64,000 nucleotides of DNA, taken from assembly GCA_964620355.1 (NCBI GenBank), contig CAZUIT010000001.1:57563-121562 (forward strand). The letters run 5' to 3'. This document shows, one piece after another, positions 1-64,000 of the stretch; positions within the stretch are counted from its first letter, which is position 1; each line of letters opens with the position of its first letter. Made by a program: the position numbers and the translations under genes. Under the pieces are notes generated by a model that saw only the letters and a program-made list of their open reading frames with translations, did not search any database and was not told the DNA's origin. This DNA comes from an uncultured Burkholderiales bacterium. GTDB taxonomy: Bacteria > Bacteroidota > Bacteroidia > UBA8524.

Positions 1-551
1 TCTATGCCACCTGTACTCATAAATGGATGCTCGGACCAAAAGGAACAGGATTTCTCTTCATACGAAAAGGAAAATTAGAAGAAGTCACCCCCATTTTTGC
101 TGGCGCATATAGCGATGAGGGATGGAATTTGATAGATGGAAACCCGCGTATGGAAGGATGGGCCAAGACCGCTACACGTTTCTTCAATGGAACTCAAAAT
201 AGAGCCTTATATGATGGTGTTATTGAGACAATTAGCTTCCATGAAAAACTAGGAAAATCCAAAATTGCCTCCCGGATAAAAAGCCTCAACGATAGCCTCT
301 ATCTAAAACTCCTTGCTCAAGATCGCATTCGCGTGATTACTCCACAAAATGAAAGAGCTGGAATAGCAGCCTTCACCTTCCAGGAGCATGACTACATGAA
401 ATTTCAGCAATTCTGTATCGCTAGGAATATCATCATCCGAGTTGTTCCAGAGAATGAGGTGAACGCTGTGCGCGTGTCAACTCACATTTACAATAGCTTC
501 GAAGAAATCGACACCTTTGCCCAAACTTTGCACGATTTCGTCCATGACTGA
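1..551 (+). CDS. aminotransferase class V-fold PLP-dependent enzyme (cysteine desulfurase/SufS-like), 5'-truncated at window edge
   Basis: Frame 3 is open from base 3. The translation YATCTHKWMLGPKGTGFLFIRK matches the PLP-lysine region (HK-x-x-GPxG-xG) of class V aminotransferases and cysteine desulfurases. The stop is at 549-551. Confidence 0.7.
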   Translation, partial: YATCTHKWMLGPKGTGFLFIRKGKLEEVTPIFAGAYSDEGWNLIDGNPRMEGWAKTATRFFNGTQNRALYDGVIETISFHEKLGKSKIASRIKSLNDSLYLKLLAQDRIRVITPQNERAGIAAFTFQEHDYMKFQQFCIARNIIIRVVPENEVNAVRVSTHIYNSFEEIDTFAQTLHDFVHD

Positions 552-1602
552 TCCGAGTATTTCCTTTGCTGAACATGCGTATTCCTTTCAAGAGATCCTT
601 GATTATTCAGGAGAGGAAGAAGCCCTGCTTTTTTGCCAACAATGGCTTGGCGGACAAGACCGTTTTGAGGTGAAGACCTCAGGATCTACGGGAAAACCTA
701 GAACAGTTACCCTTTCAAGAAACCAAATGTTGGCAAGCGCAAAGGCAAGCGCCGCAGTGCTTCAACCAAAGGAACGTGATTACCTCTTCTTAAGCCTAAG
801 TCCAGCCAGTATTGGCGGAAAAATGAGCTTGGTACGTGCCTTGGAGTGGCAGCTTCCTATCCATATCATCCCAGCTACCGCCCAACCTTTTGACCAAATT
901 CCTGAGAATCATCCATACACAATTTGTTCTCTTGTTCCGCTGCAACTGCATGACATAATAAAAGACGAATCATCCAGAAAAAAACTCGAACGATTCCGCA
1001 TCATACTCCTAGGTGGTGCAGGAATTGATACCACATTGCATCAGGCGATACAAAGGATTTCACCTCTTGTTTATCATAGCTTTGGCATGACCGAAACTTG
1101 CAGTCATATAGCCCTCAAACGACTGAATGGCGAAAACCCACAAGCACATTTTCACCCTGTGCCTGGAGTAAAAATAAGCCTTAGTCTAGAACGGACCTTG
1201 ATGATAGAAGCCGACGCATCCATCCATAACCCGTTAGAAACAAATGACCTTGCGGTAATCCATGCCGACGGATCCTTTGATATTCTTGGTAGGAAAGACC
1301 ACAGTATCAATTCTGGTGGTATAAAAATTCAGCTCGATGAAATGGAAAGGCTATTTGCTGAAGTGATTCCCAATTCGCTGTATTTCTGTGCGGGAATTGC
1401 AGACGAAAGACTTGGCGAGAAGCTTGTAATCTTTATCGAGGGTGACCCATTTCCAAGTGATGAAGTCATGCAAGCGTTAAAAGCCTTAGCCCCTGCATAC
1501 AAAGCGCCCAAAGCACTTATATTTGTGCCCCGATTTAGCCGAACTGCTACGGGAAAAATTGATCGAATAAAAATAAGCCAGCAATGGGCAAAAACAAATT
1601 AA
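544..1602 (+). CDS. short AMP-binding (adenylate-forming) enzyme, O-succinylbenzoate-CoA ligase (MenE)-like
   Basis: A TSGSTGKPR P-loop-like AMP-binding motif is present, and a C-terminal ATGKIDR fits the acyl-CoA synthetase fold. The start is probably ATG 544 (MTDPSISF), which overlaps the upstream stop as ATGACTGA. The length (about 350 aa) is typical of the short MenE-like proteins of Bacteroidota. Confidence 0.6.
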   Translation: MTDPSISFAEHAYSFQEILDYSGEEEALLFCQQWLGGQDRFEVKTSGSTGKPRTVTLSRNQMLASAKASAAVLQPKERDYLFLSLSPASIGGKMSLVRALEWQLPIHIIPATAQPFDQIPENHPYTICSLVPLQLHDIIKDESSRKKLERFRIILLGGAGIDTTLHQAIQRISPLVYHSFGMTETCSHIALKRLNGENPQAHFHPVPGVKISLSLERTLMIEADASIHNPLETNDLAVIHADGSFDILGRKDHSINSGGIKIQLDEMERLFAEVIPNSLYFCAGIADERLGEKLVIFIEGDPFPSDEVMQALKALAPAYKAPKALIFVPRFSRTATGKIDRIKISQQWAKTN

Positions 1603-2315
1603 AGCGCTTCGCCGAGATGAAAAATTTCGGCAATACTTATGAGTTTCCTGAAGACATGCAAGGCACCTGGCATAAGGAAGTCTTCAAAAACGAAAACCCA
1701 ATAATCCTTGAACTCGCTTGTGGTCGCGGAGAATATTCCGTAAACCTTGCCAAGTTTTTTCCAAAGGCCAATATCATCGGTGTCGACATCAAAGGTTCGC
1801 GATTATGGCGGGGAGCAAAATCGGCCATTGAAGAGGAACTACATAATGCGGCTTTCCTAAGAACTTATATCGAACGCATTGGCACCTATTTTAATCCAGG
1901 TGAGGTAAGTGAGATATGGATTACTTTTCCCGACCCACATCCTCCGGCAGGAAAATCTAAAAAACGTCTTAGTTCCTTGCGATTTTTGAAAGAGTATACC
2001 CAAATTGTGAAAGACGGCGGCATCATCCATCTTAAAACAGATGATCAAATGCTCTATCATTTTACCAAGGCAGGTGCACTGGCCCTTGGTATGGAAATTC
2101 TGGAAGATCAAACAGACGTAGTAAACGACTGTGCCAACAACGAATTACTCAGCATTCGAACCACCTATGAGACACGTTGGATAAGCGAAGGCAAGAAAAT
2201 AACCTACCTTAAAATGAAGCTAGATCATGCGCTGTTTCAAAAAGAAAATTTTGAGAAAGCCAATGCCGAAATTCAAGAATGGTTGACCATTCATAATGCA
2301 CCAAAAGCACCCTAA
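1584..2315 (+). CDS. trmB: tRNA (guanine46-N7)-methyltransferase
   Basis: LELACGRGEYSVNLA matches the SAM-binding motif. The FPDPHP / KKRL motifs and the protein length are typical of TrmB. The gene overlaps the upstream gene by 19 nt. Confidence 0.85.
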   Translation: MGKNKLKRFAEMKNFGNTYEFPEDMQGTWHKEVFKNENPIILELACGRGEYSVNLAKFFPKANIIGVDIKGSRLWRGAKSAIEEELHNAAFLRTYIERIGTYFNPGEVSEIWITFPDPHPPAGKSKKRLSSLRFLKEYTQIVKDGGIIHLKTDDQMLYHFTKAGALALGMEILEDQTDVVNDCANNELLSIRTTYETRWISEGKKITYLKMKLDHALFQKENFEKANAEIQEWLTIHNAPKAP

Positions 2316-2389
2316 TTATCGAAAGCCCGCAATAGAGCAGAAGTTCTTGCAGAAATTATTCTATTTTCGGGCGGTTGATTTAAATAAAC

Positions 2390-5300
2390 ATGATGTCATT
2401 CAATAAGCTAAATACTCTATTTGGTTGGTTAAGCTTTGCCTTTGCCATGGTAGTCTATGCGCTCACCATTGAACCTACAGGCAGTTTGTGGGATTGTGGA
2501 GAGTTCATTTCCGCGGCCTATCGCTTGCAAGTTGTCCATCCTCCCGGTGCTCCTCTATTTCTTTTAATTGGGCGCTTTTTCAGCCTTTTTGCTGGGGGAC
2601 CAGAAAATGTGGCCTTCGCCGTAAATCTTTTATCAGGAACGACCAGCGCATTTTGTGTGATGTTTACCTTCTGGATCACTACCTATTTTGCGAAAAAAGC
2701 TATCGTTGGCAATGAAGCCGCTTCAGGAGCCAACCTTATCGCAATTATCGCTTCGGGTTTGGTTGCAGCTGGAACACTTACTTTCACCGACACCTTTTGG
2801 TTCTCAGCAGTAGAAGCTGAGGTATATGCCGCATCCTCTTTCTTTATGAGTTTCACCTTCTGGGCCATCTTGAAGTGGGAACGCGTATCAGACCAAGAAG
2901 GATCCAACAAATGGTTGGTTTTTATCGCCTATTTGGTAGGACTGGCTATTGGTGTCCATCTCTTGAACTTATTGGTAATTCCAGGTATCGTTCTGGTTTA
3001 CTACTTTAAAAAATACGAATACAACCGCAAAGGACTCCTATTTGCCCTTGCGGCTGGCTTTGCTTTGCTTTTTACCGTTCAGCTATTCATCATCCCAGGA
3101 ATCCCAAGCTTGGCGGCGAAAATGGACGTGATGTTTGTCAATAGCTTCGGACTTGGCTTCAATTCTGGCGTAATCTTCTTTGCCTTCCTCTTACTCATTC
3201 CGTTAATTTTCGGAATTTGGTATACTCAGAAAAATGCAAAGGTCATTTGGAATACAGTGCTTCTTTCCTTTGCCTTCATCCTCATCGGCTATTCATCCTA
3301 TGCCATGGTGGTAATTCGTTCTAATGCGAATACCCCTATCGACATGAATAATCCGGATGACCCTTTGACCTTGGTTTACTACTTAAATCGTGAACAATAC
3401 GGTGATAGACCTTTGCTAAAAGGCCCGCATTTTCAAACAGAAGTGGTGCGTTATGAAAAAGGAAAAGCACGCCGCATTCGAGGTGAAGAGAAATACGAAA
3501 TCACCAACTACGATTACGAAACCATCTATGACCCGAGCGAAACCATGGTATTTCCGCGGATTTACGATCAATCGGACCCTGGTCACGTAGATGGATATAA
3601 GAGCTGGGCGGAAATTCCAGAAGGAAAAACACCGAAAATGTCACATAACCTGCGCTTCTTCAGGAAATATCAATTGGGACATATGTACTTCCGATACTTC
3701 ATGTGGAACTTCGCTGGCCGCCAAAATGATGATCAAGGAATGCGCCCTACCGATATCTTGGAGGGGAACTGGATTTCCGGAATCAGCTTCTTGGATGCCA
3801 TGCGCCTCGGACCGCAAAGCAACTTGCCTAGCGACATGCAGAAGAACCCGAGCCGAAATACCTATTACCTCATTCCTTTCTTACTCGGTATTATCGGAAT
3901 CGCCGCTCAATACAAAAAAGACAAACACGGAACCTTGATTAATGGGGTCTTGTTTATCGTGACCGGTGCATTGCTAATCATCTACCTGAATCCACCGCCT
4001 TATGAGCCACGTGAGCGTGATTACGTTTTTGTGGGATCCTTCCAAGTATTCTGTACTTGGGTTGGTATGGGTGTTCTCGGACTTTATATTTTCCTCAAGA
4101 AATACCTGAACGCCAATTCGGCCGTAGCTGTGGCTGCAGTGATTGGTTTGGTGGGTAGTCCGATGTTAATGGGCTCACAAAACTGGGATGACCACGACCG
4201 CTCAGGCCGTTATATGAGTACTGATTTTGCGAAAAACTACCTCAAGTCTTGCTTGCCAAACGCCATTCTCTTTACAAACGGAGATAATGATACTTACCCG
4301 CTGTGGTATGTGCAAAACGTAGAAGGCTACCGTACAGACGTGCGTGTAGTAAACTTGAGTCTATTGAATGCAGCCGACTATGTAGAAAGCTTGCGTCAGA
4401 CCCATTACGATTCGAAACCGTTCAAACTTTCATTTGAGCAGGAGCAAATTCGTACAGGACGACGCGACCGTGTATTTGTGATTGAAATTGGAAACAAGGA
4501 GCAATACTACGAATTGGCTGATGTCATGAAATTTATTGCGAATGATGAGGACCCAAGAGCCAAACGCCGTGACCCAACTGGACAGGTAGCCAATTTCTTA
4601 CCTACCAAGAAACTGAAAATCACCATCAATAAAGATGAGATTATTCAAAAAGGAATCGTGTCAGAAAAATACCGCGATATGATTGTGGATGAAATCCAGT
4701 TTGAGGTACCAGGAAAGGCTTTAACACGTTCTAGCCTCATCTTGCTCGATATCATGGCCAATAACCTCTGGGATCGCCCGGTATACTTCACCACCACCAC
4801 AGGAAGTGAAACCTATGCTGGCCTACAAGACTATTTCCAATTGGATGGATTGACCTACAAAATTGTTCCAATAAAAACAGTAGCTCAAGGCCGTGAGGTG
4901 CAAGCCCGTGAATATGGATTTATCAATACCACCAAAATGTACGACCAGCTTGTCGACTCCTTTACTTGGGGCGGTATGGAAGATGGGTTTATGTGGGTGG
5001 ATGATAAAATGCGCCTTGTTCCTCGTGTGATGCGTGGTACATTCCTAAGAACTGCTCGTCAGCTAGTGGCGGAAGGAGAAAACGCCAAAGCCATCGCCCT
5101 TTTGGATGAGTGTTTGAAAGACATCCCGGATATGAATATGCCTTTCGAGGGATATAATATTGAAATTGGTGAGGCCTATTATTTGGCCGGCGATAAAGAA
5201 AAAGGTGCCGCAGTACTCGATATCATCACCAACCGTGAGCTGGAGAAAGGCAAATACTTGCAACAGTTCAAAGGAAACAAATACCCGCAAGCTACACAGC

Positions 5301-5410
5301 AACTGAATTACGCGAAACAAATCCTTGGTGCTGCACAACAAATTGCAACACAATATCAAGACATGGAGAGCGCGAATGAATACGGTGCGATGCTCACTGA
5401 ATTGAACTAA
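2390..5410 (+). CDS. DUF2723 family polytopic membrane protein (TMEM260 / protein O-mannosyltransferase-like, GT-C-like) with C-terminal TPR-like region
   Basis: The 1006-aa product has an N-terminal 400-aa multi-TM region (WDCGEF..HPPGAPLF motif near TM1) characteristic of DUF2723 proteins, followed by a large soluble region. It is the first gene of a translationally coupled operon. Confidence 0.6.
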   Translation: MMSFNKLNTLFGWLSFAFAMVVYALTIEPTGSLWDCGEFISAAYRLQVVHPPGAPLFLLIGRFFSLFAGGPENVAFAVNLLSGTTSAFCVMFTFWITTYFAKKAIVGNEAASGANLIAIIASGLVAAGTLTFTDTFWFSAVEAEVYAASSFFMSFTFWAILKWERVSDQEGSNKWLVFIAYLVGLAIGVHLLNLLVIPGIVLVYYFKKYEYNRKGLLFALAAGFALLFTVQLFIIPGIPSLAAKMDVMFVNSFGLGFNSGVIFFAFLLLIPLIFGIWYTQKNAKVIWNTVLLSFAFILIGYSSYAMVVIRSNANTPIDMNNPDDPLTLVYYLNREQYGDRPLLKGPHFQTEVVRYEKGKARRIRGEEKYEITNYDYETIYDPSETMVFPRIYDQSDPGHVDGYKSWAEIPEGKTPKMSHNLRFFRKYQLGHMYFRYFMWNFAGRQNDDQGMRPTDILEGNWISGISFLDAMRLGPQSNLPSDMQKNPSRNTYYLIPFLLGIIGIAAQYKKDKHGTLINGVLFIVTGALLIIYLNPPPYEPRERDYVFVGSFQVFCTWVGMGVLGLYIFLKKYLNANSAVAVAAVIGLVGSPMLMGSQNWDDHDRSGRYMSTDFAKNYLKSCLPNAILFTNGDNDTYPLWYVQNVEGYRTDVRVVNLSLLNAADYVESLRQTHYDSKPFKLSFEQEQIRTGRRDRVFVIEIGNKEQYYELADVMKFIANDEDPRAKRRDPTGQVANFLPTKKLKITINKDEIIQKGIVSEKYRDMIVDEIQFEVPGKALTRSSLILLDIMANNLWDRPVYFTTTTGSETYAGLQDYFQLDGLTYKIVPIKTVAQGREVQAREYGFINTTKMYDQLVDSFTWGGMEDGFMWVDDKMRLVPRVMRGTFLRTARQLVAEGENAKAIALLDECLKDIPDMNMPFEGYNIEIGEAYYLAGDKEKGAAVLDIITNRELEKGKYLQQFKGNKYPQATQQLNYAKQILGAAQQIATQYQDMESANEYGAMLTELN

Positions 5411-6765
5411 TGCGTCGTTTGTACGACATATTATTAAGCAAAAGCCGATTGACCATAGGGTTGATCGGCTTTGTGTTTATAATACTCTTGGTGAACCGCG
5501 ATTCTTGGAGAAGGCCCGATGCCATCCGCCATGATATGAGCAGCTACTATGGATATCTCCCCGCTGCTATCATCTACCACGACTTGAGTTTATCCTTTGC
5601 CCAAGACCCTAAATTTGGCGACCAATACACGTGGACCAATCCAGCCGAAAACGGGCGTGTATTCCGAATGACAATGGGAATTGCTGTGATGGAGGCCCCA
5701 TTTTTCATCATCGCCGACACCTATGTCCAACTTACTGGAAAAGAACGAAACGCCTACACTCCTCCCTATTTCCTTTTCACCTTTCTGGGCACCCTATTTT
5801 ACCTAATTTGGGGATTGCATTATCTCTTTCTACTCCTTCGCGGACGCTTTAATCCAACCATTGCGCTGCTCACCTGCTTAGCCATAGCATTCGCCACCAA
5901 CCTCTATTATTATACCTTGGACGAGGCCTTGATGTCTCATACCTTTAATTTCTTTCTTTATTCAGCCCTGCTCTTTTATAGCATCAAATGGCATGATACA
6001 CCCAAGATTAGCCACGCCCTTAAGCTAGGAATCATAATTGGTTTATTGACACTTATTCGTCCTATTCATTCGATCGCCATCCTCATTCCTCTTATGTATG
6101 ATGGACACTTGAAGAGTAAGTGGCAACTTCTGCTAAAACACCCCACTCAAATGCTAGTAGTGGCCATTATATCCTGTCTCGTGGTATTACCACAACTGTT
6201 CTACTGGAAATATTTAAGCAATAATTGGATAGTGTATACTTACGGAGACGAACACTTCTTTTTTAATGATCCACAAATACTCCGCGGACTATTTAGTTTC
6301 CGGAAGGGTTGGTTCATCTATACACCAATCGCTATTTGCGCAGTATTCGGAATCTTTCCTTTGATTAGAAAGGACAAATCCCTCCTTCTTGTATTTATCA
6401 CACTCATCCCCCTCTATATTTACGTGATTTTCAGCTGGTGGTGTTGGTGGTATGGCGGAAGTTTCGGCTCACGACCAATGATCGATATCTTGCCATTATT
6501 TGCTTTTCCACTTGCCGCCTTCTTCTTTTGGCTCCAAAAACGATTAAAACTCGGGTTATACCTCGGGGTAGGAATTCTTTTCATGTTAAGCGCGTTAAAT
6601 AGCTACCAAACCCGTCAATACAAATCCACTCTACTTCACTGGGATGGTAGCACTTGGTCACTGTACCAAAAGATCTTCCTAGACAACCATTGGCCAAAAG
6701 ACTATGATTCCTTGATTGATCCGCCGGATTATGAAGCCGCTAAAGAGGGGAAACGGGATATCTAG
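5410..6765 (+). CDS. polytopic membrane protein, GT-C-fold glycosyltransferase-like (hypothetical)
   Basis: The 451-aa product has about 10 predicted TM helices. Its start overlaps the upstream stop as TAATG. The specific family was not recognised. Confidence 0.45.
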   Translation: MRRLYDILLSKSRLTIGLIGFVFIILLVNRDSWRRPDAIRHDMSSYYGYLPAAIIYHDLSLSFAQDPKFGDQYTWTNPAENGRVFRMTMGIAVMEAPFFIIADTYVQLTGKERNAYTPPYFLFTFLGTLFYLIWGLHYLFLLLRGRFNPTIALLTCLAIAFATNLYYYTLDEALMSHTFNFFLYSALLFYSIKWHDTPKISHALKLGIIIGLLTLIRPIHSIAILIPLMYDGHLKSKWQLLLKHPTQMLVVAIISCLVVLPQLFYWKYLSNNWIVYTYGDEHFFFNDPQILRGLFSFRKGWFIYTPIAICAVFGIFPLIRKDKSLLLVFITLIPLYIYVIFSWWCWWYGGSFGSRPMIDILPLFAFPLAAFFFWLQKRLKLGLYLGVGILFMLSALNSYQTRQYKSTLLHWDGSTWSLYQKIFLDNHWPKDYDSLIDPPDYEAAKEGKRDI

Positions 6766-6815
6766 AAAGAGATAGATGCGGGATATTCCGAATTAATTCT
6801 GTTTTTTGCTGAGGA

Positions 6816-7529
6816 ATGGCCTCCTTAAACCTTGTTATCCCTTGCTATAATCCACCAAAAAATTGGGCGGAAGATTTAATCGCTCGGAGCAAAGCCTTTC
6901 GCGACTACCTAAATGAAGACTTTTCCCTCATTCTAGTCAACGATGCCTCCCAAGAAGGAGTAGATGAAGCTTCCATTCAATTGTTAAAAGATAAGATACC
7001 TGGTTTTCAATTTATCACGTATGATAAAAATCACGGGAAAGGATATGCCTTGAGGCAGGGAATGGCCCATATCGATCAAGGAAATATTCTGTATACCGAT
7101 ATAGATTTTCCCTACGAATTCGAAAGTATGAAGGCCGTATGCGACGCCTTATCTGCAGGGAGTGATATTGCCGTTGGAACGCGAAATGACCTGTATTATG
7201 AAAACACACCTACAAAACGTACGCTAATTTCAAAATTTCTTCGTTGGATTCTTCGCAGGGTATTTCGCTTACCCATTACCGACACCCAATGTGGACTCAA
7301 GGGATTCAACCAAAAAGGCCGGGAGGTATTTATGCAAACCCGAATTGAACGCTTCCTCTTCGATATGGAATTTATTGCCCTCGCTAGCCGAAACAAAGGC
7401 ATTACGATGGACCCAATAGCGGTAAGATTGAGAAGTAATATTCAGTTTTCTAAAATGAATACGAAGATTCTTATCACAGAATCGGTAAATTTATTCCGGA
7501 TATTCTGGCTAACCCACTTTCGCAGATGA
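6816..7529 (+). CDS. family 2 glycosyltransferase (polyprenyl-phosphate sugar synthase / Dpm1-like)
   Basis: The N-terminus (VIPCYN..ILVNDAS..) and a DxD-like motif (TDID) match the GT-A fold. The 237-aa product is soluble. Confidence 0.7.
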   Translation: MASLNLVIPCYNPPKNWAEDLIARSKAFRDYLNEDFSLILVNDASQEGVDEASIQLLKDKIPGFQFITYDKNHGKGYALRQGMAHIDQGNILYTDIDFPYEFESMKAVCDALSAGSDIAVGTRNDLYYENTPTKRTLISKFLRWILRRVFRLPITDTQCGLKGFNQKGREVFMQTRIERFLFDMEFIALASRNKGITMDPIAVRLRSNIQFSKMNTKILITESVNLFRIFWLTHFRR

Positions 7530-9646
7530 GCTTTCTTAAAGCACCCTTTCTCTCCTTTGTACTGAGCGTTCTCCTGCTTAGCTTATTCTACCCTGCGGAG
7601 CTCAGCCAACCCAACTCCTACTATTTTTCAAACTCAGGAGATGGACAAAAGAACTACTATACTTTTGCCTATCATCAGCAATACGACAGCAGCTTTAGTC
7701 ACTTTGGCGGGATGGCTTATCCCTATGGCGAACATATTGTCTTTACCGATGGGCAGCCTGGGTTAGCGCTATTTGCATGGACCTTCTCTGGATTAGCACC
7801 TTATTCCATTGGGCTGATAAACCTATTTATGCTCCTTTCTGTTGGACTTTGTGCGTGGATCCTCTGCAAACTCTTTATTCGATTGGGTATGACACGCGGC
7901 GCAAGTTTGTTTGCGGCCCTTGCGATTGCACTCATGAGCCCTCAGATTAGCCGCTTAAGTGGCCATTATGCCCTCGCTTATTGTTTTGTGGTTCCTTGGT
8001 TTGTCTATGTCTCCTTTATTTATGCCGAGAAACCATCTCTCAAAAGGTCGGCATGGGTATTTATCGCCATTGCAGCCATAAGCAGTTTACACCTTTACTA
8101 TTTTCTTATGGCCGCTGCATATATTGGATTCTACTATTTGATAGAAGCCTTTAGACGCAAAAACCAACCTCTTTGGAAATATTCAGTCGCATTTCTTGTC
8201 CAGGTACTTCTCCCCTTTCTGCTCTATATGTTATGGATGAAAAGTACCGATATGGTGAGCGATCGTCCGAATATTCCGTATGGCATGTTGGAATATATGG
8301 CGTTGTGGGAAGGCGTATTTTTACCGTTCCACTTTTACCACGATTCTACCATTTTTCAGACATTGGGCGTACGTTTTGTCAATTCAGAAGCCATTGCATA
8401 TGTAGGTTGGCCAGCGACCATCTATTTTATCTATTTCCTTCTCAGTCGCCTGAAAGTATTCTTCTACAAAAAGAAAATGCTAACTCTACTGAAAAGCCAT
8501 AGCATCTTTTTCGCTGGTTTTTTAGTCTTTTTAATGGCAGCCACCTTGCCCTTTTTATTGAATACGCCTTTCGGTGAAAAATACGGTGGACCCCTGCTCC
8601 AATTCAGAAGCTTAGGCCGATTGAGCTGGGTTATTTTCTACACATTGAACATTTTTATGTTTGTTCAATTTGCCGGTACCCGAAAGCGTATTGGAATGAT
8701 AATAAGCACTTTGGCTACCCTTGTTTTAATCTTCCAAGGTTTACGGTATAATGCCGATTATAGCGATCGATTGGGACAAAAAATTCAACCTATAGCAGGA
8801 CAAGAACTTCTTCTTTCTTATGGTGACCATGTAATCTTTCCTCTGCCTTATTTCCATATTGGCTCCGAAAATATTAGCAGTCCAATCCCAGATGAATACA
8901 TGGCTGGACCAACGATGGCTTTAAGTCTTTCAAGCGGGCTCCCTACATTTGCCTCCATGATGAGTCGAACTTCATTGAGTCAGACTTTAAACCTTTTTGA
9001 GATGGCGTATAATTTATCTGGACCTTTGATGGAAGAAGATAAACCGTGGATGGTGCTCAAGTCTCCTTCTTATTCAAACAGGGTTTCATCATTGCTTCCT
9101 CCTGCCATTTTTTCTATAGATAATCTACAAGCCCATTCTGTTAAAGCCACACAATGGAAATCATGGAAAGAAAATCAACGAAGAGTTGATAGCCTGAAAA
9201 ATGACATGTTATACTATGCCTCTTTTGATGACAGAAACGCAGAGGGCTTAGCAAATAGCAGAGGGGCTGGTTTTACTGAAGAATCCGATTTGCTTTTGTA
9301 TGAAGGCCCTGGCTTTCAGGATACTGCCGACTTATCTATTTGGATCAATGCAAAAAATGATGGATTTCGATTCTTTCATATCCGCATAGAAAACACAAAA
9401 ACAGGGGAGAATTGGCAGCTTGAACCAGGAAGCAATTTTGATAATATTATGGATGGATTTGCTCGTGTTGTTATACGAAACCAACTCCTCAATTTTCCTT
9501 GTAAGGTTTCTTTATACAATAGTGGACCATTACATGTTGAATTTGTTGCTGACGAATGTGTGATTCAAAAAAGCAAAAAACCGTATCAATATACCTTAAA
9601 CGGGTATCAGTTTACCGAAGAATTTGTTTTTAAGCCGGTTCAATAA
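7526..9646 (+). CDS. large polytopic membrane protein with C-terminal soluble domain (hypothetical, GT-C-like)
   Basis: The 706-aa product has an N-terminal 400-aa region with many TM helices and then a soluble domain. Its ATGA start overlaps the GT2 stop. Confidence 0.45.
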   Translation: MSFLKAPFLSFVLSVLLLSLFYPAELSQPNSYYFSNSGDGQKNYYTFAYHQQYDSSFSHFGGMAYPYGEHIVFTDGQPGLALFAWTFSGLAPYSIGLINLFMLLSVGLCAWILCKLFIRLGMTRGASLFAALAIALMSPQISRLSGHYALAYCFVVPWFVYVSFIYAEKPSLKRSAWVFIAIAAISSLHLYYFLMAAAYIGFYYLIEAFRRKNQPLWKYSVAFLVQVLLPFLLYMLWMKSTDMVSDRPNIPYGMLEYMALWEGVFLPFHFYHDSTIFQTLGVRFVNSEAIAYVGWPATIYFIYFLLSRLKVFFYKKKMLTLLKSHSIFFAGFLVFLMAATLPFLLNTPFGEKYGGPLLQFRSLGRLSWVIFYTLNIFMFVQFAGTRKRIGMIISTLATLVLIFQGLRYNADYSDRLGQKIQPIAGQELLLSYGDHVIFPLPYFHIGSENISSPIPDEYMAGPTMALSLSSGLPTFASMMSRTSLSQTLNLFEMAYNLSGPLMEEDKPWMVLKSPSYSNRVSSLLPPAIFSIDNLQAHSVKATQWKSWKENQRRVDSLKNDMLYYASFDDRNAEGLANSRGAGFTEESDLLLYEGPGFQDTADLSIWINAKNDGFRFFHIRIENTKTGENWQLEPGSNFDNIMDGFARVVIRNQLLNFPCKVSLYNSGPLHVEFVADECVIQKSKKPYQYTLNGYQFTEEFVFKPVQ

Positions 9647-11168
9647 GCTGGTTATGCTCGTTCTTTAAAGCAAGAATTTCTTCCACGATAATCCGATTAT
9701 TCGATAAACGAGGCACTTTATGCTGTCCACCCAATTTGCCCCGTACGCGAAGCCACTGTCTGAATGAACCTCGTTCTAAGCTCACTAACTTAGGTGCTTG
9801 AAGTGCCATATTTTTGTAGCGCTTGGCCTCATAATCAGAGTTTACTTCCTTGAGGGTTTGATCAAGGATTTCCATAAAACGCAGTTCATTTTCAGGGGCC
9901 TGTTCAAATTCGATGAGCCACTCATGCCCAGCATCCGCTCCTTCATCCATATACACCGGAGCAGCAGTATAATCCGACACAATTGCGTTTGTTGCCTCAC
10001 ACGCTTTTGCAATTCCTCGTTCGGCATTTTCAATCACCAACTCCTCGCCAAAGGCATTTATAAAAAGTTTTGTGCGGCCTGTAATTTGGAAGCGATAAGG
10101 CCGCACACCCGTGAACTTCAAGGTGTCACCGATGATATAGCGCCAAAGTCCAGCATTGGTGCTTATTACAACCGCATAGTTTACGCCTATCTCAACCTCC
10201 CACAATGGAATGGCCTTCGGGTATTCATCAAAAATCTCTTCCGCTTTTACAAACTCAAAGAAGATTCCATAGCCCGGCATAAGATACATATCATGTACAC
10301 CCAAATCTCCTTGAATCCCAAAAAACCCTTCGGAAGCATTATACGATTCTAAATATTGAATGCTCCTTGATGGCATCAGACGCTGAAATCGTTCACGGTA
10401 TGGAGTAAAGCTTACGCCACCATGTATGTACAACTCAAGGTTAGGCCATATTTCGTGCAAATCCCGTTTTCCAGTCATTTCAAACAGGCGTTCGATTAAA
10501 ACTAAGGTCCAGGTAGGAACCCCAGAAATACTGGTTACATCTTCATTAACTGTTGCCAAAGCCATTTTCTCGAGCTTCTCTTCCCATTCTTCCATCAATG
10601 CGATGGATTTGTCAGGTGTGCGAAGAAATTCTACCCAGAACGGCGTATTTGCCAAGACAACGGCAGATAAATCTCCATAAAAGGAGTTTTCGGAAAAGGT
10701 ATTCACCTTATGGGAGCCTCCAATAACCAAGCTTTTACCATTAAACATTTCTGTTTCTTGGAAGCTATTACAGTACATGGTTAATACGTCTCTACCCCCT
10801 TGATAATGACATTTATCCAAGGCCTCAAAACTAACAGGAATGAATTTACTCTTATCGGAAGTGGTTCCACTGGATTTGGCAAACCACCGAATATCTGAAT
10901 GCCAGATGATATTTTGCTCACCTCGCATCGTTCTTTCAATTAATGGCTTAATCGCTTCATAATCGCGAATAGGCACACGTTCCTGAAAGTCTTCATAGCG
11001 CGTAATTGACTTAAAGTCGTATTGCTTTCCAATCTCTGTATTTTTTGCATCTCCCACGAGCGACATGAGTGTTGCCTGCTGCACATCATCCGCCAAACGA
11101 ATTTGTGCTTCCATTTCAGGCCAGCGCTTTTTAAAGTACCAAGAGAAAAATGACGACTTGAGCGACAT
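9630..11168 (-). CDS. GH3 auxin-responsive promoter family protein (acyl-acid amido synthetase-like)
   Basis: The 512-aa product has an N-terminus (FKKRWPEMEAQIRLADDVQQ...FAKSSGTTSDKSKFIPVS) that matches bacterial GH3-family proteins common in Bacteroidota. Confidence 0.75.
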   Translation of the reverse strand: MSLKSSFFSWYFKKRWPEMEAQIRLADDVQQATLMSLVGDAKNTEIGKQYDFKSITRYEDFQERVPIRDYEAIKPLIERTMRGEQNIIWHSDIRWFAKSSGTTSDKSKFIPVSFEALDKCHYQGGRDVLTMYCNSFQETEMFNGKSLVIGGSHKVNTFSENSFYGDLSAVVLANTPFWVEFLRTPDKSIALMEEWEEKLEKMALATVNEDVTSISGVPTWTLVLIERLFEMTGKRDLHEIWPNLELYIHGGVSFTPYRERFQRLMPSRSIQYLESYNASEGFFGIQGDLGVHDMYLMPGYGIFFEFVKAEEIFDEYPKAIPLWEVEIGVNYAVVISTNAGLWRYIIGDTLKFTGVRPYRFQITGRTKLFINAFGEELVIENAERGIAKACEATNAIVSDYTAAPVYMDEGADAGHEWLIEFEQAPENELRFMEILDQTLKEVNSDYEAKRYKNMALQAPKLVSLERGSFRQWLRVRGKLGGQHKVPRLSNNRIIVEEILALKNEHNQLIEPA

Positions 11169-11221
11169 GGCTACTAAGTTAAGTCGAATTTAACATTTTT
11201 TTCAGCCTTCAAGGGGCAATT

Positions 11222-12511
11222 CTAATTGGGAGCCTGCAAACGCGTAAAAAAATCAATCACCAAGTGTTGTGTTGGAACAAAGGCATCCATAGGTAAACCT
11301 GCTGGCTTATCTCCTGGGTCATGATAATGATTATAAGGCCCCATTTGATAGAGGAAAAAACTTGGAACGCCTAGCTCTGTAAACCAATAATGATCACTAT
11401 TAGCCGCTTTTCCTCGACGTACAAGCTTAGATAAATACTGTCCTTGTTCATTCACGTCCAATAACGTCGTAAAGTCTTCCTCAAAAACGGTGGCATTCAC
11501 GGCGGTAATGCCATCTATTCCTGTTCCTTCTAAATCTAAATTCATCAAGAAGCGAATTTTAGATAGATTAATCGGCGGGTGTTCCGTGAAATGTTTGGAA
11601 CCAACCAGGCCTGCTTCTTCTGCTGTGAAGGCTATAAATACAAGGCTAAAAGGCTGTGGGCTTTTTCCATAATAACGCGCCAGTTCCAACATCATAGCCG
11701 TGCCACTAGCATTATCATTTGCTCCAGGAAACATCGTATTTTCTCCCATCATCCCTAAATGATCGTAATGGGCCGTAATGAATAAAAATGAATCTGGATA
11801 CTGAGTACCTGGAACTATGCCCCATACATTCTTAGCCTTGAAGCGTTTTACAAATTTTGACTTAACGTTCAAGCTAATGAGTGTATCACCATCATTGATT
11901 GCCTCAGGTTTACATTCTAAGGTGAAATAAACCGCCTTATTCCTGGCAACAGTCCAGATAAGATTTCGCTTCGATTTTATAATAATCCCTGCGGCCTTTA
12001 GCTGGTTATACTGAACTTGTTTATAACGCTTGTCGATATGATCCTCACTGAACGACATGGTGTCCAAAACGAGAATAGAACGGGAGAGGTCTTCCCTTTT
12101 TAACGATTCAAAAGCTTCATCCTTTTCTAAATCTGCCAAATGGATATGGCGCAGTCGGAAACTTCCGTGGATAGAGGATGAAGATGCTTTGACGAGATAA
12201 TCTTCACCCGCCACTAAGATTCGTTCCCCAACTTTAACATGCATGGCCGATGGAAAGGTATTCACCGACATACGGAATGGCTGAAACCACCCTTTATGCA
12301 AAGGTTGAAGCCCGGCCTTTTCAAATTCCTGGGCGATATAATCTGCTGCAAGATTGAGACCACCATCGACATATCCGCGCCCTGATAGTGCCTCACTGCA
12401 TAAATATGCAATATCCGCTTGTTGCTGGGCCCTTATGGTTGAAACTCCAAAGCCAAAAAGGCCAATGAGGCAAAGAAATTTAGCTCGCTGGTTCAGCCAC
12501 ATGAATCTCAA
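11222..12511 (-). CDS. M28 family zinc aminopeptidase, secreted
   Basis: The product has a signal peptide. It carries the M28 zinc-ligand motifs HYDHLG, NDNASG and FTAEEAGLVGS. Confidence 0.8.
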   Translation of the reverse strand: MRFMWLNQRAKFLCLIGLFGFGVSTIRAQQQADIAYLCSEALSGRGYVDGGLNLAADYIAQEFEKAGLQPLHKGWFQPFRMSVNTFPSAMHVKVGERILVAGEDYLVKASSSSIHGSFRLRHIHLADLEKDEAFESLKREDLSRSILVLDTMSFSEDHIDKRYKQVQYNQLKAAGIIIKSKRNLIWTVARNKAVYFTLECKPEAINDGDTLISLNVKSKFVKRFKAKNVWGIVPGTQYPDSFLFITAHYDHLGMMGENTMFPGANDNASGTAMMLELARYYGKSPQPFSLVFIAFTAEEAGLVGSKHFTEHPPINLSKIRFLMNLDLEGTGIDGITAVNATVFEEDFTTLLDVNEQGQYLSKLVRRGKAANSDHYWFTELGVPSFFLYQMGPYNHYHDPGDKPAGLPMDAFVPTQHLVIDFFTRLQAPN

Positions 12512-12737
12512 AATACTCCATTACTTGGTTCGCTAAAAGTTTTTTACATGCCATTTCAGCCAAGGCTTCTGCTGCCGCCGCATCAGCTGCCTCTAGCTCC
12601 AAAGTGATTCTTTTGCCTACACGCACTTGATCAATTTCTGTCAAGCCAATACTTTTTAACCCATTGGAAACTGCCTTTCCTTGCGGATCCAAAAGAGCCT
12701 TATGAGGCATTACATTAATTTCAACCAGGTATTTCAT
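12480..12737 (-). CDS. purS: phosphoribosylformylglycinamidine synthase subunit PurS
   Basis: The 85-aa product has the MKYLVEINVMPHKALLDPQGKAV...GKRITLELEA pattern of PurS. Confidence 0.8.
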   Translation of the reverse strand: MKYLVEINVMPHKALLDPQGKAVSNGLKSIGLTEIDQVRVGKRITLELEAADAAAAEALAEMACKKLLANQVMEYFEIHVAEPAS

Positions 12738-13440
12738 TATTTTTCAATTGATTATCTATAACAGAAAACAAAATATACAAGGGCACAAGGGCCAATAACC
12801 CTGCAAATTTAAACACAATAAGGCTGATTCCCATCCCGATCAATAAAAGATAGGCGGCCCAATTATTTTTAAAGCTCCAATTCTTAAATTTCAATGCTAA
12901 TAAGGGAATCTCACTGACCAATAAAATGCAGGAGAGCACCGCCATTGCGGCTAAGGTATACGGACTAATCCACGCATCCTGAACCCAACTTGGATATGCC
13001 TTAATTATAAAAGGCATGGAGGCTATCCAAAAGGCATTGGCTGGGGTCGGAAGCCCTAAAAAACTGTTCGCCTGACGGGTATCAATATTAAATTTCGCCA
13101 AGCGTAAAGCGGAGAATACCCCGATGAGTAATGGTAAATACACCACAAGCAATGGAGCAGATTGTCCGTATGGCCAAAGTGTTAACTGCTGCGCAATTTT
13201 AAACAGCATCATGCCCGGCACTACACCAAATGTAACCACATCTGCCAATGAATCGAGTTGTTTTCCAAAATCGCCAGCCACCTTTAGTAGTCGGGCGGCA
13301 AAACCATCAAAAAAATCCAATAGCCCAGCAATGAATATACAATATGACGCTGGAATCAGCTGACCATCACCCAAATAAAGCAAGGCGAGAATCCCGCAAA
13401 ACAGGTTCCCTGAGGTGATGAGATGGGGTATAAATTTCAT
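12721..13440 (-). CDS. pssA: CDP-alcohol phosphatidyltransferase, probable CDP-diacylglycerol--serine O-phosphatidyltransferase
   Basis: It has the DG..AR....G..LD..AD CDP-OH phosphotransferase motif (FFDGFAARLLKVAGDFGKQLDSLADVV). It is polytopic. Psd and CdsA are also present in the window. Confidence 0.7.
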   Translation of the reverse strand: MKFIPHLITSGNLFCGILALLYLGDGQLIPASYCIFIAGLLDFFDGFAARLLKVAGDFGKQLDSLADVVTFGVVPGMMLFKIAQQLTLWPYGQSAPLLVVYLPLLIGVFSALRLAKFNIDTRQANSFLGLPTPANAFWIASMPFIIKAYPSWVQDAWISPYTLAAMAVLSCILLVSEIPLLALKFKNWSFKNNWAAYLLLIGMGISLIVFKFAGLLALVPLYILFSVIDNQLKNNEIPG

Positions 13441-13496
13441 GCCGCCACAAATATACGGCAGGAATATGCATCGGCCTTCTATCTCTTTGCTTAAAT

Positions 13497-16268
13497 TTGA
13501 GAACCAAGGCTGTGAAAATGACCAAAAACCAGCAAACTAATCCCGCCATTGATTTTCAAAGCGTTCTTGAACTTTCAAGTCTGCCTGTTGCCTTATGCCA
13601 TCTCGACGGGACGACAACCTTCTTGAATGACGCCTTCGACCGCTACTTCAGAAACGGTAAGAAAGGACCAGAAAACATTGCTTATCGCTTTATAGGCGAA
13701 GAAAATTGGGCGCAGATAATAGATAGCATTTCTAAAACGGGTGATTGGGATTCATATGCCATCCTGAACAAGGACAGCGGCGACGAGATCGTGCTTAAAA
13801 TTAAGGCCAGTTTAATCAAACAGACCGGGCAAGAGAATCTTATTGCTTTATATTTTACCGAAACCAATGAAGCGCGACGCAGAGTATTCCGTCAGGGTCA
13901 ATTGCTCAAGGCGGCGAGTGAGTCTTCTACCGCTCTAATCAATACCGACAACCTTCAAGAAAGCCTAAGCCAAGTAGCAGCGTCTTTAGGGAAAGCCGTT
14001 CAGGCCGATCGCTGCTATATATTTGAAAGCACCTTCCTCCCCGATTCCGATCAAATCTATGCGAGCTTGGTATCCCAATGGTCACGTTATCCAAAATTGG
14101 CCGACGAAGAGGAGGTGAGCATGATCAGTTATACCATATTTCGAGGTTTCTATGAAACACTTTTGAAAGACCAAGCCTATTCCAGATTAAGAAAAGAGGT
14201 TAATGGACATACCCTAAAATACTTGGAAAAAAGGAATATTCACTCCTTCATTTGTCTTCCAATCTATAAAGACGATGCACTTTGGGGCTTCATGGGCTTC
14301 GATGATTGTCAGGGGCCAAGGGAATGGGATGAGCAGGAAATTGCCAGTTTGCGTCTTCTCACAAACGGACTATCCTCTGTGATCAGCAATGACCAGCTTC
14401 GTACAGACCTTCAAAGAAATAACCTTCAGCTTGAATCCGCCATTAGAGCTTCCAAGGATAGCCTATGGGATTATGATGTCATTAAAGAACGCATCTATTA
14501 TGCACCACAATTCTTAGAACTACTCGGATACAATTCGCAAGAATTAGACGGCATTCTTACAGATTTGAAAACATTTGTTCACCCAAAAGATATCTATAAA
14601 ATTTATAAGGGACTTCAATATGTCGTGCAATCGGGTCAAGAAATTAGAGGGTTTGAAATCCGGCTTATTCATAAAAATGGCACCTTAATTTGGGTTCGGG
14701 TAACGGCGAGACCAACAACAGATTTAAATGGAAATACCCTCCGAATATCAGGATCGAATACCGATATCACACTCGAAAAACTTTATGAAACTAAGATCGC
14801 GGAGAGCCAGGAGCGTTATATTGAACTTGTTGACAACCTGAGAGAAACAGTGTTTCAGCTAAACAAGTCTGGTAGCATCATTTTTTTGAACGAGGCTTGG
14901 AAGATTCTCAGCGGAGTTTCCTTAGCAGAAAGTATGAAAAAAGATTTTCGCTCATTTATCATTCCTGATGATCAGTGGAAATTCGACAAAATGTTAAAAC
15001 ACCTTTTGGTGAATAAGAATGATTACCGAAGTTGTTTGGTACGGATCACCGGCCATCGAGAGGATGCAAAGTGGGCCGAAATTTATGCCCGGAGCTTCTT
15101 TAAAAAAGGAAACGAGCCTTATATCCTAGGAACAATCATCGACGTAAGCCAAAGACAATTCACCGAACAGAAATTAAAGGAAAGTGAGACACGGTACCGG
15201 CTTATTTCCGAGAATATAAGTGATTTAGTAACCTTACAAGATGAACATGGGCATTTTGTTTATGTTTCTCCTTCCATTCATGCCATCTTAGGCTTAGATG
15301 AAGTACAATTAATAGGCAAGACACCACGTGAAGTCTGGACAGAATCTCGGATAAAAGGCACAGCTTGGGAGCGCGATATATTCGACGCCTCCAATGAAAA
15401 CAGAAAAAGTTATGCCTTTACTAAAGCCAATGGCACATCCATCTGGTTAGAAACAGTTCGTTCTATTGTGTATACGGATAACCAAGAGCGCTATATTATT
15501 CAATCCACCACCCGGGATATTTCAGCATTCAAAGAGGCAGAAATCAGTTTAAAAACTGCGCTCGACAAACAGCGGGAATTGAATGAGCTGAAATCAAACT
15601 TTATCAGCATGGCTTCACATGAATTCCGTACGCCGCTTACTACGATTCGTTCGAGCATCCAACTTCTGGAAGAGTATGGCAGGAGTGCACCCGAGGACCA
15701 AAAGCTGAAAATGGCCAAACATTATGCGCGGATTAAAGCACAAATTGAGCGGGTTACTAGGCTTATGAATGATGTACTAACCCTTGGTAAGTTCGATGCC
15801 GGTAAAACACCATTTCATGCGAAAGCACACGATATCCATAAATTTTGCGAAGAGATTATTTCCGACCACTTTTCGAATGCTAATGATGGAAGAGCCATTA
15901 AATTGAGCATGAGCGGACCCGTGCAACCCCTGCTTTTTGATGCCAGCTTGCTTTCTCATGTTTTATTGAACCTCCTCTCAAATGCCCTCAAATATTCCAA
16001 AGGTAAACCAGACCCTGAGTTAGACATTCTGTTCAAAGAGGAAAACGTATCATTGATAATTCGAGACTATGGGATTGGCATTCCCGATGAGGATATTGGT
16101 CTTGTTTTTCAATCGTTTTACCGCTCAAAAAACGCCATTGACGTGCCGGGCACTGGTCTTGGCTTAGTTATAACAAAAGAATTTGTAGAATTGCATAACG
16201 GAATCATCTATATCAAGAGTGAGCTTAACAAGCAAACTGAAGTAATTGTAGAACTTCCTATCAACTAA
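13497..16268 (+). CDS. multi-sensor (PAS/GAF) histidine kinase
   Basis: The 923-aa product has an H-box (SMASHEFRTPLTTI) and G-boxes (DYGIGIP, GTGLGL) in its C-terminus. Upstream PAS- and GAF-like regions are present and there is no TM segment, so it is cytoplasmic. Confidence 0.8.
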   Translation: MRTKAVKMTKNQQTNPAIDFQSVLELSSLPVALCHLDGTTTFLNDAFDRYFRNGKKGPENIAYRFIGEENWAQIIDSISKTGDWDSYAILNKDSGDEIVLKIKASLIKQTGQENLIALYFTETNEARRRVFRQGQLLKAASESSTALINTDNLQESLSQVAASLGKAVQADRCYIFESTFLPDSDQIYASLVSQWSRYPKLADEEEVSMISYTIFRGFYETLLKDQAYSRLRKEVNGHTLKYLEKRNIHSFICLPIYKDDALWGFMGFDDCQGPREWDEQEIASLRLLTNGLSSVISNDQLRTDLQRNNLQLESAIRASKDSLWDYDVIKERIYYAPQFLELLGYNSQELDGILTDLKTFVHPKDIYKIYKGLQYVVQSGQEIRGFEIRLIHKNGTLIWVRVTARPTTDLNGNTLRISGSNTDITLEKLYETKIAESQERYIELVDNLRETVFQLNKSGSIIFLNEAWKILSGVSLAESMKKDFRSFIIPDDQWKFDKMLKHLLVNKNDYRSCLVRITGHREDAKWAEIYARSFFKKGNEPYILGTIIDVSQRQFTEQKLKESETRYRLISENISDLVTLQDEHGHFVYVSPSIHAILGLDEVQLIGKTPREVWTESRIKGTAWERDIFDASNENRKSYAFTKANGTSIWLETVRSIVYTDNQERYIIQSTTRDISAFKEAEISLKTALDKQRELNELKSNFISMASHEFRTPLTTIRSSIQLLEEYGRSAPEDQKLKMAKHYARIKAQIERVTRLMNDVLTLGKFDAGKTPFHAKAHDIHKFCEEIISDHFSNANDGRAIKLSMSGPVQPLLFDASLLSHVLLNLLSNALKYSKGKPDPELDILFKEENVSLIIRDYGIGIPDEDIGLVFQSFYRSKNAIDVPGTGLGLVITKEFVELHNGIIYIKSELNKQTEVIVELPIN

Positions 16269-16273
16269 AAACT

Positions 16274-17017
16274 ATGGACAGAATACTACTCATTGAAGAC
16301 GAACTTGACATCAGAGAGAACCTTGCGGAGCTCTTTGAAAACAGAAGTTTCACCGTCTTTACCGCTGAAAATGGTAATATTGGCTACGAAAAAGCGAGAG
16401 AAATTATTCCAGACGTGATAATTTCCGACGTAATCATGCCAGTGATGGACGGCTTTGAATTTCTTGAGGCCGTAAAAAATGACGCCAGAACCATGCATAT
16501 TCCAGTGATCATGCTTACGGCCAAAAGCATGCTCGAGTCTAAAATTCAAGGGCTCAAAATTGGCGCCGACGATTACGTAACCAAGCCCTTTGAGTTCGAA
16601 GAGCTTTTAGCACGCGTGCAATCTGCAATTCAAAACAGAAGACGCGTTTTACAAAAGATTAAAATTTCTCCAAGCGAAAGAGATGTGGAATCGAAAGACG
16701 ACGTTTTCTTGCGTAAAGTGATTACGGCCGTGGAGAAAAACATCGACAATTTTAATTTCTCCATCGATGATCTAGCCCGTGAAATTGGCTATAGTCGCTC
16801 ATCCATTCAGAAGAAAATTAAGGTGTTAACTGGCAAAACTACTTCTCAGCTTATCCGCGAATTTCGTTTAGAACGCGCACGACAACTCATTCAACAAGAT
16901 GCTGGATTCCTGAGCGAAATTGCCCTAGCTGTTGGCTTTAACAGTCTCAGTTACTTTAGCAATAGTTACAAAGAATATTTTGGTGTGCCGCCAAGCAAAA
17001 TCAAGAATATGCACTAG
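16274..17017 (+). CDS. response regulator, REC + AraC-type HTH output
   Basis: The receiver domain (LLIEDE..DVIISDVIMPVMDG) is followed by a C-terminal AraC HTH (SLSYFSNSYKEYFGVPPS). It starts 5 nt after the kinase stop. Confidence 0.85.
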   Translation: MDRILLIEDELDIRENLAELFENRSFTVFTAENGNIGYEKAREIIPDVIISDVIMPVMDGFEFLEAVKNDARTMHIPVIMLTAKSMLESKIQGLKIGADDYVTKPFEFEELLARVQSAIQNRRRVLQKIKISPSERDVESKDDVFLRKVITAVEKNIDNFNFSIDDLAREIGYSRSSIQKKIKVLTGKTTSQLIREFRLERARQLIQQDAGFLSEIALAVGFNSLSYFSNSYKEYFGVPPSKIKNMH

Positions 17018-17023
17018 GAAACC

Positions 17024-19501
17024 CTAGTGCTTGATCAATAACTTCGTGGCTTTAAATCCATTTCCTTGAACATAGTAAATGCCTGTTTTCAAGGAAACCG
17101 TTGATAGATGAGCACCATTCACAAGCATTTGTTTGATGACAAGCTTTCCTTGCCCATCATATATGCGAATTTCTTGTTGTGCCCCAATACGCTGATCCCA
17201 CCGAATACTCACTCTGCCATCAGCAGGGTTCGGATAAACCAAGGCGCTCAAGTTTTCGTTTTCCTTCAAACCTACCGCATTATAGCTTGGAATCTGCTTG
17301 CCGTATGGCGTAATTCGAGCGGTAAAAGCCCCTCTGCCATGGGTATAGATGAACAAACGCCGATCCGAGGCACGTACACGAACCATATCGACAACTACAT
17401 TTGGAATTCCTTCTTCCTGGAACCAGGTCTGACCTCCATCCGTGGTATAAAATAGGCCTCTATCCGTTCCAGCAAAAAATACAGAATCGGCTGCCGCAGG
17501 ATCAACATCAATCCAATTTACTGGCATACCAAGGGGTAGATTTCCACTAATATCAACGAATTCTGGGGTGTCTGAATCTGCCTTGATGACTTTCCAAACT
17601 CTCGGGTCATTAGAATAATCAGTGAAGCTTAAAAATAACTCGGTATGGTTCACCGGATTTGGAGTGATGCAGCCTATAAAACTGCTATATAAACTTGATG
17701 GAACAAATTGCCTCAAGTTTTCCTCCCCGCCCACCTTCGCATTTCGGGCATTTTTTATGCGATAGAATAAGGCTTGTCTTCCGCCAATATAAACTGCGGG
17801 GTTCAACTGGTTGGTAATCCCCACTGCAAAAGGCTGAATATTGGTTCCAATATTAATTTCATCGGTAATTGGGTCAAATAAAATTCCTCCATTGACCGAC
17901 AAGTAAACCCGTTTTTTGGTAGGGTAAACTAACATTTCGCCATCCTGGGGGTTCATGGCATAGGGATGGATGAACCAGGCCCCATCGTCCACTACTTTAT
18001 TGCCATCAGAATCCATATCTGCGAGGATATCCGTGGTAGTGAGCTTATTGCTTCCAAATCCATCCACACGGAAAATGCGTCCGTTTTGAAAGGAAAGAAA
18101 TGCCAAAGCAGGATTTTGTTGACTAATCTCGGTATACGAACCATCAGCACCATAAAGCTTGCTGAAGGTATCATTTCCGTTGAGGGTAAAATGAGTCCCG
18201 TTGTCTTGGTAGCCCCCCATTATGCTGATATTCTCAGGGGCAAAAGCCCCAGCATAATATTGCGTGATATTTAATCCCCAATTCAGGTCTTCATATTTGC
18301 TTAGGTCACTCCATTGGTAGGCGTGTACCCCACCGTCATTACCAATTATCAATAAATCTTTATTCGAAGGATGTTGTGCCATGGTATGATAATCCGCATG
18401 AGAATTCTTGGCAAAATTCCATGTATCTCCTCCGTTTGTTGAATGAACTAAGTTCACTGAACCGACAATGATAGAATTCGGGTCATCTTGTTTGACCTCG
18501 ACAGCTAAAGTATACCAGGTAAAAGGGTAGCTCCCTCCCTGATCATCCGGGTTTCCTTTTTCTACCCAAGTCTTTCCCTGATCCTCACTCTTATAAAATC
18601 CGGTTAAGGCTGTGTTATTGCTATTCGAAACGGCGGCATAAACGATATTTGCTTGCTCCTGACAATATGCCATTTCAATTCTTCCGACTCCTGATCCACT
18701 GGGTAATCCATTATTCCTAAGAACCCAAGAGCCATCATCTCCTGTGGTACTCGTATATATCCCCTGACCGCGAATGGAAATCATAATGGATCCATCAGGA
18801 AAAATTTCCATATCATATACCTCACGTGAAGTGATTACCACACGTTCAAAGGACTGTCCTGCATCTTTCGAACGGTAGACGCCACCAGAGTTAAGCGAGA
18901 CATAAAGCGTATTGGTATCGACCGTACTGCATGCAATGCGCCAAGTGGAATTGAAGTTTCCGTTTGTCGTTGCGCTCAATTGCGAAAAGGTCTTGCCGTG
19001 GTCTGTCGATTTGAAAATGCCGGCACCTGGTGCCCCACCTGAGTTTCCAGCCCCTTCGCCAGTGCAGTAGTAGAGAATATCCGGATTCAGCGGGTTTTGT
19101 GTAAGATGAGAAATATTCAACGTAACTTCCCTCTCATTAATGGCCTTCCAATTTTTACCTGATTCCTCAGAAACCCACATTCCACCTGTAATGGCCGCAA
19201 CAAAATACCGGTTGATATTGGTCTGATCTATCACGATACCGCGGGTTCTTCCTCCTACGTTAAAGGGACCAATTTCTTCGATACTATCTAGTACTTCACC
19301 ACTCCTTTTTGAATAGCGGGTTTGTTTTTCCCAGTTATTCACGGCATTAAAAGGAATATCTCCTTTGATATCATGAATAAATTCAAAATGGCCTGGCCCA
19401 CTGCTCAACTTTTCTTCTTTACCTGTTGGCGTATGATTAAAAAAGTATACGGCACATGTAATTCCTCCCAAAGCGATTAGGGATAATAAAATTTTCTTCA
19501 T
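17024..19501 (-). CDS. secreted BNR/sortilin-like repeat protein with T9SS C-terminal sorting domain
   Basis: The signal peptide starts at ATG 19501 (MKKILLSLIALGG). It has repeated S-x-D-x-G-x-T-W (BNR/Asp-box-like) motifs and a C-terminal T9SS CTD (YPNPADGRVSIRWD...GIYYVQGNGFKATKLLIKH). Confidence 0.7.
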   Translation of the reverse strand: MKKILLSLIALGGITCAVYFFNHTPTGKEEKLSSGPGHFEFIHDIKGDIPFNAVNNWEKQTRYSKRSGEVLDSIEEIGPFNVGGRTRGIVIDQTNINRYFVAAITGGMWVSEESGKNWKAINEREVTLNISHLTQNPLNPDILYYCTGEGAGNSGGAPGAGIFKSTDHGKTFSQLSATTNGNFNSTWRIACSTVDTNTLYVSLNSGGVYRSKDAGQSFERVVITSREVYDMEIFPDGSIMISIRGQGIYTSTTGDDGSWVLRNNGLPSGSGVGRIEMAYCQEQANIVYAAVSNSNNTALTGFYKSEDQGKTWVEKGNPDDQGGSYPFTWYTLAVEVKQDDPNSIIVGSVNLVHSTNGGDTWNFAKNSHADYHTMAQHPSNKDLLIIGNDGGVHAYQWSDLSKYEDLNWGLNITQYYAGAFAPENISIMGGYQDNGTHFTLNGNDTFSKLYGADGSYTEISQQNPALAFLSFQNGRIFRVDGFGSNKLTTTDILADMDSDGNKVVDDGAWFIHPYAMNPQDGEMLVYPTKKRVYLSVNGGILFDPITDEINIGTNIQPFAVGITNQLNPAVYIGGRQALFYRIKNARNAKVGGEENLRQFVPSSLYSSFIGCITPNPVNHTELFLSFTDYSNDPRVWKVIKADSDTPEFVDISGNLPLGMPVNWIDVDPAAADSVFFAGTDRGLFYTTDGGQTWFQEEGIPNVVVDMVRVRASDRRLFIYTHGRGAFTARITPYGKQIPSYNAVGLKENENLSALVYPNPADGRVSIRWDQRIGAQQEIRIYDGQGKLVIKQMLVNGAHLSTVSLKTGIYYVQGNGFKATKLLIKH

Positions 19502-19554
19502 CCTGATTGCGAAAATGCTTCTTTTCTCGATTGATTCAAAAGACATTAAATGAC

Positions 19555-20577
19555 CTAGACCAGCTGCATGGCATATTGTTCAGAAATATCATGAAGTATC
19601 TGATGAATCTCTTCTTCTGATTCTGAAGTAACCAAGGCGGTTCTGTACGGCTTAAAATGATCAAGTCCTTTAAAGTAATTGCTATAATGGCGGCGCATTT
19701 CAAAGATCCCTGCGCGTGGGCCCTTCCATTCTAAGCTTTTTTCAAAATGGGTACGACAAGCCAAAACACGTTCGTCTAGCGTAGGTGCGGCAGTATGTTC
19801 CCCTGTTTGGAGGAAATGTTTTATCTCTCTAAATATCCATGGATTGCCGATGGATGCTCTACCCACCATTATTCCGTCAATGCCAAATCTCTCCCTGTTC
19901 GCTGCTGCTTTTTCAGGGCTATCTACGTCTCCATTCCCAAAAATAGGAATATGCATTCGTGGATTATTTTTTACCTCCGCAATCAGAGACCAATCTGCTT
20001 CTCCTTTATACATCTGCTTACGGGTTCGCCCGTGTACGGATAGTGCTTGAATTCCAATGTCTTGAAGTCGTTCAGCAACCTCTACGATATTTTTGGTATC
20101 CTCATCCCACCCTAATCTGGTTTTGACGGTTACTGGAAGATGAGTGCTTTTTACAATCTCCTCCGTCATGGAAACCATTTTTGGAATATCTTGGAGCAAT
20201 GCGGCCCCAGCTCCTCGGCAGGCTACGGCTTTTACTGGGCATCCGTAATTGATATCAATTAGGTTGGGTTTGGCAGCAGTAGCAATCTCAGCAGCTTCCT
20301 TCATGGATTCAATTTCACTGCCGAATAATTGAATGCCAATTGGACGTTCGTATTCGAAAATATCCAGTTTTTGTCTGCTTTTTGCCGCATCACGAATCAA
20401 GCCTTCAGAGCTAATAAACTCGGTATACATCAAGTCTACTCCATTCTGTTTGCACACAAAACGAAAGGGAGGATCACTCACGTCTTCCATGGGTGCTAAC
20501 AATATTGGAAATTCACCCAATTCTATGTCACCTATTTTTACCAACTTTGCATCAATTAGAGTACAAACATACAACAT
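19555..20577 (-). CDS. dus: tRNA-dihydrouridine synthase
   Basis: LLAPMEDVSDPPFR, INYGCPVKAVACRGAGAALL and the overall TIM-barrel pattern match the Dus family. Confidence 0.85.
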   Translation of the reverse strand: MLYVCTLIDAKLVKIGDIELGEFPILLAPMEDVSDPPFRFVCKQNGVDLMYTEFISSEGLIRDAAKSRQKLDIFEYERPIGIQLFGSEIESMKEAAEIATAAKPNLIDINYGCPVKAVACRGAGAALLQDIPKMVSMTEEIVKSTHLPVTVKTRLGWDEDTKNIVEVAERLQDIGIQALSVHGRTRKQMYKGEADWSLIAEVKNNPRMHIPIFGNGDVDSPEKAAANRERFGIDGIMVGRASIGNPWIFREIKHFLQTGEHTAAPTLDERVLACRTHFEKSLEWKGPRAGIFEMRRHYSNYFKGLDHFKPYRTALVTSESEEEIHQILHDISEQYAMQLV

Positions 20578-21520
20578 GACAGAAAATCAAGAGCCACAAG
20601 CCTTCGAAGAAATTGAAAAACCACGGATTTGGTATGTGCTTCAATTTATTTCCTTGATTCTAATGGCACTAATAGGAGGCGCATTATTTGCGGCATTGGC
20701 CATACGCACATGCTCCTTATTCTTTGGTGTAGACGGCATGGAAGCATTGACTGTTGGTACCGATTTTAGCAACCGTTCCATTCTATACGCACACCGCTAT
20801 ATACAAGTACTGTCCTCTATAGGAACTTTTGCCTTTGCTTCTGTTGCCCAATTGGCATTTATGCGTGTTCATATTCTTAGCGGTACTGGAGTTCGCATTA
20901 AAATTAACCCCATCATGGCTGGGCTGAGTATTCTGCTGGTTTTTACCCTGCAGCCTGCTATTTCTTTCATCGCCAATTGGTGTTTGGGATGGACCTTTCC
21001 TCCAGAAATGGCTGAAATTGAAACCCAATTGCGCCAATTGCACGAAACTGCGGTAAATACACAATTTGCCTTTTTAAAAGACCAAGGCCCGCTCGACTTG
21101 GCCTTCAATCTATTTATGATGGCCGCTTTGCCTGCATTTTGTGAGGAGCTATTTTTTCGTCGGGTTGGCCTTCGCATCTTGTATGATATCACTGGGAATC
21201 CGCACGTCTCCATTGCCATTTCGGCATTGCTATTTGCTATGGTTCATGGTCAGTTTTTCTATCTAATACCCTTGTTTATCTTTGGAATGGTACTAGGTTA
21301 TCTAGCCCTTTGGAGCCGCAGTTTATGGCTACCCGTATTGGCCCATTTCACAAATAATGCATTTGCTCTCATAGCAACATACTTTGCTGGAGACGAGGTG
21401 ACGTCAAGTACAGAGCCCGATTTCGGACAACCGGTTATCAGTTTTGTGGTTTCCATCTTGCTTAGCGCTGCAATCCTGCTACTTTTGAAAAGAAGAGAAG
21501 CAAACACGGATGGAGGATAA
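20576..21520 (+). CDS. CPBP family intramembrane metalloprotease (CAAX protease / Abi)
   Basis: It has the EELFFRR and FAMVHG motifs with multiple TM helices. I chose ATG 20576 because the longer ORF (from 20333) runs antisense through dus; the two start codons overlap as CATG. Confidence 0.7.
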   Translation: MTENQEPQAFEEIEKPRIWYVLQFISLILMALIGGALFAALAIRTCSLFFGVDGMEALTVGTDFSNRSILYAHRYIQVLSSIGTFAFASVAQLAFMRVHILSGTGVRIKINPIMAGLSILLVFTLQPAISFIANWCLGWTFPPEMAEIETQLRQLHETAVNTQFAFLKDQGPLDLAFNLFMMAALPAFCEELFFRRVGLRILYDITGNPHVSIAISALLFAMVHGQFFYLIPLFIFGMVLGYLALWSRSLWLPVLAHFTNNAFALIATYFAGDEVTSSTEPDFGQPVISFVVSILLSAAILLLLKRREANTDGG

Positions 21521-21719
21521 TTGGATCTTATTAAATACCTACCAAAACCCAAACGAGGCAAGCCTTTATCAGGCCATGCTGGAAGAAAATGGGATTAAGG
21601 TAGTTTCAATCAACAAGCGTGACTCAGCTTACGGACTCTTTGGACTCGTGGAACTGTATTGTCACTTAGATCAGGCACATCAAGCCGTAGACCTTTTAGA
21701 AAAAGAAGACCATGAATAA
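21510..21719 (+). CDS. DUF2007 family small protein (putative signal-transducing protein)
   Basis: The 69-aa product has the MEDNWILLNTYQNPNEASLYQAMLEENGI pattern typical of DUF2007. It overlaps both neighbouring genes. Confidence 0.5.
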   Translation: MEDNWILLNTYQNPNEASLYQAMLEENGIKVVSINKRDSAYGLFGLVELYCHLDQAHQAVDLLEKEDHE

Positions 21720-22527
21720 TTTTTGGACAAGAACCTTGTCTGGGGCTGTATACGTCGGCCTCGTAATCGCCTCCTTACTTTTAGGGCTAACGTATTTTAT
21801 TCCATTATTTGCTCTGATCACGGCCGTTTGTTTGTGGGAGTTTCTGAATGCAGAATTGGAGCAAGGGCATCCAGCCAAAATGCTGGGTGTAATCGGAGGA
21901 ACCATGCTGTATATCATTGCTGCTTATGGCTTGCTTGGTGAAAGATCCCTCTTCTGGTACTTGCCCTTTTTGCTTTCCTTGCCTTTTGTGGTTCTGATCT
22001 TAGGCCTTTTCCAACCCAAGGCTGCCAATTTTCAAGCAGCGGCAACTTTGCTTTTGGCCCTATTCTATATTGTTCTGCCATTCATATTGCTCACTTCCAC
22101 ACAGCTTTACTTGGTTCATGGAGCAGGGTTATCCCCTTTATTAGGCGTGTTTATCCTTTTCTGGACCAATGATACAGGCGCATATTTGGCGGGAAGAAGC
22201 TTAGGGAAGCGCCCGCTTTTTCCGGAGGTTTCTCCCAAAAAAACCTGGGAAGGCCTAATAGGAGGAGTGATCTTATGCCTTATTGCGGCTTATATCCTAT
22301 CTCTCTACGCCTTAAGCTTTTCGCTCCTTGAATGGATGATTATCGGTAGCCTAGTAGCCCTATTCGGCACCCTTGGTGACTTGATTGAATCCATGTGGAA
22401 ACGCCGAATAGGCATTAAAGATTCAGGGAAAATAATGCCTGGCCATGGCGGACTATTGGACCGTTTCGACGGATTTTTAATTGCCTTGCCAGCCATTCAT
22501 TTATATCTATTCATAGTTAAGTTTTAA
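21712..22527 (+). CDS. cdsA: phosphatidate cytidylyltransferase
   Basis: The product is polytopic. It has the C-terminal KTWEG...GHGGLLDRFDG CdsA signature. Confidence 0.85.
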   Translation: MNNFWTRTLSGAVYVGLVIASLLLGLTYFIPLFALITAVCLWEFLNAELEQGHPAKMLGVIGGTMLYIIAAYGLLGERSLFWYLPFLLSLPFVVLILGLFQPKAANFQAAATLLLALFYIVLPFILLTSTQLYLVHGAGLSPLLGVFILFWTNDTGAYLAGRSLGKRPLFPEVSPKKTWEGLIGGVILCLIAAYILSLYALSFSLLEWMIIGSLVALFGTLGDLIESMWKRRIGIKDSGKIMPGHGGLLDRFDGFLIALPAIHLYLFIVKF

Positions 22528-22575
22528 ATATTTTAAACCTGCCTTGAAGTCCCTTGCTAAATGCACGAATAAAAA

Positions 22576-22583
22576 TAACTTTG
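22576..22583 (+). promoter_or_regulatory. candidate Bacteroidetes sigma-A -7 box (TAACTTTG) upstream of gdhA
   Basis: It matches the TAnnTTTG consensus 24 nt upstream of ATG 22608. A TTG lies about 20 bp further upstream. Confidence 0.3.
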
Positions 22584-22607
22584 CAGGCAGTTTGTTAAGC
22601 TATCATT

Positions 22608-23879
22608 ATGAGTTACAAAGAACCTGCTCCTATTAAAAACCAGGAGAATCCTTTTGAATCGATGATGTCCCGGTTCGATGAGGCTGCTAGAATTTTAGGA
22701 CTGGATAAAAACAGTTACAATGTGCTTAAATCGCCGGCGAAAGCGGTGATTGTTAACCTTCCAGTAATAATGGATGATGGCACGGTACAGGTTTTTGAAG
22801 GTTACCGCGTAGTACATTCACAAGCAATGGGTCCTTCAAAAGGAGGTATTCGTTACTCGATGGATGTGCATTTAGATGAAGTCAAAGCGCTTGCTGCTTG
22901 GATGACATGGAAATGTGCTGTTGTAGGTATCCCTTACGGCGGTGGAAAAGGAGGAATCAAATGTGATCCCCGCAAAATGTCGAAAGGCGAATTGGAACGT
23001 TTGACCCGTGCGTATACTGGTGCTCTCCGTGACGTATTCGGACCTGAAAAAGACATTCCGGCTCCTGATATGAACACCGGTCCACAAGAAATGGCTTGGC
23101 TCATGGATGAGTACTCTAAAATTCAAGGAGAATATACCCCAGCTGTAGCCACAGGCAAACCTTTGGTTCTTGGCGGGTCTTCTGGTAGGGTTGAAGCAAC
23201 AGGACGCGGTGTGATGGTGTCTGCACGCGCTGCTATGGGCAAATTGGGAATCAACCCAAGCGAGGCTACCTGTGCTGTACAAGGATTTGGAAATGTAGGG
23301 TCAATCTCTGCAAAACTTATTCAATTGCAAGGTTTAAAAATCGTTGCAATATCTGATGTTTCTGGTGGGTATTATGATCCAAAGGGAATTGATATTGAAG
23401 GAGCAATTGCCTACCGCAACAATAATGGCGGAACCTTGGAAGGCTTTAATGCCGAAAAAATTACCAACGAAGAAATTCTTGAACTAGATGTAGACGTGTT
23501 GGTTCCTGCAGCTATGGAGGACCAAATCACCAAGCATAATGCGGCGAATATCAAAGCAAAATTGATCGTAGAAGGAGCTAACGGACCAACATCCGCCAGC
23601 GCCGATTTGATTTTGAATGAAAAAAATATCATGGTGGTTCCAGACATCTTAGCAAATGCCGGTGGAGTTACTGTATCCTATTTCGAGTGGGTTCAAAACC
23701 GCTTAGGCTACTATTGGACTGAGGAACGGGTTCATCGTAGAGCCGACAGAACCATGAAACAAGCATTTGAAGAAGTATATGCTGCTTCTCAAAAACATGG
23801 AACAAGCTTACGTATTGCCGCATACATTGTAGCAATCGATAAAGTTGCCAAAGCACTGGCATTTAGAGGCGTATTTTAA
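22608..23879 (+). CDS. gdhA: glutamate dehydrogenase (Glu/Leu/Phe/Val dehydrogenase family)
   Basis: It has the GPSKGGIRY and GGGKGG catalytic-lysine region. A C-terminal Rossmann motif GFGNVG is present. Confidence 0.85.
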   Translation: MSYKEPAPIKNQENPFESMMSRFDEAARILGLDKNSYNVLKSPAKAVIVNLPVIMDDGTVQVFEGYRVVHSQAMGPSKGGIRYSMDVHLDEVKALAAWMTWKCAVVGIPYGGGKGGIKCDPRKMSKGELERLTRAYTGALRDVFGPEKDIPAPDMNTGPQEMAWLMDEYSKIQGEYTPAVATGKPLVLGGSSGRVEATGRGVMVSARAAMGKLGINPSEATCAVQGFGNVGSISAKLIQLQGLKIVAISDVSGGYYDPKGIDIEGAIAYRNNNGGTLEGFNAEKITNEEILELDVDVLVPAAMEDQITKHNAANIKAKLIVEGANGPTSASADLILNEKNIMVVPDILANAGGVTVSYFEWVQNRLGYYWTEERVHRRADRTMKQAFEEVYAASQKHGTSLRIAAYIVAIDKVAKALAFRGVF

Positions 23880-23886
23880 TCTTTTA

Positions 23887-23914
23887 CTACGCAAAAATTT
23901 TTTATCTTGCGTAG
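23887..23914 (+). other. 8-bp inverted repeat (CTACGCAA / TTGCGTAG) with AT-rich 12-nt loop between gdhA and the LamG gene
   Basis: It is a perfect inverted repeat that directly abuts ATG 23915. It may be a terminator or operator-like hairpin. Confidence 0.3.
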
Positions 23915-24922
23915 ATGAAAGCACGTATACTATTCAAAAAGGAGCTTTTTATGGGCTCCTTTTTACTTTTATCCTTAGTTGGTAACAGTCAGCACCAATG
24001 CCTGACGGCCCATTTTCCATTCAACGGAAACGCTTCTGATTCTACCTCTTCTGGAGTGCAGACCAGCATGCAAGGAACATTTTCGTATGTTGCCAATTCT
24101 AATGGAGCACCAAACAGTGCCCTTCATTTTAATGCCACAGATAGTTATATCGACCTGAATGGTAGCCAGCCCGTAATTACGACCACAGAATTTTCAATTT
24201 CTATTTGGGCCAAAATGGATGGAGCGCCAGGAGGAAAGGATTTCAATGGGACACTTTTTGAACAACGAGATGACAATGCCACGAGTGCATCGAAATCAAT
24301 GATTGTATTGATGCCTGACGATAATAATGGAAATTGCATCTTCACCATGCGATCAAGCATTAGCGTAAACGCTGGTACCGACTTCATTTCAATTCCTCGC
24401 CAAGATTATAACGAATGGCACCATTATTTGGCAACAAAAGACGCGGATAGCCTCTATCTCTACATTGATGGTGTAAAAGCGGGGTCCGCCCCATATACCC
24501 AAACTGGAGATTTCAAGACAAGCATCGATAATGTTGGCATTGGCGTGCATCGCAACTTTGGTCAGATTAAAGGACTATTTAATGGCGATATTGACCAAGT
24601 AAAACTCTACGATTGTGCTGTAAAACCAGCTGATATTGACGACCACGATATTACGAGCTTTCGTCATATAGCATCAGCAATGAATTTTGAAGTTTTTCCA
24701 AACCCAGCTAAATCAAGCTGCCAAATTCAGTTTCCTAATCCAAATGATGAATCATTAACCCTCCGTGTTTTTGATGCTCAAGGCAAATTAATCAAAGAAG
24801 TTCCGCAGATTAAAGGCGAATCTTACGAATTTATGCGAGATGGCCTAACCAGCGGTGTATACTTTTTTAAACTAAGCTCTTTTGAGAATTCAGGCAGCTA
24901 TCAGCGCGTGGTATTCGATTAA
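23915..24922 (+). CDS. secreted LamG/concanavalin-like domain protein with T9SS C-terminal sorting domain
   Basis: It has a signal peptide and a LamG-like core (DSLYLYIDGV..). The C-terminus FEVFPNPAKSS...GVYFFKL is a T9SS CTD. Confidence 0.65.
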   Translation: MKARILFKKELFMGSFLLLSLVGNSQHQCLTAHFPFNGNASDSTSSGVQTSMQGTFSYVANSNGAPNSALHFNATDSYIDLNGSQPVITTTEFSISIWAKMDGAPGGKDFNGTLFEQRDDNATSASKSMIVLMPDDNNGNCIFTMRSSISVNAGTDFISIPRQDYNEWHHYLATKDADSLYLYIDGVKAGSAPYTQTGDFKTSIDNVGIGVHRNFGQIKGLFNGDIDQVKLYDCAVKPADIDDHDITSFRHIASAMNFEVFPNPAKSSCQIQFPNPNDESLTLRVFDAQGKLIKEVPQIKGESYEFMRDGLTSGVYFFKLSSFENSGSYQRVVFD

Positions 24923-24949
24923 GATGCCTATTTAAATCCGTACGGTTTT

Positions 24950-24976
24950 AGGAGCTTCGAAGGAGGCTCCTTTTTT
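24950..24976 (+). terminator. rho-independent terminator after the LamG gene
   Basis: An AGGAGC stem pairs with GCTCCT across a 10-nt loop and is followed by TTTTTT. Confidence 0.55.
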
Positions 24977-25024
24977 GTAAACTTTAGCTAAAATCATTTC
25001 CTCGGATTGCATTTACTTTGTACC

Positions 25025-25687
25025 ATGAAAATTCACCGCGAAGGATATCTCATATTATTAATCACCACCCTTATATGTGTTGGAATCATCTTTGGGGCCG
25101 AGGCACTTTTTCCATACAGTCAAATCATGCGTGGAATATTCGCTGGTCTTGCTTTAGTATTGTTTGTACTAGTGCTGCAATTTTTCAGAAATCCAACGCG
25201 CTATACCCAAGTGGATGAAGAGCACATCATTGCTCCCGCAGATGGAAAAGTTGTTGTGATTGAGGAAGTTGATGAGCCAGAATACTTCAAAGAAAAGCGC
25301 TTACAGGTTTCTATATTTATGAGTCCAGTCAACGTACATGTAAACCGTAACCCAATTGCTGGAATGGTGAAATTCTATCGATACCATGCCGGAAAATACC
25401 TTGCCGCTTGGCATCCAAAATCATCCACAGAAAATGAAAGGACAACCGTAGTTATTCGCGATAACAAAGGACGAGAAGTACTCTTCCGCCAAATTGCTGG
25501 AGCCATGGCGCGTCGAATTTGTTGTTATGTAGATGAAGGTGTGCGAGTTCAACAAGGAAAAGAAATGGGGTTTATCAAATTTGGTTCTCGCGTAGATCTC
25601 TACTTGCCTCTTGGTACCAAAGTAAATGTGAAGTTAGGCGATAAAACCACTTCTGGAGAAACTATCATCGCAGAATTTGCCGAATGA
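25025..25687 (+). CDS. psd: phosphatidylserine decarboxylase family protein
   Basis: It has a TM N-terminus, and the FGSRVD site resembles the Psd pro-enzyme cleavage region. It is about 220 aa, the short Psd type. ATG 25025 is preferred over the upstream in-frame start. Confidence 0.75.
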   Translation: MKIHREGYLILLITTLICVGIIFGAEALFPYSQIMRGIFAGLALVLFVLVLQFFRNPTRYTQVDEEHIIAPADGKVVVIEEVDEPEYFKEKRLQVSIFMSPVNVHVNRNPIAGMVKFYRYHAGKYLAAWHPKSSTENERTTVVIRDNKGREVLFRQIAGAMARRICCYVDEGVRVQQGKEMGFIKFGSRVDLYLPLGTKVNVKLGDKTTSGETIIAEFAE

Positions 25688-25715
25688 TATGTATATTTGA
25701 GAAAGACCTTAACCC

Positions 25716-26051
25716 ATGAAAAAGTATTTACTTACCCTTGCCTTAATCGTTGCGGGCCTCAGCATCGCTAGCGCTCAAGCAACCCCTGAAAAAAAGAAGG
25801 AAGAAAAACCAGTGGTAACTGCCCCTGCTCCTGAAGTAAAAAAAGAGGAAACAAAAAAGGAAGAACCGAAAAAAGAGGAAGCCAAAAAGGAGAAAGAAGA
25901 GAAAAAAGAATGCTGTAAAAAGGCAGGAGAAGAAGTAAAAAGCTGCTGTAAAAAAGAAGAAGGAAAAAAAACCGAATGCAAAACCTGCAGCAAAGAAAAT
26001 AAAAAGGGGTGTGGTGCTGAGCCAGCCAAGGAAGAAAAACCCAAACCCTAG
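25716..26051 (+). CDS. small lipoprotein with KE-rich repeat region and C-terminal Cys cluster
   Basis: It has a lipoprotein-type signal peptide (LSIASAQ) followed by (K/E)-rich repeats. Eight Cys lie in the last 50 aa, arranged as CC..x9..CC..x11..C..C..x9..C. A clean terminator follows it. Confidence 0.6.
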   Translation: MKKYLLTLALIVAGLSIASAQATPEKKKEEKPVVTAPAPEVKKEETKKEEPKKEEAKKEKEEKKECCKKAGEEVKSCCKKEEGKKTECKTCSKENKKGCGAEPAKEEKPKP

Positions 26052-26068
26052 TTCACCTTAATTAAATT

Positions 26069-26091
26069 ACCCACCACGAGTGGGTTTTTTT
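26069..26091 (+). terminator. rho-independent terminator
   Basis: An ACCCAC stem pairs with GTGGGT across a 5-nt loop and is followed by TTTTTTT. Confidence 0.65.
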
Positions 26092-26754
26092 ATGAAAACA
26101 CTTATTCCATTCCTACAAGACTTAAGCGCAAACAATAACCGAGACTGGTTTACGGCGAATAAAAAACGCTATGAAATTGCCAAAAAGGAGCTCAATGATT
26201 TTCTTGAGCAACTTATCAGCAGTATGGCAGAAACCAACCCAAGCTTAAAAGATTTGCGGGCCAAAGACTGCATGTTTCGCATCTTCAGAGATGTGCGTTT
26301 CTCCAAAAACAAAGACCCATACAAAACAAACATGGGTGCTGTAATTGCACCAGGAGGCCGCAAGTCGAGCAAGGGCTGCTACTACCTTCATCTTGATCCA
26401 AATGGATGTTTTTTGGCGGGTGGGATGTTCATGCCTGAACCTGATAAACTCAAGCTCATTCGCCAGGAAATAGATTATAATTTAGCCTCTTTTGAAAAAC
26501 TTATTCACGAGAAAAATTTTCAAAAACTTTTTGGGACATTAGACGATAATGGCCGGCTCAAAACGAGTCCAAAAGGCTATGAGGCAGATAATCCTGCGAT
26601 AGAATACCTTAGAAATAAAAGCTTTACGGTGTCTCATTCCTTTTCGCCGAAAGAAATCACCAAAGAGGGCTTCGAATCCTTTTGCTTAGATACCTTTGCT
26701 GCAATTCGGCCAATAAACGACTTTCTCAACCGAGCCACAGACTTGACCGACTAA
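26092..26754 (+). CDS. DUF2461 family protein (TIGR02453-like)
   Basis: The MKTLIPFLQDLSANNNRDWF N-terminus is typical of DUF2461. I chose ATG 26092 because the upstream ATG lies inside the terminator hairpin. Confidence 0.65.
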   Translation: MKTLIPFLQDLSANNNRDWFTANKKRYEIAKKELNDFLEQLISSMAETNPSLKDLRAKDCMFRIFRDVRFSKNKDPYKTNMGAVIAPGGRKSSKGCYYLHLDPNGCFLAGGMFMPEPDKLKLIRQEIDYNLASFEKLIHEKNFQKLFGTLDDNGRLKTSPKGYEADNPAIEYLRNKSFTVSHSFSPKEITKEGFESFCLDTFAAIRPINDFLNRATDLTD

Positions 26755-26800
26755 GGCATTTTAGTATATTTCCCCATTCATTTTAACAATCACTTTTTGT

Positions 26801-28522
26801 ATGGTAGACGCTACTCTTATTTCTCGCGCGAAAGCATGGCTTAGCGAAAGCTTTGATGAAAACACACGCAAAGAAGTTCAGCACCTCATTGATGAGAACG
26901 GAACTGAGTTGGTAGATGCATTTTATAAAGACCTTGAATTTGGTACGGGTGGTCTCCGCGGAATCATGGGCGCCGGCACCAATAAAATGAACATCTATAC
27001 CCTAGGAATGACTACCCAAGGCCTAGCAAACTATTTAAACCAAGTTTATTCTGGTGCGAAAAGCAAGGTTGTAATTGCCCACGATTCACGAAATAATAGC
27101 CGGTTATTCGCTGAAACAACAGCAAATGTCTTTTCAGCGAATGGCATTCATGTTTTCCTCTTTGAAAGCCTTCGCCCCACTCCAGAATTGTCTTTTGCTG
27201 TACGTGAGTTGAATGCCCAAGCAGGAATCGTGATTACCGCTTCACATAATCCCAAGGAATACAATGGATACAAAGTCTATTGGAACGATGGCGGCCAACT
27301 CGTACCGCCACACGATAAAAACACCATTGAAGAAGTGCGCAAAATCGCAGGGCCTGATCAGGTAAAATTTACTCCTGATACAAGCATCATCTATAGCCTA
27401 GGTGCGGAGATGGACGAAAAATACTGGAACCGAATTGCCCAATTGAGCCTCAACCAAGCAGGGAAAGATTCCTTGAAGATTGTTTATACTCCAATTCATG
27501 GCACCGGTATCCAAGGCGTTCCTCAGGTATTGGCAAAAATGGGATTCGCCCATGTTGATGTATTGGAGAGCCAGAAGATGCCCGATGGAAACTTTCCTAC
27601 CGTCCACTCACCTAACCCTGAAGAGGCGGCGGCATTGAACCTTGCCCTAGAACGAGCAAATGAAACCGGTGCCGACCTTGTTCTTGGAACGGACCCAGAT
27701 GCAGACCGTGTAGGAATTGCGGTACGCGGACCAAAAGGAAAACTGCACTTGATGAATGGCAATGAAACTGCCGCAATCCTCGTCCATTATATCTTATCAC
27801 AAAAGAAACATCGCCGCGAATTACATGGGAATGAATTCGTTGCTAAGACCATCGTTACCTCGGATATCATTGCAGATATTGCTAAGAACTTTGGCGTGCG
27901 TCTTTATGAATGCCTCACGGGCTTCAAATATATTGCTGAGCTAATTCGCGAAAAAGAAGGGCGTGAGAAGTATTTGGTAGGCGGTGAGGAGAGTTATGGC
28001 TACCTTATTGGCGACTTTGTTCGCGACAAAGATGCAGTGAGCTCCGCAGCCATGATTGCAGAAGCTGCAGCCTGGGCGCATAGCCAAGGAATGACACTTC
28101 TTGACTACCTCGAACAAATCCATCGCGAAACCTATGCTTACCAAGAAGCCTTGGTATCCATCACTAAAAAAGGGAAAGCAGGCGCAGAAGAAATTCAACA
28201 AATGATGGCCGATTTTCGCAGCAAACCGATACAAAGTATCAATAGCCACCCGGTAATTATTACCCGAGATTATGCAACAGGAATCGAGCATGACATGAGA
28301 AATGGCGATAAACGTCCTTTGGGCTTGCCCTCTTCAAATGTATTTCAGTTTGTATTGCACGACCAAAGCATTATCACAGCGCGGCCATCAGGCACGGAGC
28401 CGAAAATAAAGTTCTATATCAGCGTGAGGGATAAAATTATGCGAGACGATACCTACGAGGTTGACCGCGTTAAACTCATCCATAAGATTGCTGGAATAAA
28501 AAATGCACTCGGACTGAACTAA
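26801..28522 (+). CDS. phosphoglucomutase/phosphomannomutase (alpha-D-phosphohexomutase family)
   Basis: It has the active-site motif TASHNPKEYNGYK. The 573-aa length is PgcA-like. Confidence 0.85.
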   Translation: MVDATLISRAKAWLSESFDENTRKEVQHLIDENGTELVDAFYKDLEFGTGGLRGIMGAGTNKMNIYTLGMTTQGLANYLNQVYSGAKSKVVIAHDSRNNSRLFAETTANVFSANGIHVFLFESLRPTPELSFAVRELNAQAGIVITASHNPKEYNGYKVYWNDGGQLVPPHDKNTIEEVRKIAGPDQVKFTPDTSIIYSLGAEMDEKYWNRIAQLSLNQAGKDSLKIVYTPIHGTGIQGVPQVLAKMGFAHVDVLESQKMPDGNFPTVHSPNPEEAAALNLALERANETGADLVLGTDPDADRVGIAVRGPKGKLHLMNGNETAAILVHYILSQKKHRRELHGNEFVAKTIVTSDIIADIAKNFGVRLYECLTGFKYIAELIREKEGREKYLVGGEESYGYLIGDFVRDKDAVSSAAMIAEAAAWAHSQGMTLLDYLEQIHRETYAYQEALVSITKKGKAGAEEIQQMMADFRSKPIQSINSHPVIITRDYATGIEHDMRNGDKRPLGLPSSNVFQFVLHDQSIITARPSGTEPKIKFYISVRDKIMRDDTYEVDRVKLIHKIAGIKNALGLN

Positions 28523-28539
28523 GAAGCAATTATTGAATT

Positions 28540-29001
28540 TTAAGATAGAAGTTTCTGGCGCAGGTAAAATTCCAACTGCTCATTTGCTCGTTTCAACTCG
28601 TCGATAAGTCGCTCATTTTCTTTTCGAAGCATAAATACCTCATGTGCCTGGCGAATGGTCGTTTTCAAAAACTCGTTGTCCCAAGGTTTCGTTAGGTAAC
28701 GGTAAACCTCCCCTTTATTAATCGCATCCACCACCGCATTAATATCACTATAACCAGTGAGCAAAATTCGAATTGGATTTGGAGCGATTGGAATGACATT
28801 TTGTAGAAACTCAACCCCAGTCATATTCGGCATGCGCTGATCGGTTATGATAATATCAATATCTTCGTTCTTAACAATCTCTAAAGCCTCATGGCCAGAA
28901 ATTGCGGTGTGAACATTAAATTCACGTCTGAAGGCCGCTTTAAATGACAACAAATTATTTTGCTCGTCATCTACATAAAGTACATTTATTAATTGTGTCA
29001 T
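28540..29001 (-). CDS. stand-alone response regulator receiver (REC) protein
   Basis: It has LYVDDE..DIIITDQRMP..GVEF and the K of the KPW motif. It is divergent from the 29132 operon, with a 130-bp intergenic region. Confidence 0.8.
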   Translation of the reverse strand: MTQLINVLYVDDEQNNLLSFKAAFRREFNVHTAISGHEALEIVKNEDIDIIITDQRMPNMTGVEFLQNVIPIAPNPIRILLTGYSDINAVVDAINKGEVYRYLTKPWDNEFLKTTIRQAHEVFMLRKENERLIDELKRANEQLEFYLRQKLLS

Positions 29002-29131
29002 AACTTTCTCCCCTTACAAATTTAAAAATTCCTGCCTCCCAAACAATCACACTTATTCATTGAATTATTCAGCATAAGTGCATTATTTGCGGAATGTTAA
29101 TCGAATAATCACGTAAATACAAGGATTATCC

Positions 29132-31396
29132 ATGAATTACAATCTCCAAAACTGCAGTGAAAATGACTGGAAACCAGTGTTTATCGACCCTCGGAGCGAG
29201 GATGGAAAAAATACCATAGCGAAAATAAAAAATACGCCCGGAGTACAAATCCACGACCAAATAAAATCTCAGGTGAGTGAAATGCTTCGTGCTCGCTACC
29301 CGAAGAAAAAATTAAAAGGTGCGGCGCTGAGGGAAGCAGTAGATCAATTTTTTATAGAAAATGAAGCCTCAAGCTTTGGAGAATGGGTATTTTACCCTTG
29401 GAGCAAGCGGCTCATCCATATTCTTTCAAAAGAAGATTTTATTTTCACACGCCTTAGTCCAAACAACCCCAAAATCACCCGTGAGGAGCAATCCCGATTG
29501 ATGGATAAAAAAGTGGGTGTGGTAGGGCTTTCTGTGGGCCAATCTATTTCCCTGGTTCTGGCAATGGAAAGAATTTGTGGGGAACTTCGCATTGCCGATT
29601 TTGATATCCTTGAATTGGCTAATTTAAACCGTATTCGTGCTGGCTTGCACAATATGGGGCTTAATAAATCGGTTATGGTAGCGCGTGAGATAATGGAAAT
29701 CGACCCCTATTTTACCATTCGCATTTTCACAGATGGCATGACCCATGAAAATATGGATGCCTTTTTCCACGATGGAGGCGACCTCGATCTGATCGTTGAT
29801 GAATGCGACAGTATCGACATAAAAATTCTTTTGCGTGAAAAAGCAAAGTCAATGAAGATGCCTGTTGTTATGGATATGAGCGACCGAGGCACCATTGATA
29901 TTGAACGCTTTGATTTAGAACCCAACAGACCTTTATTACACGGATGGATTGATCACCTCGACATCAGTAAGCTGGGAGACATGACCAATGAACAAAAAGT
30001 TCCTTATATGCTTCCAATATTTGGTATGGACACCATCAGTAAAAGACTAAAGGCATCGATGGTGGAGATTGGAGAAAGCATCCACACTTGGCCTCAACTT
30101 GCAACATCAGTAGCCATGGGAGGAGCACTTGCGGCCGATACAGTTCGGCGTATTTTCTTGGACCAATTCCATGATTCTGGGAGATATTTTATCGATCTAG
30201 ACGAATTAATTCGCGATAAATCATACACTCCTAAACCCTTCATTCCTCAAGAATATTCATGGCCAATGCTTGAAGAAGATACCATGCGGCAATTGGCCAC
30301 AGACTTTGTTCAAAAAGCGCAATGGGGACTAGGAAACTTAAAGGCCACAGATGTCGATCCATTGATTGGTCTTGCGGCTATGGCGCCATCGGCTGGGAAC
30401 AATCAGCCTTGGAAATGGTTGTATCAAGACGGACACCTCTTTCTATTCCATGAAAAATCAAAGAGTTATTCTTGGACAGATTACGACGATTCACTCGCTC
30501 TTCTTGGATTAGGTGCTGCCGCAGAAAGCCTAAGGTTGGCAGCCTCTCGTTATGGGTATTCTTGTGAAGTAGTGAAAGTTTTAAATGCTCAGTTTATCGC
30601 TGCATTTCGATTTGAACCGAATTCCCTTGAGACGGCGCTTCCATTAGCACAGGGGATAGAAGTGCGTTGTTCGAATCGCAAAAAAGCAGAATTTAAAGAA
30701 ATACCCAGCACCTTGGAATTGGCCTTAAATGCATCATTAGAAGGCTTGACAGGCTTACGAATTGACCTCTTTAAAAAACCTGAAGAACTGGAAGCCTGGT
30801 CAAAAATTGTAGGAAAAGCAGAAAAACTACGCCTTTTAGATCCACAAGGCCACTACGAATTCTTTAAACATGAAATTCGGTGGACCGAGGAAGAAGCACT
30901 CCAAACAAGGAACGGCTTAGATATCGAAACATTAGAGCTAACTCCTTCTCAACTAGCTGGCTTGCAGGTAGGAAGTGATGCAGAGGTGATGCAAATTATC
31001 CGTAGTTGGAATCTCGGTGATGGACTCGAAAAGATGAGCAAGGAAGCGGTTCTTGCGTCATCTGCCATCTGCCTAATCAGCGCAGATGAGAGTCTTCTAA
31101 CAGATTCTTTGGCTCCTGGTGCAGCCCTGGAAAGAACATGGATTGCAGCAAATATGGAAGGCTGGTCGGTTCACCCCGTATCTGCCCCATTATTCTTCAT
31201 CCATCGAAATAAGCAGAAAAACAACCGCTTAGATGCTCAAATAAGCAAAGAAATTGTTCAATTAAGCCATGAAATCAACAAAATTACACCAATTTTGCAA
31301 GCAAGAAGAGGTGTGTTTCTTTTTCGCCTGAGTCATGCAGGATTGCCTAGCAAAAGAGCGATCAGGTTCCAAAACAATGAAATTTTAGTAAAATAA
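29132..31396 (+). CDS. E1-like (ThiF/MoeB) adenylyltransferase domain fused to FMN nitroreductase-like (SagB/ThcOx-type dehydrogenase) domain
   Basis: At residues 125-160 a GxxGxxxG loop is followed by DFDILELANLNR, which matches the ThiF motif. PSAGNNQPWKW around 30385-30417 is the classic nitroreductase FMN motif. The protein is 754 aa with a long linker. Confidence 0.6.
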   Translation: MNYNLQNCSENDWKPVFIDPRSEDGKNTIAKIKNTPGVQIHDQIKSQVSEMLRARYPKKKLKGAALREAVDQFFIENEASSFGEWVFYPWSKRLIHILSKEDFIFTRLSPNNPKITREEQSRLMDKKVGVVGLSVGQSISLVLAMERICGELRIADFDILELANLNRIRAGLHNMGLNKSVMVAREIMEIDPYFTIRIFTDGMTHENMDAFFHDGGDLDLIVDECDSIDIKILLREKAKSMKMPVVMDMSDRGTIDIERFDLEPNRPLLHGWIDHLDISKLGDMTNEQKVPYMLPIFGMDTISKRLKASMVEIGESIHTWPQLATSVAMGGALAADTVRRIFLDQFHDSGRYFIDLDELIRDKSYTPKPFIPQEYSWPMLEEDTMRQLATDFVQKAQWGLGNLKATDVDPLIGLAAMAPSAGNNQPWKWLYQDGHLFLFHEKSKSYSWTDYDDSLALLGLGAAAESLRLAASRYGYSCEVVKVLNAQFIAAFRFEPNSLETALPLAQGIEVRCSNRKKAEFKEIPSTLELALNASLEGLTGLRIDLFKKPEELEAWSKIVGKAEKLRLLDPQGHYEFFKHEIRWTEEEALQTRNGLDIETLELTPSQLAGLQVGSDAEVMQIIRSWNLGDGLEKMSKEAVLASSAICLISADESLLTDSLAPGAALERTWIAANMEGWSVHPVSAPLFFIHRNKQKNNRLDAQISKEIVQLSHEINKITPILQARRGVFLFRLSHAGLPSKRAIRFQNNEILVK

Positions 31397-31397
31397 A

Positions 31398-32084
31398 ATG
31401 TTTACGTTTAAGGCTTTTCGTGCTATTGACGAACCTGAACTTTGCGAACAATACACCGCAGGACATGTAAAGGTGTTAGAGGATTATGGAATTACCAATA
31501 TCACATCTAACAACAATGAATGGTCTAAGGTAGATTGTGTGTACTGTGTCGTCGTTTATGATGATTCCGGTGAAATGGTTGGGGGAATTCGTATGCAAAA
31601 GGCTGACGGCATTCATCAATTGCCTGTGGAAAAAGCCATTGGTTACCGTGATCCCCAGATTCACACCATAGTTAAATCCTATATCCCAGAAGGGGTTGGT
31701 GAATTATGTGCCTTATGGAACGCAAAAAGGGTGGCTGGAATAGGCTTAAGCTTGTTGTTGTCTAGGTCTGGAATTTCCATTTGCTCACAAGTAGGAATCT
31801 CTACGATGGTGGGCATTTGCGCTGATTATACACTCAATATGTTTCGAAGAGTTGGCTTCGTAGTCGACGAAAATTTGGGCAATTCTGGTGAATTTGTCTA
31901 CCCTAACGAAAATTATATAGCTAGAGTCTTAGGTATCTTGAACGCCAGAAATTTGGCCACTGCCGACGACGAAGATAGAATTAGAATGCTCTCATTACGT
32001 GAGAGCCCAGAGCAAGTATTCACAGAAAACTCGTCCAAGACCCCTCTTGAAATTTCGTACCAATTAAAAATGAACATCAAATGA
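31398..32084 (+). CDS. hypothetical protein, GNAT-like fold suspected (acyltransferase / N-acyl amino acid- or autoinducer-synthase-like)
   Basis: The 228-aa product starts 2 nt after the stop of the E1-NTR gene. ELCALWNAKRVAGIGLSLLL resembles the GNAT acyl-CoA binding motif (R/Q-x-x-G-x-G/A). I do not have a secure family assignment. Confidence 0.3.
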   Translation: MFTFKAFRAIDEPELCEQYTAGHVKVLEDYGITNITSNNNEWSKVDCVYCVVVYDDSGEMVGGIRMQKADGIHQLPVEKAIGYRDPQIHTIVKSYIPEGVGELCALWNAKRVAGIGLSLLLSRSGISICSQVGISTMVGICADYTLNMFRRVGFVVDENLGNSGEFVYPNENYIARVLGILNARNLATADDEDRIRMLSLRESPEQVFTENSSKTPLEISYQLKMNIK

Positions 32085-34231
32085 TGCGCAGAGCGATTGC
32101 AATTCTGTCATGGATTCTTCTAAGCACCAACCTACTTTGGGGACAGGAAAACTTTGTTCGCCTGGTGAACGAGAATGAAGTCATTCAGGTTAAAAACCAA
32201 TGTTCCTATTTTGAAACGTCCATCGATACCGCTCAAATTGAAAACATAGTCAATTATGAATTCACCCCGGTAGACCAAGACGTTCCAAATTTTGGGATAA
32301 GCTCCTCCACCTACTGGTTAAAAATTGAAGTTAAGAATGAAACAGATATAGAAGACTATGTGCTTCAAGTAGCTCAGCCCATTCTCGACCTCGTTCAATT
32401 CTTCGACCTGAGCGACTCTGGCTTTAGAACCGTAACCTTAGGTGAGCACCTTAACTTCGAAGAACGTCTCTATTATGACCCGAACTATTTATTCGCATTT
32501 AAAATAAAGCCTGGCGAATCCAAAACCCTGTATGTCAAAGTTCAGGCTAAAGAAAACGTGCAGGTTCCGATGAGTCTTGGTTCTCGGCAAAGTATGTTGG
32601 CCTTGACCAAGAAAAAGGATGTTTTCTCTGGCATATACCTGGGAATCATGCTTGTAATGCTATTGTACAACGCATTCATTTACATCAGCACAAAGGATAA
32701 ATCGTACATGTACTATGTGCTGTATTTGCTCTTTGTTATTTTGACCCAAAGCAGTATTCATGGTTATAGTTTCCAATACCTGTGGCCAAATTTACCTTGG
32801 CTTGCCCGCTTTAATAGCTTCCTTTTCCCTTCTCTCGTAGGAATTACTGGCATGCAATTTATGCGTGTATTCCTTCATACGAGTAGGCATTCCAAAAATT
32901 TCGATCGAATCTTTTATATCGTCGTTGCAGGATATGCCATTGGAACGAGTCTTTCATTTCTTGAATTTTTCAAAAGTAGCTTCTATCTAATTGAAGTGTG
33001 TGCGGTAATCGCTTCCGCTTCTATGATGTATATGGCGGTACGTATCGCCAGAACTGGTGATCGACCAGCATTCTTCTTCTCCATTGCTTGGGCAGTATTC
33101 CTCTTTGGAATAGCCCTATACGTTATGAAGGATTTTGGCATACTTCCATACAATAACTTCACCTATTATATGATGCCTGTTGGCTCTGCAATTGAAGTAA
33201 TGCTGCTCTCCTTTGCCTTGGCCGATCGTATCAATATCTTAAAAAAGGAAAAAGAAGCTTCGCAGGAAGAGGCTTTACGTGTATCGTTAGAGAATGAACG
33301 CATCATACGCGAGCAGAATGCCTACTTGGAACAAAAAGTTCAAGAGCGCACCATTGAATTGCAGGAAACGAATGAAGAGTTAGTGGTTACCCTGAACAAC
33401 TTGAAAGAAACTCAAGCCCAACTTGTGGATGCGGAGAAAATGGCTTCCTTGGGTCAGCTAACTGCCGGAATTGCCCATGAAATCAATAACCCAATCAACT
33501 TCGTAAGCGCTAATGTGCAACCGCTCAGGCTCGATATTCAAGATATCATGTCGATTATCGATCAATACGGTGAAGCATATCAAGCAGAGGATATTGTTGA
33601 AGCAGTGAAAAGTGTAGAAGCCTTTAAAAAGGAAATCGATTTCGACTATATCCGAAATGAAATTGTGGAACTGCTAACGGGAATTGAAGACGGTGCCGTA
33701 CGTACCGCAGAAATTGTAAAAGGACTAAAAACCTTCAGTCGCCTTGATGAGTCTGATTTGAAACCTGCTGACTTGAATGAAGGCCTGCAATCAACCTTAA
33801 TTTTGCTTCGTAACTCAGTTCCTGATAATGTGGAGGTAGAAACCGAGCTTGACGACCTTCCTCCCGTTGAATGTTTCCCAGGAAAAATTAATCAAATCTT
33901 CATGAACATCATCTCAAATGCCCTCCAGGCCATGAAGGTGGTTCAAAAAGATGAGAAACACCATCTGATCATCAAATCCCATTTTGACGAGAAAAACGTT
34001 TACTTTTCCATTAAAGATAGTGGGCCAGGAATGACTGACTCTGTAAAATCAAGAATTTTCGAGCCCTTTTTCACAACAAAAGACGTGGGTGAAGGAACAG
34101 GACTTGGCCTCTCCATCGTTTTTAAAATCATTGAAACACATGGAGGTAATATTGATGTAAATACAGCACCAGGCAGCGGAACTGAATTTTTGATTTCTTT
34201 GCCAATAGTAGCCAATATCCAGACCAACTGA
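32081..34231 (+). CDS. 7TM-DISM-type sensor histidine kinase
   Basis: It has a signal peptide, an extracellular domain of about 160 aa and seven hydrophobic helices (residues 185-380). A coiled coil is followed by the H-box LTAGIAHEINNP and G-boxes. Its ATGA start overlaps the upstream stop. Confidence 0.7.
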   Translation: MMRRAIAILSWILLSTNLLWGQENFVRLVNENEVIQVKNQCSYFETSIDTAQIENIVNYEFTPVDQDVPNFGISSSTYWLKIEVKNETDIEDYVLQVAQPILDLVQFFDLSDSGFRTVTLGEHLNFEERLYYDPNYLFAFKIKPGESKTLYVKVQAKENVQVPMSLGSRQSMLALTKKKDVFSGIYLGIMLVMLLYNAFIYISTKDKSYMYYVLYLLFVILTQSSIHGYSFQYLWPNLPWLARFNSFLFPSLVGITGMQFMRVFLHTSRHSKNFDRIFYIVVAGYAIGTSLSFLEFFKSSFYLIEVCAVIASASMMYMAVRIARTGDRPAFFFSIAWAVFLFGIALYVMKDFGILPYNNFTYYMMPVGSAIEVMLLSFALADRINILKKEKEASQEEALRVSLENERIIREQNAYLEQKVQERTIELQETNEELVVTLNNLKETQAQLVDAEKMASLGQLTAGIAHEINNPINFVSANVQPLRLDIQDIMSIIDQYGEAYQAEDIVEAVKSVEAFKKEIDFDYIRNEIVELLTGIEDGAVRTAEIVKGLKTFSRLDESDLKPADLNEGLQSTLILLRNSVPDNVEVETELDDLPPVECFPGKINQIFMNIISNALQAMKVVQKDEKHHLIIKSHFDEKNVYFSIKDSGPGMTDSVKSRIFEPFFTTKDVGEGTGLGLSIVFKIIETHGGNIDVNTAPGSGTEFLISLPIVANIQTN

Positions 34232-34241
34232 TTCTATAACT

Positions 34242-35333
34242 ATGACGAAAGCCCGGGCACGTATACTTTATATTGATGATGAGGACAATAACCTCAAGGC
34301 ATTTAAGGCAAGCTTTAGAAGGGATTTCGAAATCTATACGGTTTCCGATGCCAATGAAGCGTACCGAATCCTAGATGAAATTGAAATACATGTGGCCTTG
34401 GCGGATCAACGAATGCCCAAGGTTTCTGGAGTGGAATTTTTTGAAAAGATTCAAGAGAAGCATCCTGATATTGTACGTATTTTAATTACTGCTTATACCA
34501 ACTCACAAACCATTATTGATGCAGTAAACAAAGGGAAAATTAATCAGTATGTTGTAAAACCTTGGGACCCACAAAACCTCAAGAATATCATCGATTCTTC
34601 ATTTAATGCACATCAGGTTAAAAAAGAATTGAAGATGAAAAATGCGGAACTGCTCAAAACCAATGATGAGCTCAACCGATTCGTGTACAGCGCTTCACAT
34701 GATCTTCGTGCGCCGCTTATGTCTATTCTTGGCTTGGTAGAGTTATCGCGCCTTGAAAAGGAATCAGGCGACCCATTTATTTACCTCGATATGATTGAAA
34801 AAAGCGTTCAAAAGCTGGATGTCTTTATTCAAAATATCATAGAATATTATCAAAATGCCCGCGCCGAATCAAATTACGAACAAATTGATTTCAAGGTGCT
34901 GGTAAATGATGTAGTTGATACGCTTAAGAATACCGACCCTTCTGTGAAGTTTCTCCTTGACATTGAACAAGATTGCGACTATTTTAACGATGAATTTCGC
35001 GTACATGTTATCATGAATAACCTTGTTTCAAATGCCATCAAATACCAAAAATCAGATGCAGGAAACCCGGAGGTTAGTATTCAGGTTAAAGTAGACCATC
35101 AAAAGGCCATTATACGGATTAAAGATAACGGGGTAGGTATCTTGCAGGAACACCTTGAAAATATTTTCAAAATGTTCTTCCGAACCAAAACCCTAAACCG
35201 TACCCCAGGCACAGGAATAGGATTGTATATTATCAAGGAAGCCTTGTCAAAAATTAATGGCGAAATTCAGGTGAACTCTGTATTTGGAGAAGGAACCACA
35301 TTTGAACTCGTATTGCCTAATCTAGAAGCATAA
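34242..35333 (+). CDS. hybrid response regulator-histidine kinase (REC + HisKA + HATPase)
   Basis: The N-terminal REC (ILYIDDE..ALADQRMP..KPW) is followed by the H-box SASHDLRAPL and then DNGVGI / GTGIGL G-boxes. Confidence 0.8.
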   Translation: MTKARARILYIDDEDNNLKAFKASFRRDFEIYTVSDANEAYRILDEIEIHVALADQRMPKVSGVEFFEKIQEKHPDIVRILITAYTNSQTIIDAVNKGKINQYVVKPWDPQNLKNIIDSSFNAHQVKKELKMKNAELLKTNDELNRFVYSASHDLRAPLMSILGLVELSRLEKESGDPFIYLDMIEKSVQKLDVFIQNIIEYYQNARAESNYEQIDFKVLVNDVVDTLKNTDPSVKFLLDIEQDCDYFNDEFRVHVIMNNLVSNAIKYQKSDAGNPEVSIQVKVDHQKAIIRIKDNGVGILQEHLENIFKMFFRTKTLNRTPGTGIGLYIIKEALSKINGEIQVNSVFGEGTTFELVLPNLEA

Positions 35334-35334
35334 A

Positions 35335-35727
35335 ATGAGCACAAATCCGTACATAATTCTTGTCGATGACAACGAGATTGATCTATTTCTTCACGAAAAG
35401 CTCATTCGCCTAAGTGGTATTAGTGATAATATTGATCGATTCACGACTGCCCGAGAGGCCTTGGACTTCATTCGTAAAAAAGGACCACTTCCTGATATTA
35501 TTCTGCTCGACATTCAAATGCCTGAATTGGATGGATTCGATTTCTTGCGAGAATATGAGCATATTGAGCATATTGATCGCGAAAACACCACCATATTTAT
35601 GGTGTCTTCCTCTTTAGACTTTGGCGATATCTCTAAGGCTAAAGCCAACCCCCTAGTTAAGTCATTCATTAAAAAGCCCCTTAACGTGAAGGAACTGAAA
35701 GACGAAATATCGACTTCGGCGAACTAA
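35335..35727 (+). CDS. stand-alone response regulator receiver protein
   Basis: It is REC only ([24 protein letters not shown]). It starts 1 nt after the previous stop. Confidence 0.8.
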
Positions 35728-36440
35728 CGGAACAAATTATATTTAAGTATGCACCAGATGGCACGAAAGCCATCCTTCCAACCAATTTTCTTTCCTTCCT
35801 CATAGGTTCTGCCATAATACGAGATGCCAACTTCATAAATGCGGATGTTTTCGATACGCGCCAGCTTAGCGGTTACCTCAGGCTCAAACCCAAAACGTTT
35901 CTCATTGAGCTCCAAACCTTGAATTAATTCCCGCTTGAATGCCTTATAACACGTTTCCATGTCGGTGAGGTTCAAGTTGGTAAACATATTTGAGAGTAGT
36001 GTTAAAAACTTGTTTCCTATTGTATGCCAGAAAAAGAGGATTCGATGCGGATTACCACCCATAAACCGAGAACCATAGACCACATCGGCCACCTCTTCAC
36101 GGAAAGGTTTTAACACATCATTGTATTCACGTGGATCATACTCCAAATCAGCATCCTGAATGATAACTACATCGCCAGTTGCTTTCTCAATCCCCGTATG
36201 AAGAGCTGCTCCCTTGCCTTTATTTACCTCATGAGAATAAAAGGTAATGGACAAATCAGGATTGTTCACCATGTAATTTTCTACGGCCTCAACAGTATTG
36301 TCTTTCGAGCAATCATTCACAATGATTACTTCCTTTTCAATATCGCCAATTAAGTCAACTGCCTTCACCTTATCAAGGATAAAATGAATAGTCCTTCCCT
36401 CATTATAGGCCGGAATTACGATGGATAATTTCTTGATCAA
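35724..36440 (-). CDS. family 2 glycosyltransferase, polyprenyl-phosphate mannose/glucose synthase (Dpm1-like)
   Basis: [21 protein letters not shown] and the QDADLEY DxD motif match the Dpm1-like GT2 family. Confidence 0.75.
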
Positions 36441-36505
36441 AACGTATTAATTTCTGCAAAGAAAAGGAAACTCCTTCTAACACACACTCCTAAGCATTAA
36501 AATAG

Positions 36506-36513
36506 TAAGTTTG
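36506..36513 (+). promoter_or_regulatory. candidate -7 box (TAAGTTTG) upstream of polA
   Basis: It matches TAnnTTTG 13 nt upstream of ATG 36527. Confidence 0.25.
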
Positions 36514-36526
36514 AGCTTGCAGAATT

Positions 36527-39334
36527 ATGGAGCAGAAACGTCTTTTTTTACTCGATGGCATGGCCCTAATCTATCGGGCTTTTTTCGCTTTTAGTCAGAA
36601 TCCACGCATTAGCAGCACGGGATTGAACACTTCGGCGATGTTCGGATTTGTCAATACTCTATTGGAAGTCATTCAAAAAGAAAAACCCTCACATATAGCA
36701 GTGGTTTTTGATACCTCAGCTCCTACGGAGAGGCATATCGAATATGAAGCCTATAAGGCCAACCGTGAAGCCATGCCCGAGGACTTGGTGAAGTCACTTC
36801 CCTACTTATTTCGTATCGTGGAAGCCTTTAATATTCCGCTTATTACCATGGATGGATATGAGGCGGATGACCTTATTGGCACCCTGGCCAAACAAGCCGA
36901 ACAAAAAGGATTTATGACCTTTATGATGACTCCAGACAAGGATTTCGGTCAACTTGTTTCAGAAAACATCAAAATGTACAAGCCCGCTCGAATGGGCAAT
37001 GGAGCTGAAATACTTGGTGTGGAAGAAATTCTAAATAGGTGGAGTATTAAACGCATCGATCAGGTCATTGATATTCTTGGGTTGATGGGCGATGCCGCCG
37101 ATAATATCCCTGGAATCCCCGGTGTGGGAGAAAAAACAGCCATCAAGCTACTTGCCGAATTCGACACCATAGAAAACCTTCTCGAAAATACGGATAAGCT
37201 CAAGGGCAAGCTCAAAGAAAAGGTAGAAGAGAATAAAGATAAAGCCCTTTTATCCAAACGCTTGGCTACCATAATTCTTGATGCCCCCATAACACTCGAT
37301 GAAAAAGATCTTGAGCTAGAGGAGCCAAATAAAGAAGCCATCAAAGAACTTTTTGCTGAATTGGAATTTCGCACCCTTGCTCGCCGAATTTTTCCTGATG
37401 CACCAGAAGCGCAACGTGCTCCAGCACCAAGTGCCCAAGGAGATTTATTCAGTCAGCCAACAGCGAATGCAATATCCAATTCACCCGCTGAGATGGAAGA
37501 AGAAGAAGAAATAGTTCCAATAAAAACTATCCACGACGTCGAGCATAACTATATACTCGCTGATGATGCGACAAAAATTGGACACCTCATTCTGGCACTC
37601 CAGGAATCTGATCATTTTTGCTTCGACACAGAAACCACATCCCTTGAGGCAATGGATGCCCACCTCGTAGGAATTTCATTTGCCATCAACGCCCATAAAG
37701 CTTGGTACGTTCCTATTTCTGAAAACGAAGAAGAAGCACAAAACCGCGTTGAACAATTTCGTTCAATATTGGAGGATGAAAGTAAAATCATCATCGCCCA
37801 AAATATCAAGTACGACCTCATGGTAATGCAAAACTATGGCATCGACCTAAAAGGCAAACTTTTTGATACCATGCTCGCCCATTATCTTTTAGAAGCTGAT
37901 ATGCGCCATAATATGGATGCCATGGCCGAAACCTACCTCGCCTACCGTCCAGTTTCCATTACTGAATTGATTGGCAAAAAGGGAAGTGGCCAGCTCAATA
38001 TGCGCGACGTTGAGCTTGAAAAAATTAAAGAATATGCAGCGGAAGATTCGGATATTACCCTTCAACTGTATGCTATTTTCCTCCCCAAACTAAAGGATCA
38101 AAATGCCCTTTCTGTCCTGCATGAAATAGAAATGCCGCTTGTGCCAGTTTTGGCAGCCATGGAAAGGGAAGGCGTTCGAATCGACAAAGATTTCCTCAGC
38201 GACTATTCGAAAGAACTACTCGAAGAAGCACAGAAAAGTGAGGAAAAAATTTACGAATTCGCCGGCGTGAAATTTAATATCGCCTCTCCAAAACAAATGG
38301 GTGAAGTTCTTTTCGATGTTTTAAAACTCGACCCGAAGGCAAAAAAGACAAAAACGGGTCAATATCAAACCAATGAAGAAGTATTGAGCAAGCTTGCCTT
38401 TGAACACGACATTGCAAAAGAAATCCTGCGCTACCGTCAAATTGCCAAGTTACGGTCAACTTATGTAGATGCATTACCCACCTTAATTCATCCTATAACT
38501 GGACGAGTACATACTTCTTTTAATCAAGCTGTTGCTGCAACCGGAAGATTAAGTTCTCAGAATCCTAATTTGCAAAACATCCCCATTCGCACCGACATGG
38601 GGCGTGAAGTGAGGAAAGCTTTTGTTCCTCGAAGTGAAGAATTTGAAATCATGGCGGCAGATTATTCTCAGATAGAGTTGCGCATCATCGCTGCCTTATC
38701 AAAAGATGCAGGAATGATCGACGATTTTGTTCAAGGACATGATATTCATGCTGCAACCGCTGCAAAGGTCTTTGATGTTCCATTAGCGGAAGTCGATAAA
38801 GACATGCGACGTAAAGCGAAGATGGTGAACTTCGGGATCATTTACGGGATATCAGCCTTCGGATTGGCTCAGCGTTTAGAAATACCCCGCAAGGAAGCTG
38901 CAGAAATTATTGAAGCCTATTTTGTTCAGTATCCAAACATTAAAAAATACATGAACGATACGGTGGATGGGGCTCGCGAAAAAGGCTATGTTGAAACCGT
39001 AAAAGGACGCCGGCGCTATATACGCGACATCAATTCACGGAATCAAACGGTACGTGGCTTTGCCGAGAGAAATGCCATCAATGCACCTATTCAAGGTTCT
39101 GCAGCCGACATGATTAAAATCGCTATGATTCATGTGCATGCTGCCATGCAGGAAGCTAAACTCAAAAGCAAAATGATTCTACAAGTGCATGACGAATTGC
39201 TCTTCGAGGTGCATCGTGACGAAAAGGAACAGCTGAGGGAATTAGTGATTGAAAACATGAAAAACGCTATCAACCTCGACATCCCGCTTGAAGTTGAGGT
39301 AGGTATTGGCGCGAACTGGCTCGAGGCCCATTAA
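36527..39334 (+). CDS. polA: DNA polymerase I
   Basis: The 935-aa product has a 5'-3' exonuclease N-terminus. The pol A motifs (DYSQIELR, QVHDELLFE) are present. Confidence 0.95.
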   Translation: MEQKRLFLLDGMALIYRAFFAFSQNPRISSTGLNTSAMFGFVNTLLEVIQKEKPSHIAVVFDTSAPTERHIEYEAYKANREAMPEDLVKSLPYLFRIVEAFNIPLITMDGYEADDLIGTLAKQAEQKGFMTFMMTPDKDFGQLVSENIKMYKPARMGNGAEILGVEEILNRWSIKRIDQVIDILGLMGDAADNIPGIPGVGEKTAIKLLAEFDTIENLLENTDKLKGKLKEKVEENKDKALLSKRLATIILDAPITLDEKDLELEEPNKEAIKELFAELEFRTLARRIFPDAPEAQRAPAPSAQGDLFSQPTANAISNSPAEMEEEEEIVPIKTIHDVEHNYILADDATKIGHLILALQESDHFCFDTETTSLEAMDAHLVGISFAINAHKAWYVPISENEEEAQNRVEQFRSILEDESKIIIAQNIKYDLMVMQNYGIDLKGKLFDTMLAHYLLEADMRHNMDAMAETYLAYRPVSITELIGKKGSGQLNMRDVELEKIKEYAAEDSDITLQLYAIFLPKLKDQNALSVLHEIEMPLVPVLAAMEREGVRIDKDFLSDYSKELLEEAQKSEEKIYEFAGVKFNIASPKQMGEVLFDVLKLDPKAKKTKTGQYQTNEEVLSKLAFEHDIAKEILRYRQIAKLRSTYVDALPTLIHPITGRVHTSFNQAVAATGRLSSQNPNLQNIPIRTDMGREVRKAFVPRSEEFEIMAADYSQIELRIIAALSKDAGMIDDFVQGHDIHAATAAKVFDVPLAEVDKDMRRKAKMVNFGIIYGISAFGLAQRLEIPRKEAAEIIEAYFVQYPNIKKYMNDTVDGAREKGYVETVKGRRRYIRDINSRNQTVRGFAERNAINAPIQGSAADMIKIAMIHVHAAMQEAKLKSKMILQVHDELLFEVHRDEKEQLRELVIENMKNAINLDIPLEVEVGIGANWLEAH

Positions 39335-40323
39335 AAAAGCGGCCAATGCTGCAAGAGAATGGCAAAAAGGAGTACAAAAAAACTGATGTCTTTCAAGAAC
39401 TTTCTATTTCCCGGAAGGTAGTGATAGGTGAAATATACCGATAAGGGCAGCGCCAAAATGCCCATGGCTGTTTTCGCAGATTGTGCACCGAGGAAGATAT
39501 AGAGAATGGCAAATACAAAATACACCAAGATAAACTGCTGCAGCTTCCTTACGCGTACGGTGTTTTTATAAAAATTCTGTTGTACTCGAAATAAAGTTGG
39601 TATTAAAATCAATAATAGGAAAACAGTAAACCCTAAGAAATAAGGTTCTCTCCAAATGGTTCCATCACCAGGATGAAGGAAATTGATAGCCCAATAATTC
39701 GCTACAACTGCCTCCAAATTGAGCATATAAAGGATAGTAATTGTCAAGAATATGACCAACCCATATCCCGTTAAATACTGTAGAAAATCTAGTACCCTTA
39801 CTTGTTTAAAGAGCATGATACCAAATAAAAACACCGGTATAAAAAGGAAGGTGCTGGGAGCAAATAGGAATGCCATGCCACAAAGCATTCCGGAATTTAA
39901 AATTGCGGGGAGAGCGCGTTCCTTTCCTTGAGCTTGAAACATAGCCATTACCGCTAAAACCAAAAAGGTATTGGCCATAAGCTCAGCACTCAAGCTCAGC
40001 TGCATTTTAAAAACCAAATTAAAGAGGGCAAAAAATAAAATTGGCAGCCAGGTATTTTTATAGAGCAACTGATTCCGTTCGGCCAATACGCCAAAAAGAA
40101 TGCTCTGCAGAAGAATTAATCCAAGGGCTACTAATGAAGGACCGTAAGATGGCGCTACGAAAAACCCAAACAAACCTTGCTGCACCCATAAGGAAAAAGG
40201 AGCTATCCCCTCTTGAATCGCCGGCACAGGAGATAAATTAATGAGCAAGAAGCCCCAGGCTAAAATGAAGCCAAGGATGAAGAGCAGGCTCCCGAGTTGG
40301 TTATTTTTGAGATAGCGAATCAA
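39331..40323 (-). CDS. polytopic membrane protein (hypothetical)
   Basis: The 330-aa product has about 8 TM helices. It is the last gene of a three-gene ATGA-coupled operon. Confidence 0.5.
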   Translation of the reverse strand: MIRYLKNNQLGSLLFILGFILAWGFLLINLSPVPAIQEGIAPFSLWVQQGLFGFFVAPSYGPSLVALGLILLQSILFGVLAERNQLLYKNTWLPILFFALFNLVFKMQLSLSAELMANTFLVLAVMAMFQAQGKERALPAILNSGMLCGMAFLFAPSTFLFIPVFLFGIMLFKQVRVLDFLQYLTGYGLVIFLTITILYMLNLEAVVANYWAINFLHPGDGTIWREPYFLGFTVFLLLILIPTLFRVQQNFYKNTVRVRKLQQFILVYFVFAILYIFLGAQSAKTAMGILALPLSVYFTYHYLPGNRKFLKDISFFVLLFAILLQHWPLF

Positions 40324-41786
40324 AAACTGATTTTTACAAACGCAAACTTGCGATCTTTTGAAGTAGGAATCAACAGCGTATTTGCATCAAGCTGTCTAGA
40401 CTCCGTAGGCACAATTGAAATAAAGGAACTTTGATTTCCAAAAAGTAGCTCCTGCTCCAAGGTATTATCATTCTTCAGTGTATAATTCAATACCCCACCA
40501 TCACCTTTAATTTTATCATTAAACAGAATATGAATAGAATCCTTTTTCTTGAAAATAGTAAATGAAGAATAGTACCCATAATCATTCACGGATGATTGTC
40601 CTTTGCTAATGACCTTGGCCCATTCTTGTATACCCTTTGCGTCTATTGCTAAAACAAAAATTTTCCCATAAATATAGACACTCCTGCTGCTCACTTGGGC
40701 AATTCCATTCACATAGTAAGTATTCGATTCTTGAGAAACAGTAAACTCTTCTCCAAATAGAACGTAGCCTCCATCGCTTCGCAAAACCATGTCGCGGAGT
40801 ATAAAATCTTGCAACTCACCCCCTTCATCAGCCACCCTTTCGCCTGCAATATCATGTACAAAATCACGCGTAAAAGGAACTAAATCATGATGAATAAGGG
40901 AATAGTCCATTCGACTAATTACAAAGTCCATTGTGCCCGCACTCAATTTACGTGACTTAAAGGAATACAATGCGCAAACAGTAACACGGTGATTTACATC
41001 ATCCAAAGCCATTATTGGCCCATTGAGATAGGTATCAGAAAAGTTGAGGTAATAATCATACCACACATTAGCATTATTCAATACATGCAAATGAACCCCT
41101 ATCCGTTCAGGAGTGCTGCGGTTCCATTCACTGTTGATTCCGCTTGTTAGCACAAAGGCATTGCCCAAGGAATCAACGAGCACTTGTTCAATTTGAAACT
41201 CATTTTCTTCATAGTCCATCACTTCTCGGCGCGAGGTAATACGTTCAAATCGGCGATTATACACCTGAACATTCAGGTAACTTTTTCCTTTTGGAGCCTT
41301 TTCAGTGAAGAGCACTACGAAATGTGTTTGGTTTTCGTTTTCAGTAACATAGAAATCACCATCATCATTAAAGTTCTTCGGCGCGGCAATAGTTACGGGT
41401 ATTTCAGGACCTTTCTTCTCGGCCTCGGGGTCCAATATCTCAACAAAAAGCTCGAGTTTTTCTGAATTATAATTGAACCGACTCTTCCACATGGCTAAGC
41501 CATTCGGCAAAACGAAGGCATTTACCAAGGCGACTCCTCGTTTGTTGGGTAATTTTTTACTGAAGTCGAGCCCCATACTTTCCCGGTAACGTTCGATGAT
41601 CACTCGACTTCGCAATTGATAGCCTCTTCCTCGCAAAACGTAGTAGCCATAGTCGTTTGACCCAATAATTCGGTTATAAGAAGTACGGTTTCGAAACCGC
41701 TCCATATTCGACCATTCCGTCTGCTGAGCCAGGAGAATATTTCCCAGCCCAAGGAGAATAGAAAGAAGTAGCCAAGGTCGCATCAT
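40320..41786 (-). CDS. secreted hypothetical protein
   Basis: The 488-aa product has the signal peptide MMRPWLLLSILLGLGNILLAQQ. I recognised no domain. Confidence 0.5.
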   Translation of the reverse strand: MMRPWLLLSILLGLGNILLAQQTEWSNMERFRNRTSYNRIIGSNDYGYYVLRGRGYQLRSRVIIERYRESMGLDFSKKLPNKRGVALVNAFVLPNGLAMWKSRFNYNSEKLELFVEILDPEAEKKGPEIPVTIAAPKNFNDDGDFYVTENENQTHFVVLFTEKAPKGKSYLNVQVYNRRFERITSRREVMDYEENEFQIEQVLVDSLGNAFVLTSGINSEWNRSTPERIGVHLHVLNNANVWYDYYLNFSDTYLNGPIMALDDVNHRVTVCALYSFKSRKLSAGTMDFVISRMDYSLIHHDLVPFTRDFVHDIAGERVADEGGELQDFILRDMVLRSDGGYVLFGEEFTVSQESNTYYVNGIAQVSSRSVYIYGKIFVLAIDAKGIQEWAKVISKGQSSVNDYGYYSSFTIFKKKDSIHILFNDKIKGDGGVLNYTLKNDNTLEQELLFGNQSSFISIVPTESRQLDANTLLIPTSKDRKFAFVKISF

Positions 41787-43624
41787 TCGATAAATAATTT
41801 TTCAGTGTACAATATGGATTTGCCGGATTGAATGCGCAATATATACATACCAGAGGCTTTCGCTCTAGGTTCAAAGAGGATGAAGTTATTTCCTTTGGTC
41901 ATGCCTCCATTCCAAACGGTTTCTATGCGTTGGCCAGCCGTGGAATATAAGGCGATATCAATTTGCATGCTTGTTTGCAACTCCAAACGAATTTTTAAAC
42001 TTTGAAAAACTGGATTTGGGAAGGCTTCGAAATGATCTACTGCAAAATTTCGGTTTATCGTATCCAAGTCTCCTTCGAGCTTAAACACCCGATTTTCCCA
42101 ACGCTCATTAGCACCAACACCGGCTGCACTAAACCAAATGGTAGGATTAGCTCCGCCTGGAACAAAAACACCAGCGCAATAATCGCCCCAGCGGTCTAAT
42201 TCATTCGGAATAAGGTCCATCTCACTTAGACCTTCATAAACGGTAACAAGCGGATAGTCCTTCATTTGATCATCGACATATAAATAACCAATCGATGGAT
42301 AATCTATCTCAGAAGAAAAGACTAAGGCCAGCACAACTGCACGGTTCGCATTATTGGCAGCGAAACTCACCGGAACGGCATAGGCCATATCCTTGGTCGT
42401 TTGTATGGTTCGTGCCTCACATACCAATTGTTCAGGATCAACCCTTCCATAGTAAATCGCATTACGAAGCGACTTGCCCTCGGTGCTCAAGCAAAAATGG
42501 ATTAACCCATTCCTCAAAAATGCACCAGATATTCGGCAATCTCCTCCATCCAGCATGGAATTGCTTTGTTTCTGTATAGCATCTGGCGGAAGGGAATAAG
42601 CACCCGCCGACACTTCCGCTCGATCAATAATACCTTTTGTAGGATCTAATTTCATCAAATAAAAACCATCGCCACCTCGATCTTTGGAGCTGATGAAATA
42701 AAGATTGGACCCAATATATCCGTCATACGCATTGGCTGGAACCATATTAAATGCCTCCTTTTTCTCGGTCACTTTCAAATCATCATACAGCATACTCGAA
42801 ACGGTGCTCCCAGTCAGCAAAGCGTCTTTTTCCAAAACATACAGCAAGCTTCCATCAAATCCTCCTTCCGATTGATGAAACTGATTTAAGCTAATGGCCA
42901 AATGATTTGCGCTAACACCCAGCTGAGGAAAATCGGCCATGAGTCCTCTTTGATACGGATCGCCTCTGAAAGAATATACATGCCAGCCTTGCAAGGGATT
43001 GGCTTCTTTCGATACAAAAAGCAATAAGCGTGAATCTGCGGAAGTACGCCCATGAAGGATAATCATATAAAAACGATCACGCTGAACATCATAGTAAACA
43101 CGCGGGTCGAAAAAACTACTCGTGAGGCTGGGGTCATTTGCCAATTGTTTAAAGTTCCGCAACATAAGCCGCTGACCTGAGCTATTTTGAACCGTGTAAT
43201 TGGCATTTACCACACTCACTATATAGCCAAGAGGAGAAACCGCTAAGCCATTGTCCATGGGCGTTACATTCTGCGAAGGGTTGACGGTAAAGTTCTCCGT
43301 AATTCGAAAACTGTCGGGGTCATTTTTATGCTGGGGAGCCAGGTGATAAAGTGCCTGCTTCAACAGATTGAGACTGTCTTTTATCCGCCGTTTCTCTGTG
43401 GCGTGGGTACCATGTCCAAAGGGCTGATTGTAGACTGCTACAAACATTTGGCTATCCCTTTCATCGCTGTCTGGAGCTAAGGGCGCAATGCGGAAAGTAC
43501 TGTCTGGTTTAGTTAATAAAGATTGCCAAACCCCTTGCTGTTGCCCAACAAGATTCATCTGTATTCCAAGAAGCTGAAACAAGATTAGCAAGGCAGAAAG
43601 CAAGATTGTATTTTTGCAGTTCAT
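41783..43624 (-). CDS. secreted hypothetical protein with T9SS C-terminal sorting domain
   Basis: The start is at ATG 43624 (MNCKNTILLSALLILF, a signal peptide); the longer ORF extension lacks a signal. The C-terminus FEAFPNPVFQS...GMYILRIQ is a T9SS CTD. Confidence 0.6.
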   Translation of the reverse strand: MNCKNTILLSALLILFQLLGIQMNLVGQQQGVWQSLLTKPDSTFRIAPLAPDSDERDSQMFVAVYNQPFGHGTHATEKRRIKDSLNLLKQALYHLAPQHKNDPDSFRITENFTVNPSQNVTPMDNGLAVSPLGYIVSVVNANYTVQNSSGQRLMLRNFKQLANDPSLTSSFFDPRVYYDVQRDRFYMIILHGRTSADSRLLLFVSKEANPLQGWHVYSFRGDPYQRGLMADFPQLGVSANHLAISLNQFHQSEGGFDGSLLYVLEKDALLTGSTVSSMLYDDLKVTEKKEAFNMVPANAYDGYIGSNLYFISSKDRGGDGFYLMKLDPTKGIIDRAEVSAGAYSLPPDAIQKQSNSMLDGGDCRISGAFLRNGLIHFCLSTEGKSLRNAIYYGRVDPEQLVCEARTIQTTKDMAYAVPVSFAANNANRAVVLALVFSSEIDYPSIGYLYVDDQMKDYPLVTVYEGLSEMDLIPNELDRWGDYCAGVFVPGGANPTIWFSAAGVGANERWENRVFKLEGDLDTINRNFAVDHFEAFPNPVFQSLKIRLELQTSMQIDIALYSTAGQRIETVWNGGMTKGNNFILFEPRAKASGMYILRIQSGKSILYTEKLFIE

Positions 43625-43633
43625 ATTAACGCA

Positions 43634-44827
43634 TTGAAGGGCAAGATACACGATACACATAAAAAACAGGAAACAGCAGTTCTTGTTGCGATCGATTATA
43701 AATTTAAACCAAAAGGACAGGCCGACGAATACCTCGATGAGCTTGAATTTTTGACTGAAACCGCGGGCGCAAAAACCCTCAAGAAATTTACGCAAAAGTT
43801 AGACCATCCCTTTTCTGCCACCTATGTGGGAACAGGGAAACTTGAAGAAATCAAGCTCTATGTGCAAGAACATGAGCCAAGTATGGTCATTTTTGACGAT
43901 GAGTTATCGCCGAGTCAAATTCGAAATTTAGAGAATACACTCAATGTAAAAATTCTCGACCGTAGCAATTTGATCCTCGATATTTTTGCTTCACGTGCTC
44001 AAAGTGCACAAGCAAAAACCCAAGTAGAGTTGGCCCAAATGCAGTACTTACTTCCACGGCTTACCCGGATGTGGACGCATCTAAGTAAGCAACAAGGAGG
44101 TATTGGAATGAAAGGTCCAGGAGAAACACAGATTGAAACCGACCGACGCATCATTCTCGATAAAATTAGTTTGCTCAAAAAGCGTCTTGAAAATATAGAC
44201 AAACAAAACCTCACACGTCGAAGCAACCGTGGAGGCATTGTTCGAGTTGCCCTAGTAGGGTATACCAACGTTGGAAAGTCCACCATTATGAATGTGCTGA
44301 GTAAATCGGATGTGCTGGCTGAAAACAAGTTATTCGCCACGCTCGATTCAACAGTAAGAAAAGTAGTGCTTGAGAACACCCCATTTCTTTTATCGGACAC
44401 CGTTGGGTTTATCCGCAAACTACCCCATCAGCTTATTGAATGTTTTAAGTCAACATTAGACGAGGTGCGTGAAGCCGACTTACTTATCCATGTGGTCGAC
44501 ATTTCACACCCCAACTTTATGGAGCATATTCAGGTGGTCAATCAAACGCTTGAGGATATTAAAAGCGACCATAAGCCTGTAATCATGGTATTCAACAAAA
44601 TCGACATGTATCATCCACAAGCTCGTGGGCTGGATGAAGAGACCGGTGAAGAACTTCCTGAATTAAGTATGGAAGAAAATTTAGATCACCTCAAAAAGAG
44701 TTGGATGTCGAAAGAAAATACACCGGTAGTTTTCATCTCTGCACAGAAAAAACAAAATATTGAGGAACTCCGCGACAAACTGACTAAAACTGTGGCCTCT
44801 TTGTACGAGTTAAATGCGCTAGGTTAA
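43634..44827 (+). CDS. hflX: GTPase HflX
   Basis: It has the HflX N-domain followed by the G1 motif GYTNVGKST and the G3 DTVGF and G4 NKID motifs. The start may be TTG 43634 or a nearby codon. Confidence 0.85.
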   Translation: MKGKIHDTHKKQETAVLVAIDYKFKPKGQADEYLDELEFLTETAGAKTLKKFTQKLDHPFSATYVGTGKLEEIKLYVQEHEPSMVIFDDELSPSQIRNLENTLNVKILDRSNLILDIFASRAQSAQAKTQVELAQMQYLLPRLTRMWTHLSKQQGGIGMKGPGETQIETDRRIILDKISLLKKRLENIDKQNLTRRSNRGGIVRVALVGYTNVGKSTIMNVLSKSDVLAENKLFATLDSTVRKVVLENTPFLLSDTVGFIRKLPHQLIECFKSTLDEVREADLLIHVVDISHPNFMEHIQVVNQTLEDIKSDHKPVIMVFNKIDMYHPQARGLDEETGEELPELSMEENLDHLKKSWMSKENTPVVFISAQKKQNIEELRDKLTKTVASLYELNALG

Positions 44828-45051
44828 GCCAAAATGACCAAATGAGGCTCAAATTTGGAATTTTCAGCCCTGAGTTATTTACAGCTTTCTAAGACTGTCC
44901 ATTTTTAGCTACTTCCCGTCAATTCTAGGCTTTCCCAATTTTAGATTAACGGCATCAATAAAAAATCCACACGAATGTGGATAACCTCATATAGCCTAGT
45001 TCAAGCCCTTTATTCATGGGGCTTTGAATGTTTTAGATTTGTGAGGTGAAT

Positions 45052-46251
45052 ATGCTGCGCGACGTCTTTCTACGTTGGATGAAACATCCCAAGTTTAATC
45101 GAGATTTACTCGAACGAACAGCCGCGCTTGCCTTGTCCTTTCCTAAAAAGACCAAACATTTTGGGCTTCATGGAAAATGCCTAGAAGAAGAGCAGAATAG
45201 GCAGTCGATGATGGACTGTGCAATAAATGTGAGCCTAGAACAGGAAAGCTTTCGCAATATGCAGCCCGATGAGCTCTTCGCTTATGCATCACGTTTAGAA
45301 GAAAAGTACTCAGGCGATATTAGTCAACTCAAATTCTTTTGCGATCATATATCTTTAGAAGGTGGCTTTTATGCCGCGATGGAACGCGCCGTATTCTTGT
45401 TTCGTAATTTCGACGACCAAGAAGAGGTGATGCGCTTTTTCGAAACCCAACAAGTCAATCAGATTCTAGAAAACCCTTTACGCGATTGGATGCGTGAAAT
45501 TTCTCAAGAATCCGGTGATTATAGCGATGAAGAGCGAATTTTAGCTTCTTGGTATATCCATTATGCCGTATTGAGCAGCTTGCCTTCGCTCAAGCGGTAT
45601 CCTGTTTTTGCCCGATTTGCGCAGATGCTATACTTGCGCTGTCATGGAATGGCTGCCGAAGGCCTTCAATCTATCAATATGGCCATTTTGCCGCACCAGA
45701 AAATGTACAAGCGTGCAACGGACCAATTGAAGTTCAAAGATGCCCAAGACTTGCTCCATTGCGAAATGAACAACTTGGTAATGCTTGGGTTGAGCATGCA
45801 CGAGCAGAGTTTATCCCTCGCCAACCACCAATTGCGCTCCCTGTACCAAGATAAAATTGAATTTGAAGACCTCACCCCCCGCCAAAGGAATATGGTGAAC
45901 TACTTCTTTGATGAAGGCTATAAAAACAGTATTCCTGAAACCGATCACCTCAATGAGCGGCAACAGAAAATCATGGAATTGATTTACGAGAATCACTTCT
46001 CCTCAACCAAAGACTTGAGCTTAATCTTCCGCTGCAACCGCAAAACCATTCAACGCGATTTCACGGAGCTCCTAGACATGGGCATTGTGCGCCAAATGGG
46101 TAACGGAGCTGCTCTGCGGTATACGGTTCATATCAAAAATAAGCCTTACTCCGGACTGGAGCGTTTGCAAAATATCCGTTTGGGTGAAGTGCCAATACAA
46201 ATTAGTTTATTTGGCGAAACTGAGGCGCACAAAAAAACCCCAATCGCTTAA
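45052..46251 (+). CDS. hypothetical protein with C-terminal DeoR-like winged HTH
   Basis: The C-terminus (QQKIMELIYENHFSSTKDLSLIFRCNRKTIQRDFTELLDMGIV) is a DeoR-type HTH. The N-terminal 320 aa are unassigned. I prefer ATG 45052 to the upstream GTG. Confidence 0.45.
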   Translation: MLRDVFLRWMKHPKFNRDLLERTAALALSFPKKTKHFGLHGKCLEEEQNRQSMMDCAINVSLEQESFRNMQPDELFAYASRLEEKYSGDISQLKFFCDHISLEGGFYAAMERAVFLFRNFDDQEEVMRFFETQQVNQILENPLRDWMREISQESGDYSDEERILASWYIHYAVLSSLPSLKRYPVFARFAQMLYLRCHGMAAEGLQSINMAILPHQKMYKRATDQLKFKDAQDLLHCEMNNLVMLGLSMHEQSLSLANHQLRSLYQDKIEFEDLTPRQRNMVNYFFDEGYKNSIPETDHLNERQQKIMELIYENHFSSTKDLSLIFRCNRKTIQRDFTELLDMGIVRQMGNGAALRYTVHIKNKPYSGLERLQNIRLGEVPIQISLFGETEAHKKTPIA

Positions 46252-46291
46252 TTAGCAACTGGAGTCTTATTTAAATTTTCTATTCTAATTA

Positions 46292-46513
46292 TTACAGTTC
46301 GTCTGTATTATAGAAATAATCCTCATCGGTAGGATAATCCGGCCAAACTTCTTCGATGGTCTCAAAAGCCTCACCGTCATCTTCCAACTCTTGTAAGTTC
46401 TCGATTACCTCCAAAGGAGCACCCGAACGAATAGCGTAGTCAATCAACTCGTCTTTTGATGCAGGCCATGGAGCGTCGTCCAAATAAGAAGCTAGTTCAA
46501 GTGTCCAATACAT
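46292..46513 (-). CDS. DUF2795 family small acidic protein
   Basis: The 73-aa product has the YLDDAPWPASKDELIDYA pattern. Confidence 0.55.
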   Translation of the reverse strand: MYWTLELASYLDDAPWPASKDELIDYAIRSGAPLEVIENLQELEDDGEAFETIEEVWPDYPTDEDYFYNTDEL

Positions 46514-46708
46514 AATTGTTTTCTTTGTTCCGCGAAAATAATCTTTTCAACGACTTTTAAAAAAGCATTCGTGAAAAAGTTAAAAATATTTTTTCTATGC
46601 TAGATTATTTGCCTAAACATCTATTTATCAGCTGCTTTTAGTCTTCTGCAACGCCATACAGCGCCACATTCCTACGTTGAATTACCTTCTTGAGAAAAAA
46701 TGATTCGT

Positions 46709-49297
46709 CTAATTCTTAATCCAAGCCTGCACAACCCGACCAAAATCACCTTGCAGCTCAATTAAGTAGTATCCGTTTATCAGTGCTTCTGTTTGAAGTT
46801 GTGCTTGATCTTTAATCATATTACCTTGCATAAGCACTCTTCCTTGAACATCAATCACGCGGTAATTAACGGATTCTACCCCCTCCGGAAAGACAATATT
46901 TACTTGGCTATTCCCTGGATTTGGATAGACTTTAAAGTTTAGCTCATCCACCTTCTCAACTGCATTTGCAAATCCATCGCAGCTTGGGAAATCATCTTCT
47001 GCTATCCAAGCATGAATTTGCGTCACATCGTCCTTCATCTTCTTATAAGAGGTATTCACTCCGTTTGTTTTGTTCTCCACACGGCTATAAACCATCGCAA
47101 ACGACAACCTAAGAACGCCACCTGGCGCCAAGCTCTTGGGTCCAATGGCCATCAGCATACGTTTATCTCCTTTCGCTTGATCAACAAATCCATTGCCATA
47201 AGGAATACCACTGAATATATGTATTACTGGATTCCCATTTGGATCTTCCATGGCTGACCCATCCTTGTAAACACCTTGCAGGTAATTGTAATAATGTGCT
47301 GCAGATGTTGGGTTTCCTTGTCCGGAAAAATCGTTTTTATAGAATGCAAAAACATCCAAATTCTGGTCGTAGAAAACGATGGATTGGGTAGGCGGGTTAT
47401 CTCCATAGCCCCCACTCAAGTCGGAATTATCACCATTATATACAAAGCCCATATTCAAGGCAGTATCGCAGCCAATTAGGTCATCACTATAATCTCCTAA
47501 ATCAACATCCGTAAACTGACCGGCGTAAAGGTCGTGATACGTATTTTGACTAAAGTTATTGATGGTGTATTCGTGAAAGGTGGTATAATTTATCACGGCT
47601 TTAGGATCTGTGTCATCGATATCATTGCAGTTATAGGCATAAGACATCACGTGCACTTCAATTTGCATTCGAGCAGCGTAAGTTTCGCTATGCAGTATGT
47701 CATCGTGAAAAACATGGAAGATGGCCATATCACCTTTGATTCTTGGGTAATCCCCATCCTTAGGGTCATATTTTCCGTCTTGATTCACGTCGACAAATGG
47801 AGCCAGCATGATGGTTGAGTTCACCCCCCTAGTTCCGGGCCAATTGCGAATGCTCATGGGAACAGGTTGCATTCCACTTTGAATATCGCCCGCGGCAAAA
47901 GCCTTTTTAAATGCTTCGATTGTGCGACGGGTAACTTTACGAGGCTCATTTAACTTCAGGCTATTGGTGAGTGCTGTATCCATCAATCCAGTATTTGGGT
48001 CGAGCAAGCCATAGGTATAGTCGCTGCCGAGCTGCCCATAGGTCGATGCTGCAAGATGGAGTTTGTTATCATTATCCAACCCTCCTATCCATAAACCGCC
48101 AACATAGGTGGTCGAGAGGCAAGAATTTTTAGGCACTTCATATTTCGGTGCATTCGGCTGCCTTTGCCAGAACATTTGAGCGTCTGGAATAATGGGTGCG
48201 CTTACTTTATTGATGTCTAGAAATGTAACGCTCTGAGGAGTCCACCCTGGTGCAGCCGCATAGTTAGCAGGCTCCCATAAATAGGACTGTCCGAAGTCGT
48301 CAATGATGTGAAAGGTACCTGGACTGCGTAACTGAAAAAGATGATTGCTTCCATTCCCTGCCCAAAAATCTGCATGTAAGGTATATATTTTCGTTTCTCT
48401 ATTCTGCAGTCGTACAAATTCACAGGAACCATCAGAAAACATCTTTCCTGAAGTGAACCAAACATCTCCCTTTTCACCCTGTACGAGACGAAAAATGCTA
48501 TTTCCAGTTTTCATGGCAAAGCAGTTATCCGATTCCGCTGGGTTTACCAAGTTTTGGGTATTGAGGTCGATATAGAACAAGTGCTCACTTATCGCATCGT
48601 CGTCGGAGCTGAGCCAAAGTGTTGCGCCTTGAAGCGCCACTGCCGAAATCCGATTGGACAGCAAATTGCTAGAATTTGTGGTATACGCTTGAGCTTTTCC
48701 GTTATAGACAATAAATGCTCCCTCATTGGTGGCGGCATATATATTTCCATTGGCGTCGGTTTCTACCGCACGAATTATATCGCTGGGCAGGCTTGAATTC
48801 GACATGGTAAATCGGTCTATTTCGGTGCCATGGATACGAATAATCCCGGAATCGGAACCGACTACAAGAAAGCCATTGGAATAGGCCACGGAGCGGATAT
48901 TATTGGATGGAAGATCGGCTACCTTAGTCCATACGCCATTTTTATGGGAAAGTAGTCCAGCATCGCTTGCGGCAAGAAGCTCATTGTCGGCGCCTAGCAC
49001 TAGATCATAAACCCGTGTTGGTGCCGCGAAAGGAAAATCTTTCACTGCAAAAAATGAATCATTTCGGATGATGCCAAGCGGATTCGCAAAGCTTTTTAAG
49101 TCTTGGGCTAAATCGGCAAATCCAACCCAAGCCATTTGCGGGGTTTCAAACGCTAAAGCCGAATAGTAGCGCTTATCCAGTGCAGATATCGGATCACCCG
49201 GAGTGATGTAGTGGATGCTTACGCCATCATAAAAAGATTGGGCTGCTCCGAAGAGGGACATAAAGAATAGGCCTATTGCTGGTAATAATCGTTTCAT
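46709..49297 (-). CDS. large secreted beta-propeller-like protein with T9SS C-terminal sorting domain
   Basis: The signal peptide starts at ATG 49297 (MKRLLPAIGLFFMSLFGAAQS). The C-terminus KVYPNPGNSQVNIVF...GYYLIELQ is a T9SS CTD. Confidence 0.65.
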   Translation of the reverse strand: MKRLLPAIGLFFMSLFGAAQSFYDGVSIHYITPGDPISALDKRYYSALAFETPQMAWVGFADLAQDLKSFANPLGIIRNDSFFAVKDFPFAAPTRVYDLVLGADNELLAASDAGLLSHKNGVWTKVADLPSNNIRSVAYSNGFLVVGSDSGIIRIHGTEIDRFTMSNSSLPSDIIRAVETDANGNIYAATNEGAFIVYNGKAQAYTTNSSNLLSNRISAVALQGATLWLSSDDDAISEHLFYIDLNTQNLVNPAESDNCFAMKTGNSIFRLVQGEKGDVWFTSGKMFSDGSCEFVRLQNRETKIYTLHADFWAGNGSNHLFQLRSPGTFHIIDDFGQSYLWEPANYAAAPGWTPQSVTFLDINKVSAPIIPDAQMFWQRQPNAPKYEVPKNSCLSTTYVGGLWIGGLDNDNKLHLAASTYGQLGSDYTYGLLDPNTGLMDTALTNSLKLNEPRKVTRRTIEAFKKAFAAGDIQSGMQPVPMSIRNWPGTRGVNSTIMLAPFVDVNQDGKYDPKDGDYPRIKGDMAIFHVFHDDILHSETYAARMQIEVHVMSYAYNCNDIDDTDPKAVINYTTFHEYTINNFSQNTYHDLYAGQFTDVDLGDYSDDLIGCDTALNMGFVYNGDNSDLSGGYGDNPPTQSIVFYDQNLDVFAFYKNDFSGQGNPTSAAHYYNYLQGVYKDGSAMEDPNGNPVIHIFSGIPYGNGFVDQAKGDKRMLMAIGPKSLAPGGVLRLSFAMVYSRVENKTNGVNTSYKKMKDDVTQIHAWIAEDDFPSCDGFANAVEKVDELNFKVYPNPGNSQVNIVFPEGVESVNYRVIDVQGRVLMQGNMIKDQAQLQTEALINGYYLIELQGDFGRVVQAWIKN

Positions 49298-49419
49298 GCT
49301 CACTAATTTGGTTCTTGAATGAATGAAGCGATGAAATGGTTGCATTTGATTGATTTCTCTTAAAAATGCCGGTTAATAAATAGGGGTTTAACATTGCGAA
49401 TACTTGAGATAAGAATAAG

Positions 49420-50361
49420 CTACTCTATTATCGAAATACGAAGACAATCTATTCGATTTACATATTGAAATGCCAAGAAATGCGGAGGCTCCTTCAAATC
49501 AATCTTTAATCTATATGAAACGTTTTCATTGGGCAGGAGCACGTTTTCAATCATCCGGTCTGCTATCGTAAACTGATAGGGTTTATATCTTTGCTTATAG
49601 CCGCCCACTTTTGTTTCCCAGATAAACTCATTTCTATTGGAACTGTCTGAAATACTGACATAAAGCGTGTCATTCGATTGCCAATAATGTTCGGGGTTTA
49701 GGTCCTTTAAATTGTATTCGATTGTTCGGCCATATAAATTAGGAACCCGAATTGGTGTCGTGGTCAAATTCGAAAAAGACATGGTCAAGTTTTTACCTTT
49801 CAAAAAGGCGCTATCCAAGGAATAACTTGTTCTCTTTTCATACAGGTTATAGCCATTTAGATGATTTCCTTTTTTATCATCAAACCACATATACACGCAG
49901 TTCCCTTTATAATACACATAATAACTTTTTCCCTTTTTGTACGACCGTTCATCTCGCGTATTCCAGTGAATGCCATGGAGGTATCCGTCTCTAATATTCC
50001 AATAACCATTTAACCAAAAGCGCAGACCTGAATAGCCTTCCGAATAAAAAAACGGCTTGCCTTCAATTGGATATACATGCTCCATGCTGACAGCTGATTT
50101 TATTCCCATGCTATAGATGAATACCGAGTCAATCTTCCCGGAATCACCAAAATGAAAGGAGGGCCCTTCCTTGAAATCATTCACATAAAAGCTGACTTCC
50201 TTGATGCAATCACCCTGTGAATCTATCCATAACCCAACCTTCTGACCTTGCGCATTTTTGGTATTAACCGGATTAAAATCATTGGCTTGTGCACGCATGC
50301 TAAGGGAATAAATACCCAATAGGAGAAGCAGGCTATATCCAATCGCACTCAACATTTTCAT
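49420..50361 (-). CDS. secreted hypothetical protein (possible MORN-like repeats)
   Basis: It has the signal peptide MKMLSAIGYSLLLLLGIYSLSMRAQA. The region is AT-rich. Confidence 0.45.
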   Translation of the reverse strand: MKMLSAIGYSLLLLLGIYSLSMRAQANDFNPVNTKNAQGQKVGLWIDSQGDCIKEVSFYVNDFKEGPSFHFGDSGKIDSVFIYSMGIKSAVSMEHVYPIEGKPFFYSEGYSGLRFWLNGYWNIRDGYLHGIHWNTRDERSYKKGKSYYVYYKGNCVYMWFDDKKGNHLNGYNLYEKRTSYSLDSAFLKGKNLTMSFSNLTTTPIRVPNLYGRTIEYNLKDLNPEHYWQSNDTLYVSISDSSNRNEFIWETKVGGYKQRYKPYQFTIADRMIENVLLPNENVSYRLKIDLKEPPHFLAFQYVNRIDCLRISIIE

Positions 50362-50550
50362 AATACTTGCTCGACAATAAAGGTACCTATTCATTGAATA
50401 TCTCTAATTCAAGGGTAACGTTTCAACCTTCACCAAGAATGGACGTGTTTTCGCAAGTGGCGAAACAGAGGTGCAAACAAATTTTGGAAAGCTATATTTC
50501 AGGTTCTGTGCAGACTTCAATCCATTCTTATTCCCATTTCACATACAGAG

Positions 50551-51156
50551 CTAATGGTTACAATAATTTTCTTCAATGCCCATTGGCCCAGGAACAATGA
50601 TTAATTGCTCTTTCATGTTAATAGGAATTCGAATATGGTGCATCCCGACATGAAGGTCAGAAATCATGCATTTAAAAAGCAAATAACGATCACATTTTTG
50701 TTCAAATAAACGATACAAATTCTCGTTGTCTGAATTGAGCTGGGTTGAATTGCAAGACAATTGATAACGCTGAAAATAACTGCCAAGAAACAAATTCAAT
50801 CCAATTTCGAAATAGATGCTATCCCCATTCAGGTAGTCAAAAAATCTCTTGGACATGCTATCATTCTTGCAAGAGCTTGTATTCTTAAAATACTCACTCA
50901 TAAAGTTTAGCAATTCCTCAGGGAGTTTCTTAGGAGAAAAGAAACCTACTTCATATCCATCCATAAACGAAGTGAAATTGTATTTGATTCGGTAAGTGTA
51001 CATAGGACTATCATAATAAATCGTGTCAAGGACTTCAAAAGACTTCTCGCTTTTTAGCAGTGAATCATAGGTGCTATTCTCATAATCAAATTGTTGAGCT
51101 TGGCTAAAAACGGGAACCACTAAAAGCATCAATATGACAATAATTATTCTCGGCAT
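50551..51156 (-). CDS. secreted hypothetical protein
   Basis: It has the signal peptide MPRIIIVILMLLVVPVFSQA. The region is AT-rich. Confidence 0.45.
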   Translation of the reverse strand: MPRIIIVILMLLVVPVFSQAQQFDYENSTYDSLLKSEKSFEVLDTIYYDSPMYTYRIKYNFTSFMDGYEVGFFSPKKLPEELLNFMSEYFKNTSSCKNDSMSKRFFDYLNGDSIYFEIGLNLFLGSYFQRYQLSCNSTQLNSDNENLYRLFEQKCDRYLLFKCMISDLHVGMHHIRIPINMKEQLIIVPGPMGIEENYCNH

Positions 51157-51222
51157 TTTACTTTTTCTGCACAGGCAAGATGGCTTTACAAGCTCCTATA
51201 TACAACGGGATTAACCCTGTTT

Positions 51223-51660
51223 TTAGTTGATGACACTATAATAGGTATCGCTAATTACCCCGTCCTTCATTCTTAGCTCTAGAACCATTCCCCCATATTC
51301 AAAAGGAGAATACCCTTCATCTCGATATTCACAGAAATCGGTGGAAATAAAATATATCCAGTTGCCGGCCCCTCGAACTGAGCTTCCACTGGAATCGAAT
51401 GGGGGTCCGATGGTTTCAATCACTTTCAAGGCAGTTTCACCTAGCAGCAAAGTGTCTATAGGCAAAGCCTTTCTTAAGCCTAAACATCCAAAAGTATCTA
51501 TTTTCCAATTGGTACTTACCTCTTCGGAGATGAAGCTGGCATTTTCGGACCTCGTCGATTCATTCTGTGTAAAAACCGAACAGCTGGAAAACAAAAAGAG
51601 GACAATTAATAAAATAGATTGCTTCTTACCCATGAGAATTAATAATTTCCTTGAACTCAC
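51223..51660 (-). CDS. hypothetical lipoprotein
   Basis: It has a lipobox-like LFLFSSCS. An alternative start lies at 51633. Confidence 0.45.
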   Translation of the reverse strand: MSSRKLLILMGKKQSILLIVLFLFSSCSVFTQNESTRSENASFISEEVSTNWKIDTFGCLGLRKALPIDTLLLGETALKVIETIGPPFDSSGSSVRGAGNWIYFISTDFCEYRDEGYSPFEYGGMVLELRMKDGVISDTYYSVIN

Positions 51661-52033
51661 TTTCTGACCAACTTTTTAGAGGTGTTCTTAAAATAACCTC
51701 ACCATTTCGTATTCGAAGAAGATATTCGTCATGAATTACATAGGAGGAATTTTGTTTATAATTACAAACGCAAACTATCCTATTTGAAGCCATCATCACC
51801 TTCCGCTTGTTTTCGTAATTGACAACACGGTTATTTAAAAAGTCGTTATGGACAATATCAAGTGTATCAATACTATCTCCTTCGGGATTTGCTGCGATCA
51901 ATAGTGTATCCTCGCCTTTATAAACTGAATCTATACGCACTGCTGGAGAAGAGCCCTTCGGCACGCCAAACACGATTTGCCAATTGAACGACACAAGCAT
52001 TAAAAATAAAAGCCCAATGTGATTTAAGTTCAT
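51626..52033 (-). CDS. secreted hypothetical protein
   Basis: I chose ATG 52033 (MNLNHIGLLFLMLVSFNWQIVFG, a signal peptide). A longer ORF extends to 52165. Confidence 0.4.
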   Translation of the reverse strand: MNLNHIGLLFLMLVSFNWQIVFGVPKGSSPAVRIDSVYKGEDTLLIAANPEGDSIDTLDIVHNDFLNNRVVNYENKRKVMMASNRIVCVCNYKQNSSYVIHDEYLLRIRNGEVILRTPLKSWSESEFKEIINSHG

Positions 52034-52194
52034 CCGTCTTCCAAAATGGGGATTTGAATCAGAAGTTTTGTTCAGAACGAACCAAAGACGACTGTTAGCA
52101 TACCCCGACCACTCTTTTACTTCGCAGCCGCGTGGCGTCTTGTAAACCTTGGCGCGTATCTCCACAATAAGCCAATGTTTAGCGCGGCTCAGAA

Positions 52195-52868
52195 TTACCT
52201 CTTCCCTTTCCCTTGATGCCCTTTTCCATTATGACCTGGCTTTGATTTACCGTGTCCTGGCTTATGTCCCTTTGATCTATTGTGGTTTTGTTGATGATAG
52301 TCGGGACCTCTATGTTTTCTTCCTCTTTTTAGAAAAATGCCCGACTTTTTAAAATCTAAGCCCATCATATAAATCCAATCTTGGTGAGCGTGTTTAGCCT
52401 GACCGAGATGGAGACCGTTATCATGACGGTTATAATCCATGCGCTCTCCCCGTTGAATGCGACGAGGTTCAACCCCTACAACCTGGAGCATAACAAAGCC
52501 AGACTCAACTTCTACCACCACCCCAGTTACTGAAGCCGACATAAAAAATTCCGTACCTTCTACAGTCACTTCTTCGCCACTTTCTGTTTCTATCACAAAA
52601 GGTGTTTCTCCCTCATTGACACTGAAAAATGCCTCGCCCTTTAATTTTAGGTTCGAGGATTAAAACTCTCGTCATAGGTAAGACTGCTATTATGGCTAAG
52701 GTAAACAATGGAGCTATCCGGCAACTCAACTTGTTCAAAATTCTCGGCCGTTTCAACCCTAACCTGACCGCAGGCGCTCAACACTAAGGCCGCAGCCACT
52801 GCGAGAATGAATCTAGTTTTTATCATGAATAGGTTTTGAAAAGGTGAATGACTGCGAATCAGCCCCAA
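52195..52868 (-). pseudogene. FecR-domain lipoprotein with His/Gly/Lys-rich tail, interrupted by a frameshift near 52647-52652
   Basis: ORF 52647-52868 has a lipoprotein signal plus ELPDSSIVYLSHNSSLTYDESFNPRT (the FecR LPDGS.V.LN..S.L motif) and then a stop. The FecR domain continues in another frame (LKLKGEAFFSVNEGETPFVIETESGEEVTVEGTEFFMSA) through to ..HKPGHGKSKPGHNGKGHQGKGKR. A 1-nt indel at a CC/GG run restores T-L-K-L-K. Confidence 0.55.
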
Positions 52869-52974
52869 TTATTCTAAGAAGGTAGAGCTATAAGATCAGC
52901 ATACCTGTATTAAGCAAGCCAAAAGGGATCTAGAAATCAGACTCTTGGATTTGTTACTTGCTTTATTTGAAAGT

Positions 52975-54135
52975 TCAAGATAATAAGCGCCCTAAAAGTA
53001 CTTCCCCTCTTTTTCGAATAAACTTGGAAGCACCTATCACCGACACAAAAGAATCGAGCATCCAATTATGTTTGGAGAACCATTTTTCAACACGCTTACG
53101 TTTTCGAATCAGGGAGCCAAACTTTTTCTCAATTTCCTGGTTATAGCCTTTCATAAATGAATCGGAAAAACACTCCTTTTCAAGGCATTTTTGTGCAAAG
53201 AAACCAGCGATTCTACCGGAAGACATGGCGGGGCCAATACCTTCTCCTGTGGCTGGGTCGGGCAAGGAGGCGGCATCTCCGCAAAGCATAAACCGATCTC
53301 CGGAAAGTATAGAATTTTCAAAATCAACCGGAATGCTCCAGCCTTTAATATCGCCCTCTAAACTTGCCTTCGCGAATCTCGCTTTCAATTCGGGTATCTC
53401 TGCTACCATGTCGAGCATCAGCTTTTTTACATCTAACTTTCTTTCGGAAACCAGATGCGAAAACGTTCCAAAACCAATGTTCACCTTTCCACCTTCAGAT
53501 GGAAAAAGCCAAAAATATCCATTGGGGTGTTTTTTTGAATAATATACTTCAAAGCGTTCTTGGTCTGTACCCGTAACTCCAGAATAGTAGGCACGAACTG
53601 TGGCCCACTTTTTTTCTTCCTTGACTTTGAAATCAGTCAAGGCACGTCGTACAGCAGACATTGCACCGTCGCAGCCAATGACTAGTTTAGCTTTATAGAT
53701 TCTCGTATCAGTTTGGACCTCAGCATAATCCGCATATACTTTTACATCTTTTATTGAGGTATTATTGGCATAGTCAACATTGGGTAAGCTATTGGCCTGC
53801 TCATACAAAAAGGTGTCAAAATTATAGCGGGTGGAGACATAAAAATGTTCGTTTAATTCTACCTCAACCGAGGTACCATTATAGGAACGAAGAAATATTT
53901 TAGTAATGGATGATTTTGCAGGAAATGCCTCAAATGCCTCTTTAAAACTCGGGGAAATTCGATTCAAAATTTTTGGGATATAAGGCGCTATGCCGTCTCC
54001 ACATACTTTCTCTCTTGGAAACGAAGTCTTATCAATCACCAGCACCCGGGCATTTGTATCCTTAAAGGTCATGGCGCAGGTACTTCCCGCAGGTCCGCCG
54101 CCACAAATAATGATATCATAATCTACTCCGTCCAT
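52975..54135 (-). CDS. geranylgeranyl reductase family FAD-dependent oxidoreductase
   Basis: The N-terminus DYDIIICGGGPAGSTCA is an FAD GxGxxG motif. The C-terminus GDAASLPDPATGEGI is a second FAD motif typical of the GGR family. Confidence 0.75.
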   Translation of the reverse strand: MDGVDYDIIICGGGPAGSTCAMTFKDTNARVLVIDKTSFPREKVCGDGIAPYIPKILNRISPSFKEAFEAFPAKSSITKIFLRSYNGTSVEVELNEHFYVSTRYNFDTFLYEQANSLPNVDYANNTSIKDVKVYADYAEVQTDTRIYKAKLVIGCDGAMSAVRRALTDFKVKEEKKWATVRAYYSGVTGTDQERFEVYYSKKHPNGYFWLFPSEGGKVNIGFGTFSHLVSERKLDVKKLMLDMVAEIPELKARFAKASLEGDIKGWSIPVDFENSILSGDRFMLCGDAASLPDPATGEGIGPAMSSGRIAGFFAQKCLEKECFSDSFMKGYNQEIEKKFGSLIRKRKRVEKWFSKHNWMLDSFVSVIGASKFIRKRGEVLLGRLLS

Positions 54136-54182
54136 ACTTTGTCAATCCATTGTTTGTGTTGCTTTGAAGCACAAAAATAATC

Positions 54183-55175
54183 CTAATTCGATTTGCGATG
54201 GAAACCCTTCCAATAATACCTTAAGCTGCGCCAAATATTCGCAGGATGCTCCATATCGCATATAAGTGCCTTACGGGCATACTTTTTTACGTCAAATTTT
54301 CCGTCGTTTTTATCTTGTAACTCAGCAAACTGATCTAAACAAACAAAAGTAGGAGCAATGAAAAAACGCAGGTACTTTTCAAATTTCTTTCGATGGATTA
54401 ATGCATATTCCAATTGATTAAATCGAGAAAGCGTTTGCTCATAAATTGAGTAAAATAGGTGCCTCAGACTTTTTATATCATCTGTGCTAGTTGGCAGTGT
54501 TGAAATGGAGGCCATTGCATCTTTATGCATATCGAAGATATCGTCCATCAATTGAATCAATTGTCCAAGAAGAAATACCGCTTCGGACTCTTCCTTTTGC
54601 ATTTTCTGCGCCATTGCTCCACGCAAGAAAAGCAGCGAATACCCCCCTTTCTTTGTTGTAATATCAAAGATCTCTTCCGTCCGCAAAGTAGACTCAAACT
54701 GTTGTAGACTTTCGTCCTGACTTTCCCCCGCCTTCTCTAAATACTTCCAAAACAAATCCGAATCAGCATAATGGGCAATAGCTTGCTTATAGAAATATAC
54801 GAACAACTGTTCTTTAGGTGTGCATTCTTCTCGCTCTTTTGCAAGCAGCGTCATGATTTGTTCATGATTCAATCCATCATCATCATTATAATCATCGTAC
54901 ATAGGAATGAATCCGGATAAATACAAGGCCACTTTTCTTTCTGAGCGAGTTAAGTGTTTGCCCCGCAATACCCCGAACCAGCCGAAGATGTAATGGATAT
55001 TGAGGATGTATTTGCTGATTCGTTTGTAGAGAATAGTCTGCTCGGACTCACTCATTTGCTGAAGAAATGGCTTGAGTTCACGGAAAAATGAACGGTGTAC
55101 ATGCCAGCTTTTTTGATAGGCATAGCGCACCAAAACAGGACGAACATGAGCCAATAAAGTAAGCAAGCGCTGCAT
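54183..55175 (-). CDS. hypothetical alpha-helical protein with two Asp-rich DDxxD-like motifs (terpene/isoprenoid synthase-like?)
   Basis: YDDYNDDD lies around residue 95 and LMDDIFDMHKD around residue 210. This spacing resembles the Mg-binding motifs of class I isoprenoid synthases. It has no TM segment or signal peptide. Confidence 0.3.
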   Translation of the reverse strand: MQRLLTLLAHVRPVLVRYAYQKSWHVHRSFFRELKPFLQQMSESEQTILYKRISKYILNIHYIFGWFGVLRGKHLTRSERKVALYLSGFIPMYDDYNDDDGLNHEQIMTLLAKEREECTPKEQLFVYFYKQAIAHYADSDLFWKYLEKAGESQDESLQQFESTLRTEEIFDITTKKGGYSLLFLRGAMAQKMQKEESEAVFLLGQLIQLMDDIFDMHKDAMASISTLPTSTDDIKSLRHLFYSIYEQTLSRFNQLEYALIHRKKFEKYLRFFIAPTFVCLDQFAELQDKNDGKFDVKKYARKALICDMEHPANIWRSLRYYWKGFHRKSN

Positions 55176-55332
55176 CGGACAAATATGCGCTTTTTTAAAG
55201 AAACCATACCCGCATCAAGTTCGTAATGAAACAGCCTTGTTTTACTTTTCGACTTATTCAGCTGGCTTCGGCGGACATGGATTCCCTCACACTAAAATTT
55301 CCCTTGTTTTTACCTAATTTCGCAGCCCAAAT

Positions 55333-55404
55333 GGTCCCGTAGTTCAACGGATAGAATAAGCGTTTCCTAAACGTTTGATCCAGGTTCGATTCCCGGCGGG
55401 ACCA
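55333..55404 (+). tRNA. tRNA-Arg (anticodon CCT)
   Basis: The acceptor stem is GGTCCCG paired with CGGGACC. The anticodon loop is TTCCTAA with U33 and A37, and the T-loop is GGTTCGATTCC. CCA is not encoded. Confidence 0.85.
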
Positions 55405-55412
55405 CAACAAAA

Positions 55413-55448
55413 AAGAGGAAGGTGCTCCATTGAACGCCTTCCTCTTTT
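55413..55448. terminator. bidirectional rho-independent terminator between tRNA-Arg and convergent gene
   Basis: AAGAGGAAGG pairs with CCTTCCTCTT across a 14-nt loop. An A6 run precedes it (T-tract for the minus strand) and TTTT follows it (plus strand). Confidence 0.55.
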
Positions 55449-55464
55449 GCTATTGATACTTTTT

Positions 55465-56382
55465 CTATTTCACGAAGCGCTTGGTAATAACGCCAGCACT
55501 TGTTTCAATTTTGATCAAGTAAAGGCCGCTACTCAAGGCCGTTGTGTTCACCGTTTGGTCGTTTCCAATACTTGTTTCAGCGTGAATGAGTTGTCCGCTG
55601 AAATTATAAATTTCAATACCTTCTACCTCTAAATCCGTATGGATATTCAGCTGATTTCCTACCGGGTTTGGATACAATGACACTTGTGTTTCCAAAGCAG
55701 CATTTGCAGTTCCGTTTGGGAAGCCTGGAGTAAACACATAAATCGTGTTCACGGAAGGATTTTTTGTTAGTCCAGTAGCATTGTCGATATCGTAGTTTGG
55801 AGTAGCGCTCGCGGGATCACCATCGAGAACAATGCCTTTTACTCCATCCTCGTCATTGATAAAAGGGAAAATATCAATCTCCGCCAGGGCACCTTCACCA
55901 ATAAATGATGAACCAATATGGAACTCGATGATATTGCTTCCTTCATAATACCATACTTGGTAATTGGCAAAATCATTCGGGAAAGAATCAACAATTTCAT
56001 AGAATGAAATATTTGGCCATTGAACTTTTAAAATGCGCTCATTTCCTGTTCCGTCTACTCGATACGTTACGGGAGATTGGTCTGCTCCACGGCTTACCGC
56101 ATCCGCACCACTTGGGCTCAGGTAATCGTCTCCGTCTTCCCAAAAATAACAACCATCATCGGCAATAATGATAGAATCGACAGATTTACCAAAGACCTTA
56201 AAAGGAAAAGGCATGGCAATCGCGGTTTCAAAATCATCCCATTCTGATGGCGACACAACGGTACCATTGGTCATTTCCGTATAGTTAGCTGAACGCTGGC
56301 TAAAGGAATAATGATTTTGCGCCACCACAGTCATGGCAGAGCTCATCACACAAAATAAGAGTAATAGTTTCTTCATTCCCAA
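55465..56382 (-). CDS. secreted hypothetical protein with T9SS C-terminal sorting domain
   Basis: It has the signal peptide MGMKKLLLLFCVMSSAMTVVAQ. The C-terminus SLYPNPVGNQLNIHT...GLYLIKIE is a T9SS CTD. Confidence 0.65.
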   Translation of the reverse strand: MGMKKLLLLFCVMSSAMTVVAQNHYSFSQRSANYTEMTNGTVVSPSEWDDFETAIAMPFPFKVFGKSVDSIIIADDGCYFWEDGDDYLSPSGADAVSRGADQSPVTYRVDGTGNERILKVQWPNISFYEIVDSFPNDFANYQVWYYEGSNIIEFHIGSSFIGEGALAEIDIFPFINDEDGVKGIVLDGDPASATPNYDIDNATGLTKNPSVNTIYVFTPGFPNGTANAALETQVSLYPNPVGNQLNIHTDLEVEGIEIYNFSGQLIHAETSIGNDQTVNTTALSSGLYLIKIETSAGVITKRFVK

Positions 56383-56468
56383 ATATAATGGAAGCTTTAG
56401 AACATGATGCGTTATTCAAAAAAAATCTGAGCAGGTAGGGTAGCGCCTAGTTTGTGTGTTCTTAAATT

Positions 56469-57185
56469 ATGAAAACGAAATATGCCTTTATTATTGGACT
56501 ACTTACCTTGGCTACTTTGAGTTCTTGCAGCAAGCAAAAATACCAGAGAGGTAGCGGATCCATTGTCAGTGAAATTCGCCAACTTCAAGGATTTGATGCC
56601 GTGGAACTTAACCATTCTGCTGAGGTTATCTTGTACCAAGACAGCGTATTTTTTGTCGAAGTAAGGGATTATCAAAACATTGTTGGATATATAGAAACGG
56701 TAATTGTTGGCAACAAGCTAGTCATTGGAATTGAAAAACATACCTATTTAAGAAACTCTCAAGCTCAGGTAATTATTCATTTGCCAAGACTTAGTAGTCT
56801 GATTCTGAAAGGCAGTGGTAAAATGGAAACAATTGGAAGTTTTGAGGGATTCAGAAATGCAGAAATTAGCGGATCAGGTAAAATTATTGCCCATGGAGTG
56901 CACACAAATGGCATCATGAATTTTCGCATTTCCGGCTCTGGGGAAATCCGCGCAAATGGAAGCTGTTCTGTTCTAGAGGCAAATATTTCTGGTTCCGGCA
57001 ACGGTCATTTATTCAACCTTTTGGCCGACACGGTATTTGCTGACATAAGTGGGTCGGGAAGCTTAAATATTTACGCAAAGGAACTAATCGACGCAAGTAT
57101 CTCTGGAAGTGGCCACATTGCGTATATGGGGTCTCCAATAATTCGATCCACCATAACTGGAAGCGGAAAAATTCAACCAAAATAA
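56469..57185 (+). CDS. DUF2807 / GIN-domain (putative auto-transporter adhesin head-like) lipoprotein
   Basis: It has a lipoprotein signal (LSSCS). Repeated (I/L)SGSG motifs (GSGKI, ISGSGE, ISGSGN, ISGSGS, ISGSGH) are typical of DUF2807 beta-helix proteins. Confidence 0.6.
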   Translation: MKTKYAFIIGLLTLATLSSCSKQKYQRGSGSIVSEIRQLQGFDAVELNHSAEVILYQDSVFFVEVRDYQNIVGYIETVIVGNKLVIGIEKHTYLRNSQAQVIIHLPRLSSLILKGSGKMETIGSFEGFRNAEISGSGKIIAHGVHTNGIMNFRISGSGEIRANGSCSVLEANISGSGNGHLFNLLADTVFADISGSGSLNIYAKELIDASISGSGHIAYMGSPIIRSTITGSGKIQPK

Positions 57186-57287
57186 AATTCCCTTTCTTAC
57201 TGAGGAGCATCGGTCTCTTTTTTTTGGTAAAATGCGCAGACTTAGTTTTTTCAGGATAATTTGCGCCTACTTCGTTGAGATGAAAAA

Positions 57288-58100
57288 ATGAACCTGAGCC
57301 CTCCTGATTTAATTAGCCTTTACGATGCCATTGAGAAACACGCTGGAGTGAGCTTTCATAACTATGCCCCTGCTTCCATACAAAGAAGAGTTGAGCGTTT
57401 CTTACAATTGAAACATCAAAGTTTAGAAGGGGCACTAAGAAAATTAAAACAAGACCCGAGCTTTGGAGAAGAGATGGTTGAGGAGATTACCGTTAACGTT
57501 ACAGAAATGTTTCGTGACCCGATCTTTTTCATTGCGCTACAGCGGCTTGTTTTTCCTGAATTAGCCAAACTAAAATCCATCTCTTCCTGGCATGCAGGAT
57601 GCTCTACAGGAGAAGAAGTGGTGAGCACAGCCATATTATTAAAAGAGCATGGGCTCCTTACCCATAGCAGCCTGCTCGGTACCGATATTAATAAAAGCGT
57701 CATTCAAAAAGCGCAACAAGGAACCTATGCAACTCGGCAGCTGAACAGCTACCTTGAAGCTTATCATTTAGCTGGTGGAAATGGAAACCTTCTAGATTAT
57801 TTCACAGAAAGCAAAAACTCATTTCATCTCACTCCTGAGATAAAGAGATCCTGTGCTTTTTTAAGTGGAGGCATCCTTCAAATGCCCGATCATAAAAAAT
57901 TTGACATGGTCATGTGCCGAAATACCCTCATTTATTTCGACCTTAGTATGCAAGATGAGGTGATGCGCATTATTCACCACAATTTGAATATGGGTGGCTT
58001 TTTATGTTTGGGCGAAAAAGAAACTTTACGCTTCACATCGCGCTCCTATCGGTTTAAAGAAATAGATTCAGTTCATAAAATTTACCAGAAAATTGACTGA
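57288..58100 (+). CDS. cheR: CheR-type protein-glutamate O-methyltransferase
   Basis: The motifs TEMFRDPIFF and WHAGCSTGEE match CheR. The region DMVMCRNTLIYF fits the SAM-dependent methyltransferase fold. Confidence 0.8.
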   Translation: MNLSPPDLISLYDAIEKHAGVSFHNYAPASIQRRVERFLQLKHQSLEGALRKLKQDPSFGEEMVEEITVNVTEMFRDPIFFIALQRLVFPELAKLKSISSWHAGCSTGEEVVSTAILLKEHGLLTHSSLLGTDINKSVIQKAQQGTYATRQLNSYLEAYHLAGGNGNLLDYFTESKNSFHLTPEIKRSCAFLSGGILQMPDHKKFDMVMCRNTLIYFDLSMQDEVMRIIHHNLNMGGFLCLGEKETLRFTSRSYRFKEIDSVHKIYQKID

Positions 58101-58680
58101 CTTAAAACAGCATAGTCCCGATGCTAACTCCAAGTTCGACATTCTCGCCATTGGAGGCTCTGCAGGTTCATTTCCAGCTATGATTGAATGGATAAAACAT
58201 AACCAGGGACCCTCCATCGTCTTGGTCATCCACCGCTCAAAAGACCATAAGTCAAACCTGATCCAGCTTCTACAATATTATACAGACTTCATAGTTAAAG
58301 AACCAATAGACAAGGAAAAACTACAGAAAAAACATATTTATATTGCCCCAGCCGGAAATCATATAGAATTGGATGAAGATCAAAAATGGCGCCTTTTAGA
58401 CAGCCCACCTGTTTGGCATTGTAAGCCTGCCATTGACGTGCTGTTTTCAAGTTTATCACATAACACAGCTACCCGCACTGCAGCCGTATTATTATCTGGT
58501 GCAAATGCAGATGGAGGTATTGGGCTCAAGGAGATAAAAGATGCCGGAGGCTTTACCCTATGCATGAATCCAGAGGAAGCCGAATATGCGAATATGCCAA
58601 ATGCAGCAAAAAAACAGGATGCGGTAACGCGCTATTTTGGTATCGACGAAATTAAGGGGCTTTGTGAACGTTATTTCTAG
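58093..58680 (+). CDS. cheB: CheB-type protein-glutamate methylesterase (catalytic domain only, no REC)
   Basis: The pattern ILAIGGSAGS, the His-containing VIHRSKDH and the LSGANADGG region match the CheB_methylest domain. It overlaps the cheR stop by 8 nt. Confidence 0.7.
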   Translation: MTDLKQHSPDANSKFDILAIGGSAGSFPAMIEWIKHNQGPSIVLVIHRSKDHKSNLIQLLQYYTDFIVKEPIDKEKLQKKHIYIAPAGNHIELDEDQKWRLLDSPPVWHCKPAIDVLFSSLSHNTATRTAAVLLSGANADGGIGLKEIKDAGGFTLCMNPEEAEYANMPNAAKKQDAVTRYFGIDEIKGLCERYF

Positions 58681-60005
58681 TCTTTGTGCTGCGTGATATA
58701 ATTTACTAATCCCCCACTCAATCTCATTAATTCAAGCTCTGAGCGCTTGAGGTTATAGAGGGCATTTGCATAACGGCCTTCCGATTCGATGCTAATTTGT
58801 TGCACATCCCTAAACTGAAAAGCATTGATACTTCCTGCATTGAGCTGAATTTGGGCCAATTTCACGTTTTCACGAGCCAATACTACATTCGATTGCTCAA
58901 ACTCTACCAAACGGTATTGAAGTAAATACTCCTCATAGGCTTGAATCAACTCCATCTCAAATGAATACTCGACATTCTCTCGTTGAATGGAAGCTCCCTC
59001 TCGTTTAAGCTTTGCAACCGCAACTTCTCGATTTACCTGTGAACCATTGAACAAATTATAGGTCAACCCAACTCCAGCTGCTGGGCCCAGGCTTTGATTT
59101 GATTTCAAAATACCTACCGCACTTTGTGAACTGATAAAACTGTACTCTGAGAATAACCCTAAACTTGGGTAACGCTGACTCTTCGCCGTGCGAATCCCAT
59201 TAACTGCTAATACCTCCTGCAGTTTGCTGTTTCTTAATTGTGTATTCTGCCTCATGCCATTCGCCCTGAGTTCTTCATATGGAAATATGGATAATGCACG
59301 CATGGTGTCGTTCAAGGTATAGCTTATGGAAGGAGAAGCCCCCATTTTCTGTTTCAGTTGAGTCTTAAGGTTTATGAGCATGGAACGCTCCTGCAGCCAC
59401 CGAGCACTATCCGCATTCAGATCAAGCAGGCTCTGCAGATAATCCAACCGACTTGTTTTCCCAAGTTCCATTTTCTTCTTGGCCAAGTCCGCCCTCAATT
59501 GACTATAAATGAGAACGGTATCCAAAGACATGAACAATTGTTCTCTTGCTGCAATTTCATAATAGAGGCGAGAAGCTTCATAGAGTTCGGCCTCCATTGT
59601 GAGGATCGTTTGCAATGCGGCAGCTTCTTCTTTTAGCTGGAGTTCATCGCGAATACTTTGCACATAAAACCCTTGGAAAAGAGTCCAATCAAGTCGAATA
59701 CCTAATGAAGCCGATTGATTCAGTGCACCATCTGCTGAACGAATATCTCCATTAAAAAACTCCTGGCGGGTATTAACAAGGCTATTCTGCTGAGTTCCAT
59801 TTAGGCTAATGCTAGGATAATAACCGGCCGCACCCAGCGTATTCTGCTCTGTTGCTACTGCCGCATCAATCCGTATTAGTCGGATGGAATAGTTATTGGC
59901 CAAGACACTATCGGCTACTTGATGCAGGGTAATAGGCACCTGTGCGTTGCTGGTGGTGGCAAGCATGAATCCCATACAAAGAAGAATCAGGCTATTTTTT
60001 ATCAT
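58677..60005 (-). CDS. TolC-family outer membrane efflux protein
   Basis: The signal peptide starts at ATG 60005 (MIKNSLILLCMGFMLATTSNAQ). Two repeated coiled-coil / beta-barrel halves are typical of the OEP family. It lies downstream of the RND pump. Confidence 0.75.
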   Translation of the reverse strand: MIKNSLILLCMGFMLATTSNAQVPITLHQVADSVLANNYSIRLIRIDAAVATEQNTLGAAGYYPSISLNGTQQNSLVNTRQEFFNGDIRSADGALNQSASLGIRLDWTLFQGFYVQSIRDELQLKEEAAALQTILTMEAELYEASRLYYEIAAREQLFMSLDTVLIYSQLRADLAKKKMELGKTSRLDYLQSLLDLNADSARWLQERSMLINLKTQLKQKMGASPSISYTLNDTMRALSIFPYEELRANGMRQNTQLRNSKLQEVLAVNGIRTAKSQRYPSLGLFSEYSFISSQSAVGILKSNQSLGPAAGVGLTYNLFNGSQVNREVAVAKLKREGASIQRENVEYSFEMELIQAYEEYLLQYRLVEFEQSNVVLARENVKLAQIQLNAGSINAFQFRDVQQISIESEGRYANALYNLKRSELELMRLSGGLVNYITQHKD

Positions 60006-63000
60006 GAGAAAGTTTTTGCATCGCAGACAAACGCGATTGGCGTGAACTAATAAACAAGAAAATGGCTGGAATAACATACAAGGTTAATCCCAATGAAAAG
60101 ATCAATCCACCAATAATGGCAATCCCCATAGGAATCCTACTTGTTGCCCCACCCAATGCCAGAGCAATCGGCAATGCGCCTAGAATGGTTGCCATGCTTG
60201 TCATTAATATAGGACGAAAACGCTGAACGGCAGCTTCGACTACAGCCATTTTATTCGACATGCCTTCTTGTTTCTTTTGATTGGCAAACTCAACGATCAA
60301 AATTCCATTCTTGGTGACAATACCAACGAGAACAATGATTCCGATTTGGCTAAATATATTCAATGTCTGGTCGAATATCCATAAAGAAAGGAGGGCCCCA
60401 GACAAAGCCAACGGAACGGTAATCATGATCGTTAGCGGGTCACGGAAACTTTCGAACTGAGCTGCCAATACCAGATAAATAAGAATCAAAGCCAACAAAA
60501 AGGCAAACTGCAAGCTGCCAGAGCTGTCTCGGTATTCTTTGGAGGTTCCAGTAAGGTCGGTACTAAACTTTTCATTCAGCAATTCCTTCGCAACACCCTC
60601 CATCACATCAATTCCATCGCCTAAGGTTTTTCCTTCAATCGGACGTGCGGAAACAGTGGCCGAAACAAAACGGTTATAACGATGCAATTGAGGCGGACTG
60701 CTTTCTGTTTCCATATCTACCAAGTTGGCGAGTTGCACTTGGTTACCGTCTTTATTTTTTACGTAGACTGAAGATAAATCCGCTGGCTCATTTCGGTTAT
60801 TGCGGGATGCTTGTCCGATTACTTGGTATTGCTTTCCATCTTTTATGAAATAGCCAAAGCGTTGCTGTCCGAATAAAAGCTGCATAGTCTCTGCAATATC
60901 GCGCACTGAAACACCCATCAAGCGCGCTTTTTCTCTATTGATAGATACTTTTAGTTCCGGTTTATTGAACTTCAGGTTAACATCCATAATTTCAAACTGA
61001 CCCGTAGCCATGGCGCTATCCATAAATTTAGGTAACACTTCTTTTAGTTCTTCAAAATTTGGCGCTTTTAATACAAACTGAAGTGGAAGTCCGCTATGGC
61101 GACCTCCACCAATCGTTTGGTCTTGAACTACGTAGGTGCGGGCAAAACTATATTGGCTTAACAGTTTCCCTAATTCAGAAGCAATCTGGCCCTGTGATTT
61201 GGTGCGTTCCTCAGGTTTAACAAGCGTTAATCGAACAAAACCAGAATTGATATTGATAGAAGAACCAAAACCCGGCGACGTAACACTTAACAGGGACTCT
61301 TTTTCCGGCATCGTATCGGTCAGGTTTACCAGCTCTTCAACATAGCGATCCATCAATTCGTAGGAAACACCTTCCGGCGCACTAGCCACGATTCGTAGGC
61401 GGCTTTTGTCTTCCATCGGTGCCAATTCAGATGGGATAGATGAGCCCAACCAATAAATACTAATCCCTGACACGGCTACAATGAGCCAGGCAATCTTAGG
61501 CCAATGCATAAACACATTCAAGCTACGTTTATAGAGGTCGTTTAAGCCCACGAAGAGCGATTCTGACCACAGGAGCCACTTCGCCTGAGAGCTGCTCTTT
61601 TTAAGAATCCGCGAACTCATCATTGGAGTTAGGGTAAGCGAAACGATGGTTGAAATAATTACGGTTCCAGCCACGACCATTCCAAACTCTCGGAATAATC
61701 TCCCAGTGAGTCCTTCTAAGAATATGATAGGCAAAAAAACCGCAGTAAGGGTAATGGTGGTGGAGATAACGGCGAAGAAAATTTCTTTGGAGCCCTCAAT
61801 GCCGGCCTGCATCGGTGGCATGCCCTTTTCAACCTTCGAATAAATATTTTCCATCACCACAATGGCATCATCCACCACCAAACCGGTAGCAAGTACAAGG
61901 GCCAAAAGTGTTAGGATATTGATTGAATATCCCAAGAGATACATGATAAAAAAGCCTCCAATGAGCGAAATCGGAATAGCAATTACCGGAATCAAGGTGG
62001 TGCGCCAGTTTCTCAAAAAGAGCAGAATGACCAAGACTACCAGCAAGAAAGCAATCAGAATAGTTTCTTGGACCTCAGTGATAGCACTACGAATAGACTG
62101 GGTGGTATCAAGTGCTACCCCAATTTTATAATCTGGAGGCAATTCCTTTTTTATCTGCTCGACACGCGCATAGGCCGCATCTGCAATTTCAATATAATTT
62201 GTTCCTGGTTGCGGGGTAATCGCAATACCAATCATAGGAATTCCACCATCCCCACGGAGAAGCGTACGTTCATTTTCTGGCAATAAGCGCGCAATGCCGA
62301 TGTCTTTAAAGCGGACCAATACACCGTCATTTTCTGAAATTATCAGATCATTAAATTCCTTTTCAGTGGTCAGTCTACCAAAAGTCCGAATGGTAAGTTC
62401 CGTTGCATAGCCTTCGACCCTTCCCGAAGGAAGCTCTACATTCTGTTGGTTGAGGGCAGTTCGAATATCGAGAGGGGTAAGTCCATAGGCCGACAATTTC
62501 GACGGGTCCATCTCCAGTTTCATGGCATATTTTTTCTCTCCCCAGATGCGAATTTCACTCACGCCAGGAATGGTTTGCATACGTTCTTTGAAGACATTAT
62601 TCCCTGTTTCGCTCAGTTCTAAAAGCGTTCTTTTATCACTTTGTACGGTGATGGACAGGATGGTTTCCGCATTGGCATCCGACTTCACCACAACAGGCGG
62701 GTCGGCATCTGGAGGCAGGTTCCGAACAGATCTAGACACTTTGTCGCGCACATCATTTGCGGCAGCTTCAAGGTCAATACCCAATTCAAATTCGACACTA
62801 ATGCTACTTCTTCCTTCGCTACTAATTGAAGTCAGCGCTTTAATCCCTGCAATTCCATTGATTGATTCTTCTAAAGGCTCAGTAATTTGTGACTCAATTA
62901 CATCGGCATTGGCTCCTGAATAATTGGTGGTAACGGTAATGATTGGAGGGTCGACACTTGGGAACTCACGAATACCCAAATAGGTGAAACCAATTATCCC

Positions 63001-63072
63001 GAAGAGCACAATAAAAATATTGATGACGGTGGCCATAACCGGCCTCTGTATGCTAAGGGTAGAGATATTCAT
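59992..63072 (-). CDS. RND efflux transporter permease (AcrB/HAE1 family)
   Basis: The 1026-aa product has 12 TM helices and two large periplasmic loops. Its N-terminus MNISTLSIQRPVMATVINI is typical of AcrB. Confidence 0.9.
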   Translation of the reverse strand: MNISTLSIQRPVMATVINIFIVLFGIIGFTYLGIREFPSVDPPIITVTTNYSGANADVIESQITEPLEESINGIAGIKALTSISSEGRSSISVEFELGIDLEAAANDVRDKVSRSVRNLPPDADPPVVVKSDANAETILSITVQSDKRTLLELSETGNNVFKERMQTIPGVSEIRIWGEKKYAMKLEMDPSKLSAYGLTPLDIRTALNQQNVELPSGRVEGYATELTIRTFGRLTTEKEFNDLIISENDGVLVRFKDIGIARLLPENERTLLRGDGGIPMIGIAITPQPGTNYIEIADAAYARVEQIKKELPPDYKIGVALDTTQSIRSAITEVQETILIAFLLVVLVILLFLRNWRTTLIPVIAIPISLIGGFFIMYLLGYSINILTLLALVLATGLVVDDAIVVMENIYSKVEKGMPPMQAGIEGSKEIFFAVISTTITLTAVFLPIIFLEGLTGRLFREFGMVVAGTVIISTIVSLTLTPMMSSRILKKSSSQAKWLLWSESLFVGLNDLYKRSLNVFMHWPKIAWLIVAVSGISIYWLGSSIPSELAPMEDKSRLRIVASAPEGVSYELMDRYVEELVNLTDTMPEKESLLSVTSPGFGSSININSGFVRLTLVKPEERTKSQGQIASELGKLLSQYSFARTYVVQDQTIGGGRHSGLPLQFVLKAPNFEELKEVLPKFMDSAMATGQFEIMDVNLKFNKPELKVSINREKARLMGVSVRDIAETMQLLFGQQRFGYFIKDGKQYQVIGQASRNNRNEPADLSSVYVKNKDGNQVQLANLVDMETESSPPQLHRYNRFVSATVSARPIEGKTLGDGIDVMEGVAKELLNEKFSTDLTGTSKEYRDSSGSLQFAFLLALILIYLVLAAQFESFRDPLTIMITVPLALSGALLSLWIFDQTLNIFSQIGIIVLVGIVTKNGILIVEFANQKKQEGMSNKMAVVEAAVQRFRPILMTSMATILGALPIALALGGATSRIPMGIAIIGGLIFSLGLTLYVIPAIFLFISSRQSRLSAMQKLSHDKK

Positions 63073-63074
63073 GG

Positions 63075-64000
63075 TTAGCGAACACTTTCTATGGCTTGAA
63101 CAGGCATGCCATCGCGTGCTTGCAAAATTCCGGTTAATAATATGCTGTCGCCAGCATCCAGTCCGCTTAGAATTTGAATATCATTGGCCCTGCGCAAACC
63201 AGTGCTTACCTTTTGGCTTTTAACCACACCATTTTTCACCAGAAAAACCATTTGTCCATTTAGTTCAGGAACTACGGCTTCCGAGGGAATCATAATGGCA
63301 TCATCAGTTTCTTCAAGTTCTAAAGAGATGGACAAATAACTTCCTGGAACAATCCGGCTTGCATCTCCATCACAAATAGCACGTACTTTTAGGTTACGGC
63401 TCCCGGCATTGATGCTCGACTCGAAAGCGTAAATCGTCGCGTCTAAGGTATCTGAACCCGAAGACGCAAAGGCATTCAATGGCATTCCTTTAATGATGCG
63501 AGAGGCATAAATCTCTGGGACTTCAAATTCAATTTTTATTGGGCGCTCTTGAACCAAACTGACCAAGGACTGACCAACCGATATATAGGCCCCTTCGCTC
63601 ACTTGTCTTAATCCAATTCTTCCTGAAAACGGTGCACGAATTAAGCAACGTTCAATTCGTACCAAGAGGATATCTAATTCAGCTTGTAAGCTGGCCACCT
63701 TATTTGCGCTCGCATCGTAAGCCTCCTGGCTAATTGCATCTGCTTTTAGCAATGAACTATTCCTTTCAAATTCTTTTTTGGCCAAGTTTAAGTTTACCTG
63801 AACATTTTTTGCCTGTGCTTGAAAGTCGCGATCATCGATTTGAAAAAGTGGGCTGCCCTTGCTGACTTCTGAACCCTCTTTGAATGAAATTTTTATTAAA
63901 CGACCACTTTCTTCTGCCTTGAGCTCTACCTGCTCATTGGCCATTACGGTGCCAGTCGTTTGAATAGATTCAATCAGGCTTTGGCCACTAACCTTTAAAA
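63075..64000 (-). CDS. RND efflux periplasmic adaptor (membrane fusion protein), 5' end beyond window
   Basis: TGTVMANEQVELKAEESGRL is the HlyD-family lipoyl / beta-barrel motif. The frame stays open upstream of the annotated Met to base 63998 (..KVSGQSLIESIQTTGTV..), so the gene is truncated by the window edge. Confidence 0.8.
   Translation of the reverse strand, partial: LKVSGQSLIESIQTTGTVMANEQVELKAEESGRLIKISFKEGSEVSKGSPLFQIDDRDFQAQAKNVQVNLNLAKKEFERNSSLLKADAISQEAYDASANKVASLQAELDILLVRIERCLIRAPFSGRIGLRQVSEGAYISVGQSLVSLVQERPIKIEFEVPEIYASRIIKGMPLNAFASSGSDTLDATIYAFESSINAGSRNLKVRAICDGDASRIVPGSYLSISLELEETDDAIMIPSEAVVPELNGQMVFLVKNGVVKSQKVSTGLRRANDIQILSGLDAGDSILLTGILQARDGMPVQAIESVR

Follow-up and report, generated by a model that had tools for sequence, protein, structure and literature searches.

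The window analyzed here, a 64,000-nucleotide stretch of an uncultured Bacteroidota genome (GCA_964620355.1, CAZUIT010000001.1), contains four neighboring genes on the + strand, designated G1 (2390..5410), G2 (5410..6765), G3 (6816..7529), and G4 (7526..9646). Their products are a TMEM260-like (DUF2723) GT-C glycosyltransferase of 1006 aa, a short GT-C-fold membrane protein of 451 aa, a small cytoplasmic GT2 of 237 aa, and a DUF6311-like GT-C-fold membrane glycosyltransferase of 706 aa; G2 and G4 each have approximately 11 TM helices. The four ORFs had been called at these coordinates in an initial annotation, and they were regarded as real genes because the homologs of each number in the hundreds to thousands. 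The same annotation described all four as coupled by overlaps. This was the case for G1/G2 (TAATG, 1-nt overlap at 5410) and G3/G4 (ATGA, 4-nt overlap, 7526-7529), whereas G2 and G3 do not overlap and are separated by 50 nt from the stop (6765) to the ATG (6816). Upstream MenE-like and TrmB genes belong to the same co-directional run, with a gap of 74 nt before G1, and no promoter or terminator signal above background was found to delimit an operon.

A conserved 14-bp hairpin was located at 5441..5472 on the + strand, 31 nt into the G2 ORF, with a T-rich tract after it (RNA MFE -24.9 kcal/mol, z = -6.8). In six relatives, 96% of cells were paired, compared with 19-56% in slid controls, and two pairs showed compensatory changes. 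The hairpin was found only where G2 follows G1 and not in approximately 80 distant G2 homologs, and may serve as an attenuator or terminator between the two genes. Together with the G1/G2 overlap, it indicates co-transcription and co-evolution of G1 and G2 in this clade. This points to some functional link between them and counts against a reading of the locus as separate modules.

G1 matched PF11028 with 238 bits (8e-71; cutoff 24.2) over profile positions 1-176 of 179. The DUF2723 assignment of the initial annotation was therefore correct, although the identifier it cited was PF10936. A sequence search also aligned G1 directly with human TMEM260, a protein O-mannosyltransferase (PDB 9rql; 2e-14), in two stretches. 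In TMEM260, D52 and H67 are donor-site residues of the sugar-recognition motif with mutational data, D441 in the luminal Rossmann-like domain is the proposed catalytic base, R264, Y267, and R355 bind phosphate and sugar, and the C-terminal TPR domain recruits the peptide acceptor (PMC10214176; bioRxiv 10.64898/2026.03.17.711096). D35 and H50 of G1 aligned with D52 and H67 in the high-confidence HMMER stretch, and D632 (NGDND) aligned with D441 (RGDLP) in a weak stretch (13.8 bits, i-Evalue 0.09). G1 thus keeps all three functionally tested residues that can be aligned; R264, Y267, and R355 lie outside both stretches. G1 comprises a core in the membrane and a Rossmann-like region in the periplasm, and its C-terminus is probably TPR-like. 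Sub-threshold TPR_14, TPR_6, and TPR_19 matches (E 0.003-0.02) were observed at residues ~885-950, and TPR_19 was precomputed for three G1 homologs. These similarities make G1, which is highly conserved, a candidate protein-glycosylating enzyme. Between this genome and the relative L081, G1 was 96.5% identical while G2 and G4 were 66-72% identical, a contrast that fits a housekeeping G1 beside fast-diverging surface-glycan enzymes.

Pfam and NCBIfam scans of G2 gave no match. Among its homologs, 2/45 matched PMT_2 (PF13231; best E 3e-7), and in one NCBI record a homolog is called "glycosyltransferase family 39 protein", but G2 itself did not match the PMT_2 HMM even at E<=5. G2 belongs to a large family (4333 representatives at E<=1e-30) that has no Pfam model and is distantly PMT_2-like. 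Sequence searches linked G4 to no solved or named GT-C. When scanned directly with PF19830.4, it scored 19.9 bits (cutoff 27) and 0/47 homologs matched, whereas precomputed PF19830.5 (DUF6311) matches are listed for most G4 homologs and for genes in loci L081-L087.

The AF2 models of G2 and G4 had pLDDT values of 91.8 and 91.4, respectively, and the more than 20 top Foldseek matches of the two proteins were all GT-C enzymes with a probability of ~1.0. The top matches were ALG12, DPY19, STT3, ALG9, ArnT, AftA, and PglB for G2 (best TM-score 0.53, ALG12) and AftD (best; TM-score 0.41-0.44), PglB, STT3, DPY19, Pmt4, and ArnT for G4. In the models, an Asp stands directly after TM1 in both proteins: D42 of G2, invariant in 45 homologs, and D39 of G4, invariant in 48 homologs. 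The hhalign comparison of the two families aligned both Asp-YY motifs (E 1.4e-4). The large membrane proteins are polytopic, with at least 11 TM helices, and G2 lacks a family annotation, so that transporters or permeases might be considered. Transporter structures (MFS, SLC, H+-PPase), however, reached a Foldseek probability of only <=0.1 and a TM-score of <=0.16 against G2 and G4, and G1 matches TMEM260 directly by sequence. A transporter fold is effectively refuted for G2 and G4, whose high-probability matches were GT-C only, and a transport function for these proteins is hardly credible. The results support the assignment of G1, G2, and G4 as GT-C-type proteins, as had been proposed from the DNA, on the basis of predicted structures for G2 and G4 and of sequence for G1.

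Two further parts of the G4 model are an alpha/beta region in the periplasm and, at the C-terminus, a CBM-like beta-sandwich. Foldseek matched this last domain to CBM22, CBM11, and CBM16, and weak CBM_4_9 matches were found in four G4 homologs. The similarity would suit a glycan acceptor but is no proof that the domain binds glycans.

G3 matched PF00535 (44.7 bits, 1.8e-11), and its best full-length PDB matches were P. furiosus DPMS, followed by ArnC and GtrB, all of which are polyprenyl-monophosphate enzymes. The description of G3 as a Dpm1-like GT2 is consistent with this result, as G3 is closest to polyprenyl-phosphate glycosyltransferases of the Dpm1/ArnC/GtrB/PpgS type. The NCBIfam models for ArnC, PgfS, PpgS, and AglJ matched weakly; polyprenyl-phosphate synthase models gave E ~1e-7 and 16-36 bits against cutoffs of 325-529, and none of the curated equivalog models (ArnC, PpgS, PgfS, AglJ, DPMS) reached its cutoff. 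G3 therefore belongs to a separate subfamily, marked by the motif TDIDFPY, which is conserved in 28 orthologs. Within these orthologs, D95-I-D97, which aligns with the DAD motif of DPMS, is kept; the Gln of the DxDxQ metal/nucleotide site is absent, the aligned residue being P99 in at least 95% of orthologs. No TM helix was predicted in G3 because its maximum KD19 hydropathy is only 0.83. Taken together, the sequence features make G3 a candidate polyprenyl-phosphate sugar synthase and partner of G4.

A different function for this pair was also considered, in which G3, as an ordinary GT2, would lengthen a glycan linked to undecaprenyl diphosphate on the cytoplasmic side, and G4, as a polymerase, ligase, or oligosaccharyltransferase-type GT-C, would handle the oligosaccharide en bloc after its flipping. 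The missing DPMS-type Gln would agree with this, as would the best NCBIfam match of G3 by E-value, which is the N-terminal part of PgaC/IcaA (3.6e-9), and the high rank of PglB and STT3 among the structural matches of G4. However, the low TM-scores of PglB and STT3 (0.33-0.39) reflect the common GT-C core, the full-length PDB matches of G3 point to monophosphate enzymes, and no initiating phosphoglycosyltransferase, Wzx, or oligosaccharide-assembly genes were found beside the G3-G4 cassette in the loci inspected. We consider this alternative quite improbable.

To evaluate the four genes as one conserved functional operon, as the initial annotation had proposed, gene neighborhoods were compared. 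The full block was found in close relatives only, where the whole 20-kb neighborhood is syntenic, and it varied even there: L002 has G1-G2-GH3 without G3 and G4, and L084 keeps G1, G2, and G4 with G3 deleted to a 19-aa remnant. G1 stood beside G2 in 2/80 species-level G2 loci and was present at 0 of ~60 distant G4 loci. Distant G1 homologs had unrelated neighbors (rimP-nusA-infB, SpoU, or a second DUF2723 paralog), and no linkage of G1 to GT2, G2, or G4 was seen outside the source clade. Partners of G1 and G2 thus vary between genomes, which by the initial annotation's own criterion speaks against the proposed operon, whereas the G3-G4 pair is widely conserved. A G3-type GT2 lies directly upstream of the G4 homolog in 20-22 of ~56-60 distinct distant loci, in which the G4 homologs are 27-35% identical to G4, the GT2s score 190-290 bits to G3, and the two genes mostly overlap by 1-29 nt. 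Another GT2 adjoins the G4 homolog in ~17 further loci. The stable unit across Bacteroidota is a G3-type GT2 with a G4-type GT-C, the sole widely conserved pair of the block. The neighborhoods of G2 and G4 homologs also contained MBOAT, AlgX-like, and further PMT_2 genes, which would agree with a glycan acceptor for G4.

A second small GT2 in the window, GT2b (35724..36440, - strand; PF00535 at 2.3e-32), carries a DADLE motif and has no predicted TM helix. Its orthologs are the usual GT2 neighbors of G2-family genes: GT2s of this type stand next to such a gene in 17 loci, occur at other places in the flanks of 18 more, and adjoin a G4 homolog in one case only. Because its orthologs normally adjoin G2-family genes, GT2b rather than G3 probably makes the donor of G2.

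These observations bear on the view that the block is one pathway, in which G3 makes a single polyprenyl-phosphate sugar that G1, G2, and G4 all use, sequentially or target-specifically. The co-directional, tightly packed arrangement with its two overlaps and short G2-G3 gap is what such a pathway would show, and donor promiscuity is possible among GT-C enzymes (PMC11127046). Three relatives also keep the full block, with G2 and G4 identities as low as 54-60%, and G2-family and G4-family genes occur together in a few distant loci (L100, L102, L103, L115, L116, and L014). However, the retention of the block is explained by the general synteny of the 20-kb neighborhood, and the gene losses in L002 and L084, the absence of G1 linkage outside the clade, and the pairing of G2 homologs with a GT2 subtype that is also encoded here make a single pathway unlikely. 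Since G3 starts just 50 nt 3' of G2, it could nevertheless also feed G2 or G1 in the source genome.

We consider it rather probable that three separate extracytoplasmic glycosylation functions with one common enzymatic logic have come to lie side by side at this locus in a lineage-specific manner. On this basis, the four genes are likely a chance-assembled neighborhood of modules (the G3-G4 cassette, G2, and G1) and not a conserved four-gene pathway. In the literature, no biochemical characterization was found for any of the four families. A lipid-phosphate-linked sugar donor for G2 and G4 is suggested by their fold and by the conserved adjacency to small GT2 genes. The analysis establishes the gene structure, the GT-C folds, the conserved acidic residues, and the linkage of genes to specific partners. 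In the mechanism that we infer, in which the donor, its sugar, the flippase, and all acceptors are putative, G3-G4 would be a self-contained two-gene cassette for periplasmic glycan modification. G3 would use a nucleotide sugar to load polyprenyl (undecaprenyl) phosphate with a sugar on the cytoplasmic side, and the lipid-sugar would be carried to the periplasmic face by an unlinked flippase. The scanned ORFs of the window included no flippase, whether GtrA-type or other, the block contains no ORF beyond the four, and no small-membrane-protein family was seen to recur next to G3-G4 in other loci; an EamA transporter lies two genes away from a G3-G4-type pair in six loci. G4 would then hold a glycan with its CBM-like C-terminal domain and add one sugar to it, the acceptor being perhaps a glycan of the periplasm or the cell surface, for example LPS or exopolysaccharide. 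G2, which has no large soluble domain, would probably act on a membrane-embedded lipid-linked acceptor. The most likely role of G1 would be single-sugar transfer onto Ser/Thr in periplasmic proteins, with the Rossmann-like and TPR region of G1 holding the acceptor protein.

Several known systems resemble parts of this locus. G1 and TMEM260 have in common the N-terminal GT-C module (PF11028), the donor-site residues D52 and H67, the weakly aligned Asp of the Rossmann-like domain, and a probable TPR-like C-terminus. G1 differs in length (TMEM260 has 707 aa) and in an extra insertion of ~200 aa between membrane segments (residues ~310-510). The IPT domains of metazoan receptors cannot be substrates of G1, and its donor would be a bacterial polyprenyl-phosphate sugar.

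In Mycobacterium, PpgS (Rv3631) is a polyprenyl-phospho-GalNAc synthase that works with the GT-C Rv3779 in decorating arabinogalactan. By analogy, G3-G4 may likewise combine a small GT2 (~230-240 aa) with a GT-C acting on a cell-envelope glycan, and the NCBIfam PpgS model covers residues 6-203 of G3, nearly the full length. However, the phylum differs, and the score of G3 was 30.6 bits against a cutoff of 370, hence G3 is no equivalog. In the CsbB/YfhO-type teichoic-acid glycosylation of Firmicutes, a GT2 is also paired with a GT-C. The pairing logic is the same as that of G3-G4, but the Pfam model of YfhO picked up 0/48 G4-family members, even at E<=1, and the families of G1, G2, and G4 are therefore separate from that of YfhO. 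YfhO, a GT-C found throughout Bacteroidota, has been put forward as the O-oligosaccharyltransferase of this phylum (bioRxiv 10.64898/2026.07.27.740950).

GT136 ORF12 of Citrobacter youngae is a GT-C with a CBM whose role has been described (PMC11127046). G4 resembles this protein and the mycobacterial AftD/Emb arabinosyltransferases in having a GT-C core with a C-terminal CBM-like beta-sandwich. It has no sequence homology with them, is much smaller than AftD, and has a GT2 as its putative donor synthase, not a PRPP-dependent synthase. The Gtr-type system consists of the GtrA flippase, the Und-P-glucose synthase GtrB, and a GtrC-type GT-C (PMC11127046). GtrB has one or two TM anchors while G3 has none, no flippase gene is linked to G3-G4, and G4 stands apart from named GT-Cs in sequence. 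Like the Gtr system, G3-G4 would nevertheless comprise a GT2 lipid-sugar loader encoded beside an extracytoplasmic GT-C, in a pair that is conserved and translationally coupled.

The four genes lie on the forward strand and comprise G1, which encodes a TMEM260-like (DUF2723) protein (2390-5410, 1006 aa); G2, a compact GT-C protein (5410-6765, 451 aa); G3, a small GT2 (6816-7529, 237 aa); and G4, a DUF6311-like GT-C protein with a CBM-like domain (7526-9646, 706 aa). G1 and G2 share one base at a TAATG junction, and G3 and G4 share four at an ATGA junction. The initial annotation had proposed that all four genes are coupled by overlaps; this held for G1/G2 and G3/G4 and not for G2/G3, where a 50-nt spacer leaves overlaps at just two of the three junctions. 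The co-directional run already begins upstream of G1, with the genes for TrmB and a MenE-like ligase; G1 itself follows after a 74-nt gap. Downstream, a GH3/OlsH-like gene on the reverse strand (9630-11168) converges on G4 and shares 17 nt with its 3' end. Its product scored 403 bits against the NCBIfam OlsH (lyso-ornithine lipid synthetase) model, for which the cutoff is 620. A GH3 gene also directly adjoined distant G4 homologs in two loci (L139 364-2073 and L150 6078-7772), an adjacency that may be fortuitous or may reflect a connection with lipids. Scans for sigma-70 promoter and terminator consensus sequences revealed nothing above background, and the Bacteroidota -7 motif TAnnTTTG was not enriched in the window and was absent from spacers 2316-2389 and 6766-6815. 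Because all of these scans remained at background, they do not delimit the transcription unit or operon boundaries.

To define the conservation of the block, we examined homologous loci in other genomes. The complete G1-G2-G3-G4 arrangement was observed only in L081, L082/L083, and L088, where about 20 kb of flanking sequence was also syntenic (AnmK, aminotransferase, MenE-like, and TrmB genes on one flank; GH3, M28 peptidase, CDP-alcohol transferase, and sensor kinase genes on the other). Other members of this clade depart from that arrangement. In L002, TrmB-G1-G2 was followed directly by GH3, without G3 and G4. L084 carried G1-G2, a gap (9276-9702), and an intact G4; G3 is deleted there, and the gap retained just its last 19 codons, directly ahead of G4. 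Of 80 G2 loci taken at species level from GTDB genomes, only two, both in close relatives, had an adjacent G1, and two had a G4 homolog no more than two genes away. Among 64 distinct G4 loci from metagenomes, none outside the close clade contained G1. Comparative genomics thus gave no support to the proposal that the four genes form one operon serving a single pathway. Identities to L081 were 96.5% for G1, 96% for TrmB, 93% for GH3, 86% for G3, 72% for G4, and 66% for G2; judged from this divergence, G1 appears to behave like a constrained housekeeping gene, and G2 and G4 like surface-glycan enzymes. Elsewhere in the window, unlinked to the block, are three T9SS-cargo genes (Por_Secre_tail; 23915-24922, 41783-43795, and 46709-49345) and a phosphoglucomutase/phosphomannomutase gene (26801-28522). 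Five successive ORFs of 324, 201, 145, 179, and 133 aa without a Pfam match occupy 49420-52596 on the reverse strand.

Within G2, 31 nt into the gene, lies a 14-bp hairpin (5441-5472, forward strand) that precedes a T-rich tract and has an RNA MFE of -24.9 kcal/mol (z = -6.8). Every relative in which G2 follows G1 retained 13-14 of its 14 pairs; two pairs had changed in a compensatory manner, one of these changes involving a non-synonymous substitution. In slid controls, just 19-56% of cells were paired. About 80 distant G2 homologs lacked the hairpin (mean of 6.4/14 pairs, equal to the shifted control). It may act as an attenuator or terminator that separates the conserved G1 from the variable genes downstream; the evidence, from just six distinct sequences, is no more than suggestive.

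G1 belonged firmly to Pfam PF11028 (TMEM260-like/DUF2723; 238 bits); the initial annotation had named the correct family under a wrong accession, PF10936. G1 also matched the solved structure of human TMEM260 (PDB 9rql) at 2e-14. According to a cryo-EM preprint from 2026, the essential residues of the TMEM260 donor site are D52 and H67, and the catalytic base is D441 of the luminal Rossmann-like domain (bioRxiv 10.64898/2026.03.17.711096). In HMMER alignments, these residues corresponded to D35, H50, and D632 of G1, so that all three mappable residues are kept; the alignment at D441 is weak. TPR matches near the C-terminus of G1 were sub-threshold, and Pfam scans of isolated G1 and G4 sub-domains revealed nothing beyond them. 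G1-type DUF2723 proteins of about 1000 aa are conserved very widely across Bacteroidota, the constraint on G1 is much stronger than that on its neighbours, and two G1-type paralogs often co-occur in a genome. In related genomes, two DUF2723 paralogs with ~48% mutual identity were observed (L167 7001-12995, L169 7001-10021, and contigs of 129499 bp and 147076 bp), one such pair being arranged in tandem; a single DUF2723 gene is present in the 64-kb window. Distant G1 homologs (46-55% identity) adjoined rimP-nusA-infB, a SpoU methylase gene, or a second DUF2723 paralog, and no glycosylation partner was found beside them. By analogy with TMEM260, the role of G1 is most likely protein glycosylation. 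As of July 2026, the O-oligosaccharyltransferase of Bacteroidota was yet to be assigned; YfhO has been proposed and is absent from P. gingivalis (bioRxiv 10.64898/2026.07.27.740950). This gap, together with the wide conservation, strong constraint, three TMEM260 residues, and frequent paralog pairs, raises the idea that the G1 type could be the periplasmic Ser/Thr sugar transferase of Bacteroidota, either initiating, like TMEM260, a hitherto unrecognised single-sugar O-glycosylation or serving as the missing transferase of the general O-glycosylation system found throughout the phylum, which we regard as an improbable reading.

The other two membrane proteins were examined through structural models, since PDB chains yielded no meaningful match to G2 or G4 in single-sequence or profile searches and fold comparison alone was informative. 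G2 matched no Pfam or NCBIfam model, and PMT_2 was matched by only 2 of 45 G2 homologs. The AlphaFold2 model of G2, built with 45 homologs as input, had a pLDDT of 91.8, and Foldseek retrieved only GT-C enzymes at a probability of about 1 (ALG12, DPY19, STT3, ALG9, ArnT, AftA, PglB, and Emb); transporters appeared at probabilities of ≤0.1 and TM-scores of ≤0.16. The model of G4 (pLDDT 91.4) matched the folds of AftD, PglB, STT3, DPY19, Pmt4, and ArnT, and its C-terminal beta-sandwich (residues about 560-706) matched CBM22, CBM11, and CBM16 modules; weak CBM_4_9 matches were present in four G4 homologs. An Asp just after TM1 was invariant in both families (D42 in G2, D39 in G4), and the Asp-x-x-x-YY segments aligned in profile-profile comparison (E 1.4e-4, probability 52%). 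On this fold evidence, the possibility that the large membrane proteins are transporters was rejected. A YfhO-family assignment for G4 was also rejected, as 0 of 48 G4-family members matched that model. In a direct scan against PF19830.4 (DUF6311), G4 scored 19.9 bits (cutoff 27) and 0 of 47 homologs matched; in the precomputed PF19830.5 annotation, nearly every G4 homolog is labelled DUF6311, so the assignment varies with the version of the model. The G2 family comprised 4333 representatives at 50% identity (E ≤ 1e-30). Many members are ~580-660 aa long with an additional C-terminal domain (P0060, P0036, P0044, and others), which is DUF7910/FRG1-like in P0060 by precomputed annotation; G2 of the window is a short form without that domain. 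The fold and family guesses of the initial annotation were essentially right.

G3 matched PF00535 (GT2) and had no hydrophobic segment; its NCBIfam equivalog matches were all far under the cutoffs. Its closest solved relatives were the P. furiosus dolichol-phosphate-mannose synthase (DPMS), ArnC, and GtrB. D95-x-D97 aligned to the DAD motif of DPMS, with the next Gln replaced by Pro, and TDIDFPY was kept in 28 orthologs. The window carries a second small GT2 gene without a TM helix, GT2b (35724-36440, reverse strand), flanked by polA and a response-regulator gene; its orthologs in other Bacteroidota are the usual GT2 neighbours of G2-family genes. When every small GT2 in all loci was scored against G3 and GT2b, two subtypes separated. 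G3-type GT2s were adjacent to G4 only (25 loci), whereas the GT2b type lay beside G2-family genes in 17 loci, in their flanks in 18 more, and beside G4 only once. In 20-22 of the G4 loci, with just 27-35% G4 identity, a G3-type GT2 was immediately upstream on the same strand, mostly overlapping G4 by 1-29 nt; these GT2s scored 190-290 bits to G3, and generic GT2s 22-44 bits. Another GT2 adjoined G4 in about 17 further loci.

A literature search on DUF2723, DUF6311, PF11028, and PF19830 revealed no characterised bacterial protein. The envelope proteins and glycans of Bacteroidota are heavily decorated, and their extracytoplasmic membrane enzymes are largely without assignment. The enzymatic logic is already well known; the novelty lies in placing three uncharacterised families in the GT-C fold and in their specific, testable partner assignments. 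The DUF6311-like family pairs with the TDIDFPY GT2 subtype, the unmodelled PMT_2-like family of G2 pairs with the second subtype, and bacterial TMEM260 homologs stand alone. These pairings show which two genes to co-express or co-delete, and the four-gene neighbourhood should not be treated as a single pathway.

In the mechanism we consider most likely, whose donors, sugars, and acceptors are all inferred, G3 would make a polyprenyl-phosphate sugar, an unlinked flippase would export the lipid-sugar, and G4 would add the sugar to a glycan bound at its own CBM-like domain; G2 would probably draw its donor from GT2b. No flippase was found in the scanned window ORFs and homologous loci. Neighbourhoods of G2 and G4 homologs carry MBOAT (AlgI-like), AlgX-like SGNH, and more PMT_2-type genes, which points to surface-polysaccharide modification islands in other genomes. 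An unannotated 480-aa polytopic family recurs in such loci. Examples with PMT_2-type, 480-aa polytopic, MBOAT, and AlgX-like genes are L006 797-2239, L012 11303-12859, L154 4565-6112, L073 6374-7795, L125 12287-13708, and L057 7776-9434.

PpgS/Rv3779 and CsbB/YfhO are known GT2 and GT-C pairs, and G3-G4 most likely operates in their manner and in that of the periplasmic modification systems Gtr and ArnC/ArnT. Three-component periplasmic glycosylation systems follow the same GT2 and GT-C logic (PMC11127046). The CBM-like domain of G4 has a precedent in the CBM-bearing GT-C enzymes GT136, AftD, and Emb (PMC11127046), and this precedent, together with the MBOAT, AlgX-like, and PMT_2 neighbourhoods, suggests a glycan acceptor for G4. 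In G2, an invariant SWWCWWYGG (6433-6459, residues 342-350) occupies a periplasmic loop; it superficially recalls the WWDYG of STT3/PglB but is missing the acidic residue. Compact and without a soluble domain, G2 resembles the ALG- and ArnT-type enzymes that work on lipid-embedded acceptors.

Follow-up and report, generated by a model that had tools for sequence, protein, structure and literature searches.

Why should two biosynthetic enzymes be encoded in the midst of a phosphorelay? The question is raised by a run of six genes in the 64,000-nucleotide window (the whole stretch of DNA analyzed here), for which an earlier note, made from the sequence alone, had found no described system and had suggested either a small-molecule or peptide signal that is made and sensed, or a sensor-controlled modification system. 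The genes, as given by the ORF listing, and the domains and sites within them are as follows:

28540-29001, minus strand: receiver gene, 153 aa
29002-29131, no strand: divergent promoter region, 130 bp between the receiver gene and the operon
29132-31396, plus strand: ThiF-oxidase fusion gene, 754 aa
29462-30181, plus strand: ThiF region of the fusion enzyme, residues ~111-350 (Pfam)
30347-31393, plus strand: FMN oxidase region of the fusion enzyme, nitroreductase superfamily, residues ~406-754
31398-32084, plus strand: GNAT-fold acyltransferase gene, 228 aa
32081-34231, plus strand: 7TMR-DISM sensor kinase gene, 716 aa
32195-32578, plus strand: periplasmic 7TMR-DISMED2 domain (PF07696, 98 bits)
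32621-33229, plus strand: 7TMR-DISM seven-helix region (PF07695, 182 bits)
33476-33478, plus strand: DHp His466, in AHEINNP (H-box read in the sequence)
34242-35333, plus strand: REC-kinase hybrid gene, 363 aa
35335-35727, plus strand: terminal single-domain receiver gene, 130 aa

The six open reading frames, their spacings of 1, -4, 10 and 1 nt and the 130-bp divergent gap are the same in the ORF listing and in the junction sequences, which were read directly. The fusion gene meets the 228-aa gene at TAAaATG (1 nt), the latter overlaps the sensor kinase gene by 4 nt at ATGA, the sensor kinase and hybrid genes are joined as TGA, 10 nt and ATG, and a second TAAaATG (1 nt) leads from the hybrid to the terminal receiver gene. 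The tight operon structure originally proposed is backed by coordinates and junctions alike, and the module leaves no gap for any extra gene. The domain calls made with it (REC, ThiF, nitroreductase, 7TM-DISM and hybrid kinase) were all borne out by Pfam and NCBIfam searches. The six genes form a self-contained module, found in environmental Bacteroidota and divided into a synthesis half and a signaling half.

The fusion enzyme matches the NCBIfam model NF005901 ("Rv1355c family") over residues 9-752 with 730 bits, against a cut-off of 476 bits, and aligns end to end with actinobacterial Rv1355c-family proteins at 29-31% identity. It scores 65 bits with Pfam ThiF and 22.4 bits with Pfam Nitroreductase, the latter below the cut-off of 23.5; a phmmer search of the PDB returned the Acg nitroreductase 2YMV (E = 6e-8), with TcdA also among the matches. 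The N-acyl-oxazolone pathway OxzAB/TrzAS (de Rond et al., 2020, bioRxiv 10.1101/2020.06.11.147165; Grigg et al., 2023, PMC10404671; Kleetz et al., 2025, PMC12856293) is represented by OxzAB in Pseudoalteromonas rubra and by TrzAS and TyzACB in Mycobacterium tuberculosis, M. smegmatis and Rhodococcus jostii. In TrzS(Msmeg), the residues tested were D217 for the ATP/cyclase function and R540 and Q651 for the FMN/desaturase function; no product was formed by the D217A mutant, and the R540A mutant was strongly impaired in desaturation (Kleetz et al., 2025). Located from the mutagenic primers in the supplement of that paper (VEEC[D]SLDA, TDRI[R]YLTP and GVSV[Q]PVSP), these positions align with D226, kept in 66/66 orthologues, R567, kept in 65/66, and H681, where 37 orthologues have Q and 29 have H, the latter also found in one Rhodococcus family member. 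As position 681 is H and not Q, two of the three TrzS catalytic residues are strictly retained. On sequence grounds, the fusion enzyme belongs over its full length to the Rv1355c (TrzS/OxzB) family and is a predicted ATP-/FMN-dependent N-acyl-oxazolone synthetase. Its ThiF domain is conserved at 63% identity with 46% near-invariant columns, versus 35% and 9% in the oxidase. An E1/ubiquitin-like or sulfur-carrier activation system was rejected, given that no ThiS, MoaD or ubiquitin-like carrier gene lies in the gap-free module or is conserved within 10 kb across 81 loci.

For the 228-aa protein neither Pfam nor NCBIfam gave a match, even at E<=10, and hence there was none to the autoinducer-synthase model. 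The AF2 model of the protein (pLDDT 88) adopts a GNAT fold, in agreement with the GNAT-like nature first assigned to it, and is closest to the N-acyl amino acid synthase FeeM and to LuxI-type synthases at 9-15% identity, from which it differs by an extra conserved C-terminal helix and beta-hairpin. The family was also compared by hhalign with the acyltransferases encoded beside Rv1355c-family genes in Nocardia, Rhodococcus, Gordonia and Williamsia (probability 97.7%, E = 1.8e-12). By this profile comparison the 228-aa protein is a remote homologue of the TrzA-position acyltransferase of Actinomycetota, and it is predicted to be an N-acyl amino acid synthase in the OxzA/TrzA role. A LuxI-type AHL synthase was rejected, the similarity being one of fold only, at 11-15% identity, and the autoinducer-synthase family model being unmatched (Pfam, E<=10), and a JGI record naming one homologue "N-acyl-L-homoserine lactone synthetase" was treated as an over-annotation. 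Conservation is high in the acyltransferase and in the ThiF domain (61-63% identity). Given the Rv1355c-family membership of the fusion enzyme and the homology of the acyltransferase, the enzyme pair maps to the described OxzAB/TrzAS system; the view that the gene set has no described counterpart is not supported. The relay layout matches that of Ralstonia phcBSRQ, and a peptide product is unlikely for this enzyme family.

In the signaling half, the sensor kinase consists of a signal peptide, DISMED2, the seven-helix region, a conserved coiled linker, DHp and ATPase domain, with Pfam matches to HisKA and HATPase_c (81 bits). It is a 7TMR-DISM receptor histidine kinase, combining DISMED2, 7TM and DHp/ATPase regions with the phospho-accepting His. 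Of all parts of the module, DISMED2 is conserved least (31% identity, 6% near-invariant columns), versus 50% and 22% in the 7TM region. The hybrid is a cytoplasmic REC+HisKA+HATPase_c protein with Asp55 and His153 and, according to Pfam, no DNA-binding domain; its kinase core resembles the TorS/ArcB/BarA type (NCBIfam). The divergently encoded protein comprises a REC domain with Asp54 (Pfam Response_reg, 76 bits) and a 33-aa C-terminal helix, has its best NCBIfam matches among AtoC/ZraR/NtrC/NosR-type receivers, and is 39% identical over 137 aa to the REC and linker of the hybrid. These two similar receivers both resemble AtoC/ZraR/NtrC, while the sensor kinase resembles AtoS/ZraS; within the module, the divergent receiver is the core partner. 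The terminal receiver (Asp59) has its best NCBIfam matches in the receiver domains of TorS, BarA and ArcB, all hybrid kinases, and is only 27% identical to the divergent receiver over 66 aa; judged by these matches, it is of another REC class than the remaining two. All phospho-accepting Asp and His residues of the module are intact in the sequence as read, and neither Pfam nor family clustering over 81 loci reveals a DNA-binding or other recognizable output domain in it.

In the 130-bp divergent region, the minus-strand sequence TAAATTTGTA, placed for the receiver gene, fits a TAnnTTTG box, which we take to be the Bacteroidota -7 consensus, and ATTATTTGC lies on the plus strand ~40 nt upstream of the operon ATG. 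The region also contains an imperfect palindrome, TTGAATTATTCA. All three blocks are kept in the closest relatives; the palindrome is confined to these nearest relatives (2/51 intergenic regions), and a search of the 51 regions yielded no operator motif common to the whole module.

Conservation of the gene neighborhood, named beforehand in the earlier note as a test on which its reading should stand or fall, proved very strong. We took the 228-aa gene as anchor in 80 GTDB loci, one per species, and scored each neighbor only where the flank was long enough. The next gene after that for the acyltransferase encodes the DISM kinase in 70/71 loci, and the fusion enzyme lies upstream of the acyltransferase in 64/67; the receiver is present and divergent in 62/64, the REC-HK hybrid present in 55/70 and the terminal REC in 48/68. 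Unbiased ORF clustering of 81 loci recovered the six module families in 81, 75, 74, 66, 64 and 55 loci, the next family occurring in 22, with no further conserved gene family within 10 kb. The flanks differ among loci, the six families alone being widely common, and the linkage spans Bacteroidota genera from Pedobacter to Sporocytophaga: chance cannot account for such an arrangement. In three further loci with called genes, the enzyme-enzyme junction measures 1-11 nt; most others are overlaps or below 30 nt, the widest is 44 nt, and junctions are looser in loci L092 and L093. The link between enzymes and kinase persists where the genes are reordered and where the nitroreductase domain is lost. 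Sphingobacterium locus L092 encodes the N-acyl amino acid synthase (NAS), a ThiF-only protein, DISM kinase, REC-HK and REC without the oxidase, and locus L046 is an oxidase-less variant that keeps the kinase linkage. Locus L094 carries NAS, DISM kinase, REC and PAS-HK, a Flavobacteriales MAG module carries a REC-PAS-HK, locus L082 has two NAS paralogues without ThiF-NTR, and protein P0356 is a ThiF-acyltransferase fusion. The genomic evidence favors a functional link between product and kinase, and is neutral as to the direction in which information flows.

The linkage of oxazolone enzymes to a sensor kinase suggests that these lipids are self-made signals, and the two halves most likely form a produce-and-sense lipid-signal circuit, a reading to which we give about an even chance. 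In such a circuit, the 228-aa GNAT enzyme would N-acylate a free amino acid from acyl-CoA or acyl-ACP, and the ThiF-FMN oxidase would use ATP to adenylate and cyclize the N-acyl amino acid and FMN/O2 to desaturate it, giving an N-acyl oxazolone as in TrzAS/OxzAB. The 7TMR-DISM kinase would probably pass phosphate to the divergent receiver and to its paralogue in the hybrid, whose kinase core would then probably phosphorylate the terminal single-domain receiver. The kinase ligand would be either the product, which is lipophilic and prone to hydrolysis, or the N-acyl amino acid from which it is made. Binding would probably take place in the better conserved seven-helix bundle and not in the periplasmic domain. 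Because the module encodes no DNA-binding domain, output would proceed via protein-protein contacts or unlinked regulators. The authors of the oxazolone studies have pointed to the resemblance to AHL signals, the lability in water and the location of trzAS beside c-di-GMP genes. Tryptazolones are mainly intracellular, with the N-acyl-Trp precursor in the supernatant (Kleetz et al., 2025), so that what diffuses may be something other than the oxazolone, and bacteria exposed to oxazolones displayed no phenotype (de Rond et al., 2020). The module has no transcription factor closing an autoinduction loop, and a divergent relative, locus L095, has the enzyme pair without a downstream kinase, both of which count against the circuit.

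Locus L095 would also suit a fortuitous adjacency of unrelated enzyme and two-component genes, a reading effectively refuted by the near-universal co-occurrence (70/71 and 64/67) across genera with unrelated flanks and by its persistence through gene-order changes. A possible but less likely alternative is that DISMED2 lets the kinase respond to some cue from outside or from the envelope that has nothing to do with the product, and that the relay governs how much N-acyl oxazolone or N-acyl amino acid is made or how active it is; this compound would be an effector (antimicrobial, stress-protective or membrane lipid, surfactant) and not the ligand. With its fast-evolving DISMED2, the kinase could sense something variable and external, as expected of a domain that tracks changing outside cues; moreover, antibiotics induce oxazolone production in Proteobacteria, the M. 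tuberculosis loci are linked to stress, related N-acyl tyrosines are antimicrobial and tryptazolones are mostly cell-associated. Such control agrees less well with a module devoid of any DNA-binding or recognizable output domain to switch the operon on, with enzyme genes that are predicted to be co-transcribed and translationally coupled with the kinase instead of having a separate regulated promoter, and with an acyltransferase-kinase adjacency that varies less than any other feature and persists when the second enzyme is missing or substituted.

An acyl-adenylate or saturated azlactone made by ThiF might instead be passed to a nucleophile on protein, lipid or cell wall, with the phosphorelay monitoring or gating the modification and oxazolone desaturation being accessory. 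The far stronger conservation of ThiF than of the oxidase, the kinase linkage retained by both oxidase-less loci and the ThiF-acyltransferase fusion would all agree with this, as would the saturated cyclized intermediates that TrzS forms at limiting O2 (PMC12856293). We nevertheless regard it as improbable: characterized family members all make free small molecules, across 81 loci the module has no conserved gene for a carrier (ThiS, MoaD or ubiquitin-like), an acceptor or a transferase, and R567 is kept, its TrzS counterpart R540 lining the predicted FMN site and being needed for efficient desaturation.

A produce-and-sense circuit has its closest organizational parallel in phcBSRQ, which encodes a signal synthase, a sensor kinase, a REC and kinase protein without DNA-binding domain and a REC-only protein (PMC8578825). 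Both loci place a synthase of a fatty-acyl-derived signal, predicted as such in our case, in one operon with a membrane kinase, a REC-kinase and a REC-only protein. PhcB is a methyltransferase, whereas the enzymes here are of GNAT, ThiF and nitroreductase type, with no methyltransferase domain detected by Pfam or NCBIfam; without PhcB homology, the locus is analogous to phcBSRQ and not a member. The parts of the two systems are not homologous, the kinase here having 7TMR-DISM domains and PhcS being a different membrane sensor, and Ralstonia output reaches the LysR regulator PhcA, a type of partner without known counterpart for this module. In LuxM/LuxN, AinS/AinR, CqsA/CqsS and LqsA/LqsS, too, a synthase gene lies beside that of a polytopic kinase, which binds a hydrophobic acyl signal among its transmembrane helices and signals into a phosphorelay; these pairs have another synthase chemistry and belong to another receptor family and phylum than our module, in which ligand binding is hypothetical. 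The Pseudomonas receptors RetS, LadS and NicD likewise join a DISMED2 and seven-helix sensor to a signaling output; no co-encoded small-molecule synthase is known for any of them, and their reported ligands are not lipids.

The enzyme half shares with OxzAB/TrzAS the ThiF-FMN oxidase fusion, as a full-length NF005901 member with catalytic Asp and Arg kept, and an adjoining acyltransferase gene (1-nt gap) homologous to the TrzA-position protein. It differs in its reversed gene order, with the synthetase preceding the acyltransferase, and in its occurrence in Bacteroidota, the oxazolone papers found covering Proteobacteria, Actinomycetota and Planctomycetota. Oxazolone clusters of Actinomycetota adjoin c-di-GMP enzymes, as do the oxazolone genes of Rhodococcus loci L089 and L006. 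Described oxazolone systems are two- or three-gene clusters, whereas here the pair is hard-wired to a 7TMR-DISM phosphorelay, a coupling described in no paper that we found. The enzyme pair itself is already described as OxzAB/TrzAS; what is new is its coupling to the phosphorelay.

An earlier note, made from the sequence alone, had placed six genes at window positions 28540-35727, and an ORF listing reproduced all of them. They lie between housekeeping flanks assigned with Pfam:

Upstream flank: phosphoglucomutase
28540-29001 (-): stand-alone receiver (REC), divergently transcribed
29132-31396 (+): 754-aa ThiF-FMN-oxidase fusion (synthetase, or ThiF-NTR)
31398-32084 (+): 228-aa acyltransferase
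32081-34231 (+): 716-aa 7TMR-DISM sensor kinase (DISM kinase)
34242-35333 (+): 363-aa receiver-kinase hybrid (REC-kinase)
35335-35727 (+): 130-aa terminal receiver
35724-36440 (-): downstream flank, GT2 glycosyltransferase ORF, convergent, overlapping the last receiver's stop by 4 nt as listed; then DNA polymerase I

Direct reading places the divergent genes 130 bp apart and gives the remaining junctions as a TAA stop, 1 nt and ATG between the synthetase and acyltransferase genes, an ATGA overlap between the acyltransferase and DISM kinase genes, TGA and 10 nt before the REC-kinase gene, and TAA, 1 nt and ATG before the terminal receiver. No terminator-like hairpin was found between this last receiver and the convergent GT2 gene. 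GC content varies little along the window (0.38-0.45) and therefore offers no hint of a foreign island, and T9SS sorting-domain proteins are encoded near the module, consistent with a Bacteroidota genome. Outside the module, a separate histidine-kinase/receiver coding region (15540-16627, +) is weakly similar to the module kinase and receivers, at 29-36% identity.

Regulatory scans returned 17 sigma-70 promoter sites against 20 expected and 11 terminator candidates against 6±2.8 expected, with 0 of the 11 at gene ends. When 51 divergent intergenic regions were screened for an operator common to the module, only AT-rich words and TAnnTTTG-like boxes emerged. Between the divergent promoters of the window lies an imperfect palindrome, TTGAATTATTCA (29058-29074). 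Its two nearest counterparts, in the closest relatives, form a perfect TTGAAT(T/A)ATTCAA, and more distant loci lack it, so that it occurs in 2 of the 51 regions.

The domain assignments of the earlier note were largely borne out by Pfam, which detected a Response_reg domain in the divergent receiver, ThiF in the synthetase (754 aa), 7TMR-DISMED2 and 7TMR-DISM_7TM together with HisKA and HATPase_c in the sensor kinase (716 aa), REC, again with HisKA and HATPase_c, in the hybrid (363 aa), and REC in the terminal receiver (130 aa). The proposed nitroreductase half was sub-threshold in Pfam, but was settled by NCBIfam model NF005901 ("Rv1355c family protein"; residues 9-752, 730 bits against a cut-off of 476) and by the match of the C-terminal half of the 754-aa protein to the solved Acg nitroreductase. 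The phospho-acceptor residues are all present (Asp54, Asp55 with His153, Asp59 and kinase His466), and the 716-aa kinase starts with a signal peptide.

Rv1355c is TrzS, which together with the acyltransferase TrzA (Rv1356c) yields N-acyl tryptazolones, TrzA performing the acyl-CoA-dependent N-acylation of L-tryptophan and TrzS an ATP cyclisation followed by FMN/O2 desaturation (PMC12856293). Oxazolones do not survive acid or alcohols (PMC12856293). TrzAS extends two other systems, OxzAB from Pseudoalteromonas rubra (bioRxiv 10.1101/2020.06.11.147165) and, in M. tuberculosis, TyzACB (PMC10404671). The window synthetase aligns end to end with actinobacterial Rv1355c-family proteins at 29-31% identity. 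Three tested residues of TrzS(Msmeg), located via the mutagenic primer sequences in the supplement of PMC12856293, fall on window D226 (D217; kept in 66/66 Bacteroidota orthologues), R567 (R540; 65/66) and H681 (Q651; 37 orthologues have Q and 29 have H). Plasmid Rv1355c-family genes of Mycolicibacterium/Mycobacterium (L005, L088, L090) adjoin a cytochrome P450 and a TetR regulator, a context that differs from chromosomal trzAS. Their annotated neighbours include no TrzA-like acyltransferase, and a downstream ORF tested in L005 gave no match to the acyltransferase family, so these loci are of no use as TrzA bridges.

For the acyltransferase, the bridge to TrzA was provided by ORFs adjoining Rv1355c-family genes in Rhodococcus qingshengii, where the ORF is divergent from that gene and beside a GGDEF gene, and in Nocardia farcinica, where it lies on the same strand directly upstream. 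The two ORFs share 44% identity, and each matches the Bacteroidota acyltransferase profile with 91-94% probability; a 21-member actinobacterial profile aligned to the Bacteroidota profile over 166 columns (probability 97.7%, E 1.8e-12). With the Nocardia protein as query, all homologues retrieved came from Nocardia, Rhodococcus, Williamsia and Gordonia. The TrzA link is therefore one of synteny and of the statement on these genera in PMC12856293. The gene order in R. pyridinivorans is acyltransferase, ThiF-NTR, GAF-GGDEF-EAL; Rv1356c lies upstream of Rv1355c, and that locus adjoins the c-di-GMP genes Rv1354c and Rv1357c (PMC12856293), from whose numbering we infer that the two orders are the same. 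With GGDEF or GAF-GGDEF-EAL genes flanking the Rhodococcus acyltransferase/ThiF-NTR pairs (L006:1844-3579 and L089:8826-10682), the pathway is linked to a signalling gene in another phylum as well, there by way of a different second-messenger system. Because of the synthetase alignment and residues, together with the acyltransferase profile and synteny matches, the window enzyme pair is, as judged by homology, a Bacteroidota member of the oxazolone pathway. Membership of the 228-aa protein in the LuxI family and an E1-carrier-protein reading were also considered, and both were rejected on membership tests.

A scan with one genome per GTDB species found 90 loci, of which 80 were kept, in Pedobacter, Chitinophagaceae, Flavipsychrobacter, Nemorincola, Cytophagaceae, Sporocytophaga and Vicingaceae among the named loci; uncultured Bacteroidota MAGs, at 80% identity, stand closest to the window. 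Among loci whose flanking DNA was long enough to judge, the ThiF-NTR gene lies immediately upstream of the acyltransferase gene in 64/67 and the 7TMR-DISM kinase immediately downstream in 70/71 (~99%), with the divergent receiver present in 62/64, the REC-kinase in 55/70 and the terminal receiver in 48/68. Blind clustering of all ORFs within 10 kb recovered only the six module families as widely common, in 81, 75, 74, 66, 64 and 55 of 81 loci, the next commonest occurring in 22 of 81, and the genes flanking the module vary between lineages. Clustering and neighbour counts thus define a six-gene module with four near-universal genes: the divergent receiver, synthetase, acyltransferase and kinase. 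Judged by ORF clustering within 10 kb at the 81 loci, the module includes neither a transporter nor a DNA-binding regulator. The adjacency of enzyme and kinase genes, which might have been fortuitous, is thereby decisively upheld in relatives.

The wider acyltransferase family comprises 577 representatives at 50% identity in a full HMMER scan. The following variants were found, the fusions (P-numbers, family representatives) coming from the representative search:

L092:8001-13835, Sphingobacterium yanglingense: acyltransferase (270 aa), 362-aa ThiF-only protein, DISM kinase, REC-kinase, convergent 155-aa receiver
Flavobacteriales MAG: standard order, with a REC-PAS-kinase
Another divergent contig: acyltransferase, DISM kinase, REC, PAS-kinase
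One divergent locus: enzyme pair, no kinase downstream
L082:9264-10681, MAG Bacteroidota DC_HB_02: second acyltransferase paralogue in place of ThiF-NTR, in tandem with the usual one
L046 and L052, Cytophagaceae LF-bin-428: two module copies in one genome bin
L035:2358-5465, Chitinophagaceae MAG: methyltransferase, GT2 glycosyltransferase and NAD epimerase/dehydratase between the ThiF-NTR and acyltransferase genes
P0356 (L091:6409-8307): ThiF-acyltransferase fusion, 632 aa, no kinase nearby
Among P0320, P0300 and P0240: TIR-acyltransferase fusion, 570 aa; LRR-acyltransferase fusion, 662 aa; 479-aa protein with two stretches matching the 228-aa family profile

The Sphingobacterium ThiF-only protein has no oxidase domain, implying cyclisation or adenylation of the product with no desaturation step. 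In DC_HB_02 the two acyltransferases are 47% identical (hhalign E 5e-80), the kinase, REC-kinase and both receivers are retained, and ~850 bp of non-coding DNA lies upstream. One LF-bin-428 copy has a full ThiF-NTR and the other a 525-aa protein in which the ThiF domain alone was detected; the three genes inserted in the Chitinophagaceae locus may encode tailoring enzymes or may have no relation to the module. From these contexts the acyltransferase-kinase pair emerges as the most constant element, and the enzyme-kinase linkage persists through rearrangement. The acyltransferase family may also have roles outside the module, as its TIR and LRR fusions hint. The MAG carrying P0356 is labelled Phycisphaerae in its assembly record and Saprospiraceae in nr. 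Short contigs with the module also occur in bins labelled 'Candidatus Saccharibacteria' (L019) and 'Akkermansia' (L066); their proteins are 56-64% identical to Bacteroidota ones, and these placements are probably binning errors rather than transfers.

The kinase core of the DISM kinase resembles AtoS and ZraS, and in NCBIfam the divergent receiver and the hybrid's receiver, which are paralogues (39% identity over 137 aa, including a helical linker), resemble those of AtoC, ZraR and NtrC. TorS, ArcB and BarA are the kinases that the hybrid's core resembles, and the terminal receiver, of a different class from the other two, resembles the receivers of these same hybrid kinases (NCBIfam). From these resemblances and the paralogy we predict a phosphotransfer wiring in which the DISM kinase would phosphorylate the divergent receiver and the hybrid's receiver, and the hybrid kinase the terminal receiver.

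We regard a circuit that produces and senses a lipid signal as the most likely function of the module, with a confidence of about even. Its main rival, which we hold to be rather unlikely, is that the kinase senses first and controls the making of an effector lipid. Across module loci, conservation is high in the acyltransferase, at 61% identity, and in the ThiF domain, at 63% with 46% near-invariant columns, but not in the oxidase domain (35%, 9%); in the kinase, the cytoplasmic parts are highly conserved (54-67%), the seven-helix region is intermediate (50%, 22%) and the periplasmic DISMED2 is the least conserved part (31%, 6%). If a conserved product is the ligand, these patterns would make the membrane bundle a more plausible ligand site than DISMED2; equally, the variable DISMED2 could read an unrelated external cue, and its variability is the main evidence keeping the sense-then-make alternative alive. 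Within the produce-and-sense reading, we tentatively propose, at somewhat below even confidence, a Bacteroidota-specific cell-cell or self signalling system whose autoinducer would be an N-acyl amino acid or its oxazolone, with the 7TMR-DISM seven-helix bundle as receptor.

If true, this autoinducer reading would give bacterial N-acyl oxazolones their first physiological role and 7TMR-DISM receptors a class of lipid ligand of which we know of no report, and it would place a native quorum-sensing-like circuit in Bacteroidota, for which no characterised synthase-receptor pair is known to us; a widespread, mostly orphan receptor class would also gain a candidate ligand. For Kleetz et al. (2025), what oxazolones do physiologically is "a major unresolved question", and they raise signalling only as a possibility, from chemical resemblance and neighbouring c-di-GMP genes (PMC12856293). 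The Bacteroidota module, with its enzyme pair translationally coupled to a dedicated kinase, offers a much sharper handle on this role. It occurs in culturable species of Pedobacter, among them P. steynii (L039) and P. psychroterrae (L020), and a genetically tractable environmental branch of that genus has been reported (PMC12181424), which makes the role of oxazolones testable. Were the rival reading true, no dedicated regulatory system would have been tied to these lipids before this module.

The searched literature on oxazolones, ThiF proteins (reviews), N-acyl-tyrosines and Pedobacter natural products mentions no histidine kinase, two-component system or Bacteroidota oxazolone locus. That on 7TMR-DISM receptors yielded no link to oxazolone enzymes, and none was found connecting oxazolone, ThiF or nitroreductase genes to 7TMR-DISM, Bacteroidota or Pedobacter, a passing mention in Burroughs et al. 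2009 (E1-like superfamily) being possible. The view that the gene set maps to no described system thus stands for the coupled module and falls for its enzymes, since the biosynthetic half is of the OxzAB/TrzAS kind. In the phcBSRQ operon of Ralstonia, a methyltransferase makes a fatty-acid methyl-ester signal, PhcS is the sensor kinase, PhcR combines a receiver with a kinase domain and has no DNA-binding domain, and PhcQ is a receiver only (PMC8578825). The operon logic of the module matches that of phcBSRQ, by analogy and not by homology. LuxM/LuxN, CqsA/CqsS and LqsA/LqsS are further pairs of a synthase and a membrane kinase, and under the autoinducer reading this small group of synthase-kinase signalling operons would gain a new chemistry.

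Follow-up and report, generated by a model that had tools for sequence, protein, structure and literature searches.

The 754-aa protein that we analysed in a 64,000-nucleotide stretch of DNA (the window) is a Bacteroidota member of the already characterised Rv1355c family and, judging from profile matches, residue conservation and a structural model, probably a bifunctional oxazolone synthetase of the TrzS/OxzB type. This estimate is for the enzymatic identity only and does not extend to the signalling role considered later. The new point is the setting of the gene: both here and in well over 100 related loci, the synthetase gene is accompanied by genes for an acyltransferase without annotation and for a sensor kinase of the membrane.

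TrzS is Rv1355c (Kleetz et al., JBC 2025, PMC12856293), and OxzB is a relative (de Rond et al. 2021; bioRxiv 10.1101/2020.06.11.147165). Both are bifunctional oxazolone synthetases that carry out an ATP-dependent cyclisation, then an O2/FMN-dependent desaturation, of an N-acyl amino acid provided by an adjacent acyltransferase (PMC12856293, bioRxiv 10.1101/2020.06.11.147165). Production of N-acyl oxazolones has been demonstrated in vitro and in vivo for OxzAB, TyzACB and TrzAS (bioRxiv 10.1101/2020.06.11.147165, PMC10404671, PMC12856293). A first-pass annotation of this DNA had pointed to a fusion family of the MoeY/Rv1355c type, calling it poorly characterised and its substrate unknown; the family was named correctly, and the rest is outdated now that OxzB, TyzBC and TrzS (Rv1355c) have been published.

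The open reading frame is present exactly as given by that annotation (29132..31396, plus strand, ATG start, 754 aa plus stop), and both profiles and fold support its two-domain architecture, an N-terminal ThiF-like domain followed by a C-terminal Acg-type FMN oxidase domain (Table 1). The ThiF motif that it quoted, RIADFDILELANLNRIRAG, lies at aa 153-171, downstream of the Gly-rich VGVVGLSVGQS (aa 127-138), and the nitroreductase FMN motif, APSAGNNQPWKW, lies at aa 418-429. The family assignment comes from the NCBIfam equivalog model NF005901, "Rv1355c family protein", which matched aa 9-752 with E=2.9e-219 and 730 bits against a cutoff of 476, the match covering profile positions 7-718 of 722 and so the full length. 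The AlphaFold2 model of the protein has a pLDDT of 88.6. Its N-terminal extension is modelled confidently (pLDDT about 90-95), with strands at 16-18, 39-42, 84-88 and 93-97 and helices at 23-33, 44-55, 63-76 and 100-111; in the homolog alignment, W85 and W90 never vary and Y88 and P89 hardly do.

Table 1. Features of the oxazolone synthetase locus, with positions in the window.
Feature	Positions	Strand	Evidence
Divergent REC-only response regulator, 153 aa, receiver plus short coiled-coil-like C-terminal tail	28540..29001	-	Pfam Response_reg E=2.4e-21
N-terminal extension of the TrzS-like protein, aa 1-110, small alpha/beta domain	29132..29461	+	NF005901 from profile position 7
ThiF-like ATP-dependent cyclase (adenylation) domain, about aa 111-360	29462..30211	+	Pfam ThiF, TcdA match
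Acg-type flavin-dependent oxidase (nitroreductase superfamily), about aa 405-754 plus stop	30344..31396	+	NF047509, 2YMV
GNAT-fold acyltransferase, 228 aa, predicted N-acyl amino acid synthase	31398..32084	+	Fold, adjacency, one fusion
7TMR-DISM sensor histidine kinase, 716 aa	32081..34231	+	Pfam 7TMR-DISM_7TM E=1.5e-53, 7TMR-DISMED2 E=5.4e-28, HATPase_c E=7.5e-23
REC-HisKA-HATPase hybrid kinase, 363 aa	34242..35333	+	Pfam Response_reg E=2.3e-19, HisKA E=1.7e-8, HATPase_c E=4e-25
REC-only response regulator, 130 aa, final gene of the compact operon	35335..35727	+	Pfam Response_reg E=4.4e-15

Conservation was assessed over 58 Bacteroidota homologs of the 754-aa protein. Comparison with Rv1355c, MSMEG TrzS and OxzB rested on the profile score and, for single TrzS residues, on the sequence contexts of published M. 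smegmatis mutagenesis primers. Mutation of three residues of M. smegmatis TrzS impaired cyclase or desaturase activity (PMC12856293), and these sites map to D226 and R567, each invariant in 58/58 homologs, and to H681, in a column occupied by His or Gln.

The N-terminal domain was matched by Pfam ThiF over aa 114-247 (E=8.2e-18), and in Foldseek comparisons the AlphaFold2 model resembled ThiF, MoeB, MccB, PaaA, TcdA and AclA, with TM scores up to 0.80. A literature search on the best fold match, AclA (PDB 9EGB), returned nothing; the nearest PDB sequence is TcdA (E=3e-6). When we checked the E1 ATP-binding residues, as had been suggested, the ThiF nucleotide-site residues were all invariant: G129, G132-Q137, D156, D158, N164, N166, R167, K179 and D226 are identical in 58/58 homologs, and D156, D158, N166, R167, K179 and D226 align with the ATP-site motifs of TcdA. 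D226 (29807-29809) lies in DLIVDEC[D]SIDI, the context of the catalytic D217 of M. smegmatis TrzS (DVVVEEC[D]SLDA), and the D217A change abolishes cyclisation in TrzS (PMC12856293). The Gly-rich loop (GLSVGQ) departs from the canonical form and is shorter than the TcdA loop by one residue, which we count against the enzyme identity. C149 and C225 are the only cysteines in the ThiF domain, so it has neither a CxxC...CxxC zinc site nor a downstream catalytic cysteine; the catalytic-cysteine test proposed earlier for E1 enzymes does not apply to this cyclase clade.

The C-terminal domain belongs with the Acg-type enzymes. NF047509, for Acg-family FMN oxidoreductases, matched aa 411-697 with E=8.8e-34, and the Pfam Nitroreductase match was weak (E=1.5e-4, under the gathering score). 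Acg itself (2YMV) was found by sequence, with E=6e-8 for the full-length query and 8.7e-9 for the domain alone, and by fold (Foldseek E=1.5e-13, TM 0.75, AlphaFold2 model). P419, N423, Q425, W427, R512, R516, R567 and H574 are invariant among the 58 homologs. R567 (30830-30832) corresponds to R540 of TrzS, an FMN-site arginine (AEKL[R]LLDP here and TDRI[R]YLTP in M. smegmatis), and also aligns with an arginine of Acg 2YMV. K518, in an RCSNR motif, had been considered as the equivalent of R540 and was dropped for R567 because the DRI[R]YLTP context fits the pattern ERx[R]FLxP and the offsets are consistent. H681 (31172-31174) occupies the position of the FMN-site glutamine Q651 of TrzS (GWSV[H]PVSAP against GVSV[Q]PVSP); 40 of the 58 Bacteroidota homologs have His in this column and 18 have Gln, and the Q651A variant of TrzS kept partial activity (PMC12856293). 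The His at this position is a further point that we count against the enzyme identity.

The first-pass annotation had sought the partners of this protein in a YcaO gene and a precursor peptide, but the actual partner is the 228-aa GNAT, followed by conserved sensor-kinase genes. The GNAT reading frame begins 1 nt past the stop codon of the TrzS-like gene. A GNAT gene adjoins the TrzS-like gene in 76/76 genome loci, following it in 55 of them, and one fusion, P0372 on a single MAG contig, joins the GNAT to a ThiF-cyclase domain. The 228-aa protein has no Pfam or NCBIfam match. At E<=10, Pfam gave weak generic GNAT matches for 12 of the 24 family members but not for the GNAT of the window, and a profile search of PDB sequences at the same threshold gave no match, FeeM included. 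Among 1.8 billion representatives, searched exhaustively with a profile, there were only 584 relatives, every one of them unannotated or 'hypothetical'. The GNAT looks like a separate sequence family, as judged against Pfam, NCBIfam and the PDB. The segment K110-R-V-A113-G114-I-G116, in which A113, G114 and G116 are invariant in the family alignment, presumably represents the CoA-binding pattern (R/Q)xxGxG/A. The AlphaFold2 model (pLDDT 86.6) is closest in the PDB to the CoA-dependent AHL synthases BjaI, RpaI and MesI, together with TofI and the N-acyl amino acid synthase FeeM (E 1e-7 to 1e-6; TM 0.45-0.59 for the top-ranked matches when normalised to the query and up to about 0.7 when normalised to the target). 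FeeM and BjaI are also the structures reported nearest to TyzA (PMC10404671). Since sequence similarity to annotated families is not detectable, the role of the GNAT rests on its fold (TM about 0.6), its adjacency and the one fusion, from which it is predicted to be the substrate-supplying acyltransferase, a functional analogue of OxzA, TrzA and TyzA.

The TrzS-like, GNAT, 7TMR-DISM kinase, REC-kinase and REC genes are spaced by 1, -4, 10 and 1 nt, the kinase start overlapping the GNAT stop by 4 nt and the 130-aa REC gene beginning 1 nt past the hybrid-kinase stop codon, and they therefore form one operon. The 716-aa kinase consists of a DISMED2 extracellular domain, seven TM helices, HisKA and HATPase. 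This cassette, with the divergent REC gene at its head, is conserved across Bacteroidota, and related loci occur in Pedobacter, Mucilaginibacter, Algoriphagus, Chitinophagaceae, Flavobacteriales and Cryomorphaceae. A homolog of the 153-aa REC protein, which has no DNA-binding domain and is the best-conserved protein of the cassette, is encoded divergently upstream in 57 of 75 assessable genome loci (50-68% identity), and a sensor-kinase homolog on the same strand follows the enzyme pair in 64 of 65. The kinase is in turn followed by a full-length hybrid-kinase homolog in 49 of 63 loci and by a REC-containing gene in 59 of 63; the 130-aa REC is found in many, not all, related loci. The linkage also holds in the other direction: a reverse search with the sensor region of the kinase (80 sequences, 77 of them distinct) found the GNAT in 56/56 metagenome loci and a TrzS-like gene in 54/56. 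Two variants keep the REC, GNAT and kinase genes and have TrzS replaced by a FAD_binding_4 oxidase or a SAM methyltransferase. The genes on either side change from one genome to the next, which marks the cassette as a self-contained module. No DNA-binding or other recognisable output domain was found in any cassette gene of the window and two fully annotated relatives. Rfam and tRNA scans gave nothing near the locus, and a sigma-70 promoter and terminator scan of 28400-36600, a type of scan ill-suited to Bacteroidota promoters, gave no excess over shuffles.

By homology to the characterised enzymes, a three-step route can be proposed. The 228-aa GNAT would use acyl-CoA to acylate a free L-amino acid on its amino group; analogy suggests that this amino acid is probably aromatic. 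Attack by the amide oxygen would then close a 5(4H)-oxazolone ring with release of AMP, and the C-terminal FMN domain would use O2 to desaturate the C-alpha/C-beta bond. The resulting unsaturated N-acyl oxazolone could hydrolyse to an N-acyl dehydro-amino acid.

The synteny fits equally well a kinase that senses this product and a kinase that controls its production. Quorum sensing offers a model for the former, in pairs of a synthase and a membrane histidine kinase such as LuxM/LuxN, CqsA/CqsS and LqsA/LqsS/LqsR. By analogy with these, we prefer, with a confidence somewhat short of even, the reading that the cell makes the lipid product as a signal for its own co-encoded membrane kinase to sense. 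In Bacteroidota, where no cognate autoinducer-receptor pair is known to be established, the cassette as a whole may, more tentatively still, be a self-contained signalling system, in which the GNAT and a swappable tailoring enzyme (usually the oxazolone synthetase, rarely the FAD oxidase or methyltransferase) would make an N-acyl amino-acid-derived signal, with the 7TM kinase as its detector at the head of a phosphorelay whose output would be non-transcriptional or remote. The signal could be the electrophilic N-acyl oxazolone or its dehydro-amino-acid hydrolysis product. Signalling is supported because the linkage to the kinase is near-obligate in both directions, because the GNAT-kinase pair survives replacement of TrzS, and because the cassette is self-contained. 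Against it we count the absence of an output domain from the cassette. DISMED2 domains are, moreover, usually discussed as carbohydrate-binding. Both groups behind the characterised pathway suspect signalling and call the physiological role of oxazolones unknown (PMC12856293, bioRxiv 10.1101/2020.06.11.147165).

The oxazolone or N-acyl dehydro-amino acid might instead be an end product, for example an antimicrobial, a lipid of membranes or vesicles, or a compound that absorbs UV or protects against stress, with the two-component genes switching on its production in response to an unrelated external cue such as a carbohydrate bound by DISMED2, and the kinase not sensing the product at all. We regard this as possible rather than probable. 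A dedicated regulator would give equal synteny, antibiotics induce oxazolone production in Proteobacteria (bioRxiv 10.1101/2020.06.11.147165), related N-acyl tyrosines are antimicrobial, and the published tryptazolones are mostly cell-associated, which also counts against signalling (PMC12856293). However, the cassette, in the window and the two fully annotated relatives, lacks a DNA-binding response regulator or other transcriptional output, so a simple circuit in which a two-component system regulates neighbouring biosynthetic genes would lack the component that normally completes it. The enzymes and kinases are also translationally packed in one operon, unlike a regulator beside its target, and the persistence of the GNAT-kinase pairing when the tailoring enzyme is exchanged speaks against an end product too.

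Other enzymatic identities fare much worse than the oxazolone synthetase. It is very unlikely that the E1-like and nitroreductase pair installs azol(in)e heterocycles on a ribosomal peptide, as in McbBCD, SagBCD or ThcOx. These systems use the same two superfamilies and the same overall chemistry, cyclodehydration followed by FMN oxidation, and the RiPP enzymes MccB and PaaA are among the fold matches. The first-pass annotation had drawn this analogy while noting that no YcaO gene was present and that this was not a canonical TOMM cluster. Its chemical part holds loosely, in that a heterocycle would be formed by ATP-dependent cyclodehydration and FMN oxidation, but the substrates of OxzB, TyzBC and TrzS are small-molecule N-acyl amino acids, not peptides (bioRxiv 10.1101/2020.06.11.147165, PMC10404671, PMC12856293), and the equivalog-level score is to Rv1355c/TrzS, which acts on free N-acyl tryptophan. 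Both of its observations hold. PF02624 was absent from the 37 window ORFs scanned (given as two short REC genes together with 36 of the 44 ORFs that reach 180 aa), and no YcaO occurs among the called neighbours of related loci that carry precomputed Pfam annotations. The fold comparison it had proposed matched the N-domain to MccB and MoeB and put no SagB, McbC or ThcOx among the top 50 matches; the best C-domain match by both sequence and fold is an Acg-type oxidase. The universally conserved neighbour is a GNAT, not a peptide or a protease/transporter set, and the gaps of at most 10 nt leave no room for a precursor peptide gene within the operon. We rejected a RiPP/TOMM identity on the lack of YcaO among the ORFs scanned, the Acg-type rather than SagB-type oxidase and the GNAT partner.

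There is just as little chance that the protein is an adenylyltransferase of the MoeY/MoeB/ThiF type, with its nitroreductase domain as an accessory, that activates a ubiquitin-like sulfur carrier (MoaD or ThiS) in the biosynthesis of molybdopterin or thiamin. The ThiF, MoeB and MoeZ models do match significantly (E 1e-15 to 1e-6), and the fold resembles ThiF and MoeB, but the scores are far under the curated cutoffs (45.9 against 266 bits for MoeB), the ThiF domain lacks zinc-site and downstream catalytic cysteines, and the conserved neighbourhood holds GNAT, kinase and REC genes instead of MoaD/ThiS, moa or thi genes; this identity too was rejected. TyzB (formerly 'MoeW') and Rv1355c have, besides, been shown not to be Moco enzymes (PMC10404671, PMC12856293). 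Least probable of all is that the C-domain is an Acg-like nitroreductase or stress/dormancy protein incidentally fused to an unrelated N-domain, since, although the best solved homolog is M. smegmatis Acg, more than 1,500 database proteins keep the whole ThiF-oxidase fusion, one equivalog profile covers it, and the TrzS domains act sequentially on the same substrate (PMC12856293).

The oxazolone synthetase assignment replaces a speculative RiPP/E1 interpretation and the misleading database names 'MoeY' and 'tRNA dehydratase/nitroreductase' with a specific, testable function, N-acyl oxazolone synthesis, and by gene content an experimentally validated pathway is widespread in environmental Bacteroidota. 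These carriers (Pedobacter and others) are not discussed in the text of the primary OxzAB, TyzACB and TrzAS papers, and culturable carrier organisms exist. The near-obligate link to a 7TMR-DISM kinase and REC proteins offers a concrete candidate receptor for the suspected oxazolone signalling; were the signalling reading true, oxazolones would gain a receptor and a function.

Several known systems share part of this organisation. The GNAT has an AHL-synthase-like fold, as in quorum-sensing synthase and kinase pairs, but the sensor of the kinase has no sequence relationship to LuxN or CqsS, the oxazolone chemistry differs, and product sensing is putative here. Acg (MSMEG_5246, Rv2032; PDB 2YMV) shares the fold of the C-domain and its motifs, APSxxNxQPW and the arginine equivalent to R567, but is a stand-alone protein of the FDO-B group, unlinked to ThiF or acyltransferase genes and not implicated in oxazolone synthesis. 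TcdA/CsdL, the tRNA t6A dehydratase (PDB 4D79, 4RDH), is likewise a ThiF-like enzyme without a zinc site and drives with ATP the cyclisation of an N-carbamoyl amino acid moiety to an oxazolone-type ring; its substrate is a tRNA, and it lacks an oxidase domain. TyzACB of M. tuberculosis combines the same three activities, and TyzA was, like the GNAT of the window, a 'hypothetical' protein recognised by fold alone, through FeeM and BjaI (PMC10404671). Its ThiF (TyzB) and oxidase (TyzC) are separate proteins, and the order of their two steps is not obligate.

OxzAB of Pseudoalteromonas rubra is closer, a two-gene unit of a ThiF-nitroreductase di-domain enzyme and an N-acyltransferase that makes tyrazolones and phenazolones in an ATP-dependent manner from acyl-CoA and Tyr or Phe (bioRxiv 10.1101/2020.06.11.147165). 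OxzB falls in another SSN subcluster than TrzS, whereas the window protein scores with the Rv1355c model, and linkage to a sensor kinase, present in the window, is not reported for oxzAB. The closest system is TrzS/TrzA (Rv1355c/Rv1356c), the pathway to N-acyl tryptazolones in M. tuberculosis, M. smegmatis and R. jostii (PMC12856293). [quoted passage not shown] The window protein differs in coming from Bacteroidota and in carrying His at the position of Q651, and its acyltransferase, compared with TrzA, belongs to a sequence family without annotation. The gene order is trzA then trzS in the known system and usually synthetase then GNAT in loci of the window type, where the pair, unlike TrzAS, is hard-wired to a 7TMR-DISM kinase.

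The gene for the 754-aa TrzS-like protein begins with ATG and spans exactly the interval assigned to it in the first-pass annotation, and both motifs quoted there, RIADFDILELANLNR (aa 153-167) and APSAGNNQPWKW (aa 418-429), are present. The protein is a full-length equivalog match to the NCBIfam model NF005901, 'Rv1355c family protein' (aa 9-752, E=2.9e-219, 730 bits; cutoff 476 bits), and the Rv1355c-type fusion named in that annotation proved to be the correct family. Pfam finds a ThiF domain (aa 114-247, E=8.2e-18) and a Nitroreductase match below threshold, and an NCBIfam model for Acg-family FMN oxidoreductases additionally recognises the C-terminal half (E=8.8e-34). Searched against PDB sequences, this half matches M. 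smegmatis Acg (2YMV), while the N-terminal half matches TcdA best, then UBA5, MoeB, ThiF, PaaA and MccB. In an AlphaFold2 model made with 58 homologs as input (pLDDT 88.6), the C-terminal domain resembles Acg (E=1.5e-13, TM 0.75) and the N-terminal domain resembles ThiF-like proteins (TM 0.7-0.8). Pfam, NCBIfam, PDB sequences and the predicted fold confirm the proposed pairing of a ThiF-like with a nitroreductase-like domain. The top structural match of the ThiF-like domain is AclA (PDB 9EGB/9EGC, TM 0.80) from Tenacibaculum discolor, another Bacteroidota organism; this recently solved ThiF-type protein is described as 'in complex with substrate' and its chemistry may be informative, and our literature search found no paper on these structures.

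The description of this family as poorly characterised, with an unknown substrate, is outdated, and the substrate question has already been answered for the family. OxzB, a ThiF-nitroreductase protein of P. rubra, acts with the N-acyltransferase OxzA in the ATP-dependent synthesis of N-acyl tyrazolones and phenazolones (de Rond et al., bioRxiv 10.1101/2020.06.11.147165), and TyzA, TyzB and TyzC of M. tuberculosis carry out the same chemistry (Eltis and co-workers, PMC10404671), as do Rv1356c/Rv1355c, now TrzA/TrzS, for which the Eltis group demonstrated it in December 2025 (PMC12856293). TrzA N-acylates L-tryptophan using short acyl-CoAs. The ThiF domain of TrzS then uses ATP to cyclise this product, and the subsequent desaturation, by the FMN domain with O2, gives an N-acyl tryptazolone. 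No cyclisation is left in the D217A variant, and the R540A and Q651A variants are impaired both in their flavin content and in desaturation (PMC12856293). Oxazolones are prone to hydrolysis and alcoholysis (PMC12856293). The text of the OxzAB, TyzABC and TrzAS primary papers does not discuss Bacteroidota, although their SSN figures may include such sequences.

We mapped these residues from M. smegmatis TrzS through local contexts obtained by translating the published mutagenesis primers (supplement of PMC12856293). D217 (DVVVEEC[D]SLDA) corresponds to D226 (DLIVDEC[D226]SIDI) and R540 (RRTDRI[R]YLTP) to R567 (GKAEKL[R567]LLDP), both invariant in 58/58 homologs; Q651 (QQHGVSV[Q]PVSP) corresponds to H681 (MEGWSV[H681]PVSAP), a position that is His in 40 and Gln in 18 of the 58. 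The offsets of +9, +27 and +30 are consistent with NF005901 profile coordinates. Aligned with the TcdA motifs, the ThiF nucleotide-site positions G129, G132, D156, D158, N166, R167 and K179 are invariant among the homologs, as is the unusual Gly-rich loop GLSVGQ. The first-pass annotation had named missing nucleotide or FMN residues as grounds for abandoning its reading, and the conservation of the nucleotide site, D226 and R567 removes those grounds. We therefore place it in the TrzS/Rv1355c family, whose testable defining features are all either present or conservatively varied. With just two cysteines, the ThiF domain lacks both a zinc site and the E1-type catalytic Cys that had been proposed as a check, and we reject a MoeB/ThiF-type sulfur-carrier E1. 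This cysteine content fits a TcdA-like cyclase and not a protein-activating E1. We also reject a TOMM/RiPP enzyme, the annotation having already concluded that the cluster is no canonical TOMM: YcaO is absent among the 37 window ORFs scanned, and the oxidase is of the Acg type.

The annotation overlooked the enzyme's partner, the adjoining gene for a 228-aa protein. This ORF has no match in Pfam or NCBIfam, and all of its homologs, over 500 in number, are annotated 'hypothetical'. Its AlphaFold2 model (pLDDT 86.6) has a GNAT fold, with the CoA-dependent AHL synthases BjaI, RpaI and MesI as best PDB matches, followed by TofI and the N-acyl amino acid synthase FeeM; generic acetyltransferases rank below these. 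TyzA was likewise once a 'hypothetical protein' whose closest reported structures are FeeM and BjaI (PMC10404671), so that the two share both fold matches and annotation. A conserved motif in the family fits the GNAT CoA-binding pattern (R/Q)xxGxG. The sequence family is isolated, with 584 relatives among 1.8 billion representatives in a profile search and no match of the profile to PDB sequences. One protein, P0372 (MBC7775362.1), joins the N-extension and ThiF-cyclase part of a TrzS-like protein directly to the GNAT domain. We take this as a Rosetta-stone link between cyclase and GNAT, apparent from one MAG contig where an assembly artefact is possible; without the oxidase domain, its product would be predicted to be a saturated oxazolone. 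In other representative-library matches the GNAT domain forms fusions with a TIR domain on its N-terminal side (P0337, 570 aa) or with leucine-rich repeats (P0309, 662 aa), or is present twice in tandem (P0250, 479 aa).

Coordinates of the cassette, of other genes in the window and of genes in related loci (L110, L128, L167)
Feature	Source	Position	Strand	Description
GH3 protein	window	9630-11168	-	512 aa; the N, M and C domains of the GH3 family all present
Second two-component pair	window	13497-17017	+	GAF-PAS-PAS-PAS histidine kinase, 923 aa, then REC-AraC-type response regulator, 247 aa
Por_Secre_tail protein	window	17024-19546		
Por_Secre_tail protein	window	23915-24922		
Lys/Glu-rich protein	window	25716-26051	+	111 aa
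Divergent REC-only	window	28540-29001	-	
TrzS-like	window	29132-31396	+	754 aa
GNAT	window	31398-32084	+	starts 1 nt past stop codon of TrzS-like gene
7TMR-DISM kinase	window	32081-34231		
REC-HisKA-HATPase hybrid	window	34242-35333		
REC-only	window	35335-35727		
Por_Secre_tail protein	window	46709-49345		
Por_Secre_tail protein	window	55465-56382		
RND efflux operon	window	58677-63944	-	outer-membrane factor (OEP) and AcrB-type pump, 1026 aa
X gene	L110	2659-4170		FAD_binding_4 oxidase, 503 aa; kinase 37% identity
X gene	L128	4144-4923		class-I SAM methyltransferase, 259 aa; kinase 33% identity
P0372 fusion	L167	6409-8307		Saprospiraceae/Phycisphaerae-labelled MAG; no FDO domain, kinase absent nearby

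The TrzS-like, GNAT, 7TMR-DISM histidine kinase, REC-HisKA-HATPase hybrid and REC-only genes form a five-gene operon with gaps of 1, -4, 10 and 1 nt, and a further REC-only gene lies divergently upstream. Scanning GTDB species genomes gave 80 Bacteroidota loci (39-46% identity to the synthetase), including Pedobacter, Mucilaginibacter, Algoriphagus, Chitinophagaceae, Flavobacteriales, Cryomorphaceae and Cytophaga. Cultured carriers include Pedobacter caeni DSM 16990, P. glucosidilyticus DSM 23534, Algoriphagus yeomjeoni DSM 23446 and Cryomorpha ignava. By tblastn with the window proteins, counting assessable genome loci only, the GNAT adjoins the TrzS-like gene in 76/76 (55 downstream, 21 upstream), and the 7TMR-DISM kinase comes next on the same strand in 64/65, the one exception being a split match. 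A REC-containing gene follows the kinase in 59/63 and the full REC-kinase hybrid in 49/63; the divergent REC is upstream in 57/75. Beyond the cassette, gene content varies from genome to genome. A reverse search of metagenomes with the kinase sensor part alone (aa 1-400) returned 80 loci (77 distinct sequences), and the 56 with enough upstream DNA have the GNAT in every case and the TrzS-like gene in 54. The other two, L110 and L128, have kinases among the most divergent retrieved and keep the order REC, GNAT, X, kinase, including the divergent REC and a GNAT homolog. Since both retain GNAT and kinase while X replaces the TrzS-like gene, GNAT and kinase form the conserved core, and the tailoring enzyme is exchangeable. 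No DNA-binding domain was found in any cassette protein.

At 50-68% identity, compared with 39-46% for the synthetase, the divergent REC-only protein is the best conserved of the cassette's components. It has homologs in loci L005, L009, L027, L035, L039 and L085, and some Pedobacter loci, several in all, hold tandem copies of it; its receiver domain and the one in the REC-kinase hybrid are paralogs. Typical Bacteroidota cassettes also occur in MAGs labelled Bifidobacterium, Janthinobacterium lividum, Limnohabitans, Akkermansia or Azovibrio (L019, L026, L033, L066, L067, L072), labels that are probably binning or labelling errors and not true hosts. For the window itself, a Bacteroidota host is confirmed by four proteins bearing Por_Secre_tail, the C-terminal sorting domain of type IX secretion; one of them is BNR/sortilin-like and one has Laminin_G_3. 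The GH3 gene, a bacterial member of its family, adjoins an M28 peptidase; GH3-family proteins of plants are acyl-acid amido synthetases. The Lys/Glu-rich protein has a signal-peptide-like N-terminus and a body that is extremely rich in Lys and Glu, with KKEE repeats and several Cys pairs, and is conserved in homologous loci, where it has no precomputed Pfam match. A 289-aa ORF upstream in the RND operon is probably the membrane-fusion protein.

By homology, and with high confidence, the GNAT would produce the N-acyl amino acid whose carboxylate the ThiF domain would adenylate, closing an oxazolone ring, and the FMN domain would then oxidise the C-alpha/C-beta bond with O2. More tentatively, and we consider it somewhat doubtful, the seven-transmembrane kinase of the operon may detect the oxazolone or the hydrolysed N-acyl dehydro-amino acid as a signal. 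In the main rival reading, the lipid or antimicrobial made is an end product and the phosphorelay only controls its production. Synteny fits both, but the cassette has no transcriptional output, its enzymes and kinases are packed in a single operon, and the GNAT-kinase pair persists when the tailoring enzyme changes, all of which lean slightly towards signalling. Full-text literature searches found no link of oxazolones with 7TMR-DISM or histidine kinases. The kind of enzyme is already known from the literature, and its cassette with a sensor kinase is a new, testable lead. As a signal module, the cassette would be comparable to the synthase/kinase pairs LuxM/N, CqsA/S and LqsA/S/R.
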